This document shows positions 1 through 64,000 of a stretch of 64,000 bases of DNA, in pieces. The stretch is from the NCBI GenBank assembly GCA_021202845.1, contig JAJQCF010000028.1, positions 3,796-67,795 on the forward strand, in the 5' to 3' direction. A model generated the notes under the pieces. The model was not told the DNA's origin and made no database searches. It was given only the letters and a program-made list of their open reading frames with translations. Source of the stretch: Oscillospiraceae bacterium (GTDB lineage Bacteria; Bacillota; Clostridia; Oscillospirales; Oscillospiraceae). Numbering within the stretch: position 1 is the first letter of the stretch; each line of letters begins with the position of its first letter. Both the position numbers and the translations under genes were made by a program.

Positions 1-825
1 AGCGTGCATTGGCTGACCGTACTCGAGCATGACGTAGTTTGTTATATCGACAATGTTGTTAATTGGCCTCACGCCGCTGTTGCGCAGTCTCTCGCGCATC
101 CACTCCGGCGAGGGCTGAATTTTTACGTTGCGCACCATGCGCGCGGTGTAGCGCGGGCAGAGGACGGCATCGGCAATTTCTATGGAGGCGAGGTCGGTTA
201 TGTCTCCGCCGCTGCCCTTGATGACCGGCGTGTGCTCGCGCAGAGGACGGTCGAACGTGACCGCCGCCTCGCGCGCAAGACCGATGACGGAGAGACAGTC
301 GGGGCGGTTGGGGGTTATCTCGAACTCAACTACCTTGTCGTCAAGACCGATGAGCGCGCCGATGTCGTCGCCCGGGCGGACATTGGGGTTGGTTATAATC
401 CAAATGCCGTCCTCTATGGCGTCGGGGTAGTCGTGCAGCGTCAGTCCCAGCTCGCTCAGCGAGCAGAGCATACCGTTGGACACAACGCCGCGCAGCTTGC
501 CGCGCTCTATGGCTTTGCCGCAGGGCAGCAGGCTCTTGTGCTTGGCCACGGGCACCATGTCGCCCTGCTTGACGTTCTGTGCGCCGGTGACAATCTGCAC
601 CGGCTCCGCCTCGCCTATATCCACAAGGCAGACCCACATATGGTCGCTGTTCTCGTGCCGCCAGATTTCCGTGACACGTCCCGCGACTACGTTTTTAATT
701 TTTTCGGACAGCACCTCGGTGCTCTCCACCTTGGAGCCGGAGAGGGTCATTGCCTCGGCAAAGTCCCTGTCGCTCATCTCCGGCACGTCCACAAACTCAC
801 TGAGCCATTTTCTGCTTAAAAGCAT
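1..825 (-). CDS. pheT: Phenylalanine--tRNA ligase beta subunit, N-terminal part (gene runs off the window start)
   Basis: Absent from the ORF track because it has no stop inside the window. Hand translation of the minus strand from ATG at 825 gives MLLSRKWLSEFVDVPEMSDRDFAEAMTLSGSKVESTEVLSEKIKNVVAGRVTEIWRHENSDHMWVCLVDIGEAEP..., a typical PheT N-terminal tRNA-binding domain. It lies 18 nt downstream of pheS, matching conserved pheST order. Plus-strand ORF 4..819 is its antisense shadow. Confidence 0.85.
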   Translation of the reverse strand, partial: MLLSRKWLSEFVDVPEMSDRDFAEAMTLSGSKVESTEVLSEKIKNVVAGRVTEIWRHENSDHMWVCLVDIGEAEPVQIVTGAQNVKQGDMVPVAKHKSLLPCGKAIERGKLRGVVSNGMLCSLSELGLTLHDYPDAIEDGIWIITNPNVRPGDDIGALIGLDDKVVEFEITPNRPDCLSVIGLAREAAVTFDRPLREHTPVIKGSGGDITDLASIEIADAVLCPRYTARMVRNVKIQPSPEWMRERLRNSGVRPINNIVDITNYVMLEYGQPMHA

Positions 826-843
826 TTACTGCCGCCCCCTCTC

Positions 844-1869
844 TCAAAACTGCTCAAGGAACCGCGTGTCATTTTCAAAAATGAGACGCAGGTCGGAAAT
901 TTTGTAGCTGCGCAGCGCCAGACGCTCCAGACCCATGCCGAAGGCCCAGCCGGAGTAGACGTCGGGGTCTATGCCGCAGCCGGCCAAGACCTTGGGGTGA
1001 ATCATGCCCGCGCCCAGAACCTCAATCCAGCCCTCGCCCTTGCAGGTGGGGCAGCCGACGCCGCCGCACTTGTGGCACTGCACGTCCATTTCGCAGCTCG
1101 GCTCGGTGAAGGGGAAGTGGTGGGGGCGGAAGCGCGTGACGGTGTTCTCGCCGTAAAGGCGGCGGACGACGGTGTTCAGCGTGCCCTTGAGGTCGGCCAT
1201 AGTCACGCCCTTGTCTATCGCCATGCCCTCTATCTGGTGGAACATGGGCGAGTGGGTGGCGTCAACCTCGTCCTTGCGGTAGACGCGCCCGGGGGCGATT
1301 ATGCGTATGGGCAGAGTGCGCGTTTCCATTGCGTGAACCTGCATGGGGCTTGTCTGCGTGCGCAGGCAGACGCGGCTGTCGGGCGTGAAGTAGAATGTGT
1401 CCGTCCACTCGCGGGAGGGGTGTCCCTCGTCAATGTTCAGCTTGGTGAAGTTGTATTCGCCCAGCTCCACTTCGGGGCCGTCCAAAATGTCGAAGCCCAT
1501 GCCGATGAATATTTCCTTTATCTCGTCCAGCACCGTGTACATGGGGTGACGGTGGCCAAGGCGGTACTCCGCGCCGGGTATCGTCACGTCCAGCGTCTCG
1601 CTCTTGAGCTTGTGCTCCAGCGCGGCGGCGGCTATGGCCTCGCCGCGCTCGGCCAGACGGCGCTCAAGCTGCGCGCGCACGTCGTTGGCGAGCTGGCCCA
1701 TTGCGGGGCGCTCCTCGGCGGAGAGCTTGCCCATTTGCTTCAGCACCGCGGTCAGCTCGCCCTTTTTGCCGAGGTACTTGACCCTCAGCTCCTCCAGCGC
1801 CTGAGCCGAATCCGCGCTCTCGATGGCCGAAAGAGAACGCTCCTTCAGCTCCCTCAAAAGTTCCTTCAT
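844..1869 (-). CDS. pheS: Phenylalanine--tRNA ligase alpha subunit
   Basis: 341-aa ORF. The N-terminal coiled region (ALEELRVKYLGKKGELT) and class II core (FTEPSCEMDV, GWAFGMGLERL) are characteristic of PheS. A T-box leader lies upstream and pheT downstream. Confidence 0.95.
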   Translation of the reverse strand: MKELLRELKERSLSAIESADSAQALEELRVKYLGKKGELTAVLKQMGKLSAEERPAMGQLANDVRAQLERRLAERGEAIAAAALEHKLKSETLDVTIPGAEYRLGHRHPMYTVLDEIKEIFIGMGFDILDGPEVELGEYNFTKLNIDEGHPSREWTDTFYFTPDSRVCLRTQTSPMQVHAMETRTLPIRIIAPGRVYRKDEVDATHSPMFHQIEGMAIDKGVTMADLKGTLNTVVRRLYGENTVTRFRPHHFPFTEPSCEMDVQCHKCGGVGCPTCKGEGWIEVLGAGMIHPKVLAGCGIDPDVYSGWAFGMGLERLALRSYKISDLRLIFENDTRFLEQF

Positions 1870-1928
1870 TTACATTTATCCTTTCAAATATTGATGTGAC
1901 GGTTTTGCTAAGATTGGCTCCGCGGCGC

Positions 1929-2190
1929 AAAAAAGCCGCTCCGCCCCGAAATTTTTTCAGGACGAAAGCAGCAGCTTCCGCGGTACCACCCGAATTTGCC
2001 CGACCCCGATTTTGCCGAGAGGGGGGGTGAGCACACTCTTTTTCCCGTATAACGGCGGGCGCCGTCCCGTTTTTGGCGGGACGCTCGCGGGCGAACCGGA
2101 CGCAGCGCTTTTCGCGGGCGGCTTTCAGCCTGTGGCACGCCCTCTCTGTCGCGGGCTGATGCGTCATTTTCCCGTTCACAGCGTTTTCAC
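1929..2190 (-). promoter_or_regulatory. T-box leader (tRNA-sensing transcription attenuator) upstream of pheST
   Basis: The minus strand contains the conserved T-box sequence AAATTCGGGTGGTACCGCGG (plus coordinates about 1977..1996). An AGAGAG bulge motif and a GGCTGAAAG distal-loop-like element lie upstream. A terminator helix (AAGCTGCT...AGCGGCTT) followed by TTTTTTG lies downstream. A UUC (Phe) triplet sits in ...GUCCGGUUCGCC... at roughly the expected specifier position, but I could not fold stem I with certainty. Confidence 0.8.
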
Positions 2191-2196
2191 CCGCTT

Positions 2197-2225
2197 ATTA
2201 TATATCACATTCCGCCGCTTGGCAA
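2197..2225 (-). promoter_or_regulatory. Candidate sigma-A promoter of the pheST T-box leader
   Basis: Minus strand reads TTGCCA - 17 nt - TATAAT immediately upstream of the T-box leader. Confidence 0.45.
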
Positions 2226-2682
2226 GCGAAAAATTGCCGGTTTTTCCGCCCTCGCCCTCCGCGCCGCCGAGACGGATAAAGAAGTGATTACTATTTGTAT
2301 AATCGCCGAGCGCGCAGGCGGCTGCGCAGTCATAAAATTTTTTTGTCAAGCCGCTTATTGCACAAATTTCGCGCGTCGATTTTTCAAAATCATAAAAAGA
2401 TTTTTTCGTTTGCGCCCCTTGACACGCTCGGAGAATTGTGCTTTGCAGGGCACTGAGTTTGCCTCAGCTAATTTATTAGAGTTTACATAACATGATTATT
2501 TTTTGTCAATGCCGAAAAGTTATCAACAATTCCAACAGAGTTTTCAACAAAGTCGATTTTGGCGAATTTGCGGCGTTTTACGCAGAATTTACACTATGTA
2601 GCAAACCCGCAACCGCGCCCTGCGACAAATTTTGCGCCGAGGATTCGGTTTGCATAATCGTTATGCTGCGCGCTCGGGGTGC

Positions 2683-2711
2683 TTGTGCTTTTCGCGCAGA
2701 GAGAGTATAAT
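2683..2711 (+). promoter_or_regulatory. Candidate promoter of uvrB
   Basis: TTGTGC - 17 nt - TATAAT, located 48 nt upstream of the uvrB ATG. Confidence 0.4.
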
Positions 2712-2758
2712 GTAAGCATGAGAAGAAATTGACGCATTTTGTAAGGGGGCGCAGGGAA

Positions 2759-4726
<1,968 letters not shown>

Positions 4727-4739
4727 GATTGAGATATAA

Positions 4740-6098
4740 ATGGATACGCAAGAAAAGAAAAACGACTTCACCGAGGGCAGCATTGCCGCGGTGATACTGC
4801 GCATGGCCGCGCCCATGACCGTGGCACAGCTGGTGAGCGTGCTCTACAGCATTGTGGATAGAATGTACCTCGGCCACTTGGAGGGCATGGGCACAATGGC
4901 GCTCACCGGCCTCGGCATAGGTATGCCGCTCATTGTGATAATAAACGCCTTCGCCAACCTCTGCGGCATGGGCGGTGCGCCGCTGTGCTCCATAGACCGC
5001 GGCGCGGGGCGCATTGCCGAGGCGGAAAAGCTCATGGCCAACAGCCTGACGCTGCTGCTCGCGTTCGGCGTGGCGCTGACCGCCGTGACGCAGATTTTTC
5101 TGCGCCCGCTGCTCTACGCCTTCGGCGCGAGCGACCAGACTTACGGCTACGCCGCGGAGTATATGCGCTTTTACTGCGTCGGCTGCATACCCGTCATGCT
5201 GGGGCTGGGTATGCACTCTTTCATCAACGCGCAGGGCTTTGCCAAAATGAGTATGCTGACGACCATATTCGGCGCGGCGGTGAACATTGTGCTCGACCCC
5301 ATTTTCATATTCGCGCTGGGGCTCGGCATACGAGGCGCGGCGCTGGCCTCGGTGCTGGCGCAGACGGCCTCCGCCGTGTGGGTCATGCGTTTTCTCTGCT
5401 CGCGCCGCGCCGTGCTCACGCTGCGCCGCGCGGACATGGCGCCGGATATTAAGCTCTGCGGCAGAATTTTGGCAATGGGTGCCAGCACGTTCGTTATGAA
5501 CTGCACCGCCAGCCTGATACAGATTGTCGCCAACGTCCAGCTGCGGCTTTACGGCGGCGACCTCTACGTCGGCGTAATGACGGTTGTCAACTCCATAGAG
5601 CAGGTGTTTTTCTTGGTGATGAACGGGCTCAATCAGGGCGCGCAGCCCGTCATGGGCTATAACTACGGCGCGCACCGCCACGACCGCCTGCGGCAGGGTA
5701 TGCACTTCATGTGGAAAACTTGGGTCGGCTACGCCACTGCCGTGACGGTTATAATCCTCGTCTTCCCTCGCCCCTTCGCGCTCATGTTCAGCAGCGACGA
5801 GGAGCTGGTGACGCTGGCGGCGCACTCCATAAGGCTCTTCTTCTGCACGTTCATGTTCATGGGTCTGCAAAGCGTGTCGCAGTGCCTGTTCCAGTCGTTC
5901 GGCCGCTCGGGCAAGGCCATATTCTTCTCGCTTCTGCGCAAGGCCATTATTGTTGTGCCGCTGACGGTGCTGCTGCCGCGCTGGGGCTTCGGCGTGGATG
6001 GCGTGTTCTTGGCCAACGCCGTCAGCTGCGTGCTGGGCGGCACCGCCTGCTTTGTCACCATGTACTTCACCGAGTACAGGCGGCTGGAAAAGTGCTGA
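4740..6098 (+). CDS. MATE family efflux transporter
   Basis: 452-aa polytopic membrane ORF. The N-terminus ...GSIAAVILRMAAPMTVAQLVSVLYSIVDRMYLGH... is typical of MATE/NorM-type exporters, and the length fits 12 TM helices. Confidence 0.85.
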   Translation: MDTQEKKNDFTEGSIAAVILRMAAPMTVAQLVSVLYSIVDRMYLGHLEGMGTMALTGLGIGMPLIVIINAFANLCGMGGAPLCSIDRGAGRIAEAEKLMANSLTLLLAFGVALTAVTQIFLRPLLYAFGASDQTYGYAAEYMRFYCVGCIPVMLGLGMHSFINAQGFAKMSMLTTIFGAAVNIVLDPIFIFALGLGIRGAALASVLAQTASAVWVMRFLCSRRAVLTLRRADMAPDIKLCGRILAMGASTFVMNCTASLIQIVANVQLRLYGGDLYVGVMTVVNSIEQVFFLVMNGLNQGAQPVMGYNYGAHRHDRLRQGMHFMWKTWVGYATAVTVIILVFPRPFALMFSSDEELVTLAAHSIRLFFCTFMFMGLQSVSQCLFQSFGRSGKAIFFSLLRKAIIVVPLTVLLPRWGFGVDGVFLANAVSCVLGGTACFVTMYFTEYRRLEKC

Positions 6099-6207
6099 AA
6101 AGCTCCCGCAGTATAGCAGACGCGTAAAAATTTTGCTAAGTTTCTGAAAAATTCACAAAATTCGTAGTGTTTTTTGCTGAGAAATATGGTATAATTGACC
6201 GCATAGG

Positions 6208-8121
6208 GTGAGACTCAACGCATTCCTGACGGAGGTAACAGGCGTGGAATACGAGAAATACATAAGCTGCGAGCGGCTGCCCGACTATGTTTCCGGCAGC
6301 TGCGCCTGCGGCTGGGAGCTGTTCGGCTGCCGCTATGCGGCGGAGCGCGGGGCGTGGCTCTTCACCGTCTATGCCCCCAACGCGGACAGCGTGGAGCTGG
6401 TCGGCGACTTCTGCTCTTGGGACGCGGGAGTGCCCATGCAGCGCGGCGAGAGCGGACTGTGGTACGCCTTTTCCGCCGAGGCGCGGCGCGGTCAGGTCTA
6501 TAAATACGCCGTCACGCACGGAGGCACAAGAGTGCTGAAAAGCGACCCCTACGCCCTGCACTGCGAAACCGGTCCCGCCACCGGCTCCAAGGTCTGGGAG
6601 CTGGACGGCGTGCGGTGGACGGACGGCGCGTGGATGGCCTCGCGCGAGCGGCGGGACATTGCCGCCTCGCCGGTGTCCATATACGAGGTTCACTTAGGCT
6701 CGTGGCGCAAACGCGAGGGGGAGGTCTACCCCAACTACCGCGCCCTTGCGCCGGAGCTCGCCGCCTACTGCGTGAACATGGGCTATACGCATGTGGAGCT
6801 GATGCCGGTGACGGAGTACCCGTTCGAGGGCTCGTGGGGCTATCAGGTGACGGGCTACTTCGCCCCCACCTCTCGCTACGGCACGCCGGAGGACTTCGCC
6901 TATCTCATAAACGAACTGCACCGCGCGGGGCTCGGCGTCATCATGGACTGGGTTCCGGCGCACTTCCCGCGCGACGCCCACGGTCTCGCCGCGTTTGACG
7001 GCACCGCGCTCTATGAGCGCTCCGACCCCAAAATGGCCGCGCACCCCGAGTGGGGGACGCTGATATTCGACTACTCCAAGGGCAGTGTCAGGAGCTTCCT
7101 GCTCTCCTCGGCCTGCTTCTTCGCGCGCAAATACCACATAGACGGCATACGCATGGACGCCGTCAGCTCCATGCTCTACCTCAGCTACGCCAGAGACGAC
7201 TACGTCCCCAACAGCCTCGGCGGGGACATAGACCTCGGCGCGGCAGATTTGCTGCGGCTTATAAACACCCGCCTGCACGCCCTCGGCGTCATCACTGTGG
7301 CGGAGGAATCCACAGCCTACCCCAAGGTGACGGAGAGCGAGGAGCGCGGCGGGCTCGGCTTCACGTTCAAGTGGGACATGGGCTTCATGCACGACACGCT
7401 GGACTATATGTCCCTCGACCCCTACTTCCGCGGCGGCAGCCACAACAAGCTGAGCTTTTCCATGATGTACGCCTTTTCCGAGCGCTATATCCTGCCGTTT
7501 TCCCACGACGAGGTGGTACACGGCAAAAAGTCCATGTTAGACAAGATGTACGGCGACTATGACCAGAAGTTTGCCTCACTGCGCGCGCTGTACGCCTTTC
7601 AGTTCGCGCACCCGGGCAAAAAGCTGACGTTCATGGGCAGCGACTTCGGGCAGTTCATCGAGTGGAACTACAAGCGCGAGTTAGACTGGTTCCTGCTGCA
7701 ATACCCGCGGCATGACGAGATGCGCCGCTTCTTCCGCAAAATAAATCAATTTTACCGCGCCCACCCCGCGATGTGGGCGGCCGACTGCGGCTGGGAGGGC
7801 TTCAAGTGGCTCAACGTGGACGACGCCGACCGCAGCTGCGTGGCCTTCATGCGCATTGCGCCGGAGGGCGAAAGGATAGTCTGCGCCTTCAACTTCACGC
7901 CCAAGGTCTGGGAGCTGCAAATCGGCCTGCCCTCGCGCGGGCGGCTGCAGCTGCGCATAAACAGCGACGAGCCGAACTTCGGCGGCACGGGCGCCAAGGT
8001 CAAGAAGTGGACGGCAGCGCGCGCGGAGCCGTTTTTGGAGCACCCCTGCTCCGCACTGCTTACGCTGCCGCCTCTGGGCGCGGTTTACTACGAATTTAAA
8101 GCCTCCGCAAAAGCTGACTGA
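6208..8121 (+). CDS. glgB: 1,4-alpha-glucan branching enzyme
   Basis: 637-aa ORF with a CBM48-like N-terminus (FTVYAPNADSVELVGDFCSWD) and GH13 catalytic regions (DWVPAHF, GIRMDAV, AEEST, FSHDEVVHGK). The GTG start at 6208 is the first start codon in frame; exact start not verified. Confidence 0.9.
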   Translation: MRLNAFLTEVTGVEYEKYISCERLPDYVSGSCACGWELFGCRYAAERGAWLFTVYAPNADSVELVGDFCSWDAGVPMQRGESGLWYAFSAEARRGQVYKYAVTHGGTRVLKSDPYALHCETGPATGSKVWELDGVRWTDGAWMASRERRDIAASPVSIYEVHLGSWRKREGEVYPNYRALAPELAAYCVNMGYTHVELMPVTEYPFEGSWGYQVTGYFAPTSRYGTPEDFAYLINELHRAGLGVIMDWVPAHFPRDAHGLAAFDGTALYERSDPKMAAHPEWGTLIFDYSKGSVRSFLLSSACFFARKYHIDGIRMDAVSSMLYLSYARDDYVPNSLGGDIDLGAADLLRLINTRLHALGVITVAEESTAYPKVTESEERGGLGFTFKWDMGFMHDTLDYMSLDPYFRGGSHNKLSFSMMYAFSERYILPFSHDEVVHGKKSMLDKMYGDYDQKFASLRALYAFQFAHPGKKLTFMGSDFGQFIEWNYKRELDWFLLQYPRHDEMRRFFRKINQFYRAHPAMWAADCGWEGFKWLNVDDADRSCVAFMRIAPEGERIVCAFNFTPKVWELQIGLPSRGRLQLRINSDEPNFGGTGAKVKKWTAARAEPFLEHPCSALLTLPPLGAVYYEFKASAKAD

Positions 8122-8138
8122 GAAAGGAACTTATTATA

Positions 8139-11100
8139 ATGCATGACGCTCTGCAAGCCATACTCCACCACAAGCACCGCACCCAGCTGCCGAATGTCCT
8201 CATAGCGGCTGCCGAATGCTCGCCGCTCTCCAAAACCGGCGGTCTGGCCGACGTTGTCGGCGCGCTGCCCAAGTCGCTGGCCAAGCTCGGCTTCGACGCG
8301 CGCGTCATCACGCCCTACCACCGCTGCATAAAGGAGAAGTACGCCGATAAAATTGAGCACATCTGGAGCTTCGACTTGCGCCTCGGCTGGCGTACGCAGT
8401 ATGTGGGGCTTGAAAAAACGGTCATAGACGGCGTGACGGTGTATTTGATAGACAACGAATACTATTTCGGCGACGCCATATACCGCGGCGGGCTGGCGGA
8501 GGGCGAGCAGTACTGCTACTTCCAGCGCGCGGTTTTGGAGTGCATACCGTTTTTGGACTTCAAGCCGGAGGTGCTGCACTGCAACGACTGGCACACGGCC
8601 ATGCTGCCGTTTCTCATAAAAACCCAGTACCAAGGCCAAGCGCAGGGCGCGCTGGGTACGGTGCTGACAATACACAATCTGGCGTTTCAGGGCTGGTTCG
8701 GCTTCGACTTCGTCTCCGATATGCTCAGCGTAGACCGCCGCTGGTACACGCCGGAGTACATACAGCACTTTGACTGCGTGAACTTCCTCAAGTCCGGCTG
8801 CGTCTTTGCCGACCGCATAACCACCGTCAGCCCCAACTATATGCGCGAGATTCAAACCCGCGAGTACGGCGAGGGGCTGGAGGACGTGCTGCGCTGGCGC
8901 TCCAGCGACCTCAGCGGCATTATAAACGGCATCGACACCGCGGTTTTCAACCCCGAAACCGACCCCAATCTCGTGCGCAGCTATTCCGCCGCAACCGTAC
9001 AAGAGGGCAAGCGCGAAAATAAAACGGCGCTCTTGAACGAATTGGGGCTGAACGCCGACGCGGACACGCCGGTTATCGCCATGGTCTCCCGCCTGACGGC
9101 GCAAAAGGGCATAAAGTTAGTGCTCGGTCAGGCCGACGCCATACTGGACGCGGGCGCTGTGCTCATCGTCTTGGGCTCCGGCGACAGCGGCTTCGAGGAC
9201 GCCATGCGCGACATCGAAAATCGCCACCGCGGACGTATGTGCGCCTACATAGGCTACAGCGAGCCCTTGGCGCGCCGGATATACGCCGGAGCGGACTTTC
9301 TGCTCATGCCGTCGCTGTTCGAGCCGTGCGGATTGAGCCAGATGATTGCCCAGCACTACGGCACTCTGCCCATAGTGCGCGAGACCGGCGGACTGCGCGA
9401 CACCGTGAACCCCTATAACCGCTACACCGGCTCCGGCGACGGCTTCTCCTTTGCCGAGGCCGACGGCGGCGTTATGCTCGGCGTCGTGCGCTACGCGCTG
9501 GAGACTTATCAAGATAAACCCGCAATGAGCAGGCTCATTGCCGAGGCCATGTCCCGCAGCTGCGGCTTTGACGGCCCCGCGCTGGAGTACGGCAAGCTGT
9601 TCGCCGCCGTCTGCCACGGCGCGCCGCTCAGCGCTTGGGCGGGCAGGGCGTCGCACACCCCGTGGAACGAGGACTGCCGCAAGCCGCTGGGCGCGGTGAG
9701 GTGCGGCGAGAGCGTCACGCTGCGCATCGAGGCGGAAAAGGAGATAACCGAGGCCGAGCTTGTGATAGACGGCGAGAGCGTGGCCATGACCTGCCACGGC
9801 CCCATTTGGGAGGCAACCGTCACCGCGGCGGCGGAGCCGACGGTGGAGTGGTACTACTTCCGCCTCAACGGCGAGGTGCTGCTGGGCGCGGACGGCGTGA
9901 GCTTCGACCGAGTCAAGGCGTTCCAGCTCACGGTCTGGGACGCGGCTTTCTCCACGCCCGAGTGGGCAAAGGGCGCGGTCATGTATCAAATATTCCCCGA
10001 CCGTTTCTGCCGCAAGGGCTCCGCACCGACCAAGGGCGCGGCCTACCACCGCTCGCTGGGGCGCAGCGTGGAAATGCACAAGCGCTGGGACGAGCCGGTG
10101 AAGTCGAGCGGCAAAAACGGGATGTACTACTACCCCGACGACTTCTACGGCGGCACCCTCAGCGGCATAGCGAGCCGCCTGCCGGAGCTGAAAGCAATGG
10201 GCGTGGACTGCATATACTTAAACCCCGTGTTCGAGTCGGACTCCAACCACCGCTATAATACGGCAGACTACCTGAAGATTGACCCCATACTGGGCACGAA
10301 CGCGGCTTTCAAAAAGCTCTGTGCCGAGGCCAAAAAGCTCGGTATGCGCGTCATTATAGACGGCGTTTTCTCCCACACCGGCGACGACAGCGTCTACTTC
10401 GACCGCCGCGGCGTCTACGGCGGCGGAGCCTGCTCCGGCGAGACTTCGCCGTATTATAAATGGTACGATTTCAAGGACTTCCCCGACGACTACCGCTGCT
10501 GGTGGGGCTTCCGTTCGCTGCCGGAGGTGAACGAGTGCGACCCTGATTGGCAAAACTTTGTCATCGACGGCGACAACAGCGTCATCAAGACGTGGCTGCG
10601 CGCAGGCGCCTCCGGCTACCGCCTCGACGTGGCCGACGAGCTGCCGGACGGCGTTATAGCAAAAATGCGCTCGGCAATCAAGTCCGAGGGCGAAAACCTG
10701 CTCATCGGCGAAGTCTGGGAGGACGCGACGACCAAGTTCAGCTACGGCAGCCGGCGCGCCTTCGCCTTGGGGCTGGAGCTGGACAGCGTGATGAACTATC
10801 CCCTGCGCAACTCGGTGCTGGCGTTCGCGCTGGGAGGTATAGACGCGGGAGAGCTGTGCCAATTTCTCGTGGAGCAAAAATTAAATTACCCCCAGCCAAT
10901 GTACCACTGTCTGATGAACATGCTGGGCAGCCACGACACGGCGCGGCTGCGCACGGTGCTCTCGCTCGGCATGGACGGCAGCGGCTTAACACGCGAGCAG
11001 CAGGCCGAGTTGGAGGTTCCCGAGGACAAAAACGAGCGCGGACGGCGGCTGCAGCGCGTGTGTGCCGCCATTCAGTTCACGCTGCCGGGAATGCCCAGCG

Positions 11101-11498
11101 TCTACTACGGCGACGAGGAGGGTATGCAGGGCTTCCGCGACCCGTTCTGCCGCAGCCCGTATGAGCAAAAAGAAGGCGAGCTGCGCGGGTACTACGCCGC
11201 GCTTGCCTCGGCGCGCCACGGCTCGACAGCGCTCATGCACGGTGACGCGGCCTTCTGCGCGCCCACGCCGGATGTTGTGTGCATACTGCGCTTCGACGGT
11301 CAGACAACCGCGCTCTGCGCCGTCAACCGCTCGGAAAACGAGGTCACAATAGTACCCAGAGCGGCGGACTTCATCGGCGCGGCGCGCTCGGAGCTTGGCA
11401 GGCTGCCGCTCATGCCGCGCATGACGCTCGGCGGCACGGACGTAATGCTGGCCGCCGAGACAAACGGGGAGTGGACGGAGCTTGAGCTTGGAGTTTGA
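8139..11498 (+). CDS. glgA: Fusion protein: glycogen synthase (GT5, about aa 1-485) plus GH13 alpha-amylase/neopullulanase-like domain (about aa 490-1119)
   Basis: Single uninterrupted 1119-aa ORF. The N-terminal half has the GlgA signature (AAECSPLSKTGGLADVVGALPK, HCNDWHTA, SLFEPCGLSQM). The C-terminal half has an N-domain and then GH13 conserved regions: YQIFPDRF (about 9981), DGVFSHTG, GYRLDVADE (about 10613), GEVWED, LGSHDTAR. Confidence 0.85.
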   Translation: MHDALQAILHHKHRTQLPNVLIAAAECSPLSKTGGLADVVGALPKSLAKLGFDARVITPYHRCIKEKYADKIEHIWSFDLRLGWRTQYVGLEKTVIDGVTVYLIDNEYYFGDAIYRGGLAEGEQYCYFQRAVLECIPFLDFKPEVLHCNDWHTAMLPFLIKTQYQGQAQGALGTVLTIHNLAFQGWFGFDFVSDMLSVDRRWYTPEYIQHFDCVNFLKSGCVFADRITTVSPNYMREIQTREYGEGLEDVLRWRSSDLSGIINGIDTAVFNPETDPNLVRSYSAATVQEGKRENKTALLNELGLNADADTPVIAMVSRLTAQKGIKLVLGQADAILDAGAVLIVLGSGDSGFEDAMRDIENRHRGRMCAYIGYSEPLARRIYAGADFLLMPSLFEPCGLSQMIAQHYGTLPIVRETGGLRDTVNPYNRYTGSGDGFSFAEADGGVMLGVVRYALETYQDKPAMSRLIAEAMSRSCGFDGPALEYGKLFAAVCHGAPLSAWAGRASHTPWNEDCRKPLGAVRCGESVTLRIEAEKEITEAELVIDGESVAMTCHGPIWEATVTAAAEPTVEWYYFRLNGEVLLGADGVSFDRVKAFQLTVWDAAFSTPEWAKGAVMYQIFPDRFCRKGSAPTKGAAYHRSLGRSVEMHKRWDEPVKSSGKNGMYYYPDDFYGGTLSGIASRLPELKAMGVDCIYLNPVFESDSNHRYNTADYLKIDPILGTNAAFKKLCAEAKKLGMRVIIDGVFSHTGDDSVYFDRRGVYGGGACSGETSPYYKWYDFKDFPDDYRCWWGFRSLPEVNECDPDWQNFVIDGDNSVIKTWLRAGASGYRLDVADELPDGVIAKMRSAIKSEGENLLIGEVWEDATTKFSYGSRRAFALGLELDSVMNYPLRNSVLAFALGGIDAGELCQFLVEQKLNYPQPMYHCLMNMLGSHDTARLRTVLSLGMDGSGLTREQQAELEVPEDKNERGRRLQRVCAAIQFTLPGMPSVYYGDEEGMQGFRDPFCRSPYEQKEGELRGYYAALASARHGSTALMHGDAAFCAPTPDVVCILRFDGQTTALCAVNRSENEVTIVPRAADFIGAARSELGRLPLMPRMTLGGTDVMLAAETNGEWTELELGV

Positions 11499-11943
11499 AA
11501 CGTATATGCGCCGCGCCCTTGACTTGGCGCGCGAGGCTGCGGCGGCGGGCGAGGTGCCGGTCGGCTGCGTCATAGCCGACGCGGAGGGCAAAATAATCGG
11601 AGAGGGGCGCAACCGCCGCGAGGCCACGCGCCTTGTGCGCTCCCACGCGGAAATGGACGCCATAGACATGGCCTGCGCCGCGCGCGGCGACTGGCGGCTG
11701 GACGACTGCACGCTGTTCGTCACCCTCGAACCCTGCCCCATGTGCGCCGGAGCGATGATAAACGCCCGCCTCGGCCGATTAGTGTATGCCGCCCGCGACA
11801 GCGTCTACGGCTCCTGCGCCGGAGTGCTGAACCTCTTTGCAGAAAACTACCCCGCCCACACCGCAATCTACGCCGGCATAATGGCCGCCGAGAGCGAAAG
11901 ATTGCTGAAAGAGTTCTTCGGCAGTCTGCGTCAGGAGCAGTGA
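11482..11943 (+). CDS. tadA: tRNA adenosine(34) deaminase
   Basis: CDA-fold zinc motifs HAEMDAI and PCPMCAGA, and a length of about 150 aa. The start is either TTG at 11482 (overlapping the upstream stop by 17 nt) or ATG at 11506. Confidence 0.85.
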   Translation: MSLEFETYMRRALDLAREAAAAGEVPVGCVIADAEGKIIGEGRNRREATRLVRSHAEMDAIDMACAARGDWRLDDCTLFVTLEPCPMCAGAMINARLGRLVYAARDSVYGSCAGVLNLFAENYPAHTAIYAGIMAAESERLLKEFFGSLRQEQ

Positions 11944-12043
11944 AATTGAGACGAGCCTGCGGCGTCCGACAAGGAGTATGCAGAGTTCATTTTAGATTAG
12001 CTGTCCGGCCACTATCATCTGCATAAAGTCTAAGAACAAAAAA

Positions 12044-12066
12044 GCGTGCCTCGCGCACGTCTTTTT
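12044..12066 (+). terminator. Weak candidate intrinsic terminator after tadA
   Basis: Short stem CGTGC/GCACG followed by TCTTTTT. Confidence 0.35.
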
Positions 12067-12071
12067 ACCCC

Positions 12072-12100
12072 TTGACATATACCCCCGACGGGTATATAAT
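12072..12100 (+). promoter_or_regulatory. Promoter (TTGACA-17-TATAAT) with an embedded CsoR-type palindrome
   Basis: TTGACA at 12072..12077 and TATAAT at 12095..12100. The spacer is almost entirely the inverted repeat ATATACCC-CCGAC-GGGTATAT (12077..12097), which resembles the GC-cored ATACCC...GGGTAT operators bound by CsoR-family repressors. Confidence 0.55.
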
Positions 12101-12157
12101 ACGGTTAATACCCATAAAATCGGTGGACAATGGATTGGCTGCGCGGAGGAGAGCGTT

Positions 12158-12988
12158 ATGGAGCGGAGTTTGGAGATAAAATATGAAAAATTGCTGGACT
12201 GCCTGAAGGGCTTCGGCGGTGCTGCCGTGGCGTTTTCCGGCGGGGCGGATTCCGCGCTGTTGCTTTTTGCGGCGCGGAAGGCGCTGGGGGAGCGGGTGCT
12301 GGCTGTGACCGCCGCCTCGCGCATTTTCCCGCGGCGGGAGCTGGCAGAGAGCGAGGCGTTTTGCCGCGAGTACGGTGTGCGGCAGGTCGTTGTTGAGCTG
12401 AATGAGGCGGACGTAGAGGGCTTCCGCCAAAATCCGCCGAACCGCTGTTACCTCTGCAAGCGGGCGCTTTTCACAAAGTTCCTTGCCGCGGCGGAGGAAA
12501 ACGGTTTTGCCGTGGTCACGGAGGGGTCGAACACGGACGACGAGGGCGACTACCGCCCGGGGCTGGCGGCGGTGCGGGAGCTGGGCGTGGCAAGTCCGCT
12601 GCGCGCCGCGGGGCTGACGAAGGCGGAGGTCCGCGCCATATCCAAGGCTCTGGGGCTGCCGACGTGGAACAAGCCCTCCTTTGCCTGCCTTGCCTCGCGC
12701 TTCGCCTATGGGGAGGAAATCAGCGCGGAGAAGCTGCAAATGGTGGACGCGGCGGAGCAGCGGCTGCTGGACTTGGGCTTTGGTCAGGTGCGTGTGCGCG
12801 TCCACGGCGGCGCCGCGCGCATAGAAATCCTGCCCGAGGAATTTGATAAGCTGCTGCGGGTGCGGACAGAGATTTATGATGAGTTTAAGAAGATAGGCTT
12901 TGCTTACGCGGCGCTTGACTTGCTGGGATACCGCACGGGCAGCATGAACGAGACGCTGGCAGAGCGGAAAGGAAGCGCGGCGTGCTGA
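12158..12988 (+). CDS. PP-loop ATP-utilising enzyme, LarE-like (TIGR00268-type sulfur transferase family)
   Basis: PP-loop SGGADS near the N-terminus (AVAFSGGADSALLL) and a conserved NRCYLCK motif. Size is 276 aa. Family-level call only. Confidence 0.7.
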   Translation: MERSLEIKYEKLLDCLKGFGGAAVAFSGGADSALLLFAARKALGERVLAVTAASRIFPRRELAESEAFCREYGVRQVVVELNEADVEGFRQNPPNRCYLCKRALFTKFLAAAEENGFAVVTEGSNTDDEGDYRPGLAAVRELGVASPLRAAGLTKAEVRAISKALGLPTWNKPSFACLASRFAYGEEISAEKLQMVDAAEQRLLDLGFGQVRVRVHGGAARIEILPEEFDKLLRVRTEIYDEFKKIGFAYAALDLLGYRTGSMNETLAERKGSAAC

Positions 12989-13698
12989 ACGAGTTTTCCA
13001 GAACGGAGATGCTGCTGGGCAGCGCGGGCATGGAGCGTCTGGCGCGCGCCCGCGTTGCGGTGTTCGGCATCGGCGGCGTCGGCGGCTTCGCGGCGGAGGC
13101 GCTGGCGCGCAGCGGCGTGGGGTCGATAGTGTTAGTGGACAGCGACAGGGTCTGCCTCACGAATATAAACCGCCAGATTATCGCCACAAGAAAGACCGTA
13201 GGACGCTACAAGACCGAGGTTATGCGCGAGCGGATATTGGACATCAATCCCGCGGCGGAGGTGGAGGAGCGGCGCTGCTTCTATCTGCCGGAGAACGCCG
13301 ACGAGTTCGACTTCTCGCGTTACTCCTACGTCGTGGACGCTGTGGACACCGTGACGGCGAAGTTAGAGATAATCACGCGCGCGCACGGCTGCGGCGTGCC
13401 GGTAATAAGCTGCATGGGCGCGGGCAACAAGCTCGACCCGACGCGCTTTCGCGTGGCGGATATTTATGAGACAAAAATTTGTCCGCTGGCAAGGGTCATG
13501 CGGCGCGAGTGCCGCAGGCGCGGCATAACCTCGCTCAAGGTGGTGTATTCCACGGAGGAGAGCGCGGCTCCGCAGGCGGGCGAGGAGACGAGCGACGCGG
13601 AGCGGCCCATACCCGGCAGCGTGGCCTTTGTGCCCTCTGTGGCGGGCATGATTCTGGCCGGAGAGGTCATAAAGGACTTGGCGCAGGCAGCGCGATAG
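12982..13698 (+). CDS. tcdA: tRNA threonylcarbamoyladenosine dehydratase (ThiF/E1-like, TcdA/CsdL family)
   Basis: Rossmann motif VAVFGIGGVGGFAAEALARSGVG, then VDSD.V...NINRQ, and a C-terminal ...SVAFVPSVAGMILAGEVIKDL typical of TcdA. Confidence 0.75.
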   Translation: MLNEFSRTEMLLGSAGMERLARARVAVFGIGGVGGFAAEALARSGVGSIVLVDSDRVCLTNINRQIIATRKTVGRYKTEVMRERILDINPAAEVEERRCFYLPENADEFDFSRYSYVVDAVDTVTAKLEIITRAHGCGVPVISCMGAGNKLDPTRFRVADIYETKICPLARVMRRECRRRGITSLKVVYSTEESAAPQAGEETSDAERPIPGSVAFVPSVAGMILAGEVIKDLAQAAR

Positions 13699-13710
13699 GA
13701 GGAAAATGCA

Positions 13711-14034
13711 ATGGAAGAATATTCGGAAAAAGCCGCCTGCGAGTGCTGCTGCGGCAAAAAGACAAAGGAGCGCTCGCCGGAGGAGTACAAAAAGCTCATT
13801 CACCGCCTGAACCGTATTGAAGGGCAAATTCGGGGCATAAAAGGAATGGTGGAGCGCGACGCCTACTGCACGGACATTTTGGTGCAGTCCTCCGCCGTTG
13901 CCGCCGCGCTGAACGCCTTTAACAAGGAGCTGCTCGCCAACCACATCCGCACCTGTGTCGCCGACGACATTCGCAGCGGTCACGACGAGGTCATCGACGA
14001 GCTGGTGAACACGCTGCAAAAGCTGATGAAGTAA
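13711..14034 (+). CDS. csoR: CsoR-family copper-sensing transcriptional repressor
   Basis: 107-aa ORF with [13 protein letters not shown]......C.DIL.Q..A, the CsoR/RcnR family core. Cys/His ligand positions are present (C..., H...C near ANHIRTC). It lies immediately upstream of copA. Confidence 0.85.
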
Positions 14035-14059
14035 TGTAAATTTTCGGGGAGATTTAGCA

Positions 14060-16609
14060 ATGGAACAGTACACAGTAACCGGCATGAGCTGTGCGGCCTG
14101 CTCTGCCAGAGTGGAAAAGGCCGTGAGCCGCGTTTCCGGCGTGACGGCCTGCTCCGTCAGCCTGCTGACAAACTCAATGGGCGTGGAGGGCACGGCCTCG
14201 CCGCAGGCGATAATTTCCGCAGTGACGGCGGCGGGTTACGGCGCGGCGCTCAAGGGCGCGGGGACGGAAAAGACTGCGGCCTCCGCCGACGAGGACGCGC
14301 TGCGCGACCGCGAAACGCCGGTTTTGAAAAAGCGGCTTATCGCCTCAATCGGCTTTTTGCTTGTGCTCATGTACTTTTCCATGGGGCACATGATGTGGGG
14401 CTGGCCGCTGCCGAGCTGGTTCGATGGCAACCACGTCGCCATGGGGCTGGTGCAGCTGCTGCTGGCGACAATCGTCATGGTGATAAACCAAAAGTTTTTC
14501 ATCAGCGGCGCCAAGGGGCTGCTGCACCGCTCACCGAATATGGATACGTTGGTGGCGCTCGGCTCGTTCGCCTCGTATGCGTGGAGCGTGTATGCGCTGT
14601 TTATGATGACCGATGCCGTTGTCAAGGGCAGCGACGCGCTGGTTATGGAATACATGGACGAATTTTATTTCGAGTCCGCGGCCATGATTCTCACGCTCAT
14701 CACAGTCGGCAAAATGCTGGAGGCGCGCTCCAAGGGCAAGACGACGGACGCACTGAAAAGCCTGATGAGGTTAGCGCCCAAGCAGGCGACCGTCGTGCGG
14801 GACGGCGCGGAGACGGCGGTGCCTGTTGAGCAGGTGCGGCTGGGCGACGTGTTCGTGGTGCGCCCGGGCGAGAGCATACCCGTGGACGGCGTGATAATGC
14901 AGGGGACGAGCGCCGTGAACGAGGCGGCGCTGACGGGCGAGAGCATACCCGTGGACAAGGCGGAGGGCGACAGCGTCTCCGCGGCGACGATAAACCAGTC
15001 CGGCTTCATAACCTGCCGCGCCACGCGCGTAGGCGAGGACACAACGCTGGCGCAGATAATAAAAATGGTCAGCGACGCGGCGGCGACAAAAGCGCCCATT
15101 GCCAAGATTGCCGACCGCGTCTCCGGCGTTTTTGTGCCGACGGTCATCGCCATTGCGTTTGTGACAACGCTCGTGTGGCTGCTGTGCGGCCAGAGCTTCG
15201 GCTTTGCGCTGGCGCGGGGCATATCCGTGCTCGTCATCTCCTGCCCCTGTGCGCTGGGTCTGGCGACGCCGGTGGCTATCATGGTGGGCAGCGGCATGGG
15301 CGCGAAAAACGGTATTCTGTTCAAAACCGCCGTCTCGCTCGAGCAGGCTGGCAAGGTGAAGATAGTGGCTCTGGACAAGACCGGCACAATCACGAGCGGC
15401 AGCCCGCAGGTGACGGACATGGTCGCCGCCGAGGGCTGCACGGAGGATGAGCTGCTGGACGCGGCGCTGGCGCTGGAGAGCAAGAGCGAGCACCCGCTGG
15501 CGAAGGCCATTTTGCAAAAGGCCGCGGAGACGGGGCGCACCGCCGCCGAGGTGACGGACTTCCGCGCGCTGACCGGCAGCGGACTTACCGCCGTGCGGGA
15601 GGGCGAAACGCTGCTGGGCGGCAGCGTGAGGTTCATTTCCGAGAGCTTGACCGTGCCGCCCGCGCTGCTAACCGAGGCCGAGGCGCTGGCGGAGGGCGGC
15701 AAAACGCCGCTGCTGTTTGCCAAGGGCGGCAGAGTGCTGGGCATAATTGCCGTGGCGGACACGATTAAGGAGGACAGCCCCGCCGCCGTGCGCGAGCTGC
15801 AAAACATGGGGCTCAAAGTCGTCATGCTCACCGGCGACAACGAAAAAACCGCCCGCGCCATAGGCAGGCAGGCGGGCGTGGACGAGGTCGTGGCGGGCGT
15901 GCTGCCGGAGGGCAAGGAGGCGGTCATACGCACTCTCCGCTCCGGCGGCGCTGTGGCTATGGTCGGCGACGGCATAAACGACGCGCCCGCCCTCACGCGC
16001 GCTGACATAGGCATTGCCATAGGCGCGGGGGCGGACGTGGCGATTGACGCGGCGGACGTGGTGCTGATGAAGAGCAGGCTTTCCGACGTTCCCGCGGCCA
16101 TTCGCCTCAGCCGCGCGACGCTGCGCAATATTCACCAGAACCTGTTTTGGGCGTTTTTCTACAACTGCATAGGCATTCCGCTGGCGGCGGGCGTGTTCAT
16201 CTCGCTGCTGGGCTGGAAGCTGAACCCCATGTTCGGCGCGGCGGCCATGAGTCTGTCGTCATTTTGCGTAGTCTCGAACGCGCTGCGGCTGAATCTTTTC
16301 AAGATGCACGACGCGCGGCGCGACAGGCGGCTGCGGCATGAAGCCGTGCTGCCGGACTTGAGCGGCGGCGCGGAGGGCGAGCCCACGGCGGGGATAAACG
16401 TGACGCTCGCCGTCAAGGGCATGATGTGCTGCCACTGCGAAAACGCCGTAAAAACCGCGCTGGAGGCGCTGCCGCAGGTGCAAAGCGCGGCAGCCGACCA
16501 CGAAAAGGGCACGGCTGCCGTCAGCCTCAGCGCGGATATAAGCGACAAGGAGTTAAAAGAGTGCGTCAAGGCGGCGGGCTACAAGGTCACGTCCGTCAAG
16601 CGCGGGTGA
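14060..16609 (+). CDS. copA: Copper-translocating P1B-type ATPase with N-terminal and C-terminal HMA domains
   Basis: N-terminal HMA ([15 protein letters not shown]), TM CPC motif ([11 protein letters not shown]), phosphorylation site DKTGTIT, and hinge GDGINDAP. An extra C-terminal HMA-like domain ([20 protein letters not shown]) lies at about 16382..16606. Confidence 0.95.
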
Positions 16610-16613
16610 GGCT

Positions 16614-17747
16614 TTACTTCAAAACAAAAATCTTCAGCTCCGTACCGGCGGGCTGGGGCGGGGAACCGGCAGGGATAAGGGCAATGGCGTTGCAGTCGCA
16701 GAAGGACATGAGCGAGCCGTTGCCCTGTCCCTCGTTGGGGCGGAACATGACGCGCCCGTTTTCTGGGAACACGCGGCCGCGGAGATAGCGGAACTGCGGG
16801 CTTTTTTTGCCGAACGGCTCCGAGAGCGCGGCCGTAGTCTCCGCCCACTGCAAGTCGCGGCGGCCGCACAGCGCCTTGATGTGCGGCATACCGACCATCA
16901 GCAGCGCCAGCAGCGCCGAGGCGGGGTTCCCGCTCAGGCCGAGAATCAGCTTGCCGTCCTTGACCGAGGCAATCATCGCCCCGCCCGGCTTCATGCGCAC
17001 ATTGCGCAGCACAACCTCCGCGCCCAACTTTTCCGCCGCGGCTACGTCGAAGTCGTAGTCGCCGACGGAAGCGCCGCCGGTGGTGAGAACACAGTCGCAT
17101 TTTTCAAGAGCTCCGCCCAGCGCGGAGGCGATAACGTCGGGGTCGTCGCCCACCATATCAAGGCAGCCGAGCTCCGCGCCCCAAGAGCGCAGGAAGCTGC
17201 CAATGGCGAAAAGGGAGCTGTTGTATATCTGTCCCTTTTTCAGCTCCTCGCCCGGGCGCACGAGCTCCGAGCCGGTGCTGATGACGCCTATAACGGGCTT
17301 TTTGTATACGTTCACGCGCGTGAACCCTTGGGAGGCCAGCACGCCAATGTGCGCGGGGGTCAGCACCTCGCCGCGCTCGGCCAGCAGCGAACCGGCGGTG
17401 ATGTCCTCGCCCGCGCGGACGACGTTGCTGCCCGCGGCGAAGGGGGAGAGGAACGTCACCGTCTCCGCCGTGAACTGCACGCGCTCATAGCCGATTGTGG
17501 TGTTCGCGCCTTCGGGCATGGGTGCGCCGGTGAGAATTTTGGCGCAGGTGCCCGCGGTGACGGGCTTGGTCGGCGCGCTGCCCGCGGGAATTTCCTCCGT
17601 TATGGTGAGCGTAACGGGGTTTTCGGGCGAGGCCGAGGCCGTGTCCTCGCCGCGGAAGGCGTAGCCGTCAAAGGGGCTTTTGTCAAACGGCGGCGAGGCG
17701 AGGCGGGCGTAAACGCTCTCCGCCAAAACGCGCCCGCAGGCGTCCAT
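16614..17747 (-). CDS. moeA: Molybdopterin molybdenumtransferase
   Basis: MoeA family motifs (PFDKSPFDGYAF, ISTGSEL, GGASVGDYD, MKPGGAM). The coordinates use the first ATG, but homology-like sequence continues in frame upstream to about 17837 with no canonical start codon (see findings). Confidence 0.85.
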   Translation of the reverse strand: MDACGRVLAESVYARLASPPFDKSPFDGYAFRGEDTASASPENPVTLTITEEIPAGSAPTKPVTAGTCAKILTGAPMPEGANTTIGYERVQFTAETVTFLSPFAAGSNVVRAGEDITAGSLLAERGEVLTPAHIGVLASQGFTRVNVYKKPVIGVISTGSELVRPGEELKKGQIYNSSLFAIGSFLRSWGAELGCLDMVGDDPDVIASALGGALEKCDCVLTTGGASVGDYDFDVAAAEKLGAEVVLRNVRMKPGGAMIASVKDGKLILGLSGNPASALLALLMVGMPHIKALCGRRDLQWAETTAALSEPFGKKSPQFRYLRGRVFPENGRVMFRPNEGQGNGSLMSFCDCNAIALIPAGSPPQPAGTELKIFVLK

Positions 17748-17875
17748 AAGCTCCAGCGTCTCGCTCTCCGGCGCTTTAGCAAGGCCGAGCAGCAGCTCGG
17801 CCGCCTCCGGTACGGTAAGTCCTTTTTTTATAGTAATCGCTCCCTTGCAGTAAAATTGTTAGTTCTATATTTTCT

Positions 17876-17904
17876 ATTCTACCCGCAAACCGCCGCAGCG
17901 TCAA
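17876..17904 (-). promoter_or_regulatory. Candidate promoter of moeA
   Basis: Minus strand reads TTGACG - 17 nt - TAGAAT, about 40 nt upstream of the AAGGGAG ribosome-binding site. Confidence 0.4.
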
Positions 17905-17926
17905 GCGGTTTTGCAAATAACGCCAA

Positions 17927-17957
17927 GCGGCGGAGCCTTTGTTTTTGGCTCCGCCGC
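17927..17957 (-). terminator. Intrinsic terminator after the feo operon
   Basis: 11-bp GC-rich stem GCGGCGGAGCC / GGCTCCGCCGC with a 9-nt loop. T-rich flanks on both strands. Confidence 0.6.
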
Positions 17958-17978
17958 AGTTTTGCTTTATTCAGTCTC

Positions 17979-18125
17979 TCACTTGCAGCACTGGTCGTGG
18001 TGCGCGCAGCCCTCGCAGCCGCAGGAGCAGCCAACGTGGTGGCGGCGGTTGTAGACGCCGCGGGCTATTATGCCGACCACGGCTGCCGCAATGAGCAGAC
18101 AGATGATTATAGACGCGAGGTTCAT
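17979..18125 (-). CDS. FeoB-associated Cys-rich small membrane protein
   Basis: Below the ORF-track size cutoff. Hand translation gives MNLASIIICLLIAAAVVGIIARGVYNRRHHVGCSCGCEGCAHHDQCCK (48 aa): one TM helix plus a Cys-rich tail. It starts 13 nt downstream of the feoB stop, the usual position for this family. Confidence 0.7.
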   Translation of the reverse strand: MNLASIIICLLIAAAVVGIIARGVYNRRHHVGCSCGCEGCAHHDQCCK

Positions 18126-18137
18126 GGGGTATTCTCC

Positions 18138-20618
18138 TTATTTCGCGGAGACCGCTTCCACGGAGCGGAGGCTGGGGCCGGCTTCGGTATACTTGTTCTT
18201 GCGGAACAGGAGGTAGATAAGTCCGGCCAGCAGCAGTACGGCCACTATGGTGAACAGATTGAAGGAGACCTGACCGGCGAAGAGTCCGCCGATTTGGTAG
18301 ACAATTAGCGCTATGACGTAGGCGTAAATGCACATATAGCCTATAGCCGCCCAAGTCCACTTGGCGTTGTTCATCTCGCGTTTGATGGCTCCCATTGCCG
18401 CGAAGCAGGGCGCGCACAGCAGGTTGAATACCATGAAGGAGTAAGCGGTGAGACCGGTGAAGTGCATCGCTATCTCCGCGCTGAGGTTGCCGGGGAAGAG
18501 CACGCCCATTGTGCTGACGACTTCTTCTTTGGCGATGAGGCCGGTGATTGTTGCCACCGTCGCCTGCCAAGTGCCGAAGCCGAGGGGCGCGAATATCCAG
18601 CAGATTGCGCCGCCGATTACGGCCAGCAGCGAGTCCTCGCTGTCCTCAACCATGCCGAACGAGCCGTTTTCCACGCCGAAGCTGTTCAGGAACCAGAGAA
18701 TGATTGTGGAGAGAAGTATGACCGTGCCCGCGCGCTTGATGAACGACCAGCCGCGCTCCCACATGGCGCGGAGCACGTTCTTGGCTGTCGGCGCGTGGTA
18801 GGCGGGCAGCTCCATGACGAAGGGAGCGGGCTCACCGGCGAAGGACTTGAACTTCTTGAGCATGATGCCGGAGATAATAACGGAGGCGATGCCGATGAAG
18901 TAGGCGGAGGTTGCGACCCAAGCGGAGCCGCCGAAGAGAGCGCCCGCGAAGAGGGCGATGATAGGCAGCTTTGCGCCGCAGGGGATAAAGCAGGTGGTCA
19001 TAATCGTCATTTTTCTGTCTCTGTCCTGCTCAATGGTGCGCGAGGCCATTACGCCCGGCACGCCGCAGCCGGAGGCCACGAGCAGAGGAATGAACGACTT
19101 GCCGGAAAGACCGAAGCGGCGGAAAATGCGGTCCATGATGAACGCTATACGGGACATATATCCGATGTCCTCCAAAATAGCCAGCAGCAGGAACAGCACG
19201 AGCATCTGGGGAACGAAGCCCAGCACCGCGCCGACGCCGGCCACTATGCCGTCAAGTATGAGCGAGGCCACGACCTCGTTGCAGTTCACGGCGTCCAGCA
19301 GGGACTCGACAAGCGCGGGGATACCCGGAATCCAAGTGCCGTAGTCGCTCGGCTCCGGCTCGGCCACGGTCACGGCCTCGGTGAACTCGGCAGCGCCGAC
19401 CTCGACCGTCTCCGTTTCGCCCGCCTCGTCGTCGTAGAGGTAGATTTCGGATGTGACGTCGGGAGCCTCGGCGGCGAGCGCGGCGGCCATTGCGCTGTCG
19501 GCCTCGCCCGCTTCCCAAGCCTCGGCAAACTCGGCGGTGTCAACTCCGGCTTCTTCAGCGGCCTCGAGATAAGCCTCGATGGTCTGGGTAGCCTCGTCAA
19601 ATGCGCCGAGGTCGTCCTCGTAGCCGTCGCCGCCCGCTATGAACCAGCCGTCGCCGAACAGTCCGTCGTTCGCCCAGTCGGTGAGCGCGGTGCCTATGGA
19701 CACCGTCCAGCCGCCCATTGCGATGGCGTAGACACAGAACATGACAACGACGAATATCGGCAGCGCCAGTATGCGGTTCGTGACAATGCGGTCAATTTTG
19801 TCGGAGACGGTGAGGTTTTTCTTCGAGCCCTTTTTCTTCACCGCCTTGGAGACAACGCCGCTTATGTAGGCGTAGCGCTGGTTGGTGATGATGCTCTCCG
19901 CGTCGTCTTCCATTTCCTTTTCGCAGTCGGCGATGTGAGCTTCAAGGTGTTCGCTGAGTGTTTTGTCCAGCTTGAGTTCTTCCAGCACCTTTTCGTCGCG
20001 CTCGAATATTTTTATTGCGTACCAGCGGAGGTTCTTTTCATCGACCTTGCCGCTTATGGACTCCTCGATGTGCGCCACGGCGTGCTCAACGCTGCCGGTG
20101 AAAACGTGCGGCGGCTCGCTTGTCAGACCCTTTTTGGCCTCCTCAATAGCTTTTTCTGCGGCCTCGATGCAGCCCGTGCCCTTGAGCGCGCTCATCTCCA
20201 CCACGGCGCATCCGAGGGAGGCGGAGAGCTTGTCAAGGCTGATGGTGTCGCCGTTTTTCTTCAGCACGTCCATCATGTTCACGGCCACCACAACGGGTAT
20301 GCCGAGCTCTATGAGCTGGGTGGTGAGGTAGAGGTTGCGCTCTATGTTCGTGCCGTCCACAATGTTGAGGATGACGTCCGGCTTTTCATTGACAAGGTAG
20401 CCGCGCGCCACGACCTCCTCCAGAGAATAGGGGGACAGCGAGTATATGCCGGGCAGGTCCTGAATTATAACGTCCTTGTGGTTCTTGAGCCGCCCGTCCT
20501 TCTTTTCCACGGTAACGCCCGGCCAGTTGCCGACATATTGGTTCGAGCCGGTCAGCGCGTTGAACAGTGTTGTCTTGCCGCAGTTCGGGTTTCCGGCAAG
20601 TGCTATTTTGATTTCCAT
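18138..20618 (-). CDS. feoB: Ferrous iron transporter FeoB (with a large acidic loop insertion)
   Basis: N-terminal G-domain (GNPNCGKTTLFN, DLPG, NMMD) followed by a polytopic permease. At 826 aa it is longer than usual because of an acidic insert at about aa 325-430. Confidence 0.95.
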   Translation of the reverse strand: MEIKIALAGNPNCGKTTLFNALTGSNQYVGNWPGVTVEKKDGRLKNHKDVIIQDLPGIYSLSPYSLEEVVARGYLVNEKPDVILNIVDGTNIERNLYLTTQLIELGIPVVVAVNMMDVLKKNGDTISLDKLSASLGCAVVEMSALKGTGCIEAAEKAIEEAKKGLTSEPPHVFTGSVEHAVAHIEESISGKVDEKNLRWYAIKIFERDEKVLEELKLDKTLSEHLEAHIADCEKEMEDDAESIITNQRYAYISGVVSKAVKKKGSKKNLTVSDKIDRIVTNRILALPIFVVVMFCVYAIAMGGWTVSIGTALTDWANDGLFGDGWFIAGGDGYEDDLGAFDEATQTIEAYLEAAEEAGVDTAEFAEAWEAGEADSAMAAALAAEAPDVTSEIYLYDDEAGETETVEVGAAEFTEAVTVAEPEPSDYGTWIPGIPALVESLLDAVNCNEVVASLILDGIVAGVGAVLGFVPQMLVLFLLLAILEDIGYMSRIAFIMDRIFRRFGLSGKSFIPLLVASGCGVPGVMASRTIEQDRDRKMTIMTTCFIPCGAKLPIIALFAGALFGGSAWVATSAYFIGIASVIISGIMLKKFKSFAGEPAPFVMELPAYHAPTAKNVLRAMWERGWSFIKRAGTVILLSTIILWFLNSFGVENGSFGMVEDSEDSLLAVIGGAICWIFAPLGFGTWQATVATITGLIAKEEVVSTMGVLFPGNLSAEIAMHFTGLTAYSFMVFNLLCAPCFAAMGAIKREMNNAKWTWAAIGYMCIYAYVIALIVYQIGGLFAGQVSFNLFTIVAVLLLAGLIYLLFRKNKYTEAGPSLRSVEAVSAK

Positions 20619-20657
20619 GCTCTGTGATTACCTCCTCTTTGCCAGCACAAACTAAAA

Positions 20658-20671
20658 TTAGTTTTTGCTAA
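20658..20671. promoter_or_regulatory. TTAG-N6-CTAA palindrome in the feoA-feoB intergenic region
   Basis: TTAGTTTTTGCTAA read directly. It has the same half-sites and spacing as the sites at 21264, 47170 and 47444. Confidence 0.3.
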
Positions 20672-20734
20672 CGCTTAATTAAAATTAAAGGCGGATTTAT
20701 TCCGCGGCCGCCGCGCGGTTAAAAATGCTCTGTG

Positions 20735-20956
20735 TCAGACGACCTCTATCATCTCGGCGTCGCCTTTGCGTACGCTCAGCTCGTAGCCGCGCACCTGAAG
20801 CTCCATCGGGTCTCCCAGCGGGGCGACCTTGCGCACAAATATTTCTGTGCCCTTGGTGATGCCCATGTCCATAATGCGGCGCTTCACGGGGCCTGTGCCG
20901 TTGAGCTTTGTGACGGTGACGGTTTCGCCGACCTTTACGTCCTTGAGTGTTGCCAT
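20735..20956 (-). CDS. feoA: FeoA family protein
   Basis: 73-aa SH3-like FeoA (VGETVTV.KL.G.G..RRI.DMGI.KGT.I.V....PLGDP.E). Confidence 0.9.
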   Translation of the reverse strand: MATLKDVKVGETVTVTKLNGTGPVKRRIMDMGITKGTEIFVRKVAPLGDPMELQVRGYELSVRKGDAEMIEVV

Positions 20957-21004
20957 GTCGTTTCCTCCTCTTTTATATGATTTCGCGCCGCGCGGCGCGG
21001 GTGT

Positions 21005-21217
21005 TCACACCATTATGCGGTTGGCCATCGACTTGTCCAGCGCGATGCGGCTGTCCTTGACCTGAACGATTATATTGCCGCTCAGCTGGGTTACAACCGT
21101 AACGTCCGTGTCCACGACGAAGCCGAGCTCGGCCAAGTGCTGGCGGACGCTGTCGCTACCCGTTATTTTGCGCACGGTGACTGTCTCGCCGGCGTTGACA
21201 AAACTTATAGGCATCAT
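21005..21217 (-). CDS. feoA: FeoA family protein (second copy)
   Basis: ORF 21005..21286. I prefer the ATG at 21217 (MMPISFVNAGETVTVRKITGSDSVRQHLAELGF...), which follows GGGAGG with good spacing. Confidence 0.85.
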   Translation of the reverse strand: MMPISFVNAGETVTVRKITGSDSVRQHLAELGFVVDTDVTVVTQLSGNIIVQVKDSRIALDKSMANRIMV

Positions 21218-21260
21218 AATCCTGCCTCCCAAGCCGGTATGCACCGGCGCGTTTACACGG

Positions 21261-21280
21261 GGGTTAGCAATTTCTAACCC
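21261..21280. promoter_or_regulatory. Perfect palindrome GGGTTAG-CAATTT-CTAACCC just downstream of the feo promoter -10 (candidate metalloregulator operator)
   Basis: 7-bp perfect inverted arms with a 6-nt spacer, 12 nt downstream of the TATACT -10 box of the feoA-feoA-feoB promoter. Confidence 0.45.
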
Positions 21281-21291
21281 TCGCAAATGTA

Positions 21292-21320
21292 AGTATACGC
21301 TAACTCCGCATACTTGTCAA
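21292..21320 (-). promoter_or_regulatory. Candidate promoter of the feoA-feoA-feoB operon
   Basis: Minus strand reads TTGACA - 17 nt - TATACT. Confidence 0.5.
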
Positions 21321-21371
21321 CACTTTTTTTCGGCCGCGGAGCGAATTTCGACACGCTCCGCGGACAGGCTC

Positions 21372-24300
21372 TCAAATCTCCGTCCAGACGCCCGGGGTGA
21401 GGAAGCAGAGCAGGCGCGAGGCCACGGGCAGGGAGGTGATGCGCTCAAGGGCGCGGGCATAGGCTGCAAGCTGCTCGGCGTACTCCCGCGCGCGCTCGGG
21501 TACGGCGGAGGCGGGTATGCGGTCGGTTTTGTAGTCGATGACTGTTATTTGCCCCTTTTCCACAATCCAGCAGTCAACAATGCCCTGCAAAAGTATTTCG
21601 TCACCGACCGAGGCGGAGGCAAAGTAGTCCGCGGCGGGGGTCAGCAGCGTGAAGCGGAACTCGCGGTGAACCTCCTCGGCGGCGAGTATGCGCCGCCCCT
21701 CCGGCGAGGCGAAAAGACGCGCGACCGCCGCTGCGTCCACGGCTGCGGCCTCGTCGGGCGTCAGCAGCCCTTCGGCTTCCAGACGCAGAATTTCCGCGCT
21801 CACGTCCTCCGCGGAGCCGACCTTGGCGAAATCTATATATTGCAGCAGCGTGTGCGTGGCTGTGCCGCGCTCGGCGGCGGTCAGGCGCGGCGCGGCGTCC
21901 GCTGTCGGCAGCCTGAGCGGGCGCGGGGGAGGTGTCAGCAGCCGCTCCGCCTCGGGGTCGGCGTCATCGCGGCGCAGATTTTTCAGCTCCGTGGCCGTCA
22001 GCTTGGACGGCAGGCTGACCGACCCCGCCCACGGGTAGCGCCAGTCCAGCGCCTGCCCCAGCTCCGCGCTGCCGCGCGCGGCCTGCTCGGAGGCGGCAAG
22101 GCTGTCCGGCTGCTCGCTCTCCTCTGCGTCGGGGTTCACGTTCAGGGTAATGACGCTCTCGTCCGCCAGTGCCGCGGCGGCCAGCCAGACGGAGGGCGAG
22201 GAGTCGCGCAGCAGGCAGACGGGAGAGAGCGCCGCCTCCCGCTCGGCGCGCAGCTTTTGCAGCGTCTCCTGCGGCTTTTCCCACGTGCAGGACATGAAAA
22301 GCCGCTCCCGCGCGCGGGTTAGCGCCACGTAGAGCACGCGCACTTCCTCCGAGAGCATTTCCCGCTTCAGCACCGCGGAAATGGCCATGCGCGAGAGGGA
22401 GCTGTACTCCACGCCGCGCGCCGTGTCCGTCACCTTGGGACCCATGCCGAGGCGCGGGTGCAGCAGAACGCTGTCGCGCAAATCCAGCTTGTTGAACTGT
22501 TTGCCCAGCGCGCAGAGGAACACAAAGGGGAACTCCAGCCCCTTGCTCTTGTGTATGCTCATTATCTCCACGCCGCTCGTCCCGTGGGGCGAGGGCTCCT
22601 CGCCGCGCTCGGAGAGGGTGCGCAGCCACTTAACAAAGCGGTAAACCCCGCGCCCGCCGGAGCTTTCAAACCTCTGCGCCAGCTCGAACAGCGCCATGAG
22701 GTTCTCCCGCCGCGTCTCCGCCTCCGGCATGGCGGCGCAGACTGCGAAAAGCCCCGTCTCGTTTATAACGCGCCAGAGCAGGCGGCTCATGCTCAGCTGC
22801 TCCGCGGCGGCGCGCAGAGAATTTAATGTATCCAAAAAGCTCTGACAGCGCCCGCCGCGCTCGGCGGCGCACTTGGTCAGCGCGCCGTAAAAGTCCTCGT
22901 CCGGCGCCGCGGCGCGTATCTCCGCCAACTCGTCGGGCGAAAAGGCGAAAAGCGGCGAGCGCAGCACGGATATCAGCGGCACGTCGGAGTGCGGGTCGTC
23001 GATTATATCCAGCAAATCCACCGTCACGGAGACCTCGGTGCTGACAAAGTAGCCGCCCGCGCCGCCGGAGCCGGTGGGCACGCCCGCGCGCTCCAATTCC
23101 CGACGGAACACAGCGCCCGTCGTCCCGGGGGAGCGCAGCAAAATGGCGAAGTCCTCGGGGCGGCAGGCCCTCTCCGCGCCGTTTTCGCGCACCGGCGCGC
23201 CGAGAGCGAGCATATTTTTAATTTTCAGCGCCGTGAAGCGCGCCTCCGCCGTCAGCTTGTCGTCAAACGGGTCGTCGCCGTCGGGGGAGAATATATTAAA
23301 CTCGGCGGGGCAGTCCGTACCCTCGGGGTAGTCGCGCGCGCCGAAGAGCAGCGCGGCGTCCTCGCCGTAGTCCAGCTCGCCCAGCTCGCGCGTCATTATC
23401 TGCCCGAAAACGAGGTTGGCCGCGTCCAGTACGCAGCGGCGGGAGCGGAAGTTTTCCCGCAGCAGAATTTTTTCCGGCGCGTCGGGGGCTGTTGAGCGCA
23501 GCTTTTCCAAAAATATTGTCGGGTCGGCGAGGCGGAAGCGGTAGATGCTCTGCTTCACGTCGCCCACCATGAACAGGTTTTCCCCGTCGCGGCTGACGGC
23601 GCGGAATATGGCCTCCTGCACGGCGTTCACGTCCTGATACTCGTCCACCATTATTTCCGTGTAGCGCGGGCGCAGACCGAGGGCGAAGTCCGTGGGCGAG
23701 CCGTCGGGGCGCACTAACAGCTCTATGGCAAGGTGCTCCAAGTCGGAGTAGTCAAGGCTGTCGGCGCGGCGCTTTTCCGCGGAGTAGGCTTTGTCCAGCT
23801 CCAGCGTCAGCTCCAGCAGCGCGCGCATGGCGGGCGCGGTACGGCGAATATCCGACATCAGCGAGGCGGAGGCGGAGGAGAATGTTTTGGACAGCTCCTC
23901 GCATATCCCCTTGCACGTCTCGCGCAGAGCCTTCAGCCGCGCGGCCTGCTCGGGGTCCTCCGGCGAGCGCAGGGCGCGCAGCGCGGGCAGCGTCAGCGGC
24001 ACGGCCTCGTGCGCTTTATCCCAGCCCATGTCAAGGCGGCGGCAGAAGTCCCGCAGCAGCGCCGCGCCCTCGGAAAAGGCGGCGAGATAGGCTTTTTTCA
24101 GCTTTTCCCCGCCCGCGGCAATCTCCTGCGCGGCGCGCTCCAGCGTCTCGGCGCACCACTCGGCGTCAGCGTGCGCGGCGGAGAGCAGCTCGCGCCCCCA
24201 GACAGTCTCGTCCGCGGCGCAGTCGAGGCTCTCCAGCTCCGCGGCACGCTCCGCCGCCCAGCGTTCGGGGTAGGGCTGGGCGCGCAGCTTTTCATGCAGC

Positions 24301-24836
24301 GAGAGCACTATATTCGCAAGGCGGCTGTCGTCGCGCCCTGCGCCCACGGTGTCCACCAGCAGACGAAACGGCTCGTCGTCCATTATGCGCTCATAGCGCG
24401 CGTCCAGCACCTTTTCCAGCGCACGGGCGCGCATGGCCTCCGCGCGGTCGCCGTCGGCCACGCCGAAGGAGGGCGGGAGGCCCAAAATGTGGCTGCCCTC
24501 GCGCAGCAGCGAGGCGCAGAAGGAGTGAATTGTGCCGATGGGCGCGCTGTAGCAGAGGTTTTGCTGGCGGCGCAGCCTGCGGTCGGTCGGGTCGACCGCC
24601 GCCAGCGCGCCCAGCGCGGAAATTATGCGCTCGCGCAGCTCCGCCGCCGCCGCACGGGTGTAGGTTATGACAAGGAATGTGTCTATGTCCTTGGGGTCGG
24701 CGCTGTCCGTGACGCGGCGCACCAGCCGCTCCGTGAGCACGCGCGTTTTGCCGCTGCCAGCGCCCGCGGAGACGAGCGCCGCACGGCCGCGCAGCTCAAT
24801 GGCGCGGCGCTGGTCAGTGGTAAATTCAAAGCTCAT
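21372..24836 (-). CDS. addA: ATP-dependent helicase/nuclease AddA
   Basis: 1154-aa ORF. It has a UvrD-like helicase N-terminus (FTTDQRRAIE...VSAGAGSGKT), DEYQD, and a C-terminal RecB-type nuclease region (GIVDCWIVE...DYKTD). It overlaps addB by 4 nt. Confidence 0.9.
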   Translation of the reverse strand: MSFEFTTDQRRAIELRGRAALVSAGAGSGKTRVLTERLVRRVTDSADPKDIDTFLVITYTRAAAAELRERIISALGALAAVDPTDRRLRRQQNLCYSAPIGTIHSFCASLLREGSHILGLPPSFGVADGDRAEAMRARALEKVLDARYERIMDDEPFRLLVDTVGAGRDDSRLANIVLSLHEKLRAQPYPERWAAERAAELESLDCAADETVWGRELLSAAHADAEWCAETLERAAQEIAAGGEKLKKAYLAAFSEGAALLRDFCRRLDMGWDKAHEAVPLTLPALRALRSPEDPEQAARLKALRETCKGICEELSKTFSSASASLMSDIRRTAPAMRALLELTLELDKAYSAEKRRADSLDYSDLEHLAIELLVRPDGSPTDFALGLRPRYTEIMVDEYQDVNAVQEAIFRAVSRDGENLFMVGDVKQSIYRFRLADPTIFLEKLRSTAPDAPEKILLRENFRSRRCVLDAANLVFGQIMTRELGELDYGEDAALLFGARDYPEGTDCPAEFNIFSPDGDDPFDDKLTAEARFTALKIKNMLALGAPVRENGAERACRPEDFAILLRSPGTTGAVFRRELERAGVPTGSGGAGGYFVSTEVSVTVDLLDIIDDPHSDVPLISVLRSPLFAFSPDELAEIRAAAPDEDFYGALTKCAAERGGRCQSFLDTLNSLRAAAEQLSMSRLLWRVINETGLFAVCAAMPEAETRRENLMALFELAQRFESSGGRGVYRFVKWLRTLSERGEEPSPHGTSGVEIMSIHKSKGLEFPFVFLCALGKQFNKLDLRDSVLLHPRLGMGPKVTDTARGVEYSSLSRMAISAVLKREMLSEEVRVLYVALTRARERLFMSCTWEKPQETLQKLRAEREAALSPVCLLRDSSPSVWLAAAALADESVITLNVNPDAEESEQPDSLAASEQAARGSAELGQALDWRYPWAGSVSLPSKLTATELKNLRRDDADPEAERLLTPPPRPLRLPTADAAPRLTAAERGTATHTLLQYIDFAKVGSAEDVSAEILRLEAEGLLTPDEAAAVDAAAVARLFASPEGRRILAAEEVHREFRFTLLTPAADYFASASVGDEILLQGIVDCWIVEKGQITVIDYKTDRIPASAVPERAREYAEQLAAYARALERITSLPVASRLLCFLTPGVWTEI

Positions 24837-27800
24837 TTTTCGCCCTCCCCGTTCTCGTTTTCCAGCAGCCCCCAGACCTCGTCGGACTTCATCTTGTGGA
24901 GTATGCGCGGCATGTCCGTCTCGCCGTCGAAGCGGCAGGCGCGGCGGTAGTCGCAGAATTCGCAGGCCGAGTCCGTGCGGGAGCGGAAGTAGGGGTCGGC
25001 CTCGATGCTGCCCGCCCTCGTTTCCCGCGCCAGTGAGCGGAGCAGCCCCGAAATATGTCGGCTGAGCTGCCCGAAGCGCTCCGCCGAGGCGAGCGCGGAG
25101 CCGACGTGCGCGCCGTCTTTGAACTTCACGGGGATAAACTTGGGCGCGGTGCCGTGCTCCATTGCGTTCAGCACGTCCTCGTCGTCCAGCACCATCCCGC
25201 TGCGCCGCCGCTTCTTGGCCTTTTCCTCAATTATCTGCTCGTCGGTCAGCTCTGTGGGCGAGGAGATGAGCGCGTCGCGCGCGGGGACATACAGCACTCC
25301 CGCGGGCACTATCTCCGCGCCGTAGCGCACCGAGCCGCTGCGCTCCAAGGCAAAGAGGTAGAGCAGCATTTGCAGCCCCAGCCCGTACCACACGTCGGAG
25401 AGCGAAAAATCTTTGCGCCCCGTTTTGTAGTCCACAACGCGCAGGTAGAGCTTGCCGCCGTGCAGCCAGCCGTCCACGCGGTCGGCAATGCCCGTCAGCG
25501 TCAGCCCCTCGCCCAGCTCTATCGGCGGAATGTCCCCCGCGGCGGAAAAGTCCAGCTCAAAGTCCAGCGGAACGAAGTCAGAACCTCGCAGCTCCTCCGC
25601 CATGTCCGCCACAACCGCGCGCACCGTGGCGCTCAGGCGCTTGAAAAGGTAGACAAAGCGCGGGGACTTGTCGCGGAAGTTGTTCAGAGTTTCTTCTATA
25701 TATTTGGCGACGTATTTATCGCACAGCTCGTCCGTGCGCTCGCGCCGCACGTCGGCAAAGCCGCCCTCGGCCTGTATGTCCGAAGCCACGCCTTGGAGCA
25801 CAAAGTGCATGAACGTGCCCATTTCCGGCGGTGAAAAGGCCGCGCTGCGGCGGGGCTTGGCCTTGAGGCCGTATTGCAGGAAGTAGGCAAAGCGGCAGGA
25901 GGCCAGCTTTTCCGCGCGCGAGGCGGAAAGACGCAGACGGTCGCCGTAAAGACTTTTCACCGCCTTGCCCGAGAGCCGCCCGCGGCCCATTGCCGCCGCC
26001 GTTTGTATCCGCTCTAACTCCGCGCCGCGGTCGTTCGCGCGGAAGTATTCCGCCGTCCCCGCGTCGCCCGCGCAGGCCAGCTCGAACGCCGGTTCCGCCG
26101 CCAGCATACGGCAGCGCCGCAAATCAATCTGCGTCTCGCTAAGTGAGAATATCTCCGCCGCGCGCGTCACCACGAACGCCGGCTGTGCCGCCGCGCCGCC
26201 TTCATCCGCCGTGCAGCGGCTCATGTAAAGCGTCTCCGACGGCAGCGTGAGGCAGTTATACAGCAGCGAAAATTCGCGGTAGAGCCTGTCCGGCGCGCTC
26301 TCGCCGATGGGCAGACCGAGACCGGCCAGCGTCTCGCGGTCGCTGTCCGTGAATATGCCCGCCGAGGGCGACGGCATGGGAATCCGCGCGCTGCCGCAGC
26401 CGAGCACTATGAGGTGCTTTATGTGGCGGCGGCGCATCCTGTCCATGTCTCCGGCGGAAACGCGGTCGAGCGTCAGCGGTATCGTGCCCACGTCGTAGCC
26501 GTCAAGGCAGAGGCAGAAAAGCCGCCCAAATGTCTCCTGCTCCATTTCCATGCCGCCCAGCACCGCCGCGCACTGTTCCAGCGCTTCCACAGTGATGTCC
26601 CAGAGCTGCGCCGAGACCGCGGCCTCCTGCTCCATGCCGGCGCTCCGCAGAGCCTCGACCCGCGCGGACATTATCTGCGGCAGCTCCAGCGCGGCAAAAT
26701 AATCAGCCAGTGCCTTAGCCTGCTCGCGCGCCGTGCCGCCGCGCCCGCCCTCCTGCAATATTTTTAACGGCTGTACCACGCGGCGGCGCAGAGCGTTTAT
26801 GCGTTCAAGCCGCGCCGAGGCCGCGTCGTCAAATTTTTCGGCAAAGCCCGCGGGGTGCTGCGTCCAGTCCGCCTCGCGGTACCATGCGCTGCCGCGCAGC
26901 TGCCACAGCAGCGCGTAGCCGCACAGCTCGTCGCTCTCGTCCGCGCTCAGCCCCGTGAGGCCGGATTTTATGTAGCCGAGCACGTCGTCAGCGTCCCAGC
27001 CGCCGGTGACGATGTCGAACGCGGCGCGTATCAGCGCGGGCAGCGGCTCGGCGGAAAGGCTGCTCTTGCGCGCGGTGTAAAGCGGCACGCCGTAGCGCTC
27101 GAACACCGCCTCCAGCGCCGCGCGGTAGTCCTCGAACCCGCGCACGGCCACGGCAATGTCCCGCCAGCGGCAGCCCGCGCGCGCCAGCTCAAGGCAGCGC
27201 GCCGCCGCGCCCTCGCACTCCGCCGTCACGCTCTGCGCGCTTTTCAGCACCACCGCGCCGCCGCTCTCCGCACGCACAGCGCCAAAGGCGAAAAGCCCGC
27301 ACTCCACGGCGTCCATAGGCGCGTCGGTGTAGTTTTTCTGCGTTTTTTCTATTGTATACTCCACGCCCAGCGACTGCGCAATGCGCACAAGCTCTCCCGC
27401 GGCGCGTTGGCTGGGCTCGAATATTTCGTGCCCCTCGGTCAGCGCGTCACAGGTCAGGCATACCGTGGCGTCGCCGCCGCAGCGCAGTATGGCCGCAATA
27501 ACGTCCAATTCCTGCCGTGTGAAGTCCGTAAAGCCGTCCAGCCAAAAGCGCGAGCGCGCCAGCGGCGAGGCGGGCAGAGCCGCGGCCAGCTCCGTCAGCG
27601 CGTCGGTCGGGTCGGCGTGACCCTGCGCGGCCACGGCGCTGTAGCCCTCGTATATGAGCGCGAGGTCGCGCATTTTGCCGCTCAGTCCTCCGCTGCAGCG
27701 CTCCGCTGTCTCCGTGAGCGCTTCCGGCCCGATGCAGGCGGACTTGAGCTCGTCGATAGCGCCCAGCAGCTCGCTCTGCAGCTCCGGCGAGCGCCGCGCG

Positions 27801-28123
27801 CTGCCGTACACCCTGAGCCTCGGCCCTGCGGCGTCCAGCGCGAGCGCCATGCACAGTCTGCGCCCGCACTTGTCCAGCCGCTGCACTCTGCGCCCGCTTT
27901 GCGCCTCCACCCGCTGGGCAAGGCGCGAGAAGCTCAGCACCTCGGCGTGCAGACTCATGCGCTCCCCGACGGCGCGCAGCAGCTCGCGCTCCGCCTCGTG
28001 GCTGTACTGCTCCGGTGCCAGCAGCACCATACCGCGTTCTCCGGCAGCCGTGAGAGCCGCAATCTCCGCCATAGCCGCCGCCGTCTTCCCGCTCTTAGCG
28101 CGCCCGATAATAATTTTCAGCAT
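24833..28123 (-). CDS. addB: ATP-dependent helicase/deoxyribonuclease AddB
   Basis: 1096-aa ORF with N-terminal Walker A (GRAKSGKT), a C-terminal nuclease (VDYKTG) and a Cys cluster (CEFCDYRRAC) typical of the AddB Fe-S domain. Confidence 0.9.
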   Translation of the reverse strand: MLKIIIGRAKSGKTAAAMAEIAALTAAGERGMVLLAPEQYSHEAERELLRAVGERMSLHAEVLSFSRLAQRVEAQSGRRVQRLDKCGRRLCMALALDAAGPRLRVYGSARRSPELQSELLGAIDELKSACIGPEALTETAERCSGGLSGKMRDLALIYEGYSAVAAQGHADPTDALTELAAALPASPLARSRFWLDGFTDFTRQELDVIAAILRCGGDATVCLTCDALTEGHEIFEPSQRAAGELVRIAQSLGVEYTIEKTQKNYTDAPMDAVECGLFAFGAVRAESGGAVVLKSAQSVTAECEGAAARCLELARAGCRWRDIAVAVRGFEDYRAALEAVFERYGVPLYTARKSSLSAEPLPALIRAAFDIVTGGWDADDVLGYIKSGLTGLSADESDELCGYALLWQLRGSAWYREADWTQHPAGFAEKFDDAASARLERINALRRRVVQPLKILQEGGRGGTAREQAKALADYFAALELPQIMSARVEALRSAGMEQEAAVSAQLWDITVEALEQCAAVLGGMEMEQETFGRLFCLCLDGYDVGTIPLTLDRVSAGDMDRMRRRHIKHLIVLGCGSARIPMPSPSAGIFTDSDRETLAGLGLPIGESAPDRLYREFSLLYNCLTLPSETLYMSRCTADEGGAAAQPAFVVTRAAEIFSLSETQIDLRRCRMLAAEPAFELACAGDAGTAEYFRANDRGAELERIQTAAAMGRGRLSGKAVKSLYGDRLRLSASRAEKLASCRFAYFLQYGLKAKPRRSAAFSPPEMGTFMHFVLQGVASDIQAEGGFADVRRERTDELCDKYVAKYIEETLNNFRDKSPRFVYLFKRLSATVRAVVADMAEELRGSDFVPLDFELDFSAAGDIPPIELGEGLTLTGIADRVDGWLHGGKLYLRVVDYKTGRKDFSLSDVWYGLGLQMLLYLFALERSGSVRYGAEIVPAGVLYVPARDALISSPTELTDEQIIEEKAKKRRRSGMVLDDEDVLNAMEHGTAPKFIPVKFKDGAHVGSALASAERFGQLSRHISGLLRSLARETRAGSIEADPYFRSRTDSACEFCDYRRACRFDGETDMPRILHKMKSDEVWGLLENENGEGEK

Positions 28124-28186
28124 TGAAATACCCCGCTAATATACAAAACGACCGCCCGCCAGCGGGAGGCCGTTCTATGGTTAATT

Positions 28187-28753
28187 TTGAATAAAAACAG
28201 CCGAACCGTCAGCCATCGGCACTTTAATATTCATTATAACAATTCAGCCCGCATTGTCAAGAAAAAGCTCAATGCCGCCCACGGCAACAGTACAGAGGAC
28301 GTTGCCGAGCAAAATGCGTCCTCTTACGCCCGCGCGGCGGCTAAGGTTATTATGGAGCAGGACGAGCCTGTGATATTGGTTGGGCACAGCCTCGGAGGCG
28401 CGGTTATATCGCTTTGCGCGGAGATTTGTCCGCAAAAGATTAAGCGTCTTGTTTATATCGCGGCATGGCTGCTGAAATCAAGGTGCAGCGTTGACGGACC
28501 AATAAGCATGAGGCCGTTGAACTGGGCGCACAAGAATCCCGAAGCTCCGGCCGCTCAGTATGAGCCTGTTTATACAACGGAAAAGTTTGAATCAATCCCG
28601 CGAGTGTATGTCCGCACAACGCTTGATATGTCAATACTGCCGGAAATTCGGGATAAAATGCTTGAGGAGCTGCCGTGCGAACGTGTTTATGCCATTCCAT
28701 CCGGACATATGGTTCGGCTTTCAAAGCCCGATGAACTGAACGCAGTAATATGA
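28187..28753 (+). CDS. Alpha/beta hydrolase fragment, possibly N-terminally degraded
   Basis: Nucleophile elbow VGHSLGG and C-terminal ...IPSGHMVRLSKPDEL are present. The usual N-terminal HG oxyanion strand and about 30-40 residues appear missing or degenerate. TTG start, and the surrounding DNA is AT-rich. Confidence 0.45.
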   Translation: MNKNSRTVSHRHFNIHYNNSARIVKKKLNAAHGNSTEDVAEQNASSYARAAAKVIMEQDEPVILVGHSLGGAVISLCAEICPQKIKRLVYIAAWLLKSRCSVDGPISMRPLNWAHKNPEAPAAQYEPVYTTEKFESIPRVYVRTTLDMSILPEIRDKMLEELPCERVYAIPSGHMVRLSKPDELNAVI

Positions 28754-28758
28754 CCTGT

Positions 28759-28797
28759 GCACCTGCCGTATAATTCAGTATTTGCGGCAGGTGCTTT
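28759..28797 (+). terminator. Intrinsic terminator
   Basis: 10-bp stem GCACCTGCCG / CGGCAGGTGC followed by TTTC. Confidence 0.5.
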
Positions 28798-29495
28798 CAA
28801 ATACTCGCAATTAAGCAAGAAAAGAGAACTAAAACAATCGCTTTCTAAAATTTAGCATACAAATCTGAAAATCCAATTAATTGCTGCGGTTTTGCGTCGA
28901 AAACAGCGCCCGCATCACAATAATTTGTATAATTTTTAGTCAATTTGCAATATAATAATCTTCACCATTACCATGATAATGCGCACTGTATTTGCTCATT
29001 TTATAAGCTACAATGAGCTTTAACATGAATTTCGGAAACAGGGCGCGGTATTTCTATAAATAGCACCTCCGAAGTTCAATTTGAGTGCATATCACCGACA
29101 AACAAAAAGGAGAAAGAGTTATGAACAAAAGAGCCATTTCCATCATTTTTACGCTGGCAATGCTGCTCAACGGTACGGGAGCGCAATTTTCCGTAGACTA
29201 CGACGTAACCGAGGCCTATATGTGGCTGGTCGAGACGGTTTCGCGGAAGCCATTGATTATTTGAGCGCACTTGCGTGAGGTCACTCGGTAATAGCGCGGC
29301 ACGAAGCGGTTGCTCTCGTAGAAACGTTTCCCGCGGGCAGAGCAGTCCTTCATTTCCAAAGCAAACGAATTCGGCTGTATTGGGGGGTTGAAGAAATCTG
29401 TGATTTATGTGATAATGTCACGGAACTCTCTTGGGAATACTGATAAAATACAATTACAAACAATACAAAACAATACAAAACAAGGAGGAAACGAC

Positions 29496-29801
29496 ATGAG
29501 CGTTATCAACATCACAAAAAACAATTTTCGTGAGGAGGTTCTGGCCTCCGATAAGCCTGTGCTTTTGGACTTCTGGGCGAGCTGGTGCGGGCCGTGCCGC
29601 ATGGTCAGCCCATTTGTGGACGAAATCGCCGCCGAGCGCGACGACATCAAGGTGGGCAAGGTCAACGTAGACGAGCAGCCGGAGCTTGCCGCGGAGTTTC
29701 GGGTCACAAGTATTCCTACACTGGCGGTTGTCAGGGACGGCAATGTAACGAACCGCGCCGTCGGTGCGCGCCCCAAAGAGCAGATTTTAGCTCTGCTGTG
29801 A
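29496..29801 (+). CDS. trxA: Thioredoxin
   Basis: WCGPC active site (DFWASWCGPCRM), 101 aa, and AAGGAGG 7 nt upstream of the ATG at 29496. The longer track ORF starting at 29388 is rejected. Confidence 0.9.
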   Translation: MSVINITKNNFREEVLASDKPVLLDFWASWCGPCRMVSPFVDEIAAERDDIKVGKVNVDEQPELAAEFRVTSIPTLAVVRDGNVTNRAVGARPKEQILALL

Positions 29802-29811
29802 GGGAGACATT

Positions 29812-31503
29812 ATGAAGGTTGTAATCGTGGGCGGCGTGGCGGGAGGCGCAACCGCTGCCGCCCGAATCCGCCGCCTTGACGAATGCGCGGAAATCGTTAT
29901 TTTCGAGCGCACGCAGTATATTTCCTACGCTAACTGCGGTCTGCCGTATTATATCGGCGGTGTCATCGCTGACCGCTCCGAACTGACACTGCAAACGCCG
30001 GAGAGCTTCGGCGGGCGCTTTCGCGTGGACGTGAGAGTGCGGCACGAGGTGCTGGCAATTTACCCCGAGAACAAGGCGGTTTTAGTGAAGAACTTAGAGA
30101 GCGGCAAAGAGTTTACCGAGTACTACGACAAGCTGCTGCTCTCTCCCGGAGCTAAGCCCACGCAGCCCCGGCTGACGGGCGCAGACAGCCGCCGCGTGTT
30201 CACGCTGCGCACCGTGGAGGATGCCCTGCGCATACGTGAGTATATTGACCGGCAGCACCCAAAATCCGCAGTGCTGGCGGGCGGCGGGTTTATCAGTCTG
30301 GAGACCGCCGAGAACCTGCGCAGGCTGGGACTGGATGTTACGATAGTGCAGCGCCCTATGCAGCTCATGAACCCGTTTGACCGCGACATGGCGGCCTTCA
30401 TTCACTCTGAAATGCGGCGGCACGGCATAAAGCTGGCGCTGGGGCACACGGTGGAGGGCTTCGAGGAAAGCGGCGGCGGCATAAACGTGCTGCTCCGCGA
30501 CGCCGCACCGCTGCGTGCGGACATAGTTCTATTGGCAATCGGCGTCACTCCGGATACTACCCTTGCCAAAGAAGCGGGGCTGGCGCTGGGTGTGAAGGAC
30601 AGCATTTTGGTCAACGACCGCATGGAAACCTCCGCTGCGGATATTTACGCCGTGGGCGACGCCGTACAGGTGAAAAATTTTGTCTCCGGCCAAGCCGCGC
30701 TCATCTCGCTGGCCGGCCCTGCCAACAAGCAGGGGCGCATTGCCGCTGACAACATCTGCGGAGGCAGCAGCCGCTACGCGGGAAGTCAGGGCAGCTCCGT
30801 TATTCGGGTCTTTGACTTGACCGCCGCCGTTACGGGGCTGAACGAATCTGACGCGAAAACCGCGGGTTTTGACACGGACAAGGTGCTGCTTTCGCCGATG
30901 AGCCACGCCGGTTACTACCCGGGAGGCAAGCTGATGACGATGAAAGTGGTCTTTGAAAAGGGAACCTATCGGCTGTTGGGCGCGCAGATTGTAGGTTACG
31001 ATGGTGTGGACAAGCGCATTGACGTGCTGGCAACGGCAATTCGTGCGGGCATGAAAGCCACCGAGCTGCAGGACCTTGACCTCGCCTACGCTCCGCCTTA
31101 CTCCTCCGCTAAGGACCCTGTAAATATGGCCGGGTATATTATAGATAACATCGCGCGCGGCGTAGTTAAGCAGTGGTACGCAGAGCAGGCTGACGCTCTC
31201 CCGCGCGACGGCAGCGTAACGCTGCTGGACACTCGCACCGAGGCGGAGTACCGCCACGGGCACATCGAGGGCTTTAAGAATATCCCTCTGGACGAGCTGC
31301 GCGGGCGCATTGCGGAAATAGAGCGCGGCAAACCGGTCTACGTTTACTGCCAGAGCGGCGTGCGCAGCTACATTGCTTCGCGTATCCTCACCGCAAACGG
31401 CTTCGACTGCTACAATTTAGCCGGCGGATACCGTTTCTATGACATTTTAAAAAATGACGGCCTCCTGACTCAAGCTGCCGCACCCTGCGGAGCGGATAAA
31501 TAA
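29812..31503 (+). CDS. CoA-disulfide reductase / NADH oxidase family flavoprotein with C-terminal rhodanese domain
   Basis: FAD motif VIVGGVAGGATAA, redox Cys in SYANCGLPYYIGG, a second Rossmann fold (VLAGGGFISLE), and a C-terminal rhodanese active-site loop YCQSGVRS. Confidence 0.85.
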   Translation: MKVVIVGGVAGGATAAARIRRLDECAEIVIFERTQYISYANCGLPYYIGGVIADRSELTLQTPESFGGRFRVDVRVRHEVLAIYPENKAVLVKNLESGKEFTEYYDKLLLSPGAKPTQPRLTGADSRRVFTLRTVEDALRIREYIDRQHPKSAVLAGGGFISLETAENLRRLGLDVTIVQRPMQLMNPFDRDMAAFIHSEMRRHGIKLALGHTVEGFEESGGGINVLLRDAAPLRADIVLLAIGVTPDTTLAKEAGLALGVKDSILVNDRMETSAADIYAVGDAVQVKNFVSGQAALISLAGPANKQGRIAADNICGGSSRYAGSQGSSVIRVFDLTAAVTGLNESDAKTAGFDTDKVLLSPMSHAGYYPGGKLMTMKVVFEKGTYRLLGAQIVGYDGVDKRIDVLATAIRAGMKATELQDLDLAYAPPYSSAKDPVNMAGYIIDNIARGVVKQWYAEQADALPRDGSVTLLDTRTEAEYRHGHIEGFKNIPLDELRGRIAEIERGKPVYVYCQSGVRSYIASRILTANGFDCYNLAGGYRFYDILKNDGLLTQAAAPCGADK

Positions 31504-31521
31504 TAAGCACAGACAAAAATC

Positions 31522-31556
31522 CCGCCGCGCATCTCCCCAACCGAGAGGCGCGGCGG
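31522..31556. terminator. Bidirectional terminator between convergent genes
   Basis: 9-bp stem CCGCCGCGC / GCGCGGCGG with inner pairing. A/T runs on both flanks. Confidence 0.55.
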
Positions 31557-31562
31557 CAATAT

Positions 31563-32231
31563 TTATCTTTCAGCCAATTTCCCCAGCTTGTCCTTGTTCG
31601 TCAGTTCCACCATGCCGCGGGAGAGCTTTACCATGCCTTCACTCTGGAAGTAGCTGAGCATCCTTGTTACGACCTCGCGCGCCGTGCCCATGTGCTTGCC
31701 TATGAGCTCGTGAGTAATTTTCAGTTTCGCGGTGCTCTCCAGCGCGGATTCCTCCAGCAGGAAACCCGCCAGACGGCGGTCGAAGCTCTTCCACATTATC
31801 TGCTCCACAAGCCACATAACCTCGGAAAAGCGGCTGGCCATAATCTCATTTGTGTAGTTCGCCAGCGGCGCGGAGTCCGTCATTATCTGCTTGTACACCT
31901 CCGCCGGTATCAGCCAAGCCTCGGTGTTCTTTTCCGCTTCAATGGATATGTCGAACTGGATACTGTGCATAATGCACGAGGCGGAAAACAGACATATATC
32001 CCGCTCGAACAGGCGGTATATCGTAATCTCTCTGCCCTCGTCGGAAACTATGTACGCCCTCAGCTGACCCGACTGCACCAAAAACAGTCCCGTACAGTCG
32101 GCCGCGCCGCTGTGAACGAGCTGTCCTTTGCCGAAGCTCTGCTTATATGCCGCTGTCGAGAGCTCCGTCTGCTGCGCGGCAGTAAGTTTTTCCCACATAG
32201 GGAAGTAACCCTTCATCTCCATTGCGCTCAT
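31563..32231 (-). CDS. Crp/Fnr family transcriptional regulator
   Basis: cNMP-binding-like beta-roll followed by a C-terminal HTH (THELIGKHMGTAREVVTRMLSYF). Confidence 0.8.
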   Translation of the reverse strand: MSAMEMKGYFPMWEKLTAAQQTELSTAAYKQSFGKGQLVHSGAADCTGLFLVQSGQLRAYIVSDEGREITIYRLFERDICLFSASCIMHSIQFDISIEAEKNTEAWLIPAEVYKQIMTDSAPLANYTNEIMASRFSEVMWLVEQIMWKSFDRRLAGFLLEESALESTAKLKITHELIGKHMGTAREVVTRMLSYFQSEGMVKLSRGMVELTNKDKLGKLAER

Positions 32232-32857
32232 CTTATCCTCACTCCCCGAAAGGCCGTGCCGCGGGCGGCGGGGGTTACGGCGCCGGAGGTGAGCTCTGTC
32301 AGGTCGCGGGCGAAGGCCTCGGCGCAGTCGGCGCGCACCATTAGCTCCAGCACCACGTCCGCGGCGAAGCTCGTATCCTCTATTACCGCGCCGTGGCGCT
32401 CGGCCAGCCGCCGCACGCGCTCATACAGCGAGTAGGAGCAGGGCACGGAGAGGCTCAGCCACTCCGCCATGCGGCAGACGCCCGCCGCGTCCAGCGCAGC
32501 CTTGGCTGCCGCCGAGTATGCGCGCACCAGTCCGCCCGCGCCCAGCAGCGTGCCGCCGAAGTAGCGCGTCACCACGCAGCAGACGTTGACAATGTTCTCT
32601 TGGCGGAACACGTTCAGCGTCGGCTGGCCGGAGGTGCCCTGCGGCTCGCCGTCGTCGGAGTAGCGCATTACGCCGTTTTCGCGGACTATGTAGGCGTAGA
32701 CGTTGTGTGTGGCGTCGTAGTGCTGGCGGCGCATGGCCTCTATGTGCGCCGTGGCCTCGCTCTCGCTCTCCACCGGCCAGACGCGGCCAATGAAGCGGCT
32801 GCGCTTTTCCGTAAATTCCGCCTCGCCGAAGCCGAAGGGCTGCAAATATTCCGTCAC
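32228..32857 (-). CDS. YigZ / IMPACT family protein
   Basis: EKRSRFIG....V.SE.EA..HI......YDATHNVYAY core of UPF0029/IMPACT N-terminal domain plus a C-terminal DUF1949-like part. Confidence 0.8.
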   Translation of the reverse strand: MTEYLQPFGFGEAEFTEKRSRFIGRVWPVESESEATAHIEAMRRQHYDATHNVYAYIVRENGVMRYSDDGEPQGTSGQPTLNVFRQENIVNVCCVVTRYFGGTLLGAGGLVRAYSAAAKAALDAAGVCRMAEWLSLSVPCSYSLYERVRRLAERHGAVIEDTSFAADVVLELMVRADCAEAFARDLTELTSGAVTPAARGTAFRGVRIR

Positions 32858-34122
32858 TGTTCCGCCTCCCCACTGTATACGAACTCACGCAGGCGCGGCC
32901 AAAGCTCCTGCCCGATGACTGCCTCTATAATCTGCCCCTCGGCGGTGTACTCCGCGTCCAGCACGGCGGCGTCGCGGTGGAGCAAATCTGCCAATTCTCC
33001 GCGCGAGTAGGGAATGAGGAAGCGCGCGCGGCGCTTACCCCTGCCCAGAACCTCGGCCACGCGGCGCAGCAGCTCGTCCGTGCCCTCGCCGGTGCGCGCG
33101 GAGATGCAGACGCTGTCCGCCTCGCGCGGCAAGTCCCCGCCGCAGAGGTCGCACTTGTTGAATACCCTGATGCACGGCGTCTGCCCCGCGCCCAGCTGGC
33201 TGACTATGCTGTCCACGGTGCGCGCCTGCTCCTGCCACTCCGGCGAGGAGAGGTCGATGACGTGCAGCAGGACGTCCGCGTAGCTCAGCTCCTCCAGCGT
33301 GGCCTTGAACGCTTCAATCAGGTGCGTCGGCAGGCGGCGGATAAAGCCCACGGTGTCGGAGAGCAGCGCCTCCGTCACCTCGTCCACCATCAGGCGGCGG
33401 GTCGTGGTGTCCAGCGTGTCGAAAAGCCGATTGTTCGCGGGAATGTCGCTGTCCGTCAGGCGGTTGAGCAGAGTGCTCTTGCCCGCATTGGTGTAGCCGA
33501 TGAGGGCGATGACCGGCATGGCGTTTTTCTCGCGGCGGCGGCGCTGGACGGAGCGCACCTTGCGCACCTCCTCTAATTCCTCCTGTAATTTGGAGATTTT
33601 GCGGCGAATATGGCGGCGGTCGCTCTCCAGCTGCGTTTCGCCGGGGCCGCGCGTGCCGATTGCGCCCTCCTGCCGCTCCAAGTGCGTCCACATGCCCATG
33701 AGCCGCGGAAGCAGATATTTGTACTGCGCCAGCTCAACCTGCAGCTGCCCCTCCCGCGTGCGGGCACGTTGGGCAAATATGTCTAAAATGAGTCCGGAGC
33801 GGTCGAGCACCTTGACGCCAAGCTCCTCGCCGAGCACGCGCATCTGCGAGGGGGACAGCTCGTTGTCGAACACAGCCAGCGTACACTCGTTGGCCTCAAT
33901 CAGCTCGCGCAGCTCCCGCACCTTGCCCTCGCCGAGAAAGCTGTGCGCATCCGGCGCCGGACGGTTTTGCACCACCGAGGCCACGGCGACGCCGCCCGCG
34001 GTCTCCACAAGCGCCTCCAGCTCCGCCATGCTCGCCTCGTCCGAGCTCTCACCCGGCGCAAAGCAGGCCGCGCAAAGCCCCGCCAGCACCGCGCGCTCTC
34101 TCTTTTGTTCAATATCCGTCAT
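32854..34122 (-). CDS. hflX: GTPase HflX
   Basis: HflX N-domain (LDIFAQRARTREGQLQVELAQ), G motifs GYTNAGKSTL, DTVGF, NKCD. Confidence 0.9.
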   Translation of the reverse strand: MTDIEQKRERAVLAGLCAACFAPGESSDEASMAELEALVETAGGVAVASVVQNRPAPDAHSFLGEGKVRELRELIEANECTLAVFDNELSPSQMRVLGEELGVKVLDRSGLILDIFAQRARTREGQLQVELAQYKYLLPRLMGMWTHLERQEGAIGTRGPGETQLESDRRHIRRKISKLQEELEEVRKVRSVQRRRREKNAMPVIALIGYTNAGKSTLLNRLTDSDIPANNRLFDTLDTTTRRLMVDEVTEALLSDTVGFIRRLPTHLIEAFKATLEELSYADVLLHVIDLSSPEWQEQARTVDSIVSQLGAGQTPCIRVFNKCDLCGGDLPREADSVCISARTGEGTDELLRRVAEVLGRGKRRARFLIPYSRGELADLLHRDAAVLDAEYTAEGQIIEAVIGQELWPRLREFVYSGEAEQ

Positions 34123-34245
34123 ACCAATCCTCCACTGTCCACATATCTTTCCCTCGCGGGTGAGCTTTGATTCGTTGATTTATAGTATATTTTAATTAGC
34201 GGAATCCGTCAAGGGCGGGCGCGGGAAAACGCGCCTCGCCGCGGC

Positions 34246-34287
34246 AAAAGCCGCTCTGTCCTTTCGCTTCGGGCAGAGCGGCTTTTT
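34246..34287 (-). terminator. Intrinsic terminator after the ABC importer operon
   Basis: Stem GCCGCTCTG / CAGAGCGGC flanked by an A-run and a T-run (bidirectional form). Confidence 0.6.
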
Positions 34288-34299
34288 CATTTTGCTTTT

Positions 34300-35103
34300 T
34301 CACTGTGACAGCAGCATTCTGTCCTCGTCCAGCGCTTCGCCGACTTTGGACTTGAACAGCTCCAGCATGTCGTTTACCGTCAGGCCGGCGCGCTGGGGGC
34401 CGCTGACGTCTAAGACTATGTGGCCGGAGTCCATCATAAAGGTGCGGTTGCCCAGCTCTAAGGCTTGGTGCATATTGTGCGTCACCATGAGCGTCGTAAT
34501 GGAGTTCTCCGCGACTACGCGCGCCGTTATTTCCAACACCTTTTCCGCCGTGGCGGGGTCGAGGGCGGCGGTGTGCTCGTCGAGCATCAGCAGTCGGGGC
34601 GGCACCATTGTTGCCATCAGCAGCGTCAGCGCTTGGCGCTGGCCGCCGGAGAGCAGGCCGACGGGCTGCTTCATGTGGTTTTCCAGCCCCATGCCGAGCG
34701 TGCGCAGCTGCTCGCGGAACAGGTCGCGCTCCGCGCGGCTGACGCGGCTCAAGGGGTTGTTGCTGCGCCCCGCCGTGCGCTGGTAGGCCAGAGCCATATT
34801 CTCCTCAATGGACATATGCGGCGCGGTGCCGCGCATGGGGTCTTGGAACAGGCGGCCGATGTCGCGGCTGCGCTTATACTCCGGCAGGTAGGTCACGTCG
34901 CGCCCCGCTAACTCTATCGTCCCGCTGTCGGGCGGGAACACGCCGGAAATGGCGTTGAAGAGCGTGGACTTGCCCGCACCGTTGGAGCCGACAATGGTGA
35001 CAAAGTCGCCCGGGGCGAGGTGCAGACTCACGCCGTCCAGCGCGCGGCGCTCATTAACCGTGCCGGCATTGAAGGTCTTGGAAAGATTTTTTACTTTAAG
35101 CAT
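34300..35103 (-). CDS. ABC transporter ATP-binding protein
   Basis: Walker A GSNGAGKST, signature LSGGQRQ, Walker B LLMLDEHT. Last gene of the SBP-permease-ATPase operon. Confidence 0.85.
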   Translation of the reverse strand: MLKVKNLSKTFNAGTVNERRALDGVSLHLAPGDFVTIVGSNGAGKSTLFNAISGVFPPDSGTIELAGRDVTYLPEYKRSRDIGRLFQDPMRGTAPHMSIEENMALAYQRTAGRSNNPLSRVSRAERDLFREQLRTLGMGLENHMKQPVGLLSGGQRQALTLLMATMVPPRLLMLDEHTAALDPATAEKVLEITARVVAENSITTLMVTHNMHQALELGNRTFMMDSGHIVLDVSGPQRAGLTVNDMLELFKSKVGEALDEDRMLLSQ

Positions 35104-36034
35104 TTCCGCCGTCCTTTCCCAGCGAGTGCGTCAGGCGGCGCTTCCAGCCCGGCCACTGGCGTTTGAGGTAGGGGCCGGAAATAGCGATTATGACTATCAC
35201 GGAGCTGACGAGCTTGAGCATATAGGCCGGCATATCCAGACGCAGCGCGATTGTGTACACCAATCTGAAAATGACAGAGCCGATGACGGCAAAGAGAATA
35301 CGCAGCCCCATGCGGCCGTGGCCCTTGAGCGTGGAGCCTATGAGCAGGCTGGCGAGGGCGATTGTCACCATGCCGGAGCCGATGTTTATCTCCGTAGACT
35401 TCTGGCTCTGCGCCAGCAGGCAGCCGCTGAGCGCCGTGAAGGCGTTGGCCACGCACAGGCCGACGGTGGTGGTGAATATGGGGTTTATGGAGCTGGAGCG
35501 CACCATGTCGGGGTTGTCGCCCGTGGCGCGTATGCTCAGTCCGAGGCGGGTGTTGAGGAACCACACGAGGAACAGCGCTACCAGCAGCACCGCCAAGGCG
35601 GCAATTATCAGCGTCTGGCAGCCCGCGAGCGGGGTATCCGCCAGTGCGGTTTTGAGCATGGTGAACGCCGTTTCCGCCTTGTTGAGGTTGACTATGGACG
35701 AGCCGCCCATTATGGCGATGTTGACGGAGTAGAGGCCGGTGTTGACTATTATGCCGGCCAGCAGGCTCTCCACGCCGAGGCGGGTCTGCAAAAACGCGGT
35801 TATCCAGCCCGAGCAAACGCCCGCGGCCATTGCCGCCGGAAGGCTCAGCAGAGGATAGCCCGCCGCAGCTACCATAGCGCCGACACAGGCGCCCATAGTG
35901 AAGCAGCCGTCCGTGCTCAGGTCGCAGACGTTCAGCATGGAATAGCTCAGGAACAGTGCCAGCACCGTGAGCGAGCAGATAAGCCCCAGCTCAAAGGCGG
36001 TCTGACCCAGCCCCAGCATCGAGGAAACCGACAT
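35096..36034 (-). CDS. ABC transporter permease (branched-chain/BPD_transp_2-like)
   Basis: 312-aa polytopic ORF that overlaps the ATPase gene by 8 nt. Confidence 0.8.
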   Translation of the reverse strand: MSVSSMLGLGQTAFELGLICSLTVLALFLSYSMLNVCDLSTDGCFTMGACVGAMVAAAGYPLLSLPAAMAAGVCSGWITAFLQTRLGVESLLAGIIVNTGLYSVNIAIMGGSSIVNLNKAETAFTMLKTALADTPLAGCQTLIIAALAVLLVALFLVWFLNTRLGLSIRATGDNPDMVRSSSINPIFTTTVGLCVANAFTALSGCLLAQSQKSTEINIGSGMVTIALASLLIGSTLKGHGRMGLRILFAVIGSVIFRLVYTIALRLDMPAYMLKLVSSVIVIIAISGPYLKRQWPGWKRRLTHSLGKDGGNA

Positions 36035-36170
36035 TATTATAACTCCTTTTTAAAGCGTTATGCACATTGGCATAAGTCGAGAAAACTGCCGCTCGACCGC
36101 GGGGAGGCGAAATGGATTACGTTTCGCTCCCCGTCAGTTCCGATAATTGTGTCAGAACCTAAAGCCGAGC

Positions 36171-36424
36171 GGCAGCAGATAAATTTCAGTCAAGCGTCAG
36201 CAGCGCATTGTGTTCCACGCAGGCAAAGATTCGTGTATTGCCTGTCAGCAAAACAAGTCGAGTGACAGCAGATAAGTATCAGTTATGCGTCCGTGACGCA
36301 TTGACCCCGCGCCCTGCGCGGGCAGTTCTTATCTTGCCTTGCCTGTCGGAAAAACAAGTCGAGTGACAGCAGATAAACGCCAGTCAAGCGTCCGTGACGC
36401 ATTGGCTCCGCGCCCTGCGCGGCG
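36171..36424. repeat. About 2.5 tandem copies of a roughly 95-101 bp hairpin-rich unit in the SBP-permease intercistronic gap
   Basis: Full units lie at 36238..36322 and 36339..36422 (TTGCCTGTC(A/G)G(C/A)AAAACAAGTCGAGTGACAGCAGATAA...GCGTCCGTGACGCATTG.C.CCGCGCCCTGCGCGG). A partial unit lies at 36171..36223. Each unit carries stems CTGTCA/TGACAG, GCGTC/GACGC and CCGCGC/GCGCGG. Confidence 0.7.
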
Positions 36425-36428
36425 CGGG

Positions 36429-37571
36429 TTATTGTTCGAGGTCGTCGAAGCTCTCGGCGGTTACTATGGTGTTGAGCTGGGTGCAGAGCGGCTCGAAAGC
36501 GGCAGCTATCTCGTCAAAGTCGAAGCCTATGGTCTCGCAGGTCTCGGTGTTGACGGTGACAATGCCGTTTTCAAAGGTCACGACAGGGTAGGTGGAGATG
36601 TCCTCGCCCTCGACAAGAATGTCGGCAATGATGTTGGCGGTCTGTACGCCCAGCTCCGCGTAGTCAACGCCGTAGCCGAGGAACGCGCCGTTGAGGGCGA
36701 AGGAGTCGGCGCCGGTGTAGTGCGGGATTCCCGCCTCGGCGAGAGACTCATAAATGCTCAGCTCAGCGGTCATAATAGTGTTGTCGGAAGGAGTGAACAC
36801 GGCGTCCACGCCGTCGGCAATCAGGGACTCGACAGCCAGCATTACCTCGGAGGTGTTCGTGCCGGTGTACTCCTTGTACTCGATGCCCATTTCCGTCAGC
36901 ACATCCTTGGCGGTGGCGATAGCGGTGGTGGAGGAGTCCTGACCTACGTCGTAGAGCAGACCCACGCAGTCAATGTCGGGGTCGGCGGCGACCATGAGGT
37001 TGATAACTGCGGTCGCGTCAAAGTAGTCGCTCGTGCCGGTGATGTTGCTGCCGGAGGCTTCCCAGCTCGGCATAATGCCGGTGCCCACGGGGTCGGAAAC
37101 AGCGGCGAATACGACGGGAATCTGGTTGTCCTCAGTCGCGGCCTGCATAGCCATTGCCACAGGGGTGGCGACGCCGACCATGATGTCCACGTCGTCGGCT
37201 ATGAAGTTGGCTATTATCTGGTTCATAATGGTGGAGTCGGCGTTGGGGTTGTCGTAGGAGACCTCGAACGTCACGCCCATGAACTCGCCCAGAACCTCAA
37301 GCTGGCTCTGGATGTTCTCCACAATCTGGTTGAGGGAGGCGTCGTCAACATAGTTGCAGATGCCAACCTTGTAAACGGTGTTCTCGGCAGCGTCGTCGCC
37401 GGTGTCGTCCTCGGTCACGTCCGTGTAGGTGGCAGGCGCGGAGCCGCTGTCCTCGGAGGTCGTGGTGGAGGTGGAGGTAGAGGTCGTGGTGCTGCTGCCG
37501 GAGCCGCACGCGGCCAGAGTGAACAGCATGGCAAGAGCCATTGCAATGCAGATTAGCTTTTTCATCTTCAT
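36429..37571 (-). CDS. ABC transporter substrate-binding lipoprotein (ABC_sub_bind/PF04392-like), candidate tryptophan-related importer
   Basis: Lipobox LAACGS, a Ser/Thr-rich linker, then a periplasmic-binding fold. It is preceded by a T-box leader with a UGG specifier. Confidence 0.8.
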   Translation of the reverse strand: MKMKKLICIAMALAMLFTLAACGSGSSTTTSTSTSTTTSEDSGSAPATYTDVTEDDTGDDAAENTVYKVGICNYVDDASLNQIVENIQSQLEVLGEFMGVTFEVSYDNPNADSTIMNQIIANFIADDVDIMVGVATPVAMAMQAATEDNQIPVVFAAVSDPVGTGIMPSWEASGSNITGTSDYFDATAVINLMVAADPDIDCVGLLYDVGQDSSTTAIATAKDVLTEMGIEYKEYTGTNTSEVMLAVESLIADGVDAVFTPSDNTIMTAELSIYESLAEAGIPHYTGADSFALNGAFLGYGVDYAELGVQTANIIADILVEGEDISTYPVVTFENGIVTVNTETCETIGFDFDEIAAAFEPLCTQLNTIVTAESFDDLEQ

Positions 37572-37654
37572 TTTTCTCCTTACTGAAATATTTTGCGCTT
37601 GTCGGTACGGTAAGCCGCGGAGCTTGGGGAGGCGTTTTCCTCAGCGGTGGGGCA

Positions 37655-37947
37655 AAACAAAAAAGCCCTATCCCGGAACCACGTTTTTCGTGTTCCTTGG
37701 GACAAGACTGTTTTACATCCTGCGGTGCCACCCAAATTGCCTAAAGGCCGCTTGCTGCGCACTTTTAATAATCGGTGCGCCCCGCGCGTAACGGGCGCGG
37801 TCCCCGTCAGCTGCTACTCGCTTTCGCTTTCGGCTGCCCTCGCAGGTCCATTCGCCAAAGGCTCCGCTGCCGCCTTCCCATCATCGGCGGCTCTCTTAGA
37901 GCTTTGCGCAGAGGCTACTTACTCCCGCTCACAGGTTTACCATATCA
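37655..37947 (-). promoter_or_regulatory. T-box leader with apparent Trp (UGG) specifier
   Basis: The minus strand shows, in canonical order: the AGUA S-turn element, the AGAGAG bulge, then GAA-UGG-A (UGG at plus coordinates 37848..37850). It continues with the T-box sequence AATTTGGGTGGCACCGCAG (37721..37738) and a terminator hairpin followed by CTTTTTTGTTTTG. Confidence 0.8.
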
Positions 37948-37953
37948 GGGTTT

Positions 37954-37982
37954 ATTTTATCCTCAATTTCCACCGCCGTCAA
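37954..37982 (-). promoter_or_regulatory. Candidate promoter of the Trp T-box leader
   Basis: Minus strand reads TTGACG - 17 nt - TAAAAT. Confidence 0.5.
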
Positions 37983-38189
37983 GAGTAATTTCTTCCGAAT
38001 TGCCGCCGCGCTCGCGCACCCCTTACCGTGATTTCACACAATTTTATCGTCCGAATTGCATGGCGCAGTAATGCATACCGCCGTTTTTGCGCCGTTGTTT
38101 AAAGTTTCTTTGCTTTTGCGGGCGCAAAGTGTTGTATAATCAAGTCATGATTTTGCGCTTGGCGGCGCGCGGAAAGGGGCGGAGAGGCG

Positions 38190-39617
38190 TTGCGGTCGTG
38201 GAAAAAGAGCATAAAGACCTATCTGTTTTTAGCCAACTCCCTCATGGTGGTCGTTGTTGTCGGCCTGTTCATGCTCATCTACGGCGTTTTGATAAGCGCC
38301 TACGAGTACCACCAGCAGAATGACGACGTCAGCGACCGCGAACTGGCCGACGGCGCTTACGAGCTTGGCGCAATGCTGACGGCGCGCGACTGGGACGCCG
38401 TCTCGCTCCCCGAGCTGGAGCGGCTGGGCGGCGAGCTGGAGGACATGGAGTTTTACATCTGCGTCACGCGCGGCGGAGAAACCCTCTACTCCACGCTGGG
38501 CGACAGCGAGAGCGAGACGAGCGAGGACATGGAAAAATACTATGTCCCCGACGGCGCGGCGCACATCTACTTTGTGGACGGCATGACCGCCGTAACGCTC
38601 TCCGCGGGAGACACGCAGGTATATGCGCTGAACTTCACCGAGGGCGTGATGACAAGCACCTCGCACATCATACTGCTGTATTTGGTGGCCGTGGCGCTCT
38701 TTATGCTCATACTCTCCGTGTCGGGGCTCGTCTCCACGCGGCAGCTAACGCGGCACATCATGCGCCCGCTGGATAAGCTCATAACCGCCTCGGAGAGCGT
38801 GCAGCGCGGCGACTATTCCCACAGGATAGAATATAACGGCGACTGGGAGTTCGAGAACGTGTGCAGCTCGTTCAACGAGATGCAGATCCAGATACGCGAG
38901 AACGAGCGCCGCGCCGCCGCATACGAAAAAGCGCGCACGGACGTTGTGGCGGGCATCTCCCACGATTTGCGCACGCCGCTGACCGCTATACGCGGCACGA
39001 TAAAGGGTATGCAGGACGGCGTTGCCAAAACGCCGGAGATGCAGAAAAAGTTCCTCGACACCGCCTACCAGCGCACGCTGGAGATGGAGCGGCTGTTAGA
39101 GCAGCTGTTCTACTTCTCCAAAATGGAGACCGGAGATATGCCGCTATTTATAGAGACCGTGGAGTGGGGCACATTCTTGGACAGCTATGTGGACAAGCTC
39201 CGGCGCGACACCGCCTCGCCTCCGGCGGAATTTATATTGGAAAACAAAGCCGGCGCGGTCTGCTCGCGCATAGACTGCCGCGAAATGGAACGGGCGCTGA
39301 ATAATATAGTCGTCAACAGCCGCAAGTATGCCGGAGCGGAGCATTTGACAGTGCGCTTTAGCCTCACGCGCGAGGGAGAGCGGGTGCTGCTGCGCATTGC
39401 GGATAACGGCAGGGGCGTGCCGGAGGAAAAGCTGCCGCTCATTTTCGACAAGTTCTACCGCGCGGACGAGTCGCGCACACGCCCCGAGGGCAACGGTCTG
39501 GGGCTGCACATTGTAAAATATCTGGCCGAGGCCATGCAGGGCACGGTGCGGGCCGAAAATAACGGCGGACTGCAAATTGACATGACATTTCCCATAGCTG
39601 AGGAGGGCGTAGCATGA
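38190..39617 (+). CDS. Sensor histidine kinase (two TM helices, HAMP, HisKA, HATPase_c)
   Basis: H-box SHDLRTPLTAIRG, N-box NSRKY, G-boxes DNGRGVP and GNGLGLHIV. Two hydrophobic segments flank a loop of about 130 aa. Confidence 0.85.
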   Translation: MRSWKKSIKTYLFLANSLMVVVVVGLFMLIYGVLISAYEYHQQNDDVSDRELADGAYELGAMLTARDWDAVSLPELERLGGELEDMEFYICVTRGGETLYSTLGDSESETSEDMEKYYVPDGAAHIYFVDGMTAVTLSAGDTQVYALNFTEGVMTSTSHIILLYLVAVALFMLILSVSGLVSTRQLTRHIMRPLDKLITASESVQRGDYSHRIEYNGDWEFENVCSSFNEMQIQIRENERRAAAYEKARTDVVAGISHDLRTPLTAIRGTIKGMQDGVAKTPEMQKKFLDTAYQRTLEMERLLEQLFYFSKMETGDMPLFIETVEWGTFLDSYVDKLRRDTASPPAEFILENKAGAVCSRIDCREMERALNNIVVNSRKYAGAEHLTVRFSLTREGERVLLRIADNGRGVPEEKLPLIFDKFYRADESRTRPEGNGLGLHIVKYLAEAMQGTVRAENNGGLQIDMTFPIAEEGVA

Positions 39618-40309
39618 GCGAAAAGTACAAAATTCTGATAGTAGAGGACGACGAGGACATCAGCATGGTCGAGCAGGTGTACCTTGAGAGCAGCGGCTAT
39701 GAAACCCACGTCGAGCACAGCGGCGTGAACATTGAGGAAATACTGGACAGCGGCAAGTTCGACCTCGTGCTGCTGGACGTTATGCTGCCGGGGCGCAACG
39801 GCTACGACATCTGCCGCGCCATAAGGGAGAAGTATACCATGCCCATACTCATGGTGACGGCCAAGACGGAGTCCATTGACAAGGTGCGCGGGCTGAACAT
39901 CGGCGCGGACGATTACATCACCAAGCCCTTTGACCCCGCGGAGCTGGTGGCGCGCGTGGGCGCGAACCTGCGCCAGTATGAGCGCGGCAGCGCGGCGCAT
40001 GAGGACGCGGACGAGGTGGTCGTCAACTCCCTGCGCATTATCAAGAGCGCGCACAAGGTGTATCTGGACGGGCGCGAGATTCGCTTCCCCAACCGCGAAT
40101 TTGAGCTGCTGCTGTTTATGGCGGAGAACGCGAATATAGTGTTCTCCAAGGAACAGCTTTTTGAAAAAATATGGGGCTGCGGCTACATGAGCGACAGCGC
40201 CACGGTCATGGTGCATATCAACCGCATACGCGACAAAATAGAGGCCGACAGCAAGAACCCGAAGATTATAGAAACCGTCTGGGGCGCGGGCTATCGGCTG
40301 AATAAATGA
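39614..40309 (+). CDS. OmpR/PhoB-family response regulator
   Basis: Receiver domain (ILIVEDDEDI...DLVLLDVMLPG) and a winged-helix output (...VWGAGYRL). The start overlaps the kinase stop (ATGA). Confidence 0.9.
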   Translation: MSEKYKILIVEDDEDISMVEQVYLESSGYETHVEHSGVNIEEILDSGKFDLVLLDVMLPGRNGYDICRAIREKYTMPILMVTAKTESIDKVRGLNIGADDYITKPFDPAELVARVGANLRQYERGSAAHEDADEVVVNSLRIIKSAHKVYLDGREIRFPNREFELLLFMAENANIVFSKEQLFEKIWGCGYMSDSATVMVHINRIRDKIEADSKNPKIIETVWGAGYRLNK

Positions 40310-40342
40310 GTTTTTTACGCAGCGAACGAAGGTTTTACGGAA

Positions 40343-40359
40343 TGTTTATGGATTGTTTA
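40343..40359 (+). promoter_or_regulatory. Direct repeat TGTTTA-N5-TGTTTA (candidate OmpR-family response-regulator site)
   Basis: Two identical hexamers with an 11-bp period, 34 nt after the regulator stop and about 110 nt upstream of the next gene. Confidence 0.35.
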
Positions 40360-40466
40360 TGGTTCAGGGGCGAGAAAATTTAACGCGGTGATGTAAAATA
40401 GTCGATGTCGGAATCCCGCGAGATGTTATTCGAGCGCGGGAGCGGAAAGGAAAACTATACTGCCGA

Positions 40467-41075
40467 ATGAAATTTATCGACCACAAAACCTTGGCTGTGT
40501 TCTGGGCCAAAAACTGCGGCGCGGAGATGTCGCTTATAAACCGCTGCGCCTTTGTTTTCGGGAACATTCAGCCGGATATGAACGTGCTGACGTTCCTGCA
40601 CGGGTTCAGAAAACACCAAAAATTCCACGGCCACAACTTCAACAACGTCCTGCCCGTGCTGCTGCGCCTTGTGGAGAGCCGCGGCAAGAGCCCGCTAACA
40701 GTCTGCAACTATTACCGCCTCGGCAAGTGCCTGCACTACACGGCGGACATATTCACTTTTGCCCACAACGAGAGCTTCACCGGCGACATAAGCGAGCACC
40801 GGCGCTATGAGTTCGCCCTCCACGACCGCCTGACGGAGCGCCTTGACGAGTTCACCCCGCAGATGTCCCCGCTCACCACGAGCGCGGAGATGCTGAAGCG
40901 CACGCTCGTGGCCATGCACGACCGCTACCTTGCGGACGGCCCCGGCTGCGCGCGCGACTGCGGCTATATTTTGGGCTCCACAAGAATGTTGATGGAGGCC
41001 AGCTTACAGCCGGAGAAAAAGGTTATGCCGTATGCGAATTTTGCTTACAACAGACTGGTTTCTTCCCGAAATTAA
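40467..41075 (+). CDS. Hypothetical protein, possibly zinc-dependent phospholipase C-like
   Basis: 202-aa ORF with scattered His/Asp motifs (GNIQPD, HGHNF, HYTADIFTFAHN) reminiscent of the PLC/P1-nuclease zinc fold. The assignment is weak, and the ribosome-binding site is poorly spaced. Confidence 0.4.
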   Translation: MKFIDHKTLAVFWAKNCGAEMSLINRCAFVFGNIQPDMNVLTFLHGFRKHQKFHGHNFNNVLPVLLRLVESRGKSPLTVCNYYRLGKCLHYTADIFTFAHNESFTGDISEHRRYEFALHDRLTERLDEFTPQMSPLTTSAEMLKRTLVAMHDRYLADGPGCARDCGYILGSTRMLMEASLQPEKKVMPYANFAYNRLVSSRN

Positions 41076-42201
41076 CGGCGTTGTCACCTCCGTGCTGGGA
41101 CTGCGCCGCGAGTTAGAGCGCGAGGGTCACAGCGTGCTTATCCTCACGCTCTCCCACGACCGCACCTCGCATCAGGAGGGCAGCGTAATTTATATCGCCT
41201 CCGTCAGCATAGACGAGATTTACCCGGGCGCGCGGGAAAGGCTGCGCATAGACCCCGCTTGGCTGAAAAAAATAACGAACTGGTGCCCCGACGTCGTTCA
41301 CTCGCAGTGCGAGTTCAGCACGTTCGGCATCGCCAAGCGCATATCCCGCGCGCTTGATATTCCGCTTGTCCACACCTACCACACGATTTACGAGGACTAC
41401 GCGCACTACGTCATTCCCGTGCGTAGAATGGGCAGGCAGGCGGCGCGGCTGCTGACGCGCAAGGCCTGCGGCAGCGTGGACTGGGTCATAGCGCCGACGC
41501 GGAAGGTGGAAAAGCTGCTGCTCGGTTACGGCGTCGCCACGCCCGTCTCCGTTGTCCCGAGCGGGCTGAACATGGAAAGATTCCGCCGCGCCAAGGCGCC
41601 AAACCGCGGCGACTGGGGCATTGCGCCGGACGAGACGCTGCTGATATACGTCGGACGGCTGGCGAAGGAGAAGAACCTTGACGAAATAATCCGCTGCCTC
41701 TGCGCCTGCCGCACGGAGCGCCTTGCGCTGCTGATTGTCGGCGACGGTCCCCACCGCGCGGCGCTGGAGCGCGAGGCCGAAGCCGCGCCGGAGAACATAA
41801 AAATCCGCTTCACGGGCGCCGTGCCCTCATCTCAAGTGGCCGACTATTACGCAATGGGCGATTTGTTCGTCTGCGCCTCCCAGAGCGAGGCTCAGGGACT
41901 GACATATATAGAAGCCGCGGCCTCCGGCCTGCCGCTGCTGTGCAAGCGCGACGACTGCCTCGGCAGCGTGCTTGTCTCGGGCGAAAACGGCTGGCAGTAC
42001 GCCGACGAGCGGGACTTCCTCGCCGCGCTCGCCGCTTTCATCTCCGCAGACAAAACCCGCCGCGCCGCTCTCTCCGCCGCCTCCCGCCGCATAGCCGCGC
42101 GCTACGACATCCGCACCACCGTCCCGCAGATATTGAACGTCTACGCCCAAGCCGCCGAAGCGCGGCGCGCGGACGAGGAACAAAAAAATAAGGCTATTTA
42201 G
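41032..42201 (+). CDS. GT4-family glycosyltransferase (diacylglycerol glycosyltransferase-like)
   Basis: MRILLTTDWFLPEINGVVTS... N-terminus and the C-terminal E-x7-E region (SEAQGLTYIEAAASGLPLL). Confidence 0.8.
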   Translation: MRILLTTDWFLPEINGVVTSVLGLRRELEREGHSVLILTLSHDRTSHQEGSVIYIASVSIDEIYPGARERLRIDPAWLKKITNWCPDVVHSQCEFSTFGIAKRISRALDIPLVHTYHTIYEDYAHYVIPVRRMGRQAARLLTRKACGSVDWVIAPTRKVEKLLLGYGVATPVSVVPSGLNMERFRRAKAPNRGDWGIAPDETLLIYVGRLAKEKNLDEIIRCLCACRTERLALLIVGDGPHRAALEREAEAAPENIKIRFTGAVPSSQVADYYAMGDLFVCASQSEAQGLTYIEAAASGLPLLCKRDDCLGSVLVSGENGWQYADERDFLAALAAFISADKTRRAALSAASRRIAARYDIRTTVPQILNVYAQAAEARRADEEQKNKAI

Positions 42202-42206
42202 CAGAA

Positions 42207-42236
42207 ATTATGCCGAGGCGAAAACCTCGGCATAAT
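42207..42236. terminator. Bidirectional terminator between convergent genes
   Basis: Perfect 12-bp stem ATTATGCCGAGG / CCTCGGCATAAT with a 6-nt loop. Confidence 0.65.
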
Positions 42237-42244
42237 CAGTATAA

Positions 42245-42880
42245 TCAGTCTTTGTATGCAAACTCGCTCACGGCGGCGTAGTCTGTTACGGTTATGCGGC
42301 CGTATTTCAGCTCCAGCCAGCCGCGCGAGGCGAGGGCGGAGAGCGCTTGGTTGACAGTGGCGCGGCTCAGGCCGAGGGCTTTGCCTATAAACTCCTGCGT
42401 ACACTCCAGCTCGTAGCCGAAAGCGGTCTTTTCGCACTGGCCATAGCGTATGCGGCGGCAGAGGAAGCGCGAGAGCTTTATCTGCGGGTCGAGCAGGGCG
42501 CTGTCGGCCAGCTGCTCGCACAGCACTATCACGTCGAACGCCATGTCGTCCATGACGGCGCTGCGGAACTCGGCGTTTTCCGCCATCAGCTTTTCCGCAA
42601 GAGGTCGGGGAAATGTGTAAATTACGCTCTTGCGCATAACCATTTCGTTCGCGCGGTGCTTCTCGCGGCGGAGGAACACTCCCGCAGCCAGCGTTTTCTG
42701 CGGCCACGTCGTCATAATTATTCTCTCGCGCCCGTCGCTGGCGAGTGAAAAAGCCTGCGTCAGCCCGGATTTGAGGTAGAAAAACTCATCCGCGCTCTCG
42801 CCCTGCCGGAAAAGTATTTCCCCCGGCATATATGTCTTGGGCGTGACGAGCGCCAATATGTCTTCGGATAGCTGTGCCAA
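42245..42880 (-). CDS. Crp/Fnr family transcriptional regulator
   Basis: cNMP-binding-like N-domain (GEILFRQGESADEFFYLKSG) and C-terminal HTH (TQEFIGKALGLSRATVNQALSAL). Confidence 0.8.
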   Translation of the reverse strand: MAQLSEDILALVTPKTYMPGEILFRQGESADEFFYLKSGLTQAFSLASDGRERIIMTTWPQKTLAAGVFLRREKHRANEMVMRKSVIYTFPRPLAEKLMAENAEFRSAVMDDMAFDVIVLCEQLADSALLDPQIKLSRFLCRRIRYGQCEKTAFGYELECTQEFIGKALGLSRATVNQALSALASRGWLELKYGRITVTDYAAVSEFAYKD

Positions 42881-42919
42881 TGCCGCCGCCTCCCCGCATG
42901 AATGTGCAGGGCTATCATA

Positions 42920-43831
42920 TCACTTTTCACTGCCGTTCGGCAAGCACTTCTCCGAAATTTTTTCATTTCTGGATTTAATCACGCTGTTGGCGGAGAACAC
43001 GGCCAGCCCGACCCAGATAAAGCCGAAGCAGACGAACTTCATGCCGCTGACCTCTTCCTTAAATACAAATATGCTGACGAGCAGGCTCACGGTCGGCCAG
43101 ATGTATTGCAGCACGCCCACGAGCGTCAGCGGCAGGTCGTTTATGCCCTTGCCGTGCAGCCAGAGCGGGAACGACGAGGCAAAGCCGGTGCCGATGAGCA
43201 GCAGAATTTCCCACCACTTCAGCGAGACGAGGTAGCCGTCGGCGCCGAAGCTGGTCGCGCCGAGGTACACGAGCGTTATCGGCAGCAGCGTCGTCATCTC
43301 CACCGTGAGGGTTATGGCGCTGTCGAGGCCGGAGCGCTTTTTGATAGCGCCGTTGAGGGCGAATGTGAACGCCAGCCCCAGCGCAATCCACGGCACGGAG
43401 CCCATTGCCACTGCGTAAATGATAACGCCCACAAGCGCGAAGCCGAGCGCCACGAGCTGCATTTTGTCATACTTTTCGCGGAACACGGTTATGCCGAACA
43501 GGAACACCATCAGCGGGCAGATGTAATAGGCCATGCTGGTGTCGGCCACGTGTCCGGCGTTCACCGCCCATGTGTACAAAAACCAGTTCCCCGCCATAAC
43601 CAAGCCGGAGCACAGCGACAGCAGCACGGTGGAGCGGCTGCGGAACGCGGGGCGAAACAGATAGAGCTTGTCGCTTATGGCAGCAAAAAAGATAGTGAAC
43701 GGTATGGACCACAGCATACGCTGGCCGAGTATGTACATGTTATCCACGCCGCTGAGAAATTTCCAATAGATAGGCATGACGCCGAATATGATGTTGGCGA
43801 CCACGGCGATTGTGATGTTAGACCTTTTCAA
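42920..43831 (-). CDS. rarD: EamA/RarD family transporter
   Basis: 303-aa, 10-TM DMT-type ORF. The N-terminus ...GVMPIYWKFL... is typical of RarD. TTG start follows AGGAGG. Confidence 0.75.
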   Translation of the reverse strand: MKRSNITIAVVANIIFGVMPIYWKFLSGVDNMYILGQRMLWSIPFTIFFAAISDKLYLFRPAFRSRSTVLLSLCSGLVMAGNWFLYTWAVNAGHVADTSMAYYICPLMVFLFGITVFREKYDKMQLVALGFALVGVIIYAVAMGSVPWIALGLAFTFALNGAIKKRSGLDSAITLTVEMTTLLPITLVYLGATSFGADGYLVSLKWWEILLLIGTGFASSFPLWLHGKGINDLPLTLVGVLQYIWPTVSLLVSIFVFKEEVSGMKFVCFGFIWVGLAVFSANSVIKSRNEKISEKCLPNGSEK

Positions 43832-43982
43832 GAGCAGCCCTCCTTGACATATTAACTCTTTTTATGAGTTAATTATACCTTGTCGGGAGGAAAAATTCTG
43901 TAAAGCGCTTGACAATCACAGCTTGTTACGGTTACTGCCGAGGTTTGTGACAAAGGACGGGGAGGCGTGGTTCTTTCAGCGT

Positions 43983-44011
43983 TTGCGCTTACGCCGCAAG
44001 TCTGCTATAAT
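43983..44011 (+). promoter_or_regulatory. Candidate promoter of the FHA-SEDS/PBP operon
   Basis: TTGCGC - 17 nt - TATAAT. Confidence 0.45.
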
Positions 44012-44039
44012 ATCCCCGTACGCGAAAGGAGGGCTTGGC

Positions 44040-45743
44040 TTGGAGGCTTTTAGTGATATTATCATTTCCGCGGCGCGGTGGGCGCTGCCGGTGCTTTCCG
44101 TTTGGCTGCTGGCGCGCTGCATGGCAAGTATGCTGCGCGAGAAATACGAGCCGGAGCTTTGGGCTTGGCTGGAGACCTCCGGCGGCGAAACGGCGGCCAT
44201 TCGCCATTGGGAGTGCATCATAGGCCGCGCCAAGGGCTGCGACATTGTCATCGACCGCGAGGAGCTTGCCCCGCGCCACGCCGCGCTCATACGCGACAGC
44301 CGCGGCGTCTGGACGCTCTACTCCCTCGCCGGAGGCGACGCGCTCTCCGTCGGCGGGCGCAGGGACGAGGGCGACGGCATCACCGTGGCCACCGGCGACA
44401 AAATCACGCTCGCGGGCGAAAAAGTCGTGTTCCGCGACCTCAGCGAAAAGCAGATTGAGGCCGCCGAGGCGCTCCGCAGCGAGGCCGGAGGCTATATCCG
44501 CCCGGGCGTGACGCTCTTTTTGCTCACGGTCATACAGCTGCTGCTGGTGCTGGAGTTCAGCGTCTACGCCGAGACGGAATACGTGCTGCCCATTGCGCTG
44601 AGCTTCGCCGCGCTCATCGCCGCCCAGTGGTGCTATTTTCTGCTCATGCGCGCCATAAACCGCTCGGGCTTCGAGCCGGAGACGCTGGCGTTCTACCTCT
44701 CCACGCTGGGGCTGGCCGTGGCCGCCGGCGCGGTGCCGGAGGATATGCTCAAGCAGCTTCTGCTGCTGTTTGCGGGAATTTTCACGTTTATAGGCGTCGG
44801 CTGGTTCCTGCGTGACCTCGGTAGAGCCAAGGCCATGCGCTGGCCGGTGGGCATTGCCGCCGCCGCGCTGCTGGCGCTGAACGTGCTCATGGGCGAAACG
44901 GTCTACGGCGCCACGAACTGGATAAGCATAGGCGGCGTGACGCTCCAACCCTCGGAGTTTGTCAAGGTGGCGTATGTCTGGGTCGGCGCGGCCACGCTGG
45001 ACAGGCTGTTCCGCAGCCGCAACCTGTTCTTCTTCATCGGCTTTTCCGCGGCCATTGTCGGCGCGCTGGCGCTCATGGGCGACTTCGGCAGCGCCGTGGT
45101 GTTCTTCGCCGCGTTCCTCATAATCTCCTTCATGCGCAGCGGCAGCTTTGCCACGGTGTTCCTCGCCATAGCCTCGGCGGTGCTGGCGGGATTTTTGGTG
45201 CTGACGGTCAAGCCTTACATCGCCACGCGCTTTGCCGCTTGGGGGCACATCTGGGACGACCCGTGGGACTCCGGCTGGCAGCAGACGCGCGCGCTCTCCG
45301 CTGCCGCCAGCGGCGGACTGCTGGGTGTCGGCGCGGGCAACGGCTGGCTGAAAGACATTTTTGCCGCCGATACCGACCTCGTTTTCTGCCTGCTGTGCGA
45401 GGAATTGGGGCTTATCGTGGCGTTTTGCGCAATGCTGGCGCTGCTGGCGCTGACGTTCTTTGCCGTGCGCAACGCCGCGCAGGGGCGCAGCAGCTTCTTC
45501 GTGATAGCGGCGGTTGCCTCGGCCGCGATAATGCTGGCGCAGCTGGCGCTGAACGTGTTCGGCTGCGTGGATATTCTGCCGTTCACGGGTGTGACGTTCC
45601 CATTCGTCTCGCGCGGCGGCTCAAGCCTCATCTCCTGCTGGGGACTGCTGGCGTTTATAAAAGCCTCGGATACGCGCCGCGGCGGCAGCTTCACCGTCCG
45701 CCTGCCCGTGCGCGAGGCTCACAGAAGGAGGAGCGAGAAATGA
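44040..45743 (+). CDS. FHA-domain / FtsW-RodA-SpoVE (SEDS) fusion protein
   Basis: I prefer the TTG at 44040, after AAAGGAGGG. It begins with an N-terminal TM helix and an FHA-like module (IIGRAKGCDIVIDREELAPRHAALIRDSRGVWTL). A polytopic SEDS core follows (...GVTLQPSEFVKVAYV..., ...LPFTGVTFPFVSRGGSS). Confidence 0.8.
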   Translation: MEAFSDIIISAARWALPVLSVWLLARCMASMLREKYEPELWAWLETSGGETAAIRHWECIIGRAKGCDIVIDREELAPRHAALIRDSRGVWTLYSLAGGDALSVGGRRDEGDGITVATGDKITLAGEKVVFRDLSEKQIEAAEALRSEAGGYIRPGVTLFLLTVIQLLLVLEFSVYAETEYVLPIALSFAALIAAQWCYFLLMRAINRSGFEPETLAFYLSTLGLAVAAGAVPEDMLKQLLLLFAGIFTFIGVGWFLRDLGRAKAMRWPVGIAAAALLALNVLMGETVYGATNWISIGGVTLQPSEFVKVAYVWVGAATLDRLFRSRNLFFFIGFSAAIVGALALMGDFGSAVVFFAAFLIISFMRSGSFATVFLAIASAVLAGFLVLTVKPYIATRFAAWGHIWDDPWDSGWQQTRALSAAASGGLLGVGAGNGWLKDIFAADTDLVFCLLCEELGLIVAFCAMLALLALTFFAVRNAAQGRSSFFVIAAVASAAIMLAQLALNVFGCVDILPFTGVTFPFVSRGGSSLISCWGLLAFIKASDTRRGGSFTVRLPVREAHRRRSEK

Positions 45744-47056
45744 AAACCGTCATGCGGCGCGCCTACGCCGCTCTGCTCGCCGCGGCGCTCATTGTCTGCG
45801 GCATGGCGCTCTACACTTACCGCTTTGTCACCGACGGCGCGGACTGGGCGAGCTTTTCCGGCAATCAGGCCGTCTACTCCTCCGGCGTGCTGCAGCTTGG
45901 CACGCTCACCGACCGCAGCGGCGTTGTGCTGGCTAAAAGCGCGGACGGCGTCTACTCCTACGCCGACGATTATCTGACGCGCGTGAGCTGCCTGCACGTT
46001 GTCGGCGACTACGGCGGCAGCATCGGCACCGGCGCGCTGACCGCCTTTGCCGACCGCTTGACGGGCTACAGCTCGCTCACCGGCCTTGCCGATGACGGCG
46101 CGGAGGTCGCGCTGACGATAGACTCCGAGCTGAACGCCGTGGCATACGAGGCGCTGGCGGGGCGCAGCGGCGCGATTATGGTGATGAACTACCAAACCGG
46201 CGAAATCCTCTGCATGGTCTCCACGCCCGCCTACGACCCCAACGAGGGCTTTGACGAGAGCGACAGCGCCTACGACGGCGTTTACATCAACCGCTGCATC
46301 AGCGCCAGCTACGTCCCGGGCTCGGTGTTCAAGCTCGTGACGCTGGCCGCGGCCATTGAGAACATTCCCGACCTCTACGAGCGCGAGTTTTACTGCTCCG
46401 GCAGCGTACAGGTGGGCGACAACACCGTCACCTGCACCGGCACGCACGGCAGCCAGACGGTGGAGCAGGCGCTTGCCAACTCCTGCAACTGCGCGTTTGC
46501 GGAAATAAGCCTCGAGCTGGGCGGCAGCGTTATCGGTGAGTATGCCGAAAAGTTAGGCTTTTGCTCCGAGCTGGACTTGAACGGCATCACGGTGAAGTCC
46601 GGCAGCTTCGACGTTGACGACTCCGGCTCGTCCTACACCGCGTGGTCGGGCATAGGGCAGTACAACGACCTCGTCACGCCCTACGCCATGCTGCGCTACG
46701 TGGCGGCGATAGCGGGCGGCGGGACAGCGCCGGAGCCTACGCTCCTGCTCGGCGAGAGCGGCGGCACGGTCAAGCTGCTCTCCGCCGAGACCGCAGAGGC
46801 GATAGGCGAGATGATGAGCTACGCCGTGACCTACTCCTACGGTGAGGCCACGTTCCCCGGCCTTGCGCTATGCGCCAAGAGCGGCACCGCCGAGGTGGGC
46901 GACGGCACGTCCCACAGCTGGTTCACCGGCTACCTGACCGACAGCGAGCACCCCTACGCCTTCGTCGTGCTGATAGAGCACGGCGGCAGCGGCCTGCGCA
47001 ACGCCGGCGCCGCAGCCAACACCGTCCTGCAAGCGGCGGTGGCGAGGGAGTATTGA
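45740..47056 (+). CDS. Class B penicillin-binding protein (transpeptidase)
   Basis: ATG at 45740 overlaps the upstream stop (ATGA). It has an N-terminal TM anchor and the motifs SVFK (SxxK), SCN (SxN) and KSGT (KTG-like). Confidence 0.85.
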   Translation: MKTVMRRAYAALLAAALIVCGMALYTYRFVTDGADWASFSGNQAVYSSGVLQLGTLTDRSGVVLAKSADGVYSYADDYLTRVSCLHVVGDYGGSIGTGALTAFADRLTGYSSLTGLADDGAEVALTIDSELNAVAYEALAGRSGAIMVMNYQTGEILCMVSTPAYDPNEGFDESDSAYDGVYINRCISASYVPGSVFKLVTLAAAIENIPDLYEREFYCSGSVQVGDNTVTCTGTHGSQTVEQALANSCNCAFAEISLELGGSVIGEYAEKLGFCSELDLNGITVKSGSFDVDDSGSSYTAWSGIGQYNDLVTPYAMLRYVAAIAGGGTAPEPTLLLGESGGTVKLLSAETAEAIGEMMSYAVTYSYGEATFPGLALCAKSGTAEVGDGTSHSWFTGYLTDSEHPYAFVVLIEHGGSGLRNAGAAANTVLQAAVAREY

Positions 47057-47165
47057 GGAGGAAACCATATGGAAGACAAGCAAATTGCGCTCAAGCCGTC
47101 CGCCGACCCGTTTTATTCCACGGACATATCGACAAGCGGAGTGGGGGAAATTGGAGGGGTGGGGG

Positions 47166-47183
47166 TTAGTTAGAATTGACTAA
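47166..47183. promoter_or_regulatory. TTAGTTAG-AATTGA-CTAA palindromic box (candidate DtxR-like operator)
   Basis: Contains TTAG-N6-CTAA (47170..47183), preceded by a second TTAG. Outer arms are TTAGT/ACTAA. Confidence 0.4.
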
Positions 47184-47301
47184 TAGGGTTTGCAGAAAAT
47201 TGCATTGTGCGACAATGTTGCAGTGATTAAATTATGCAGGGGGTTATTTTGGACATAACGCCGAAAATTTGGTGGGGAGTTAGCGTGGACAAATCTTTTG
47301 C

Positions 47302-47331
47302 TTGACATGATTTGACGCGAGGGTGTATGAT
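47302..47331 (+). promoter_or_regulatory. Candidate promoter TTGACA-18-TATGAT
   Basis: Read directly. Lies in the 600-bp intergenic region ahead of the NEAT-like genes. Confidence 0.4.
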
Positions 47332-47407
47332 TGAGGCGTGACGTAAGGGAGACCTGACGTGCGGTGCGGAAGCAGAGAAATGTTTGTGAAAAATGAATGA
47401 AAATCGT

Positions 47408-47431
47408 ATCCGGCGCGTGACCGGATTTTTC
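47408..47431 (+). terminator. Intrinsic terminator-like hairpin
   Basis: ATCCGG-CGCGTGA-CCGGAT followed by TTTTTC. Confidence 0.5.
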
Positions 47432-47439
47432 AAAGATGC

Positions 47440-47457
47440 TTAGTTAGAATATACTAA
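47440..47457. promoter_or_regulatory. TTAGTTAG-AATATA-CTAA palindromic box (second copy)
   Basis: Near-identical to the box at 47166 and overlaps a possible -10 (TATACT). Lies about 205 nt upstream of the NEAT-like gene start. Confidence 0.4.
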
Positions 47458-47662
47458 CCGCCCTGAAAACGGAGAGGGGTTATGAGAGAAACGGAGCGTC
47501 GGCGGATACGGTGGGCGGCAATGCGGGGCCGGGTTCGCATAAACTAACCTCCCGTGCCGGTCAGCATTTGGTATGCGTTCACGAATAGAACCGAACGGAA
47601 AATCTCCCTCTGTAAAAACCACATTTTGCCGCCGGACAAATCCGGCAGAAAGGAGTCAGAAA

Positions 47663-48118
47663 ATGACTGCAAGACGAAACCTCAAACGGGCAGGAGCCCT
47701 TGTGCTCGCCCTCGCCATGTGCTTCGCACTTGGCGCAACCGCGCTGGCCGACACCGACGTTGGCACTTACAGCGTGACTATCTATCAAGACGGCACGACC
47801 ACAAAATCTATGGCAGATGGCTGCATGGGTGACGCAACCGTTACCCTGTCCGGCACAACCTACACTGTATCCATTCCTCTCACCACCATAACAATGACTT
47901 ACGGTGATTCCACTTACGTCGGAAAAATTACTGATATTGAAATTGAGCAAGCGACAAAATGCAGTGCAGAAGACGATACACTTGTTTTCACTGTATCCAG
48001 CGATGATTTTGCGGAACTCACATTCGATGCCACCATGTCTGTCACTGTTACTGCCATTTCCGGCAGCGGCGGGTATACACATGATAATGTTGCCGCCGAT
48101 ATTGTTTTGAGCAAGTAA
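47663..48118 (+). CDS. Small secreted protein with a single NEAT-like domain (hemophore-like)
   Basis: ATG at 47663 follows AGGAG. It has a signal peptide (MTARRNLKRAGALVLALAMCFALGATALA/DTD) and then about 120 aa: GTYSVTIYQDGTTTKSMADGCMGDATVTLSGTTYTVSIPL...SVTVTAISGSGGYTHDNVAADIVLSK. This follows the NEAT pattern (G.Y.V.f......SMa....a.l.v..g.y.v.l ... Y.h....l). There is no anchor motif. Confidence 0.7.
   Translation: MTARRNLKRAGALVLALAMCFALGATALADTDVGTYSVTIYQDGTTTKSMADGCMGDATVTLSGTTYTVSIPLTTITMTYGDSTYVGKITDIEIEQATKCSAEDDTLVFTVSSDDFAELTFDATMSVTVTAISGSGGYTHDNVAADIVLSK
47750..48115 (+). repeat. Copy 1 of a roughly 366-bp duplicated NEAT-like coding module
   Basis: Long runs of perfect nucleotide identity with 50939..51304, for example a stretch of about 100 nt through CTATCTATCAAGACGGCACGACC...ACTGTATCCATTCC. 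The central third has diverged. Confidence 0.9.
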
Positions 48119-48217
48119 TAACCCCCAACACTGTAGAGGTGCTGTCTCAAAATGGTCTTATAAATCACAAGAGACAGCATCTTCACATTTTCAAATTACA
48201 AACATAAAGGAGTAAAT

Positions 48218-51200
48218 ATGGATATTAAGATATTCAATTTTAGACGCATAACATCCATTTTATTGGTTGCCGTCATGCTTCTTCTTTTCTTGCCGGCGGG
48301 CGTTTTTGCTTCTGATGATGAAGCAAGCGCTGCCGGAGAAAGCGAAACTGCTGCTGTAGAAAGCGCGGAGGCAGAAGCATCAACTGATGCAGACGACGAG
48401 ACTACAGAAACTGCCGAAGCTGCGACAACAGAGACTGCTGAAAACGAAATGAGCACTGATGAAAGCGGCACTGAGGAAAGTTTGACTATCGAAAATTCTC
48501 AAACCGAGGAAACAGAGACATCTGGAGAAAGTGAGGATGCCTCTGCTGCAGAAAATGAAGAAACCTTGATTTCAGTGGCTTCTGCAGAAGCCGAAGAAGA
48601 TACAGGCGCTTATATTGCGGAGGTTTCATATTCTCTCAATGACAGCACCGAAACAGTTAATGTTGCAGACACAGACAGTTTGGTTAATACGCTGGCTGAC
48701 ATTGACACAAGTGCAGCAGATGTTAAGGTAACGTTTTTGAATGACGTTGAATCCGAATGGGCTTCATACGAAATTCCCTGCTCTCTTGAGATAGACCTGA
48801 ACGGAAAAAACGTGTATTTAACCGGGTTATCCAGCGGCACGGCATTTACCATTTCGGCGGATTCTAATTATACCCTGACTGTTTCCGACAGTTCTGAATC
48901 GAATACCGGCGTACTCAAAACAGACGGTGCGGTGTTTAATACGAATGCAGGCACCAAATTGATTATCAATGGCGGAACTTTCATATCAGAAGGTTCTCGT
49001 GTGGTTGTATCTGAAGGCGAGTTGGTTATAAATGGGGGCAATTTTGAGAGTGCAACTGCTAAATCAACAATTCAGTTTCAAGGAACAAGCGCATACATAT
49101 CAAACTGTGATGTTAGAAACCTCTACTCAAGTTCAACCAAAGGGTTTGGAGCTGCTCTTGAGTTATTGAGTTCCGAATATTGTGAAAGTTTTTATTTAAA
49201 AGATTCACAACTAAGTTCCGGCGGCGGAGGTTGTATATACTTCCAGTCACCTCAAGACGAGGTTATATACAATATTGATTCATGCAATGTGGTCGGCGTC
49301 TACGATGCGATTTACGTTAAAAATAATGCAACAGGCGGGACCATTAACCTGCTCGGAGACACAACGCTATACAGCGAAAGCGGCGCGGCGGTGGAATTGA
49401 GAAAATCAGGAACCGGCCTCACGCTCAATTTTTCTGATACTGTTAAGGTGAGTTACAGTGACGCATCAATTCCCGTATTGCCGAGCAGCGCCGTTGCTGC
49501 CTTTCCGGCAGACGAGGACGGAAACCAAATGGTATTTAGTACAGAAGCCGACACCGACGGTTACTACAGCTTTGTAACAACCGCAGGCGTTGTACAATAT
49601 ATGAACGGCTACGAGTATCAAGGTTATCAGTATTTTGGAGACTTTGATGAAACCCTCGCAAGCTCAGAGGAAATTTACAATGCGGGGAATGACGACTCAT
49701 CTTGGGGTTCAGCGCTGTGGAAGGCGTTTAAAACGGCCTATGAAAACGCCTTGGCAGTGAAAGACAACACCAACGCCAACCAGAACGAGATAGACTACTT
49801 CGCAGACGCACTTGCCGCCGCATTGCTTGATTTGAAAGAAAGCAAGGCATCAACAATTAACTTTGACAGTCTGCTCAACGGCGACTACAACGTGAATGTC
49901 TCCATGTGGAACATCGGCTTTACAAATTACTCCATGGCAAATGGCGCGATGAACGAAGACGCGGTTCTGCACATCGGCGACGACGGCGCGTCCGTTACTC
50001 TCACCTTCCACCCGACAACGGCGCTCTTCACCGTCGGCGCGATGACAAACCTTTGGGTATACGAGGGCGAGAGCTTTGAAGCCGGTTACGCCAACCGCGT
50101 TGCGGGAGAAGGGCGCGTTGAGGGCACCTACGGCGACTGGTACACCTATGCCATTGACGACGAGGAAAACCTGACCTACACCACCGAGGCAGCCGAGGAG
50201 GACGCCGACGGCGCGCGCCCCGGCAGCGTCACCATTCCGCTCTATTACCTCGGCACTGACAGTGAGAGCAGAAAAATTTGCGTGCGCATCTCCGTTGACG
50301 TAATGACAGAAATGGGCGTTGGCGACCAAGACGCGATACTCTATCTGGATTACAGCAGCATATCCGCCGTGACGGACACGCTCAGCACCTCGCTCCGCGT
50401 GACGAACAGCGACGGCGAGAGTGCCGAGGACGCAATCACTATTGCCGCAGACAACGAGGGCGACGTGACCCGCACCGTCACGCTGCTGCAGGCGGCGGGC
50501 AGCGGCTATGTCCTTAGCCTCGAAAACAGCAATACGGACGCTGTCTCCGCCGTGCTTGGCGAAGCTGCGACCGAGAGCACAGAGATAGAACAGCTTGACA
50601 TGACCGTGGAGTCCTCGTCCCAGACCCTGACTATCGCAGCGGCGGAGGGACTGGAGGGCACGCAGACCGCAACACTGACGCTGACCGCGACAAACGGCAA
50701 CGACACGCTGACAAAGACCATAGAAGTGACCGTTTCCAGCGAAAAAGCTGTGAAGGTTGAAAGCGTCACCGTCGAAGACGCGACCGCAACCGCGACCCTC
50801 AGCGGCGGCGTTGTGGCGGAAAATGACACCGTGAGCGTCAGCGGCTCCGTCGTCACCGCCGACGCGACTACAGGCAATGCAGACGTCACCGCGGTGAACG
50901 TAATAATTCCGCAGAGCGTGGCCGCCGCGGTGCTGGGCGACACCGCTGTTGACACTTACAGCGTGGCTATCTATCAAGACGGCACGACCACAAAATCTAT
51001 GGCAGATGGCTGCATGGGTGACGCAACCGTTACCCTGTCCGGCACAACCTACACTGTATCCATTCCGCTTACCAGCATCACAATGGATTACGGCGACTCC
51101 ACCTACAGCGGAACGATTTCTGATATTAAGATTAAGCAGGCAAGTGATTGCGATGTGATAAACAATACACTTGTTTTCACTGTATCCAGCGATGATTTTG

Positions 51201-53233
51201 CGGAGCTCACATTCGATGCCACCATGTCTGTCACTGTTACCGCCATTTCCGGCAGCGGCGGGTACACACATAACGATGTTGCCGCCGATATTGTTTTGAG
51301 CAAGGCATCATCAATGCTGGGCGGCTACAGCTCTCTGGTGCTGGCGACCGACGTCGGCAGCGTAACGCTGGACAGCGATATTCTTGCGGGCATAACCGAG
51401 ACCGCAACGCTGACGATTGCCGTCAACAGCACTTACAGCAACTATACCGACGACGACGGCCACGTGTTTGTCTGCGGCTATGACCTGACCCTGAGCACGG
51501 ACTTCAACGGCGGCACGGCGACAGTGAGCGTCCCCTGCGAGAGCACAGATGTTGTTTACGCCTACTGCATAGACGACGACGGCTCCCTTGCCGAGCGCGC
51601 GGCGCTGACCGTAGTCAGCGGCTATGCGAGCTGGAGCACCACCCACTTCTCCACTTGGGCGCTGAGCGAAAAAGAGTACACAATCAGCTCCGGCAGCTCG
51701 TCCGGCGGCTCTTCCGGCGGCTCCTCCAGCAGCACAAGCAGCAGCTTCCTGAACACCGACGGCAACTACCTTGTGACAATCACACTGTACAAGGAGAGCG
51801 CAAACGAGGTTTCCATGGGCGACGTGGCCTTTGAGTACAACCGCAGCGCGCTTGTGACGGTTTCCGGCGGCGAGATAACCTATGTAGAAATTGCCACCAA
51901 CCCCGTCAAGGTTGACCTGTATGTGAGCGCCATGACCGCGCTGGCTCTCACGAACGGCGGAGACGTAGAGGTTCTGGAGCGCGGCGACTTCTCCACAAGC
52001 TACAACGGCACGACCACGAACACATACGAGGACGACAACGGCTACATCAAGCGCGCCAGCTTTGACATGCCCGACGAGGGACAGCCCTCCACGGCGGACT
52101 CCGTGACGTATATCGACGTTACCTTTACCGTTCCCGACACGCCGATGGACGACCTCTATGAAGAGCTTGCCGCGCGTATTCAGTTCGACTGGAGTACCGC
52201 GACAAAGACGAGCAAGAGCCACCTGACCGCTAACACCTCCACCGCGACAGGAAGCAGCAGCAGCGGCGGCGGAACGGCGACCACGGTTGAGGACATTTCG
52301 CTGACCGACAGCGCCACCGGCATCAAACTGGAGACCAACACCAACCGCCTTGACAGCGAGGCGGAGCTGAGAGTTACCGTAGTCACCGAGGGCGACGATT
52401 ACGACAACGCCGCCTCCCTGATGGGTACAGACGACGAGTGGACGCTGTACGAAATTGTCGCGTTGGTTGACGGCACGGTTACAGCTCCCAGCGGCAGCGT
52501 GACGCTGTATATCCCCTGCACCGACGAGGAAGGACTGACCGTCTACCGCATAAACGACAGCGGACGCACCGTCATCAAGGGCTCCGTCAGCGGCAGCTAC
52601 TACACCTTCACCACCAGCTCCCTCGGCCTGTTTGCGATAATCGGCAGCGTGGCCGACGCGGACGAAATTGTTCAGGTCTCCGAGAGCGGCTTCACGGACA
52701 TCGTGGGCCACTGGGCGGAGGAGTACATCGAAACGGTTGTGCAGCGCGGTCTGTTCAACGGCACGGGCGAGACGACATTCGACCCCGACAGCGGCCTGAC
52801 GCGCGGAATGTTCGTGACGGTTCTCGGACGGCTGTACGGCATTGACGCCGAGGCGGAGTTCACCAACGCCTTTGGCGATGTGGACGCCGAGGCATACTAC
52901 GCGCCGTACATAGCTTGGGCGAGCGAAAACGGCATTGTCAACGGCACGGGTGACGACACGTTCGAGCCCGACCGCGAGATAACCAGACAGGAAATGGCGA
53001 CCATAATGAGCCGCTACTTCGAGTTCGCGGAAATCACTCCGCTGGACGGCGAGGCGGTCAGCTACGCCGACGACGCCGACATTGCGGACTGGGCGCGCGA
53101 GGGCGTTGAAAACATGACGAAGGCCGGTTTGTTCTCCGGCACGGACAAGAACGAATTCAACCCGCTCGGCACAGCAACCAGAGCCGAGGCCGCGACGGTG
53201 TTCGCAAGGCTCATAGGCAGCTATGGTCTGTAA
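48218..53233 (+). CDS. Large SLH-anchored surface protein: signal/TM, acidic linker, beta-helix-like region, three NEAT-like domains, two Ig-like modules, three SLH domains
   Basis: 1671-aa ORF. A repetitive NGG/beta-helix-like segment lies at about 48785..49630. NEAT-like segments lie at about 49860..50360 (GDYNVNVSMWNIGFTNYSMANGAMNEDAVLHI), 50939..51304 and 51752..52195 (GNYLVTITLYKESANEVSMGDVAFEYNRSALVTV). Three SLH repeats at 52688..53230 begin FTDIVGHWAEEYI, FGDVDAEAYYAPYI and YADDADIADWAREGV. Confidence 0.85.
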   Translation: MDIKIFNFRRITSILLVAVMLLLFLPAGVFASDDEASAAGESETAAVESAEAEASTDADDETTETAEAATTETAENEMSTDESGTEESLTIENSQTEETETSGESEDASAAENEETLISVASAEAEEDTGAYIAEVSYSLNDSTETVNVADTDSLVNTLADIDTSAADVKVTFLNDVESEWASYEIPCSLEIDLNGKNVYLTGLSSGTAFTISADSNYTLTVSDSSESNTGVLKTDGAVFNTNAGTKLIINGGTFISEGSRVVVSEGELVINGGNFESATAKSTIQFQGTSAYISNCDVRNLYSSSTKGFGAALELLSSEYCESFYLKDSQLSSGGGGCIYFQSPQDEVIYNIDSCNVVGVYDAIYVKNNATGGTINLLGDTTLYSESGAAVELRKSGTGLTLNFSDTVKVSYSDASIPVLPSSAVAAFPADEDGNQMVFSTEADTDGYYSFVTTAGVVQYMNGYEYQGYQYFGDFDETLASSEEIYNAGNDDSSWGSALWKAFKTAYENALAVKDNTNANQNEIDYFADALAAALLDLKESKASTINFDSLLNGDYNVNVSMWNIGFTNYSMANGAMNEDAVLHIGDDGASVTLTFHPTTALFTVGAMTNLWVYEGESFEAGYANRVAGEGRVEGTYGDWYTYAIDDEENLTYTTEAAEEDADGARPGSVTIPLYYLGTDSESRKICVRISVDVMTEMGVGDQDAILYLDYSSISAVTDTLSTSLRVTNSDGESAEDAITIAADNEGDVTRTVTLLQAAGSGYVLSLENSNTDAVSAVLGEAATESTEIEQLDMTVESSSQTLTIAAAEGLEGTQTATLTLTATNGNDTLTKTIEVTVSSEKAVKVESVTVEDATATATLSGGVVAENDTVSVSGSVVTADATTGNADVTAVNVIIPQSVAAAVLGDTAVDTYSVAIYQDGTTTKSMADGCMGDATVTLSGTTYTVSIPLTSITMDYGDSTYSGTISDIKIKQASDCDVINNTLVFTVSSDDFAELTFDATMSVTVTAISGSGGYTHNDVAADIVLSKASSMLGGYSSLVLATDVGSVTLDSDILAGITETATLTIAVNSTYSNYTDDDGHVFVCGYDLTLSTDFNGGTATVSVPCESTDVVYAYCIDDDGSLAERAALTVVSGYASWSTTHFSTWALSEKEYTISSGSSSGGSSGGSSSSTSSSFLNTDGNYLVTITLYKESANEVSMGDVAFEYNRSALVTVSGGEITYVEIATNPVKVDLYVSAMTALALTNGGDVEVLERGDFSTSYNGTTTNTYEDDNGYIKRASFDMPDEGQPSTADSVTYIDVTFTVPDTPMDDLYEELAARIQFDWSTATKTSKSHLTANTSTATGSSSSGGGTATTVEDISLTDSATGIKLETNTNRLDSEAELRVTVVTEGDDYDNAASLMGTDDEWTLYEIVALVDGTVTAPSGSVTLYIPCTDEEGLTVYRINDSGRTVIKGSVSGSYYTFTTSSLGLFAIIGSVADADEIVQVSESGFTDIVGHWAEEYIETVVQRGLFNGTGETTFDPDSGLTRGMFVTVLGRLYGIDAEAEFTNAFGDVDAEAYYAPYIAWASENGIVNGTGDDTFEPDREITRQEMATIMSRYFEFAEITPLDGEAVSYADDADIADWAREGVENMTKAGLFSGTDKNEFNPLGTATRAEAATVFARLIGSYGL
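50939..51304 (+). repeat. Copy 2 of the duplicated NEAT-like coding module (inside the large surface protein gene)
   Basis: See copy 1. The encoded peptides differ mainly in the middle (ITMTYGDSTYVGKITDIEIEQATKCSAEDD versus ITMDYGDSTYSGTISDIKIKQASDCDVINN). Confidence 0.9.
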
Positions 53234-53331
53234 ACATTCGCACCTAAAGCAAAAACAGTAATCCCAAACACCTTGCCGGACGGCGGAGGGGCAAACCTCT
53301 CCGCCGCCTCGGCAGGGCGTAAACCGTTTTC

Positions 53332-53359
53332 AAAGCCGCAGAGACAGCTTTGCGGCTTT
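53332..53359 (+). terminator. Candidate terminator after the large surface protein gene
   Basis: Stem AAAGCCGCA / TGCGGCTTT. A second GC-rich hairpin lies at 53282..53305. Confidence 0.45.
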
Positions 53360-53386
53360 GAAAACAGCTTATGCGGAGGCAGGATA

Positions 53387-54205
53387 ATGAAGGAATTAAC
53401 CGTAAGACAGATGGAGTATCTCCTGCTGTTTGCAACCCACAAATATTCCGAGGCGGGCATGACGAGCGCCGCGGACGAGTTCGGAGTGACAAAGGCGACG
53501 GCCTGCGTCACCGTTGACGCGCTCGAAAGGGCGGGCATGATTACCCGCGGCGAGCTTGGCGAAATCGCGCCCACCGAGGTGGGCGGCGAGATTATAGCGC
53601 CGAGGGTGAAGGCGTTCCATATAGTCAGCGGCTGGATGATGGAGCACATGGGTCTGCTGCCGATAAGAGCGGAGCAGGCCGCAAGGACAATAGTCTGCTC
53701 GCTGGACGACGATATAATCGAAAAATTCCTTAAATATAACAATCAGCCCGCCGCGCCGAAGTCGGAGAGCGAGGATGCCCTTCTCGAAAATCTGCCATAC
53801 GGCGTTTATACGGTGGACTTTGAGGTGAGAAAAAAAGGCAGGACGGAGCTGTCTATGGCAAACGCCGGCTTTCTCAAGCCGGCAATGGCTCTGCGGGAAA
53901 ACGAACGCAGCCTTTTCACGCTCTGCCCTATAAGCATAACGCGGAACATTCGCCTTATGCCCAAACGCTCGGCCATTCTGGAAACGATGTGGTATTACCA
54001 CGGCGACTCGTGGCGCGAGGCGCAGAGCTCTCCCACGGGAGTGACGATTCCCGGGTACGCGATGCGCTTCGACCCCGTTCGCAAGACAGCAACAGTGCGC
54101 GTGCGCATGAGGACGTCCATTTCCCTGCGCTATATGCCGGAGAGCGAGGCGGACATCGTGTTTTTCCTCACCTCATGTGCGGAAGATGAGAAAGTATACT
54201 TATAA
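53387..54205 (+). CDS. DtxR-like winged-helix regulator fused to a C-terminal NEAT-like domain
   Basis: ATG at 53387 follows GGAGG. Residues 1-115 align by eye with the DtxR/MntR N-terminal and dimerisation regions (RQMEYLLLF...AADEFGVTKATACVTVDALERAGMITR...KAFHIVSGWMMEHMGL). Residues from about 135 onward (nt 53789 onward) read GVYTVDFEVRKKGRTELSMANAGFLKPAMALRENERSLFTL...TVRVRMRTSISLRYMPESEADIVFFL, which is NEAT-like. No signal peptide. Confidence 0.75.
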   Translation: MKELTVRQMEYLLLFATHKYSEAGMTSAADEFGVTKATACVTVDALERAGMITRGELGEIAPTEVGGEIIAPRVKAFHIVSGWMMEHMGLLPIRAEQAARTIVCSLDDDIIEKFLKYNNQPAAPKSESEDALLENLPYGVYTVDFEVRKKGRTELSMANAGFLKPAMALRENERSLFTLCPISITRNIRLMPKRSAILETMWYYHGDSWREAQSSPTGVTIPGYAMRFDPVRKTATVRVRMRTSISLRYMPESEADIVFFLTSCAEDEKVYL

Positions 54206-54235
54206 TTACATATACAAATCAGCGAGGTAAAAGAC

Positions 54236-55195
54236 ATGAGAGCAAAAACATTTGTATCCGCGCTGCTGTGCGCCGCGCTGCTGGCGGGCACTGCGGCGGT
54301 AAACGCAATGGCGCTGCAAACGGGAGCCTACACCGGCAGCGTGACAACCAGCTACTATAACCCCGACACGGGAAATGTTGACGACGGCGGTACGTCCAAC
54401 GCCGCGCTGGGCGAGGGAATGTGCCGCTCCGCCACCGCAAAAACGGGGCTTGTGGAAATAGACGGCGACGGAAACGTGTGGGTCACCATTCGCCTGCAGC
54501 TCCAAAGCAGCTGCAGCAACGTGGCGTTCTACACGCGCACGGGCTACGACAGCTATTCCAAGGTCAGCTACACCATTACCGCCGAGGACAGCGGCAATGA
54601 CTCCATAGACTACCGCTTTGCGATTCCCAGCGCCGGCACCTACATAAAGGCCACGATGTATGTGACGCCTATGGGGCGCGACGTGCTGTGGTATCTCTGG
54701 GTAGACACCTCAACGCTTACTTCCGGCAGCGGAGATTTTGTTGTGAGCATAGACCTTTCCGAATCCGCGGCTCCAACCGAAACAGAGGCTCCCGCGGAGA
54801 CTGCCGCGCCCGCCGAAACAGAGACACCGGACGAAACGCCGACGCCCGCCGAGACGCAGATGGCGGCTGAAACCGAGTCTCCGGCGGAAACGGCGCAGCC
54901 CGCCGCGGCCGAGCAGACCGCCGAGCCTGCCGCAGCCGAGTCTCCGCAGGAGACGACGGAGGCCGTAAGCACGGACGAGGACGACGCGGCGGACGTTAGC
55001 TCCGACGTGAGCGCCGCCGCGCCCGTCGAAGCCGACGAAGCCGACGAGGCCGCGAGCTCTGCGGACAGTGCCGACGAAGCGGAAAACGCGGACGAGGAAA
55101 GCCCCGCCGTATCCGGCGCTGTAATCGCTGTCATCGTGGTCATAGCCGCCGCGGCAGCAGTCGGCGCGGTATGCTGTGTGAAAAGGAAGCGGTGA
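54236..55195 (+). CDS. Shp-like heme-binding cell-surface protein with acidic linker and C-terminal TM anchor
   Basis: Signal peptide present. YNPDTGNVDDGGTSNAALGEGMCRS... and ...ATMYVTPMGRDVLWYLWVD match my recollection of Streptococcus pyogenes Shp (YRHPISGQIEDSGG...GQGMVEG and MFVEPMGREVVFYL), including both Met ligand positions. A PAET-rich linker follows, then AVIAVIVVIAAAAAVGAVCCVKRKR. Confidence 0.8.
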   Translation: MRAKTFVSALLCAALLAGTAAVNAMALQTGAYTGSVTTSYYNPDTGNVDDGGTSNAALGEGMCRSATAKTGLVEIDGDGNVWVTIRLQLQSSCSNVAFYTRTGYDSYSKVSYTITAEDSGNDSIDYRFAIPSAGTYIKATMYVTPMGRDVLWYLWVDTSTLTSGSGDFVVSIDLSESAAPTETEAPAETAAPAETETPDETPTPAETQMAAETESPAETAQPAAAEQTAEPAAAESPQETTEAVSTDEDDAADVSSDVSAAAPVEADEADEAASSADSADEAENADEESPAVSGAVIAVIVVIAAAAAVGAVCCVKRKR

Positions 55196-55198
55196 GCT

Positions 55199-56167
55199 AT
55201 GAGAAGGATTATTCTTGTCTGCATTGCCCTGTCCTTGGCTCTGGCGCTCTGCGCCTGCGTTGACCAGCACCCCGAAGAAGATACAGCGGCGGAAAGCACC
55301 GCTGCGGCGGAAAACGCGGCCGCGAATGAAGATGTGGAGGAGCCTGCGCGCATTATAGCGACGTCTTACTCAACCATACTTATATGTGACAAGCTGGGGC
55401 TTGACCTTGTGGCCGTTTGCTCAACCTCCGGCGAGCTGCCGGAGCGCTATCAGGATTTGCCCACCGTCGGCACGGCCATGTCTCCCGATGCGGAAGCCAT
55501 AGCTCTCTTGGAGCCGACGGATGTTATCGGCCCCGACACGCTGGCCGAGACAATAGAGCCTACATATCAGGCAGCGGGGGTGCCCTACACCTTCATAGAT
55601 TTGCAGAGCGTTCAGGGAATGTACGACAGCATTGCCATGCTGGGAGAAAAATACGGCGTGTCGGAGGCCGCCGATACGCTCATTGCCGAATATGAGGAAA
55701 TTTTAGCGGACTTCCAAACAAGCATTGAGGGCGAGGAGCAGCCGACGGTGCTGCTGCTCATGGGTCTGCCCGGAGCTTACATAGAGTGTACGCCCAACTC
55801 CTATGCCGGTTCGCTGCTGGAGCTTGCGGGAGCGGTGAACGTGGTACAGGTTGACGACGAGATGAACTTTGTCTCATGGAACACCGAGGAGCTTTTGGCG
55901 CTTGACCCCGATTACATACTGCTGACGGCTCACGGCCTGCCGGAGCTGGCTATGGAAATGTTCGCCGAGGAGTTTACTACCAACGACATTTGGAAGCATT
56001 TCAGAGCTGTCGAGGACGGGCACGTATATCAGCTTGACTATACGCTCTTCGGCATGAGCTGCACGTTTGACTGGCCGGAGGCGCTTGCAGTTTTGCAGGA
56101 AATACTGTACAGCGAAACATATGAGGCTTACGACGCGGAGGCTGCCTACCTTGAAAACAATTCATAA
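55199..56167 (+). CDS. Heme/siderophore-type ABC substrate-binding lipoprotein (Peripla_BP_2, HtsA/SiaA-like)
   Basis: Lipobox LALCAC. Class III binding-protein pattern (IIATSYST...LDLVAV...LEPTDVIGPD...). Sits directly after the Shp-like gene, as in shp-htsABC. Confidence 0.8.
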   Translation: MRRIILVCIALSLALALCACVDQHPEEDTAAESTAAAENAAANEDVEEPARIIATSYSTILICDKLGLDLVAVCSTSGELPERYQDLPTVGTAMSPDAEAIALLEPTDVIGPDTLAETIEPTYQAAGVPYTFIDLQSVQGMYDSIAMLGEKYGVSEAADTLIAEYEEILADFQTSIEGEEQPTVLLLMGLPGAYIECTPNSYAGSLLELAGAVNVVQVDDEMNFVSWNTEELLALDPDYILLTAHGLPELAMEMFAEEFTTNDIWKHFRAVEDGHVYQLDYTLFGMSCTFDWPEALAVLQEILYSETYEAYDAEAAYLENNS

Positions 56168-57146
56168 GGACATTTTCAAAGGTGTGGTCGGCTGCGCTGT
56201 GCTTGCCGCAATGATTTTTGCACTGACGCTGATTGCCATGAAACTCGGCAGCATCAGCATTACATACGGCGATTTGTTCAATGGCCTGTTCGTAGCCTAT
56301 GATAAACGCGTTGCGGTTATATATGACCTGCGGTTCCCGCGCATTATAGTAGCGCTGCTGGGCGGCGCGGCGCTGAGCTGCTCGGGACTGCTTTTTCAGG
56401 CTGTTCTGCGCAATCCGCTGGCCGACCCCGGCATTATCGGAATATCCGGCGGAGCCTCTCTGGCGGCGTCCGCTGTGACGGCGCTCTTCCCCGCGCTGTA
56501 TTTATCCGTACCGCTCATTGCCTTTTTTGGCGGTCTGGCAGCGTTCGCGGTAATATATTCTTTGTCATGGAAGGGCACGCTTGACCCCGTGAGGATTATC
56601 CTTGTAGGAATTGCCGTTGCCGCAGTGTTCACCGGACTTGGCGAGGTGCTGAACGGCATTGCCGACAGCACAGGAGTGTCGGTCAGCGTCAGCGGGCTTT
56701 CCCAACTCGTGTGGTCCGACGTGCGCATGATGGCGCTGTATTCCGCTGTCGGAATAGTGCTGGCCGCCGCACTGTCTCCCGCCTGTAATCTGCTGGCACT
56801 GGACGACAAAACTGTTCGCGGCCTCGGCGTTCGCGTTGACCGTCTGCGGCTTACCATTTCCGCCGTTGCCGTTCTGCTGGTAAGCGGCGTGACCGCGGTT
56901 ATCGGCGTAGTGGGTTTCCTTGCGCTTATTGTGCCCCATATGGCGCGGCGAATTGTTGGCTCCGACCATAGAGTGCTTGTGCCGTTTTGTGTCCTGCTGG
57001 GCGGCTTCGTCCTGCTTCTTGCCGACACAGCGGGGAGGCTGATTGCTTCCCCCAACGAGATTTCCGCAAGCATTATTATGAGCATAGTAGGCGGCCCATT
57101 CTTTATCTTTCTGCTCAAGCGAGGCGACAGACATGGTAAGCATTGA
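56151..57146 (+). CDS. FecCD-family ABC permease
   Basis: Polytopic ORF with RNPLADPGIIGISGGASL and other motifs typical of FecCD/BtuC. I prefer the TTG at 56151, after GGAGG; the track ORF begins at 56067. Confidence 0.85.
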   Translation: MKTIHKDIFKGVVGCAVLAAMIFALTLIAMKLGSISITYGDLFNGLFVAYDKRVAVIYDLRFPRIIVALLGGAALSCSGLLFQAVLRNPLADPGIIGISGGASLAASAVTALFPALYLSVPLIAFFGGLAAFAVIYSLSWKGTLDPVRIILVGIAVAAVFTGLGEVLNGIADSTGVSVSVSGLSQLVWSDVRMMALYSAVGIVLAAALSPACNLLALDDKTVRGLGVRVDRLRLTISAVAVLLVSGVTAVIGVVGFLALIVPHMARRIVGSDHRVLVPFCVLLGGFVLLLADTAGRLIASPNEISASIIMSIVGGPFFIFLLKRGDRHGKH

Positions 57147-57897
57147 ACATCTCACATTCTCCTATGACGGCCGGCCCGTATTGAATGACCTCTCCATTAA
57201 GATTAAAGACGGCGTAATAACCACCCTTTTGGGGGCAAACGGCTGCGGCAAAACCACGCTCCTGCAGCTGATGACAAAAAACCTCAAGCCGACTTGCGGA
57301 GCGATAAAGCTGGACGGCAGAGAGCTTAAAGACATATCGGTTAAAGAGTTTGCCCGCCGAGCGGCGATTGTTCATCAAAAAAATATAGCTCCCGACGACC
57401 TCAGCGTGGAGCGCCTTGTCAGCTATGGACGTCTGCCGTACAGCTCAATTTTCAGGCCGGGGCTGAACGAGGAAAATCAGGAGCAGGTGGAGCGGGCATT
57501 AAAGCTGACGAATATGGATACGCTGCGCGAGCGGCACGTTGGAACACTCTCCGGAGGACAGCGGCAGCGAGCGTTTATTGCAATGGCTCTGGCGCAAAAT
57601 ACGCGGCTGCTCTTTTTGGATGAACCGACCACGTTTCTCGATGTGCGTTATCAGGTGGAAATACTGCGCTTGGTAAAAACGCTGAACAAAGAGCAGGGCA
57701 TCACGATAGTCATGGTGCTCCACGACATCAATCAAGCGCTGACCTACTCGGATGAGGTGATAGGACTGCACGGCGGGAAGGCCGTTTTGCAGGGTGCTCC
57801 CGAGGATGTAATCAGCACGGAGAGCATACGCACGCTTTACGGCGTAGAGCTCCCGGTTTTTCACAGCGGCGGAAGGCTCTGCGTTATGGCGGTATAG
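57133..57897 (+). CDS. Heme/siderophore ABC transporter ATP-binding protein
   Basis: Walker A GANGCGKTT, signature LSGGQRQR, Walker B LLFLDEPT, H-loop VLHD. Confidence 0.9.
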   Translation: MVSIEHLTFSYDGRPVLNDLSIKIKDGVITTLLGANGCGKTTLLQLMTKNLKPTCGAIKLDGRELKDISVKEFARRAAIVHQKNIAPDDLSVERLVSYGRLPYSSIFRPGLNEENQEQVERALKLTNMDTLRERHVGTLSGGQRQRAFIAMALAQNTRLLFLDEPTTFLDVRYQVEILRLVKTLNKEQGITIVMVLHDINQALTYSDEVIGLHGGKAVLQGAPEDVISTESIRTLYGVELPVFHSGGRLCVMAV

Positions 57898-57900
57898 AAA

Positions 57901-58311
57901 ATGAAAGGTGCGGCTTTAACAATGAAAATATTTTTTATAATGCTCGGGCTTGTATGTCTCGGACTGGGCTGCATAGGCGTTGCGCTGCCGATACTGCCCA
58001 CCACGCCCTTCCTGCTTGCGGCGGCGTTCTGCTTTGCCAAAAGCTCCGAGCGCCTTAGCAACTGGTTCATGGGAACAAGGCTATATAAAAATAATCTTGA
58101 ACCCTTTGTGCGCGGAAATGGCATGACGTGGAGGGCGAAGCTGCGTATTATGGCAACTGTGACCGTTATTATGGTAATTGCTTTTATTGCTATGCGCGGC
58201 ACGACGGTCGGCAGGATATGTCTTGCCGTGGTGTGGGCGGCACATATCATAGCGTTTTGTTTTATTATCAAAACCTGTCCCCGTGAGGGAGAAAGCGGGG
58301 AAGAAAAATGA
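57901..58311 (+). CDS. ybaN: YbaN / DUF454 family inner-membrane protein
   Basis: GCIGVALPILPTTPFLLAAAFCFAKSS.RL..W is the DUF454 signature. The start is either 57901 or the ATG at 57922. Confidence 0.7.
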   Translation: MKGAALTMKIFFIMLGLVCLGLGCIGVALPILPTTPFLLAAAFCFAKSSERLSNWFMGTRLYKNNLEPFVRGNGMTWRAKLRIMATVTVIMVIAFIAMRGTTVGRICLAVVWAAHIIAFCFIIKTCPREGESGEEK

Positions 58312-60056
58312 TGATAAGCAAGCGTTTTTCGGCCATGCTGCCGGATATAAAACGCTTTATTTACGGCAAGGTATTTGTGAACTGGGTCTCGCTGCTGTCC
58401 GGCATATTGCTGTGGTTTGCCGTGGCGGATTTGCTGGAGCAGGCGCTGAACGGTCAGCTCTCAGCGGGCGGCACTGCGAGAGGCGTATGCATCGTCCTTG
58501 TGTGCGCGGCGGTCCGCTTTGTGCTGACGAAAGCCTCTGCGGAGCTGACGCACAGGGCTACTTCCCGCGTTAAGCTAAAGCTGAGGGAGCTGCTGTACGG
58601 AAAGCTCTGCCGTCTCGGCACAGACTATACGGACGCTTTTCCAACAGCGGAGGTCGTGCAGCTCGCGGGAGAGGGCGTGGAACAGCTGGAGAGCTATTAC
58701 GGCAATTTTCTTCCGCAGCTTTACTATGCGGTTCTGGCCCCAGTGACGCTTTTTGCGGTGTTCCTGCCTCTCTCACCGCTGACGGCTATAGTGCTTTTTG
58801 TCTGCGTGCCCCTGATTCCGGCTGCCATAATGTCCGTTGCGAAGGCCGCAAAGCGAATGATGGGAAAGTATTGGGATGCTTATGCCAATTTGGGCGACAG
58901 CTTTCTGGAAAACCTGCAAGGGCTGACAACTCTTAAAATCTATGGCGCTGACGAACGGCGCCACAGGCAAATGAATGAGGAAGCTGAACATTTCAGAAAA
59001 GTTACCATGAAGGTTCTCACCATGCAGCTCAATTCCGTAACAATCATGGATTTCGTAGCCTACGGCGGTACGGCGCTCGGCAGCATTTTATCCGTGTATG
59101 CGTTTATGAACGGACGGGTTTCATTCGGCGGCGCTGCTGCCATGATACTGCTTGCAAGCGAATTTTTCCTCGCCATGCGCGCGCTCGGCAGCTATTTTCA
59201 CGTTGCCATGAACGGAGCGGCGGCGAGCGAGAGAATGCTGCGGCTGCTCGACCTGCCGGAGCGCACAGACGGTGAGGCAGACATAAAGGACGGGGAAATA
59301 TCATTTGAAAATCTCAGCTTTTCTTATGGCAACGACAAAAAAGCCTTGGATTGTGTGAGCTTCATCGTTCCGCAGGGGAGTTTCGCTGCGGTCTGCGGCG
59401 AAAGCGGCTGCGGCAAGAGCACGCTGGCCTCAATTCTCGGCGGTTTGCGTTGCGGCTACAGCGGCAGCGCCTCAGTCGGCGGAACAGAGCTAAGCGCCGC
59501 GAAGTCGCAATGCCTGAGAAAACTGGTAACCGTCGTTTCAACAAACAGCTATATTTTCTCCGGCTCCATAAGGGATACTCTTTTGGAGGGAAAGCCGGAT
59601 GCCAATGACGAAGAGCTGTTGAATGCGCTGAAGCAGGTCAATCTTTTTGATTTTGTGCAGTCTCAGGGCGGGCTGGACATGAGCGTATCGGAGCGCGGCG
59701 CAAGTCTCTCCGGCGGGCAGAGGCAGCGTTTGGCGCTTGCGCGGGCGCTCTTGAGGGACAGTCCGATATATGTTTTCGACGAGGCGACAAGCAATATCGA
59801 CGCCGAAAGTGAGGCGGATATTATGAACGTAATACATTCTCTGCGCGGCAGGCATACGATTGTGCTCATATCCCACCGCCTTGCGAATGTAGTGGAAGCC
59901 GATTTTATAGCATATCTCAGCCGCGGCAAAATAGCGGAAATGGGAACACACTCGGAGCTTATAGGGCAAGGCGGAGAATATGCCGCAATGTATGCCGCAC
60001 AGCGGGAACTTGAACAAATAAGGGAGGGTGAAAAACAGTGCGCAGAAGCGGTTTGA
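58308..60056 (+). CDS. cydD: ABC exporter, fused permease/ATPase, CydD-like
   Basis: 582 aa with six TM helices plus an NBD (GESGCGKST, LSGGQRQR, VFDEATS). The N-terminal region resembles CydD-type thiol exporters, but the subfamily call is tentative. Confidence 0.6.
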   Translation: MMISKRFSAMLPDIKRFIYGKVFVNWVSLLSGILLWFAVADLLEQALNGQLSAGGTARGVCIVLVCAAVRFVLTKASAELTHRATSRVKLKLRELLYGKLCRLGTDYTDAFPTAEVVQLAGEGVEQLESYYGNFLPQLYYAVLAPVTLFAVFLPLSPLTAIVLFVCVPLIPAAIMSVAKAAKRMMGKYWDAYANLGDSFLENLQGLTTLKIYGADERRHRQMNEEAEHFRKVTMKVLTMQLNSVTIMDFVAYGGTALGSILSVYAFMNGRVSFGGAAAMILLASEFFLAMRALGSYFHVAMNGAAASERMLRLLDLPERTDGEADIKDGEISFENLSFSYGNDKKALDCVSFIVPQGSFAAVCGESGCGKSTLASILGGLRCGYSGSASVGGTELSAAKSQCLRKLVTVVSTNSYIFSGSIRDTLLEGKPDANDEELLNALKQVNLFDFVQSQGGLDMSVSERGASLSGGQRQRLALARALLRDSPIYVFDEATSNIDAESEADIMNVIHSLRGRHTIVLISHRLANVVEADFIAYLSRGKIAEMGTHSELIGQGGEYAAMYAAQRELEQIREGEKQCAEAV

Positions 60057-61687
60057 AAATTATGCTCGGTCTGCTTGGCCTTGTTAAGCCTTTGGCGCAT
60101 ATTATGCTGGCCGCTGTAGCAATGGGAACGGTGGGATATTTGTGCGCGATATCCATTACCGTTCTTGCCGTAAATATGCTGCTGACCTCCATGCATATAT
60201 CGCCGTGGCCGCTGTCTCTCAGCGCAGCAGCGGCGCTGATGCTGCTCTGCGCCCTGATGCGCGCCGCTCTGCGCTACGGAGAGCAGACCTGCGGCCACTA
60301 CATAGCGTTCAGACTGCTTGCCGTCATTCGTGACAGAGTTTTTGGCGCACTGCGCCGTCTGGCTCCCGCAAAGTTAGAGGGCAGAGGGCGCGGCGACCTT
60401 ATCTCGCTTATAACGGGAGACATAGAACTGCTGGAAGTTTTCTATGCCCACACGATAGCACCCGTCTGCATCGCGTTTTTGGTGTCTTTAACCGAGGCGA
60501 TTTTGATTAGCACGCTGTCACTGCCGCTCGGCTTGCTGGCAATTATATCGTACATCCTCGTCGGCTGTGTTATTCCCTTGGCCTCGGCACGCGCGGAGAA
60601 ATCCCGCGGAATGTCTGCCAGAAACAAACTCGGCGGGCTAAACTCTTTTTTTCTTGAATCCCTGCGCGGTATCCGCGAAACGCTGCAATATGGGCAGAAT
60701 GAAAAGCGCGCGCGGCGTGTTCAAAAGAAAACAGATGAGCTTAACAAAATTCAGGGCGAAATAAAGCGACACGAGGGAACAACCTCTGCACGTTCCGGAG
60801 CGGCGGTAACGCTCCTGACCCTTGCAATGTTTTTGGCCGGTTTGGCGCTGAGTGTAGATTTTTCGACGCTCGTTTTGACAACAGTGACGCTTTCAGCCTC
60901 ATTCGGACCCGTCCTTGCGCTTTCCAACCTCTCGGCTGCGCTCGGTCAAACGCTGGCCGCGGGAGAAAGAGTGCTGTCGCTGCTGGAGGAAATTCCCGAA
61001 ACCGAGGACATCACAAACGGTGAAACGCCGGAATATACGGGCGCGGAAGTCAAAAATCTCACATTTGCCTATGGCAGCGAGGAAATACTGCATGACCTTT
61101 CCGCGCAATTCCCGGCAGGTCAAATTGTGGCCGTAACAGGAAAAAGCGGCTCCGGCAAGAGTACGCTTTTGAAATTGCTTATGCGTTTTTGGAGCGCCGG
61201 AGACGGACAGGTGAACATCTCAGAAAGAGACATAGGTAAAATAAATACTGCCTGCCTGCGGGCAATGGAAGGCTATATGACACAGGAAAGCGACCTTTTC
61301 CATGACAGCATTGCCGACAACATCGGCATCGGCAAACCGGATGCCACAAGAGCGGAAATAGAAAACGCCGCCAAGAAGGCCTCGCTGCATGATTTCGTTA
61401 TTTCGCTGCCCAAAGGCTATGATACGCCCGTAGGGGAACTGGGCGAAACGCTCTCAGGAGGCGAACGCCAGCGCATAGGGCTCGCGCGCGCATTTCTGCA
61501 CGATGCGCCGCTGATGCTTTTGGACGAGCCGACCAGCAACCTTGACAGTCTGAACGAAGGCGTAATACTCAAGGCATTGCGTGAAAACCGTCAGGCAGGA
61601 CATACAGTGGTGCTGGTATCTCACCGCAAATCCACCCTTGCAATCGCCGACGCCTCTTACGCCGTGGAAAACGGTCGCTTCTGCTGA
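60038..61687 (+). CDS. cydC: ABC exporter, fused permease/ATPase, CydC-like
   Basis: 549 aa with NBD motifs GKSGSGKST, LSGGERQR, LLDEPTS. GTG start follows GGGAGGG and overlaps the upstream gene by 19 nt, as expected for a heterodimer partner. Confidence 0.6.
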   Translation: MRRSGLKIMLGLLGLVKPLAHIMLAAVAMGTVGYLCAISITVLAVNMLLTSMHISPWPLSLSAAAALMLLCALMRAALRYGEQTCGHYIAFRLLAVIRDRVFGALRRLAPAKLEGRGRGDLISLITGDIELLEVFYAHTIAPVCIAFLVSLTEAILISTLSLPLGLLAIISYILVGCVIPLASARAEKSRGMSARNKLGGLNSFFLESLRGIRETLQYGQNEKRARRVQKKTDELNKIQGEIKRHEGTTSARSGAAVTLLTLAMFLAGLALSVDFSTLVLTTVTLSASFGPVLALSNLSAALGQTLAAGERVLSLLEEIPETEDITNGETPEYTGAEVKNLTFAYGSEEILHDLSAQFPAGQIVAVTGKSGSGKSTLLKLLMRFWSAGDGQVNISERDIGKINTACLRAMEGYMTQESDLFHDSIADNIGIGKPDATRAEIENAAKKASLHDFVISLPKGYDTPVGELGETLSGGERQRIGLARAFLHDAPLMLLDEPTSNLDSLNEGVILKALRENRQAGHTVVLVSHRKSTLAIADASYAVENGRFC

Positions 61688-61748
61688 AGCGGAGCGATGA
61701 GCTTGAAACAACTTTGGCAAGCGGGGCATTTGTGCTACAAATGCAAAA

Positions 61749-61785
61749 AACGAGGAATTTCCGGCTAAGCGGATGCTCCTCGTTT
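61749..61785 (+). terminator. Candidate terminator after the CydC-like gene
   Basis: Outer stem ACGAGGA/TCCTCGT with inner stem TCCG/CGGA, followed by a modest T-rich tail. Confidence 0.35.
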
Positions 61786-62174
61786 CGCTTGCTGGTGTCT
61801 TCTCCCCAAACCCCTATTACAGCATGTTCTGTTGGTGCAAGCAACAAGATGATTTGGTTGGTGGGACAAGCCCGCCTTTTTAATAGGCCGCAGTTGGCGC
61901 GGGGCGCGCCTCGTGCCATACTCACGTCCTTTCGATGGAGTTTGGCAGCTTTTATCTTACAGGATTTTCGGGGGTGTGGTCTACTTTTTTCATATCCAAG
62001 AAAAATGTTGGTGCAGCCCTTCGCCTGCGGCGGTGGGTTACCCCAACATTTATAATAGTACCCTTTCTTTTTTCGACACATTACCCATAGAAAAGTTTCA
62101 ATTTACAAAAAAGTTTGGTTATATTAATATAATTTTAGGCAAAGTCCCAAACAAAAAAGAAAAGAGGTATTTCA

Positions 62175-64000
62175 ATGAAACAACAAAGGCGAATCACAAG
62201 GCTTATCTCTGTACTGCTTGTGCTGACAATGACGTTTACTTTGGCACCGTGCGTTTTGGCAGATACGGATAGCGCAGCGGCAGAGGTGAGGACGCTTGAC
62301 GTCAACGGTAGCAGTGCCTCGGTCGAGGTCTACAGCATTGACGGCGAGGACTATGTCAGCCTGCGCGATATTGCAGCGCTGATGAACGGAACGGACAGCC
62401 AGTTCTCTGTCTCGTACGACACCGACAGCAGCGTTGTCAGCGTAGTGCTTGGCGAGGCTTACGTTGCCGACGGCAGCGAGGTTGATGGGGACGGCGGCAG
62501 CGCTTCTTGCGTACCCAGCACGTGGAGTCTGCAGGTGAACGGTGTTGCGCTGGATGTTACCGCGTATGAAATAGACGGCGATAACTTCTATAGGCTGAGC
62601 GATATCGGAAACGCAGTCGGCCTGATTATCGAGTACGACGATAACGGCGCCGCGACAAAGCTGACCTCCGGCGGATATTCGCTGGTGTTTGACAGCAGTG
62701 ACTATGAAGTTTGCACGTACACGTTTGATGACGGTACGGAGATGCAATACCGTTTTTACGAAGGCATAGTATACTGCTCCAACCCCGCTCTGGTAGATTA
62801 TGAGGTACTGAACATATATGTACCCGCAGGATTTTATGAGGGCGACGGCACAGTCAACGGTTATACTGTAGATACTGCGCCGATATACAATCCGAACAGC
62901 GTCGGCGGCTATCTCTCTACCACTGCAGCAACACTGGAAAACAGAAACCAAGGCGCTGCAATGGCATATGCGCTTTCTATGGGATATGTATGCGTTACGG
63001 CTGCGGCGCGCGGCAACAACTCCACAGACGAGGACGGAAATTTTGTAGGGCTTGCTCCCGCCGGACTTGTGGATTTGAAAGCGGCAATACGCTATCTGCG
63101 CTTCAATGACGCGGTGATTCCGGGCGATACGGAAAAAATCATATCTAACGGCCTGAGCGCCGGTGGCGGCATGAGCTCTCTGCTGAGTGTTACCGGCAAC
63201 AGCGAGGATTACACAAAATATCTGCAGGAAATCAACGCTGCCGACACCAGAGACGATGTTTTTGCGGGCTTCTGCTTCTGCAACATTTTGGACCTCGAAA
63301 ATCTGAACGAAGCCTATGAATGGCTGTTTTCTCAGACAGGAGCGACAACCTATGCGGGCAAGTCCACTTGGAGCAAGAATACTGACGGAACGCCTATTGA
63401 AATGAGCGATGCCGAGCTGGCGCTGTCTGAAATTTTCTGCTCGATATATATTGACTATATTAACGGTATGAACCTGAAAAATCCCGAAACCGGAGAGGCG
63501 CTTTACCTGAACGAGGACGGCTCCGGTCCATTCTATGATTACCTGGAACAGCTCATAATAGAGGCCGCTCAGGAAGAGCTGGACAAAAACGGCACTCTGG
63601 TTTCCAACAACTATGGCGAGACCTTAGTGGATACGTTCACAGTTGAGGACGGAAAAGTAACGGATGTAGATATGAGCACATATCTGAACACCATTCAGCG
63701 TCTGACCGGCGTGGGCGCAATGGACAACGGCTTTATAGAGGTTTACAAGGACGGCGTGTATACGGGTCTTGTGCAGACCAACGAAGCAAAGCTCTTTGCC
63801 ATAAACGGCCTTTCGGAAATTGTTCACTTTGATTCCAACCTGATGCCGTCACTGGCTGCGGTCATCGAGCAGGGCTACACATTTGAGGCGCTGGAGAAGA
63901 ACGGCCTCACCGTGGAAGACTTTGCGGTGACAGAGGGCCTTGACCCGAGCGACCCTGAGAGCATTGTCTACATAATGAATCCGATGCACTATGTGGACGG
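62175..64000 (+). CDS. Secreted alpha/beta hydrolase, tannase (subtype B)-like, with two N-terminal copper-amine-oxidase-like stalk repeats (partial; runs off the window end)
   Basis: Absent from the ORF track (no stop in the window). Hand translation from ATG 62175 gives MKQQRRITRLISVLLVLTMTFTLAPCVLA... It contains two VNG...Y.IDG.(D/N)(Y/F)..L.DI repeats. These are followed by ...QYRFYEGIVYCSNP...VLNIYVPAGFYEG..., a nucleophile elbow NGLSAGGG, and a long cap region. Minus-strand ORF 62172..62951 is its shadow. Confidence 0.6.
   Translation, partial: MKQQRRITRLISVLLVLTMTFTLAPCVLADTDSAAAEVRTLDVNGSSASVEVYSIDGEDYVSLRDIAALMNGTDSQFSVSYDTDSSVVSVVLGEAYVADGSEVDGDGGSASCVPSTWSLQVNGVALDVTAYEIDGDNFYRLSDIGNAVGLIIEYDDNGAATKLTSGGYSLVFDSSDYEVCTYTFDDGTEMQYRFYEGIVYCSNPALVDYEVLNIYVPAGFYEGDGTVNGYTVDTAPIYNPNSVGGYLSTTAATLENRNQGAAMAYALSMGYVCVTAAARGNNSTDEDGNFVGLAPAGLVDLKAAIRYLRFNDAVIPGDTEKIISNGLSAGGGMSSLLSVTGNSEDYTKYLQEINAADTRDDVFAGFCFCNILDLENLNEAYEWLFSQTGATTYAGKSTWSKNTDGTPIEMSDAELALSEIFCSIYIDYINGMNLKNPETGEALYLNEDGSGPFYDYLEQLIIEAAQEELDKNGTLVSNNYGETLVDTFTVEDGKVTDVDMSTYLNTIQRLTGVGAMDNGFIEVYKDGVYTGLVQTNEAKLFAINGLSEIVHFDSNLMPSLAAVIEQGYTFEALEKNGLTVEDFAVTEGLDPSDPESIVYIMNPMHYVD

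Follow-up and report, generated by a model that had tools for sequence, protein, structure and literature searches.

A DtxR-like regulator with a NEAT-like domain as a candidate heme-sensing repressor of heme and iron uptake in Clostridia

Repressors of the DtxR/IdeR/MntR/MtsR family combine a winged helix-turn-helix and a three-helix dimerization fold with a FeoA/SH3-like third domain and respond to Fe(II) or Mn(II); in DtxR, IdeR, and MntR it is the ligand-bound form that binds DNA. NEAT domains have, to our knowledge, so far been known only as extracellular heme-relay modules. In Streptococcus pyogenes, the DtxR-family protein MtsR represses the shr-shp-sia heme locus (PMC6698748). Heme is bound through Ser-389, Met-390, and Met-475 in Shr NEAT1, through Met-997 and Met-1107 in Shr NEAT2, and through two methionines in Shp, methionine being a neutral ligand that can hold heme iron in either the Fe(II) or the Fe(III) state (PMC12796733). 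We analyzed a locus of the same type in an Oscillospiraceae genome. It encodes a regulator that has the winged helix-turn-helix and three-helix fold of the DtxR family in the same order, but in which the metal ligands are all lost, the third domain is a NEAT domain, and the proposed ligand is heme rather than Fe(II) or Mn(II). The most likely reading is that this protein senses heme directly.

The regulator gene begins with an ATG at position 53,387 of the window (the whole 64-kb stretch of DNA analyzed), and the family alignment starts at the same Met. A longer reading frame from a TTG at 53,273 is unlikely, as it would cross two hairpins and relatives begin at the ATG. The 272-residue product has an identical counterpart, annotated as hypothetical, in an Oscillospiraceae metagenome-assembled genome. 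We find neither a signal peptide (the Kyte-Doolittle mean of any 19 residues peaks at 0.78) nor a sortase or SLH anchor, and the N terminus is a helix-turn-helix, in agreement with the cytoplasmic location assigned in the first-pass annotation. An AlphaFold model of the full-length protein has a pLDDT of 83.7. The domain assignment rests on profiles and fold, the single protein scoring below the Pfam cut-offs: alone, it yields sub-threshold matches in Pfam and NCBIfam, and phmmer against the PDB returns only generic helix-turn-helix matches (E ∼1). Matches to MarR-type profiles are likewise weak and generic, whereas the fold search leads to DtxR-type proteins; the folds of the TetR-, MarR-, and Fur-type heme sensors (HrtR, PefR, Irr) were not found in the regulator.

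Residues 1–118 adopt the DtxR/MntR winged-helix and dimerization fold according to the family profile and Foldseek. Over residues 1–119, the family profile matches SSO2273 (5.5e-7) and MntR (3.3e-6) in the PDB, followed by IdeR, DtxR, ScaR, and SloR (1e-4 to 1e-3), and Foldseek returns DtxR, IdeR, SloR, and DR2539 for the N-terminal half. PF01325 and PF02742 find no match in the regulator at E values up to 1 and are matched at E <0.01 by just 2 of 23 and 3 of 23 close relatives, respectively. The recognition helix (residues 36–48) carries a family motif, V-S/T-K-P/A-T-V/A-S-R, which is similar to the S-x-P-T-V-S of the DtxR family. In the model, helices 64–88, 92–105, and 108–118 align with IdeR residues 66–121, the predicted dimerization domain. 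The metal ligands of this core are lost. A HMMER alignment with IdeR places Glu-96, Arg-100, Val-103, and Cys-104 of the regulator at the positions of IdeR His-98, Cys-102, Glu-105, and His-106, and Phe-77 and Ser-81 at those of His-79 and Glu-83. It is identical to the alignment made by eye in the first-pass annotation, which paired VHDEACRWEHV of DtxR with AEQAARTIVCS, and it thus upholds both the DtxR/MntR-like assignment of the first ∼115 residues and the degenerate metal site proposed there. The six positions are variable and non-liganding across 135 relatives, none of which (0/135) has the AC..EH motif.

The C-terminal domain was modeled with confidence (pLDDT 88.7, pTM 0.83), and its 50 best PDB matches are all NEAT domains (TM-score 0.5–0.68 on target length). 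It aligns over its whole length with 33 canonical NEAT domains in hhalign (97% probability, E 5e-11), and the family profile matches NEAT sequences in the PDB down to 7e-8. A NEAT fold, an eight-stranded β-sandwich, thus replaces the usual SH3-like domain as had been suggested, and the model speaks against an unrelated or a divergent SH3-like fold. PF05031 gives the regulator 19.3 bits, below the cut-off of 32.8, and is matched by 14 of 23 relatives (best 5.5e-10); the searches proposed with PF01325, PF02742, and PF05031 therefore fell short for the single protein, but the family profiles do match DtxR and NEAT structures. The best structural and sequence matches are canonical Tyr-ligated NEATs (IsdA, IsdC, IsdH-N3, IsdX1, IsdX2-N5, Hbp2-N2), with which the regulator shares GxYxhxF in the first strands, the lip Ser, and KPA after the lip. 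It differs from them in lacking a signal peptide, a sortase or SLH anchor, and the YxxxY motif that supplies the Tyr iron ligand: the region reads R-Y-M-P-E-S-E-A, and position 249 is mostly His, Lys, or Asn in the family. The domain is ∼20 residues longer than typical NEATs. As reported, it does resemble the extracellular NEATs of the same locus over its first half, where the pattern GxYxV...SM(A/G)D recurs in the 1671-residue SLH protein and in the 181-residue secreted protein. The Shp profile PF11545 does not match the regulator, whereas the downstream Shp-like gene scores 157.7 bits.

Conservation across the whole protein is highest at Ser-156 (134/135 relatives), Met-157, and Met-250 (127/135 each), and Pro-251 is kept in 123 of the 135. 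Ser-156 aligns with the canonical NEAT lip Ser and Met-157 with the residue that follows it, and the model has a helix at residues 157–161. Met-250 lies three residues ahead of a strand (residues 253–266) in the model; in the hhalign alignment, the canonical Tyr ligand falls on residue 249, one off Met-250, in a register that is of low confidence there. The bis-methionine NEATs of Shr and Shp (PDB IDs 9w5z and 2q7a) have the same β-sandwich fold and likewise a Ser-Met in their lip helix; they carry a second Met shortly ahead of the last strand, to which Met-250 would correspond. The two methionines are 93 residues apart in the regulator, compared with 85, 110, and 87 in the Shr/Shp domains. 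The equivalence of Ser-156/Met-157 with Ser-389/Met-390 of Shr is drawn from the shared canonical Ser and the match coordinates and carries an uncertainty of ±1 residue; a search of the 1671-residue SLH protein against the PDB returned only SLH domains and no residue-level alignment with Shr NEAT1. The Ser-Met...Met triad would match bis-Met heme ligation of the Shr/Shp type, a refinement that goes beyond the first-pass annotation. Conserved residues and homology together suggest that the regulator binds heme, Ser-156 probably contacting a heme propionate. The Shr and Shp domains differ in being extracellular heme-relay modules on surface proteins, whereas the regulator is a cytoplasmic, DNA-binding fusion.

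In 11 Lachnospiraceae loci, the gene immediately 5' of the regulator encodes a paralogue. This protein scores above the Pfam DtxR cut-offs and retains ACR(M/I)EH, corresponding to Cys-102, Glu-105, and His-106 of IdeR, and its homologous C-terminal domain has neither the SM motif nor the second Met. Judged from the alignments, the paralogue pattern is reciprocal to that of the regulator, metal ligands being retained and both methionines lost, which argues for a link between the methionines and sensing. The recognition helix V-S-K-P-T-V-S-R is conserved in the regulator family, whereas the paralogue helices diverge both from this motif and among themselves. The window contains no other DtxR-like ORF; a weak third HMM match at 42,248–42,919 is a Crp/Fnr regulator.

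Profile matches to PF11545, TIGR03659, FecCD permeases, and ABC ATPases place the regulator gene directly upstream of a Shp-like gene and a heme importer, as described previously for this stretch (Table 1). The NEAT/Shp/IsdE/FecCD/ATPase/CydDC-like locus is conserved across 30 genomes, which answers the earlier call for a look at the neighborhoods of this architecture, and in most of the 30 loci (Oscillospiraceae, Lachnospiraceae, and others) the regulator adjoins the Shp/IsdE/FecCD/ATPase genes or the CydDC-like pair. The family comprises more than 100 clusters at 50% identity from gut and environmental Clostridia, and its hosts include abundant commensals such as Anaerostipes hadrus, Blautia, Roseburia, Flavonifractor, and Flintibacter. 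Two strong hairpins separate the regulator from the upstream gene, no σ70 promoter is predicted directly upstream of it, and an Rfam search of positions 46,900–54,300 returned nothing meaningful, so that a riboswitch or leader is not supported.

Table 1. Coordinates of the regulator, its predicted domains, the surrounding locus, and candidate operators in the window
Feature	Position	Strand	Basis or remark
One-mismatch palindrome between feoA and feoB	20657..20672	.	
Perfect palindrome GGGTTAGCAATTTCTAACCC, candidate operator	21263..21278	.	Just 3' of TTGACA-17-TATACT promoter (read from sequence) of feoA-feoA-feoB, minus strand
One-mismatch palindrome GTTAGAATTGACTAAT, candidate operator	47169..47184	.	
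Perfect GTTAG-N6-CTAAC, candidate operator	47443..47458	.	Overlaps -10 hexamer of promoter-like site 5' of first heme-locus gene
One-mismatch palindrome GTTCGCATAAACTAAC, weaker candidate	47533..47548	.	25 nt 5' of ATG at 47573
181-aa secreted NEAT-like protein with SM lip motif, first gene of locus	47573..48118	+	
1671-aa surface protein, NEAT-like domains and three SLH domains	48218..53233	+	
Ribosome-binding site GGAGG	53375..53379	+	7 nt 5' of ATG; read from sequence
Regulator gene, 272 aa + stop; DtxR-fold DNA-binding/dimerization half and NEAT domain	53387..54205	+	ORF calls, profiles, fold
Winged helix-turn-helix, aa 1–63	53387..53575	+	Model secondary structure, PDB profile, family conservation
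Three helices, aa 64–118, equivalent of DtxR dimerization/metal-binding domain without metal ligands	53576..53740	+	Profile, model, Foldseek
Low-confidence linker, aa 119–134	53741..53788	+	pLDDT <50 at residues 123–126
NEAT-fold β-sandwich, aa 135–268	53789..54190	+	Profiles, Foldseek, hhalign, domain model
Ser-156–Met-157 codons (NEAT lip Ser and proposed first axial Met)	53852..53857	+	Conservation; alignment to canonical NEAT Ser
Met-250-Pro-Glu-Ser-Glu-Ala codons (Met-250, proposed second axial Met)	54134..54151	+	Conservation; hhalign
Shp-like heme-binding surface protein, both Shp axial Met conserved	54236..55195	+	PF11545, 2e-46
Heme importer: IsdE-type substrate-binding protein, FecCD permease, ABC ATPase	55199..57897	+	IsdE: TIGR03659 above cut-off
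DUF454 membrane protein and CydD/CydC-like ABC pair	57922..61687	+	Syntenic with regulator in many genomes

The window holds four TTAG-N6-CTAA sites (20,658, 21,264, 47,170, and 47,444), compared with 0.31 expected. These are the boxes of the first-pass annotation, which had placed three of them 3–4 nucleotides off, and they extend to a strongly enriched 16-bp palindrome, GTTAG-N6-CTAAC, which is associated with the regulator gene across families of Clostridia. Its perfect form occurs 24 times in 423 kb of related loci, compared with 0–1 in ten Markov simulations. Of 30 sites with the TTAG-N6-CTAA core in related loci, 28 fall between genes, immediately 5' of the regulator gene, the CydD-like gene, or a gene for a small secreted NEAT protein. 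A site in one locus (L002, at 7184) was treated as chance, since it falls within a coding sequence and is missing the outer G/C. Perfect palindromes flank the regulator in six loci without a second DtxR gene in reach (L001, L004, L011, L013, L016, and L017), one of which (L017) has four sites around two regulator copies; in this window, none lies directly upstream of the regulator. A longer motif, TTAGT-N8-ACTAA, derived from the boxes near 47.2–47.4 kb, occurs in no related locus. The half-site is DtxR-like, resembling the iron boxes of DtxR and IdeR, whose consensus we take to be TTAGGTTAGGCTAACCTAA. We infer that the regulator is the protein that binds GTTAG-N6-CTAAC.

We consider it rather probable that the regulator senses heme and represses the uptake of heme and iron, with heme acting as co-repressor through Met-157 and Met-250 and with GTTAG-N6-CTAAC as operator. 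It would be a cytoplasmic one-component repressor built on a dimeric DtxR-type winged-helix core that no longer binds metal, and its NEAT β-sandwich would hold heme with Met-157 and Met-250 as axial ligands and Ser-156 in contact with a propionate. The dimer would recognize the palindrome and thereby control both the heme-acquisition locus (NEAT receptors, the regulator itself, Shp, IsdE/FecCD/ATPase, DUF454, and the CydDC-like pair) and feoA-feoA-feoB. With heme taking the place of the Fe(II) or Mn(II) that activates canonical DtxR proteins, the heme-loaded protein would sit on DNA and turn off the uptake of both heme and ferrous iron. Among these steps, it is above all the direction of the response to heme that we infer.

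With the same heme site, the logic could be the opposite: the apo-protein would repress, and heme would release it from DNA and induce uptake together with the CydDC-like pair, as in HrtR, PefR, HatR, and FhtR. We regard this as unlikely, though it is the alternative to be taken most seriously, as all characterized Gram-positive heme-sensing single-component repressors are derepressed by heme and the CydD/CydC-like pair is a constant neighbor with palindromes directly upstream. Induction by heme would be logical if this pair exports heme, and substrate-induced uptake would fit organisms unable to make heme. However, the palindrome also lies at the feoAAB promoter, where inducing ferrous-iron uptake when heme is plentiful would make little sense, and the DNA-binding form of DtxR-family proteins is the ligand-bound one. 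The equivalent S. pyogenes locus is, moreover, repressed as a whole under replete conditions (PMC6698748). A slightly smaller probability attaches to the palindrome being the operator of a canonical DtxR/IdeR-type protein or of the metal-type paralogue, while the regulator binds heme and has other targets, or acts in the cytoplasm as a buffer or chaperone for heme, its DNA-binding domain being vestigial. The iron-box-like half-site, the presence of feo (a typical iron-sensor target) among the genes with a palindrome, and the absence of a palindrome directly upstream of the regulator in this window would all suit such an owner, and metal-type DtxR genes do adjoin the regulator in L002 and L019–L030. 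Against it stand the six loci in which perfect palindromes flank the regulator with no second DtxR in reach, the lack of a further DtxR-like ORF within the 64 kb, and the DtxR-like recognition helix, which is conserved in the regulator family and differs in the paralogues.

It is improbable that the NEAT-like domain has ceased to bind heme and merely stands in, structurally or for oligomerization, for the FeoA/SH3-like domain, the protein then being constitutive or answering another signal. The conservation of Ser-Met and Met at NEAT ligand positions above all other residues of the family would be hard to explain, no member retains the metal site or has another obvious sensor, and the methionines are lost in the very paralogue that keeps its metal site. 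The missing YxxxY and the score below the Pfam NEAT cut-off do point that way, and the homologous domain of the paralogue, which has no candidate heme ligands, indicates that the fold can exist on this scaffold without heme. Known CO sensors use a hexacoordinate heme with a displaceable Met, so that heme might be a permanent cofactor in an RcoM-like gas or redox sensor whose Met is displaced by CO, NO, or a change in the oxidation state of the iron. The neutrality of methionine and its ligation of both Fe(II) and Fe(III) heme would permit this, but the gene context is consistently one of heme and iron acquisition and not of gas metabolism or stress, and none of the data hint at a gas; we hold this reading to be very improbable.

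We thus favor heme as the co-repressor of its own uptake. Whether the wider picture holds we regard as evenly balanced: a NEAT domain may have been recruited into the cytoplasm as the sensor of a transcription factor in exchange for the DtxR metal site, the Lachnospiraceae tandem may read iron and heme by two paralogous repressors, and the family may be a master switch of heme and ferrous-iron uptake acting through GTTAG-N6-CTAAC. We found no description of a DtxR-NEAT architecture in the literature, and the first-pass annotation likewise knew of no characterized example. If the proposal is true, a ready-made heme domain bolted onto a DtxR core to control uptake would be another solution to heme sensing, and NEAT domains could no longer be defined, as they now are for working purposes, by their display at the cell surface. 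The predicted operator and regulon make it directly testable, and the two paralogues, with their reciprocal patterns, offer a natural experiment on ligand change in a regulator. The uptake and rationing of dietary or host heme by the gut commensals that carry the family are largely unstudied. With its defined 16-bp operator, such a compact heme-gated repressor might also be put to use as a heme biosensor.

Known means of heme-responsive transcription in Gram-positive bacteria are TetR, MarR, Fur, and LysR scaffolds and two-component systems, and nearly all work on such regulators that we know of concerns efflux in pathogens. HrtR, HatR, and FhtR (TetR), PefR and HsmR (MarR), and Irr (Fur) do the job proposed here, that of a cytoplasmic transcription factor which reads heme and controls heme traffic, but their folds and heme sites are unrelated to those of the regulator. 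Those among them from Gram-positive bacteria control efflux and are released by heme, whereas the DtxR-NEAT protein lies in an uptake locus and would read heme through a dedicated, pre-existing heme-binding domain.

The regulator, a putative DtxR-like repressor fused to a C-terminal NEAT domain, is 272 amino acids long, because all relatives begin at a methionine equivalent to its ATG start codon. The only recorded identical protein is annotated as hypothetical and comes from an Oscillospiraceae MAG. The regulator's highest 19-residue hydropathy mean is 0.78, and it thus lacks a signal peptide or membrane segment, consistent with the cytoplasmic protein proposed in the first-pass annotation. 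Between the preceding SLH/NEAT gene and the regulator, the spacer is taken up by two strong tandem hairpins (53268-53365; minimum free energy -77 kcal/mol, z = -8.5). A T run is absent behind both, no promoter was predicted in the spacer directly before the regulator gene, and the hairpins may serve attenuation or stabilization of the transcript.

Coordinates of features in the window and in related loci (L numbers) from other genomes
Feature	Location	Strand	Basis
Regulator ORF (ATG at 53387)	53387-54205	+	ORF read from sequence
GGAGG ahead of regulator ATG	53375-53379	+	sequence
feoA-feoA-feoB operon	18138-21304	-	Pfam
DUF454 (YbaN-like) membrane protein and CydD/CydC-like ABC pair	57922-61687
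FHA-FtsW/RodA/SpoVE ORF	43923-45743
Penicillin-binding transpeptidase gene	45239-47056
Paralogue examples	L029 6726-7571; L019 6771-7532
Small secreted proteins	L029 8750-9250; L016 9111-9596
Two regulator copies	L017 4166-5005; 9108-9929
DtxR-type gene	L002 8983-9888
Split regulator ORFs	L021 7572-7982; 8094-8423

As a single sequence the regulator is nearly silent in domain libraries: Pfam matches to MarR and NEAT are all below threshold, and NCBIfam weakly matches residues 20-120 to MntR (E 8e-4). A profile built from nine relatives matches, over residues 1-119, the PDB entries of SSO2273 (5.5e-7), E. coli MntR (3.3e-6), and IdeR, DtxR, ScaR and SloR (1e-4 to 1e-3). The AlphaFold model (pLDDT 83.7) contains three helices, a beta wing, a long helix (residues 64-88) and two further helices, and Foldseek matches its N-terminal half to DtxR, IdeR, SloR and DR2539, bearing out the DtxR/MntR likeness first seen by eye. 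The recognition helix is DtxR-like and conserved in the family (V-S/T-K-P/S/A-T-V/A-S-R).

The C-terminal half, modeled alone (pLDDT 88.7, pTM 0.83), returns NEAT domains for all of its best 50 PDB matches, among them Hbp2-N2, IsdX2-N5, IsdX1, IsdC, IsdA, IsdB and IsdH. A profile of this domain finds NEAT sequences in the PDB down to 7e-8 and Shr at 1e-3, PF05031 matches 14 of 23 close relatives, and hhalign comparison with 33 canonical YxxxY NEAT domains, cut from long multi-NEAT surface proteins, covers the full domain (97% probability, E 5e-11). The NEAT-like assignment thus stands, and modeling yielded neither an unrelated fold nor a divergent SH3 domain. At E values up to 1e-10 an exhaustive search returned 262 representatives; of the 150 matches listed, more than 100 are 255-300 amino acids long and match the regulator end to end, and long multi-NEAT surface proteins align at profile positions ∼130-185. 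In two relatives the DNA-binding half is followed by a tandem pair of NEAT domains (P0010, 445 amino acids; P0012, 414 amino acids), the second copy in P0012 having lost the SM motif described below. In Anaerostipes sp. MSJ-23 (L021) the regulator is seemingly split into a DNA-binding and a NEAT ORF, which may reflect a frameshift or a pseudogene.

The ungapped HMMER alignment to IdeR is the same as the earlier by-eye alignment and upholds the view that the metal site is degenerate: all six ligand positions (H79, E83, H98, C102, E105, H106) are replaced (F77, S81, E96, R100, V103, C104). Across 135 relatives, taken from 50%-identity clusters, these positions vary and are mainly hydrophobic or basic; none of the 135 carries an AC..EH motif. 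In Lachnospiraceae loci L019-L030 the regulator is directly preceded by a paralogue gene. The paralogue scores above the Pfam cut-off for PF02742 (and in one subtype for PF01325), keeps ACR(M/I)EH (IdeR C102, E105, H106) and has a C-terminal domain aligning along the whole NEAT-like domain, with LA in place of SM and the second methionine missing. The metal motif is present in 11/11 paralogues versus 0/135 family members, the SM motif in 0/11 versus 125/135. Such reciprocal loss is as predicted by a change of ligand, and the two proteins possibly form an iron-sensor/heme-sensor tandem. In an Oscillospiraceae MAG (L002), a DtxR-type gene with an intact metal motif lies directly downstream of the regulator; the C-terminal region of its product is non-NEAT and looks helical.

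The YxxxY motif is absent from the regulator family. The most conserved residues are Ser156 (134/135), Met157 (127/135), Met250 (127/135) and Pro251 (123/135). In the profile alignment Ser156 corresponds to the canonical NEAT lip serine, directly followed by Met157, and the canonical tyrosine ligand aligns with residue 249, one ahead of Met250. Structures from 2025 show Met390 and Met475 holding the heme of Shr NEAT1, where Ser389 bonds to a propionate; Met997 and Met1107 hold heme in Shr NEAT2, and two methionines do so in Shp (PMC12796733). The Shp-like protein encoded beside the regulator keeps both Shp methionines, and other NEAT-like proteins of the heme locus carry the SM lip motif. From these neighbors, the Shr and Shp precedents and the conservation of Ser156, Met157 and Met250, we infer that the regulator NEAT domain is a bis-Met heme binder.

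The regulator had been placed upstream of Shp-like and importer genes, and we indeed find, 3′ of it, the Shp-like gene along with genes for IsdE, whose score exceeds the NCBIfam cut-off, for a FecCD permease and an ATPase, for a DUF454 protein and for a CydD/CydC-like pair (just below the cut-offs). On the 5′ side, one gene encodes a NEAT-like protein of 181 amino acids and another an SLH/NEAT protein of 1671 amino acids, whose acidic and repetitive N-terminal region forms a low-G+C stretch (0.45 at 48001-50000); G+C is 0.49 at 28001-30000 and ∼0.60 in the rest of the window. Elsewhere in the window, an ORF joining FHA and FtsW/RodA/SpoVE domains is followed by a transpeptidase gene. Oscillospiraceae isolates and MAGs, Chakrabartyella and others share this gene order of the heme locus; the regulator instead adjoins the CydDC-like pair in several genomes. 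This pair and DUF454 accompany importer and regulator across genomes, also in L001-L017, L025 and L027, and may function in heme or thiol export, or in import.

The TTAG-N6-CTAA boxes picked out in the first-pass annotation are enriched, with four sites in the window versus 0.31 expected, and 30 in the 30 related loci versus 1-7 in simulations. The sites share the palindrome GTTAG-N6-CTAAC (24 perfect copies in 423 kb versus 0-1 simulated). In the related loci 28/30 are intergenic, directly upstream of genes for the regulator, a CydD-like protein or small secreted NEAT proteins, or of the paralogue-regulator pair. The genes that closely follow the regulator in L029 and L016, each preceded by a palindrome, encode small secreted proteins with SM...MP motifs as in the regulator NEAT domain and no Pfam NEAT match. 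In Sporobacter termitidis DSM 10068 (L017) two regulator copies flank the CydDC-like pair, surrounded by four perfect palindromes and with no importer nearby. In the window, three sites precede the heme locus, upstream of its first gene; one overlaps a predicted -10 hexamer. At the feo operon, a TTGACA-17-TATACT promoter is closely followed by a perfect copy with a one-mismatch copy beside it at 21289, and another one-mismatch copy lies between feoA and feoB. The palindrome common to both loci suggests that heme and ferrous-iron uptake form one regulon.

Half-site centers are ∼11 bp apart, a spacing that suits one winged-helix dimer. A separate iron sensor may bind the palindrome in place of the regulator; the association of palindrome and regulator gene, the conserved recognition helix and loci without a second DtxR gene in reach argue for the regulator as the predicted binder. 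In DtxR proteins, the liganded form is the DNA-binding form. A heme-loaded regulator dimer would, by this rule, bind the palindrome and repress heme and ferrous-iron uptake. The feo sites, and MtsR, which represses the equivalent streptococcal heme locus (PMC6698748), also favor heme as co-repressor. The opposite sign, with heme releasing the regulator from DNA as in HrtR and PefR, is a serious alternative to co-repression.

Two NEAT-domain surveys contain no discussion of regulators or cytoplasmic NEATs, a 2024 review of heme-sensing regulators covers Fur, MarR, TetR, LysR and two-component types only, and we found no relevant description of a DtxR-NEAT regulator in the other literature searched, in line with the earlier impression that no example had been characterized. 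New relative to known systems are the domain architecture and the fact that a NEAT domain is used in the cytoplasm; the one-component heme-responsive regulator is itself a known kind.
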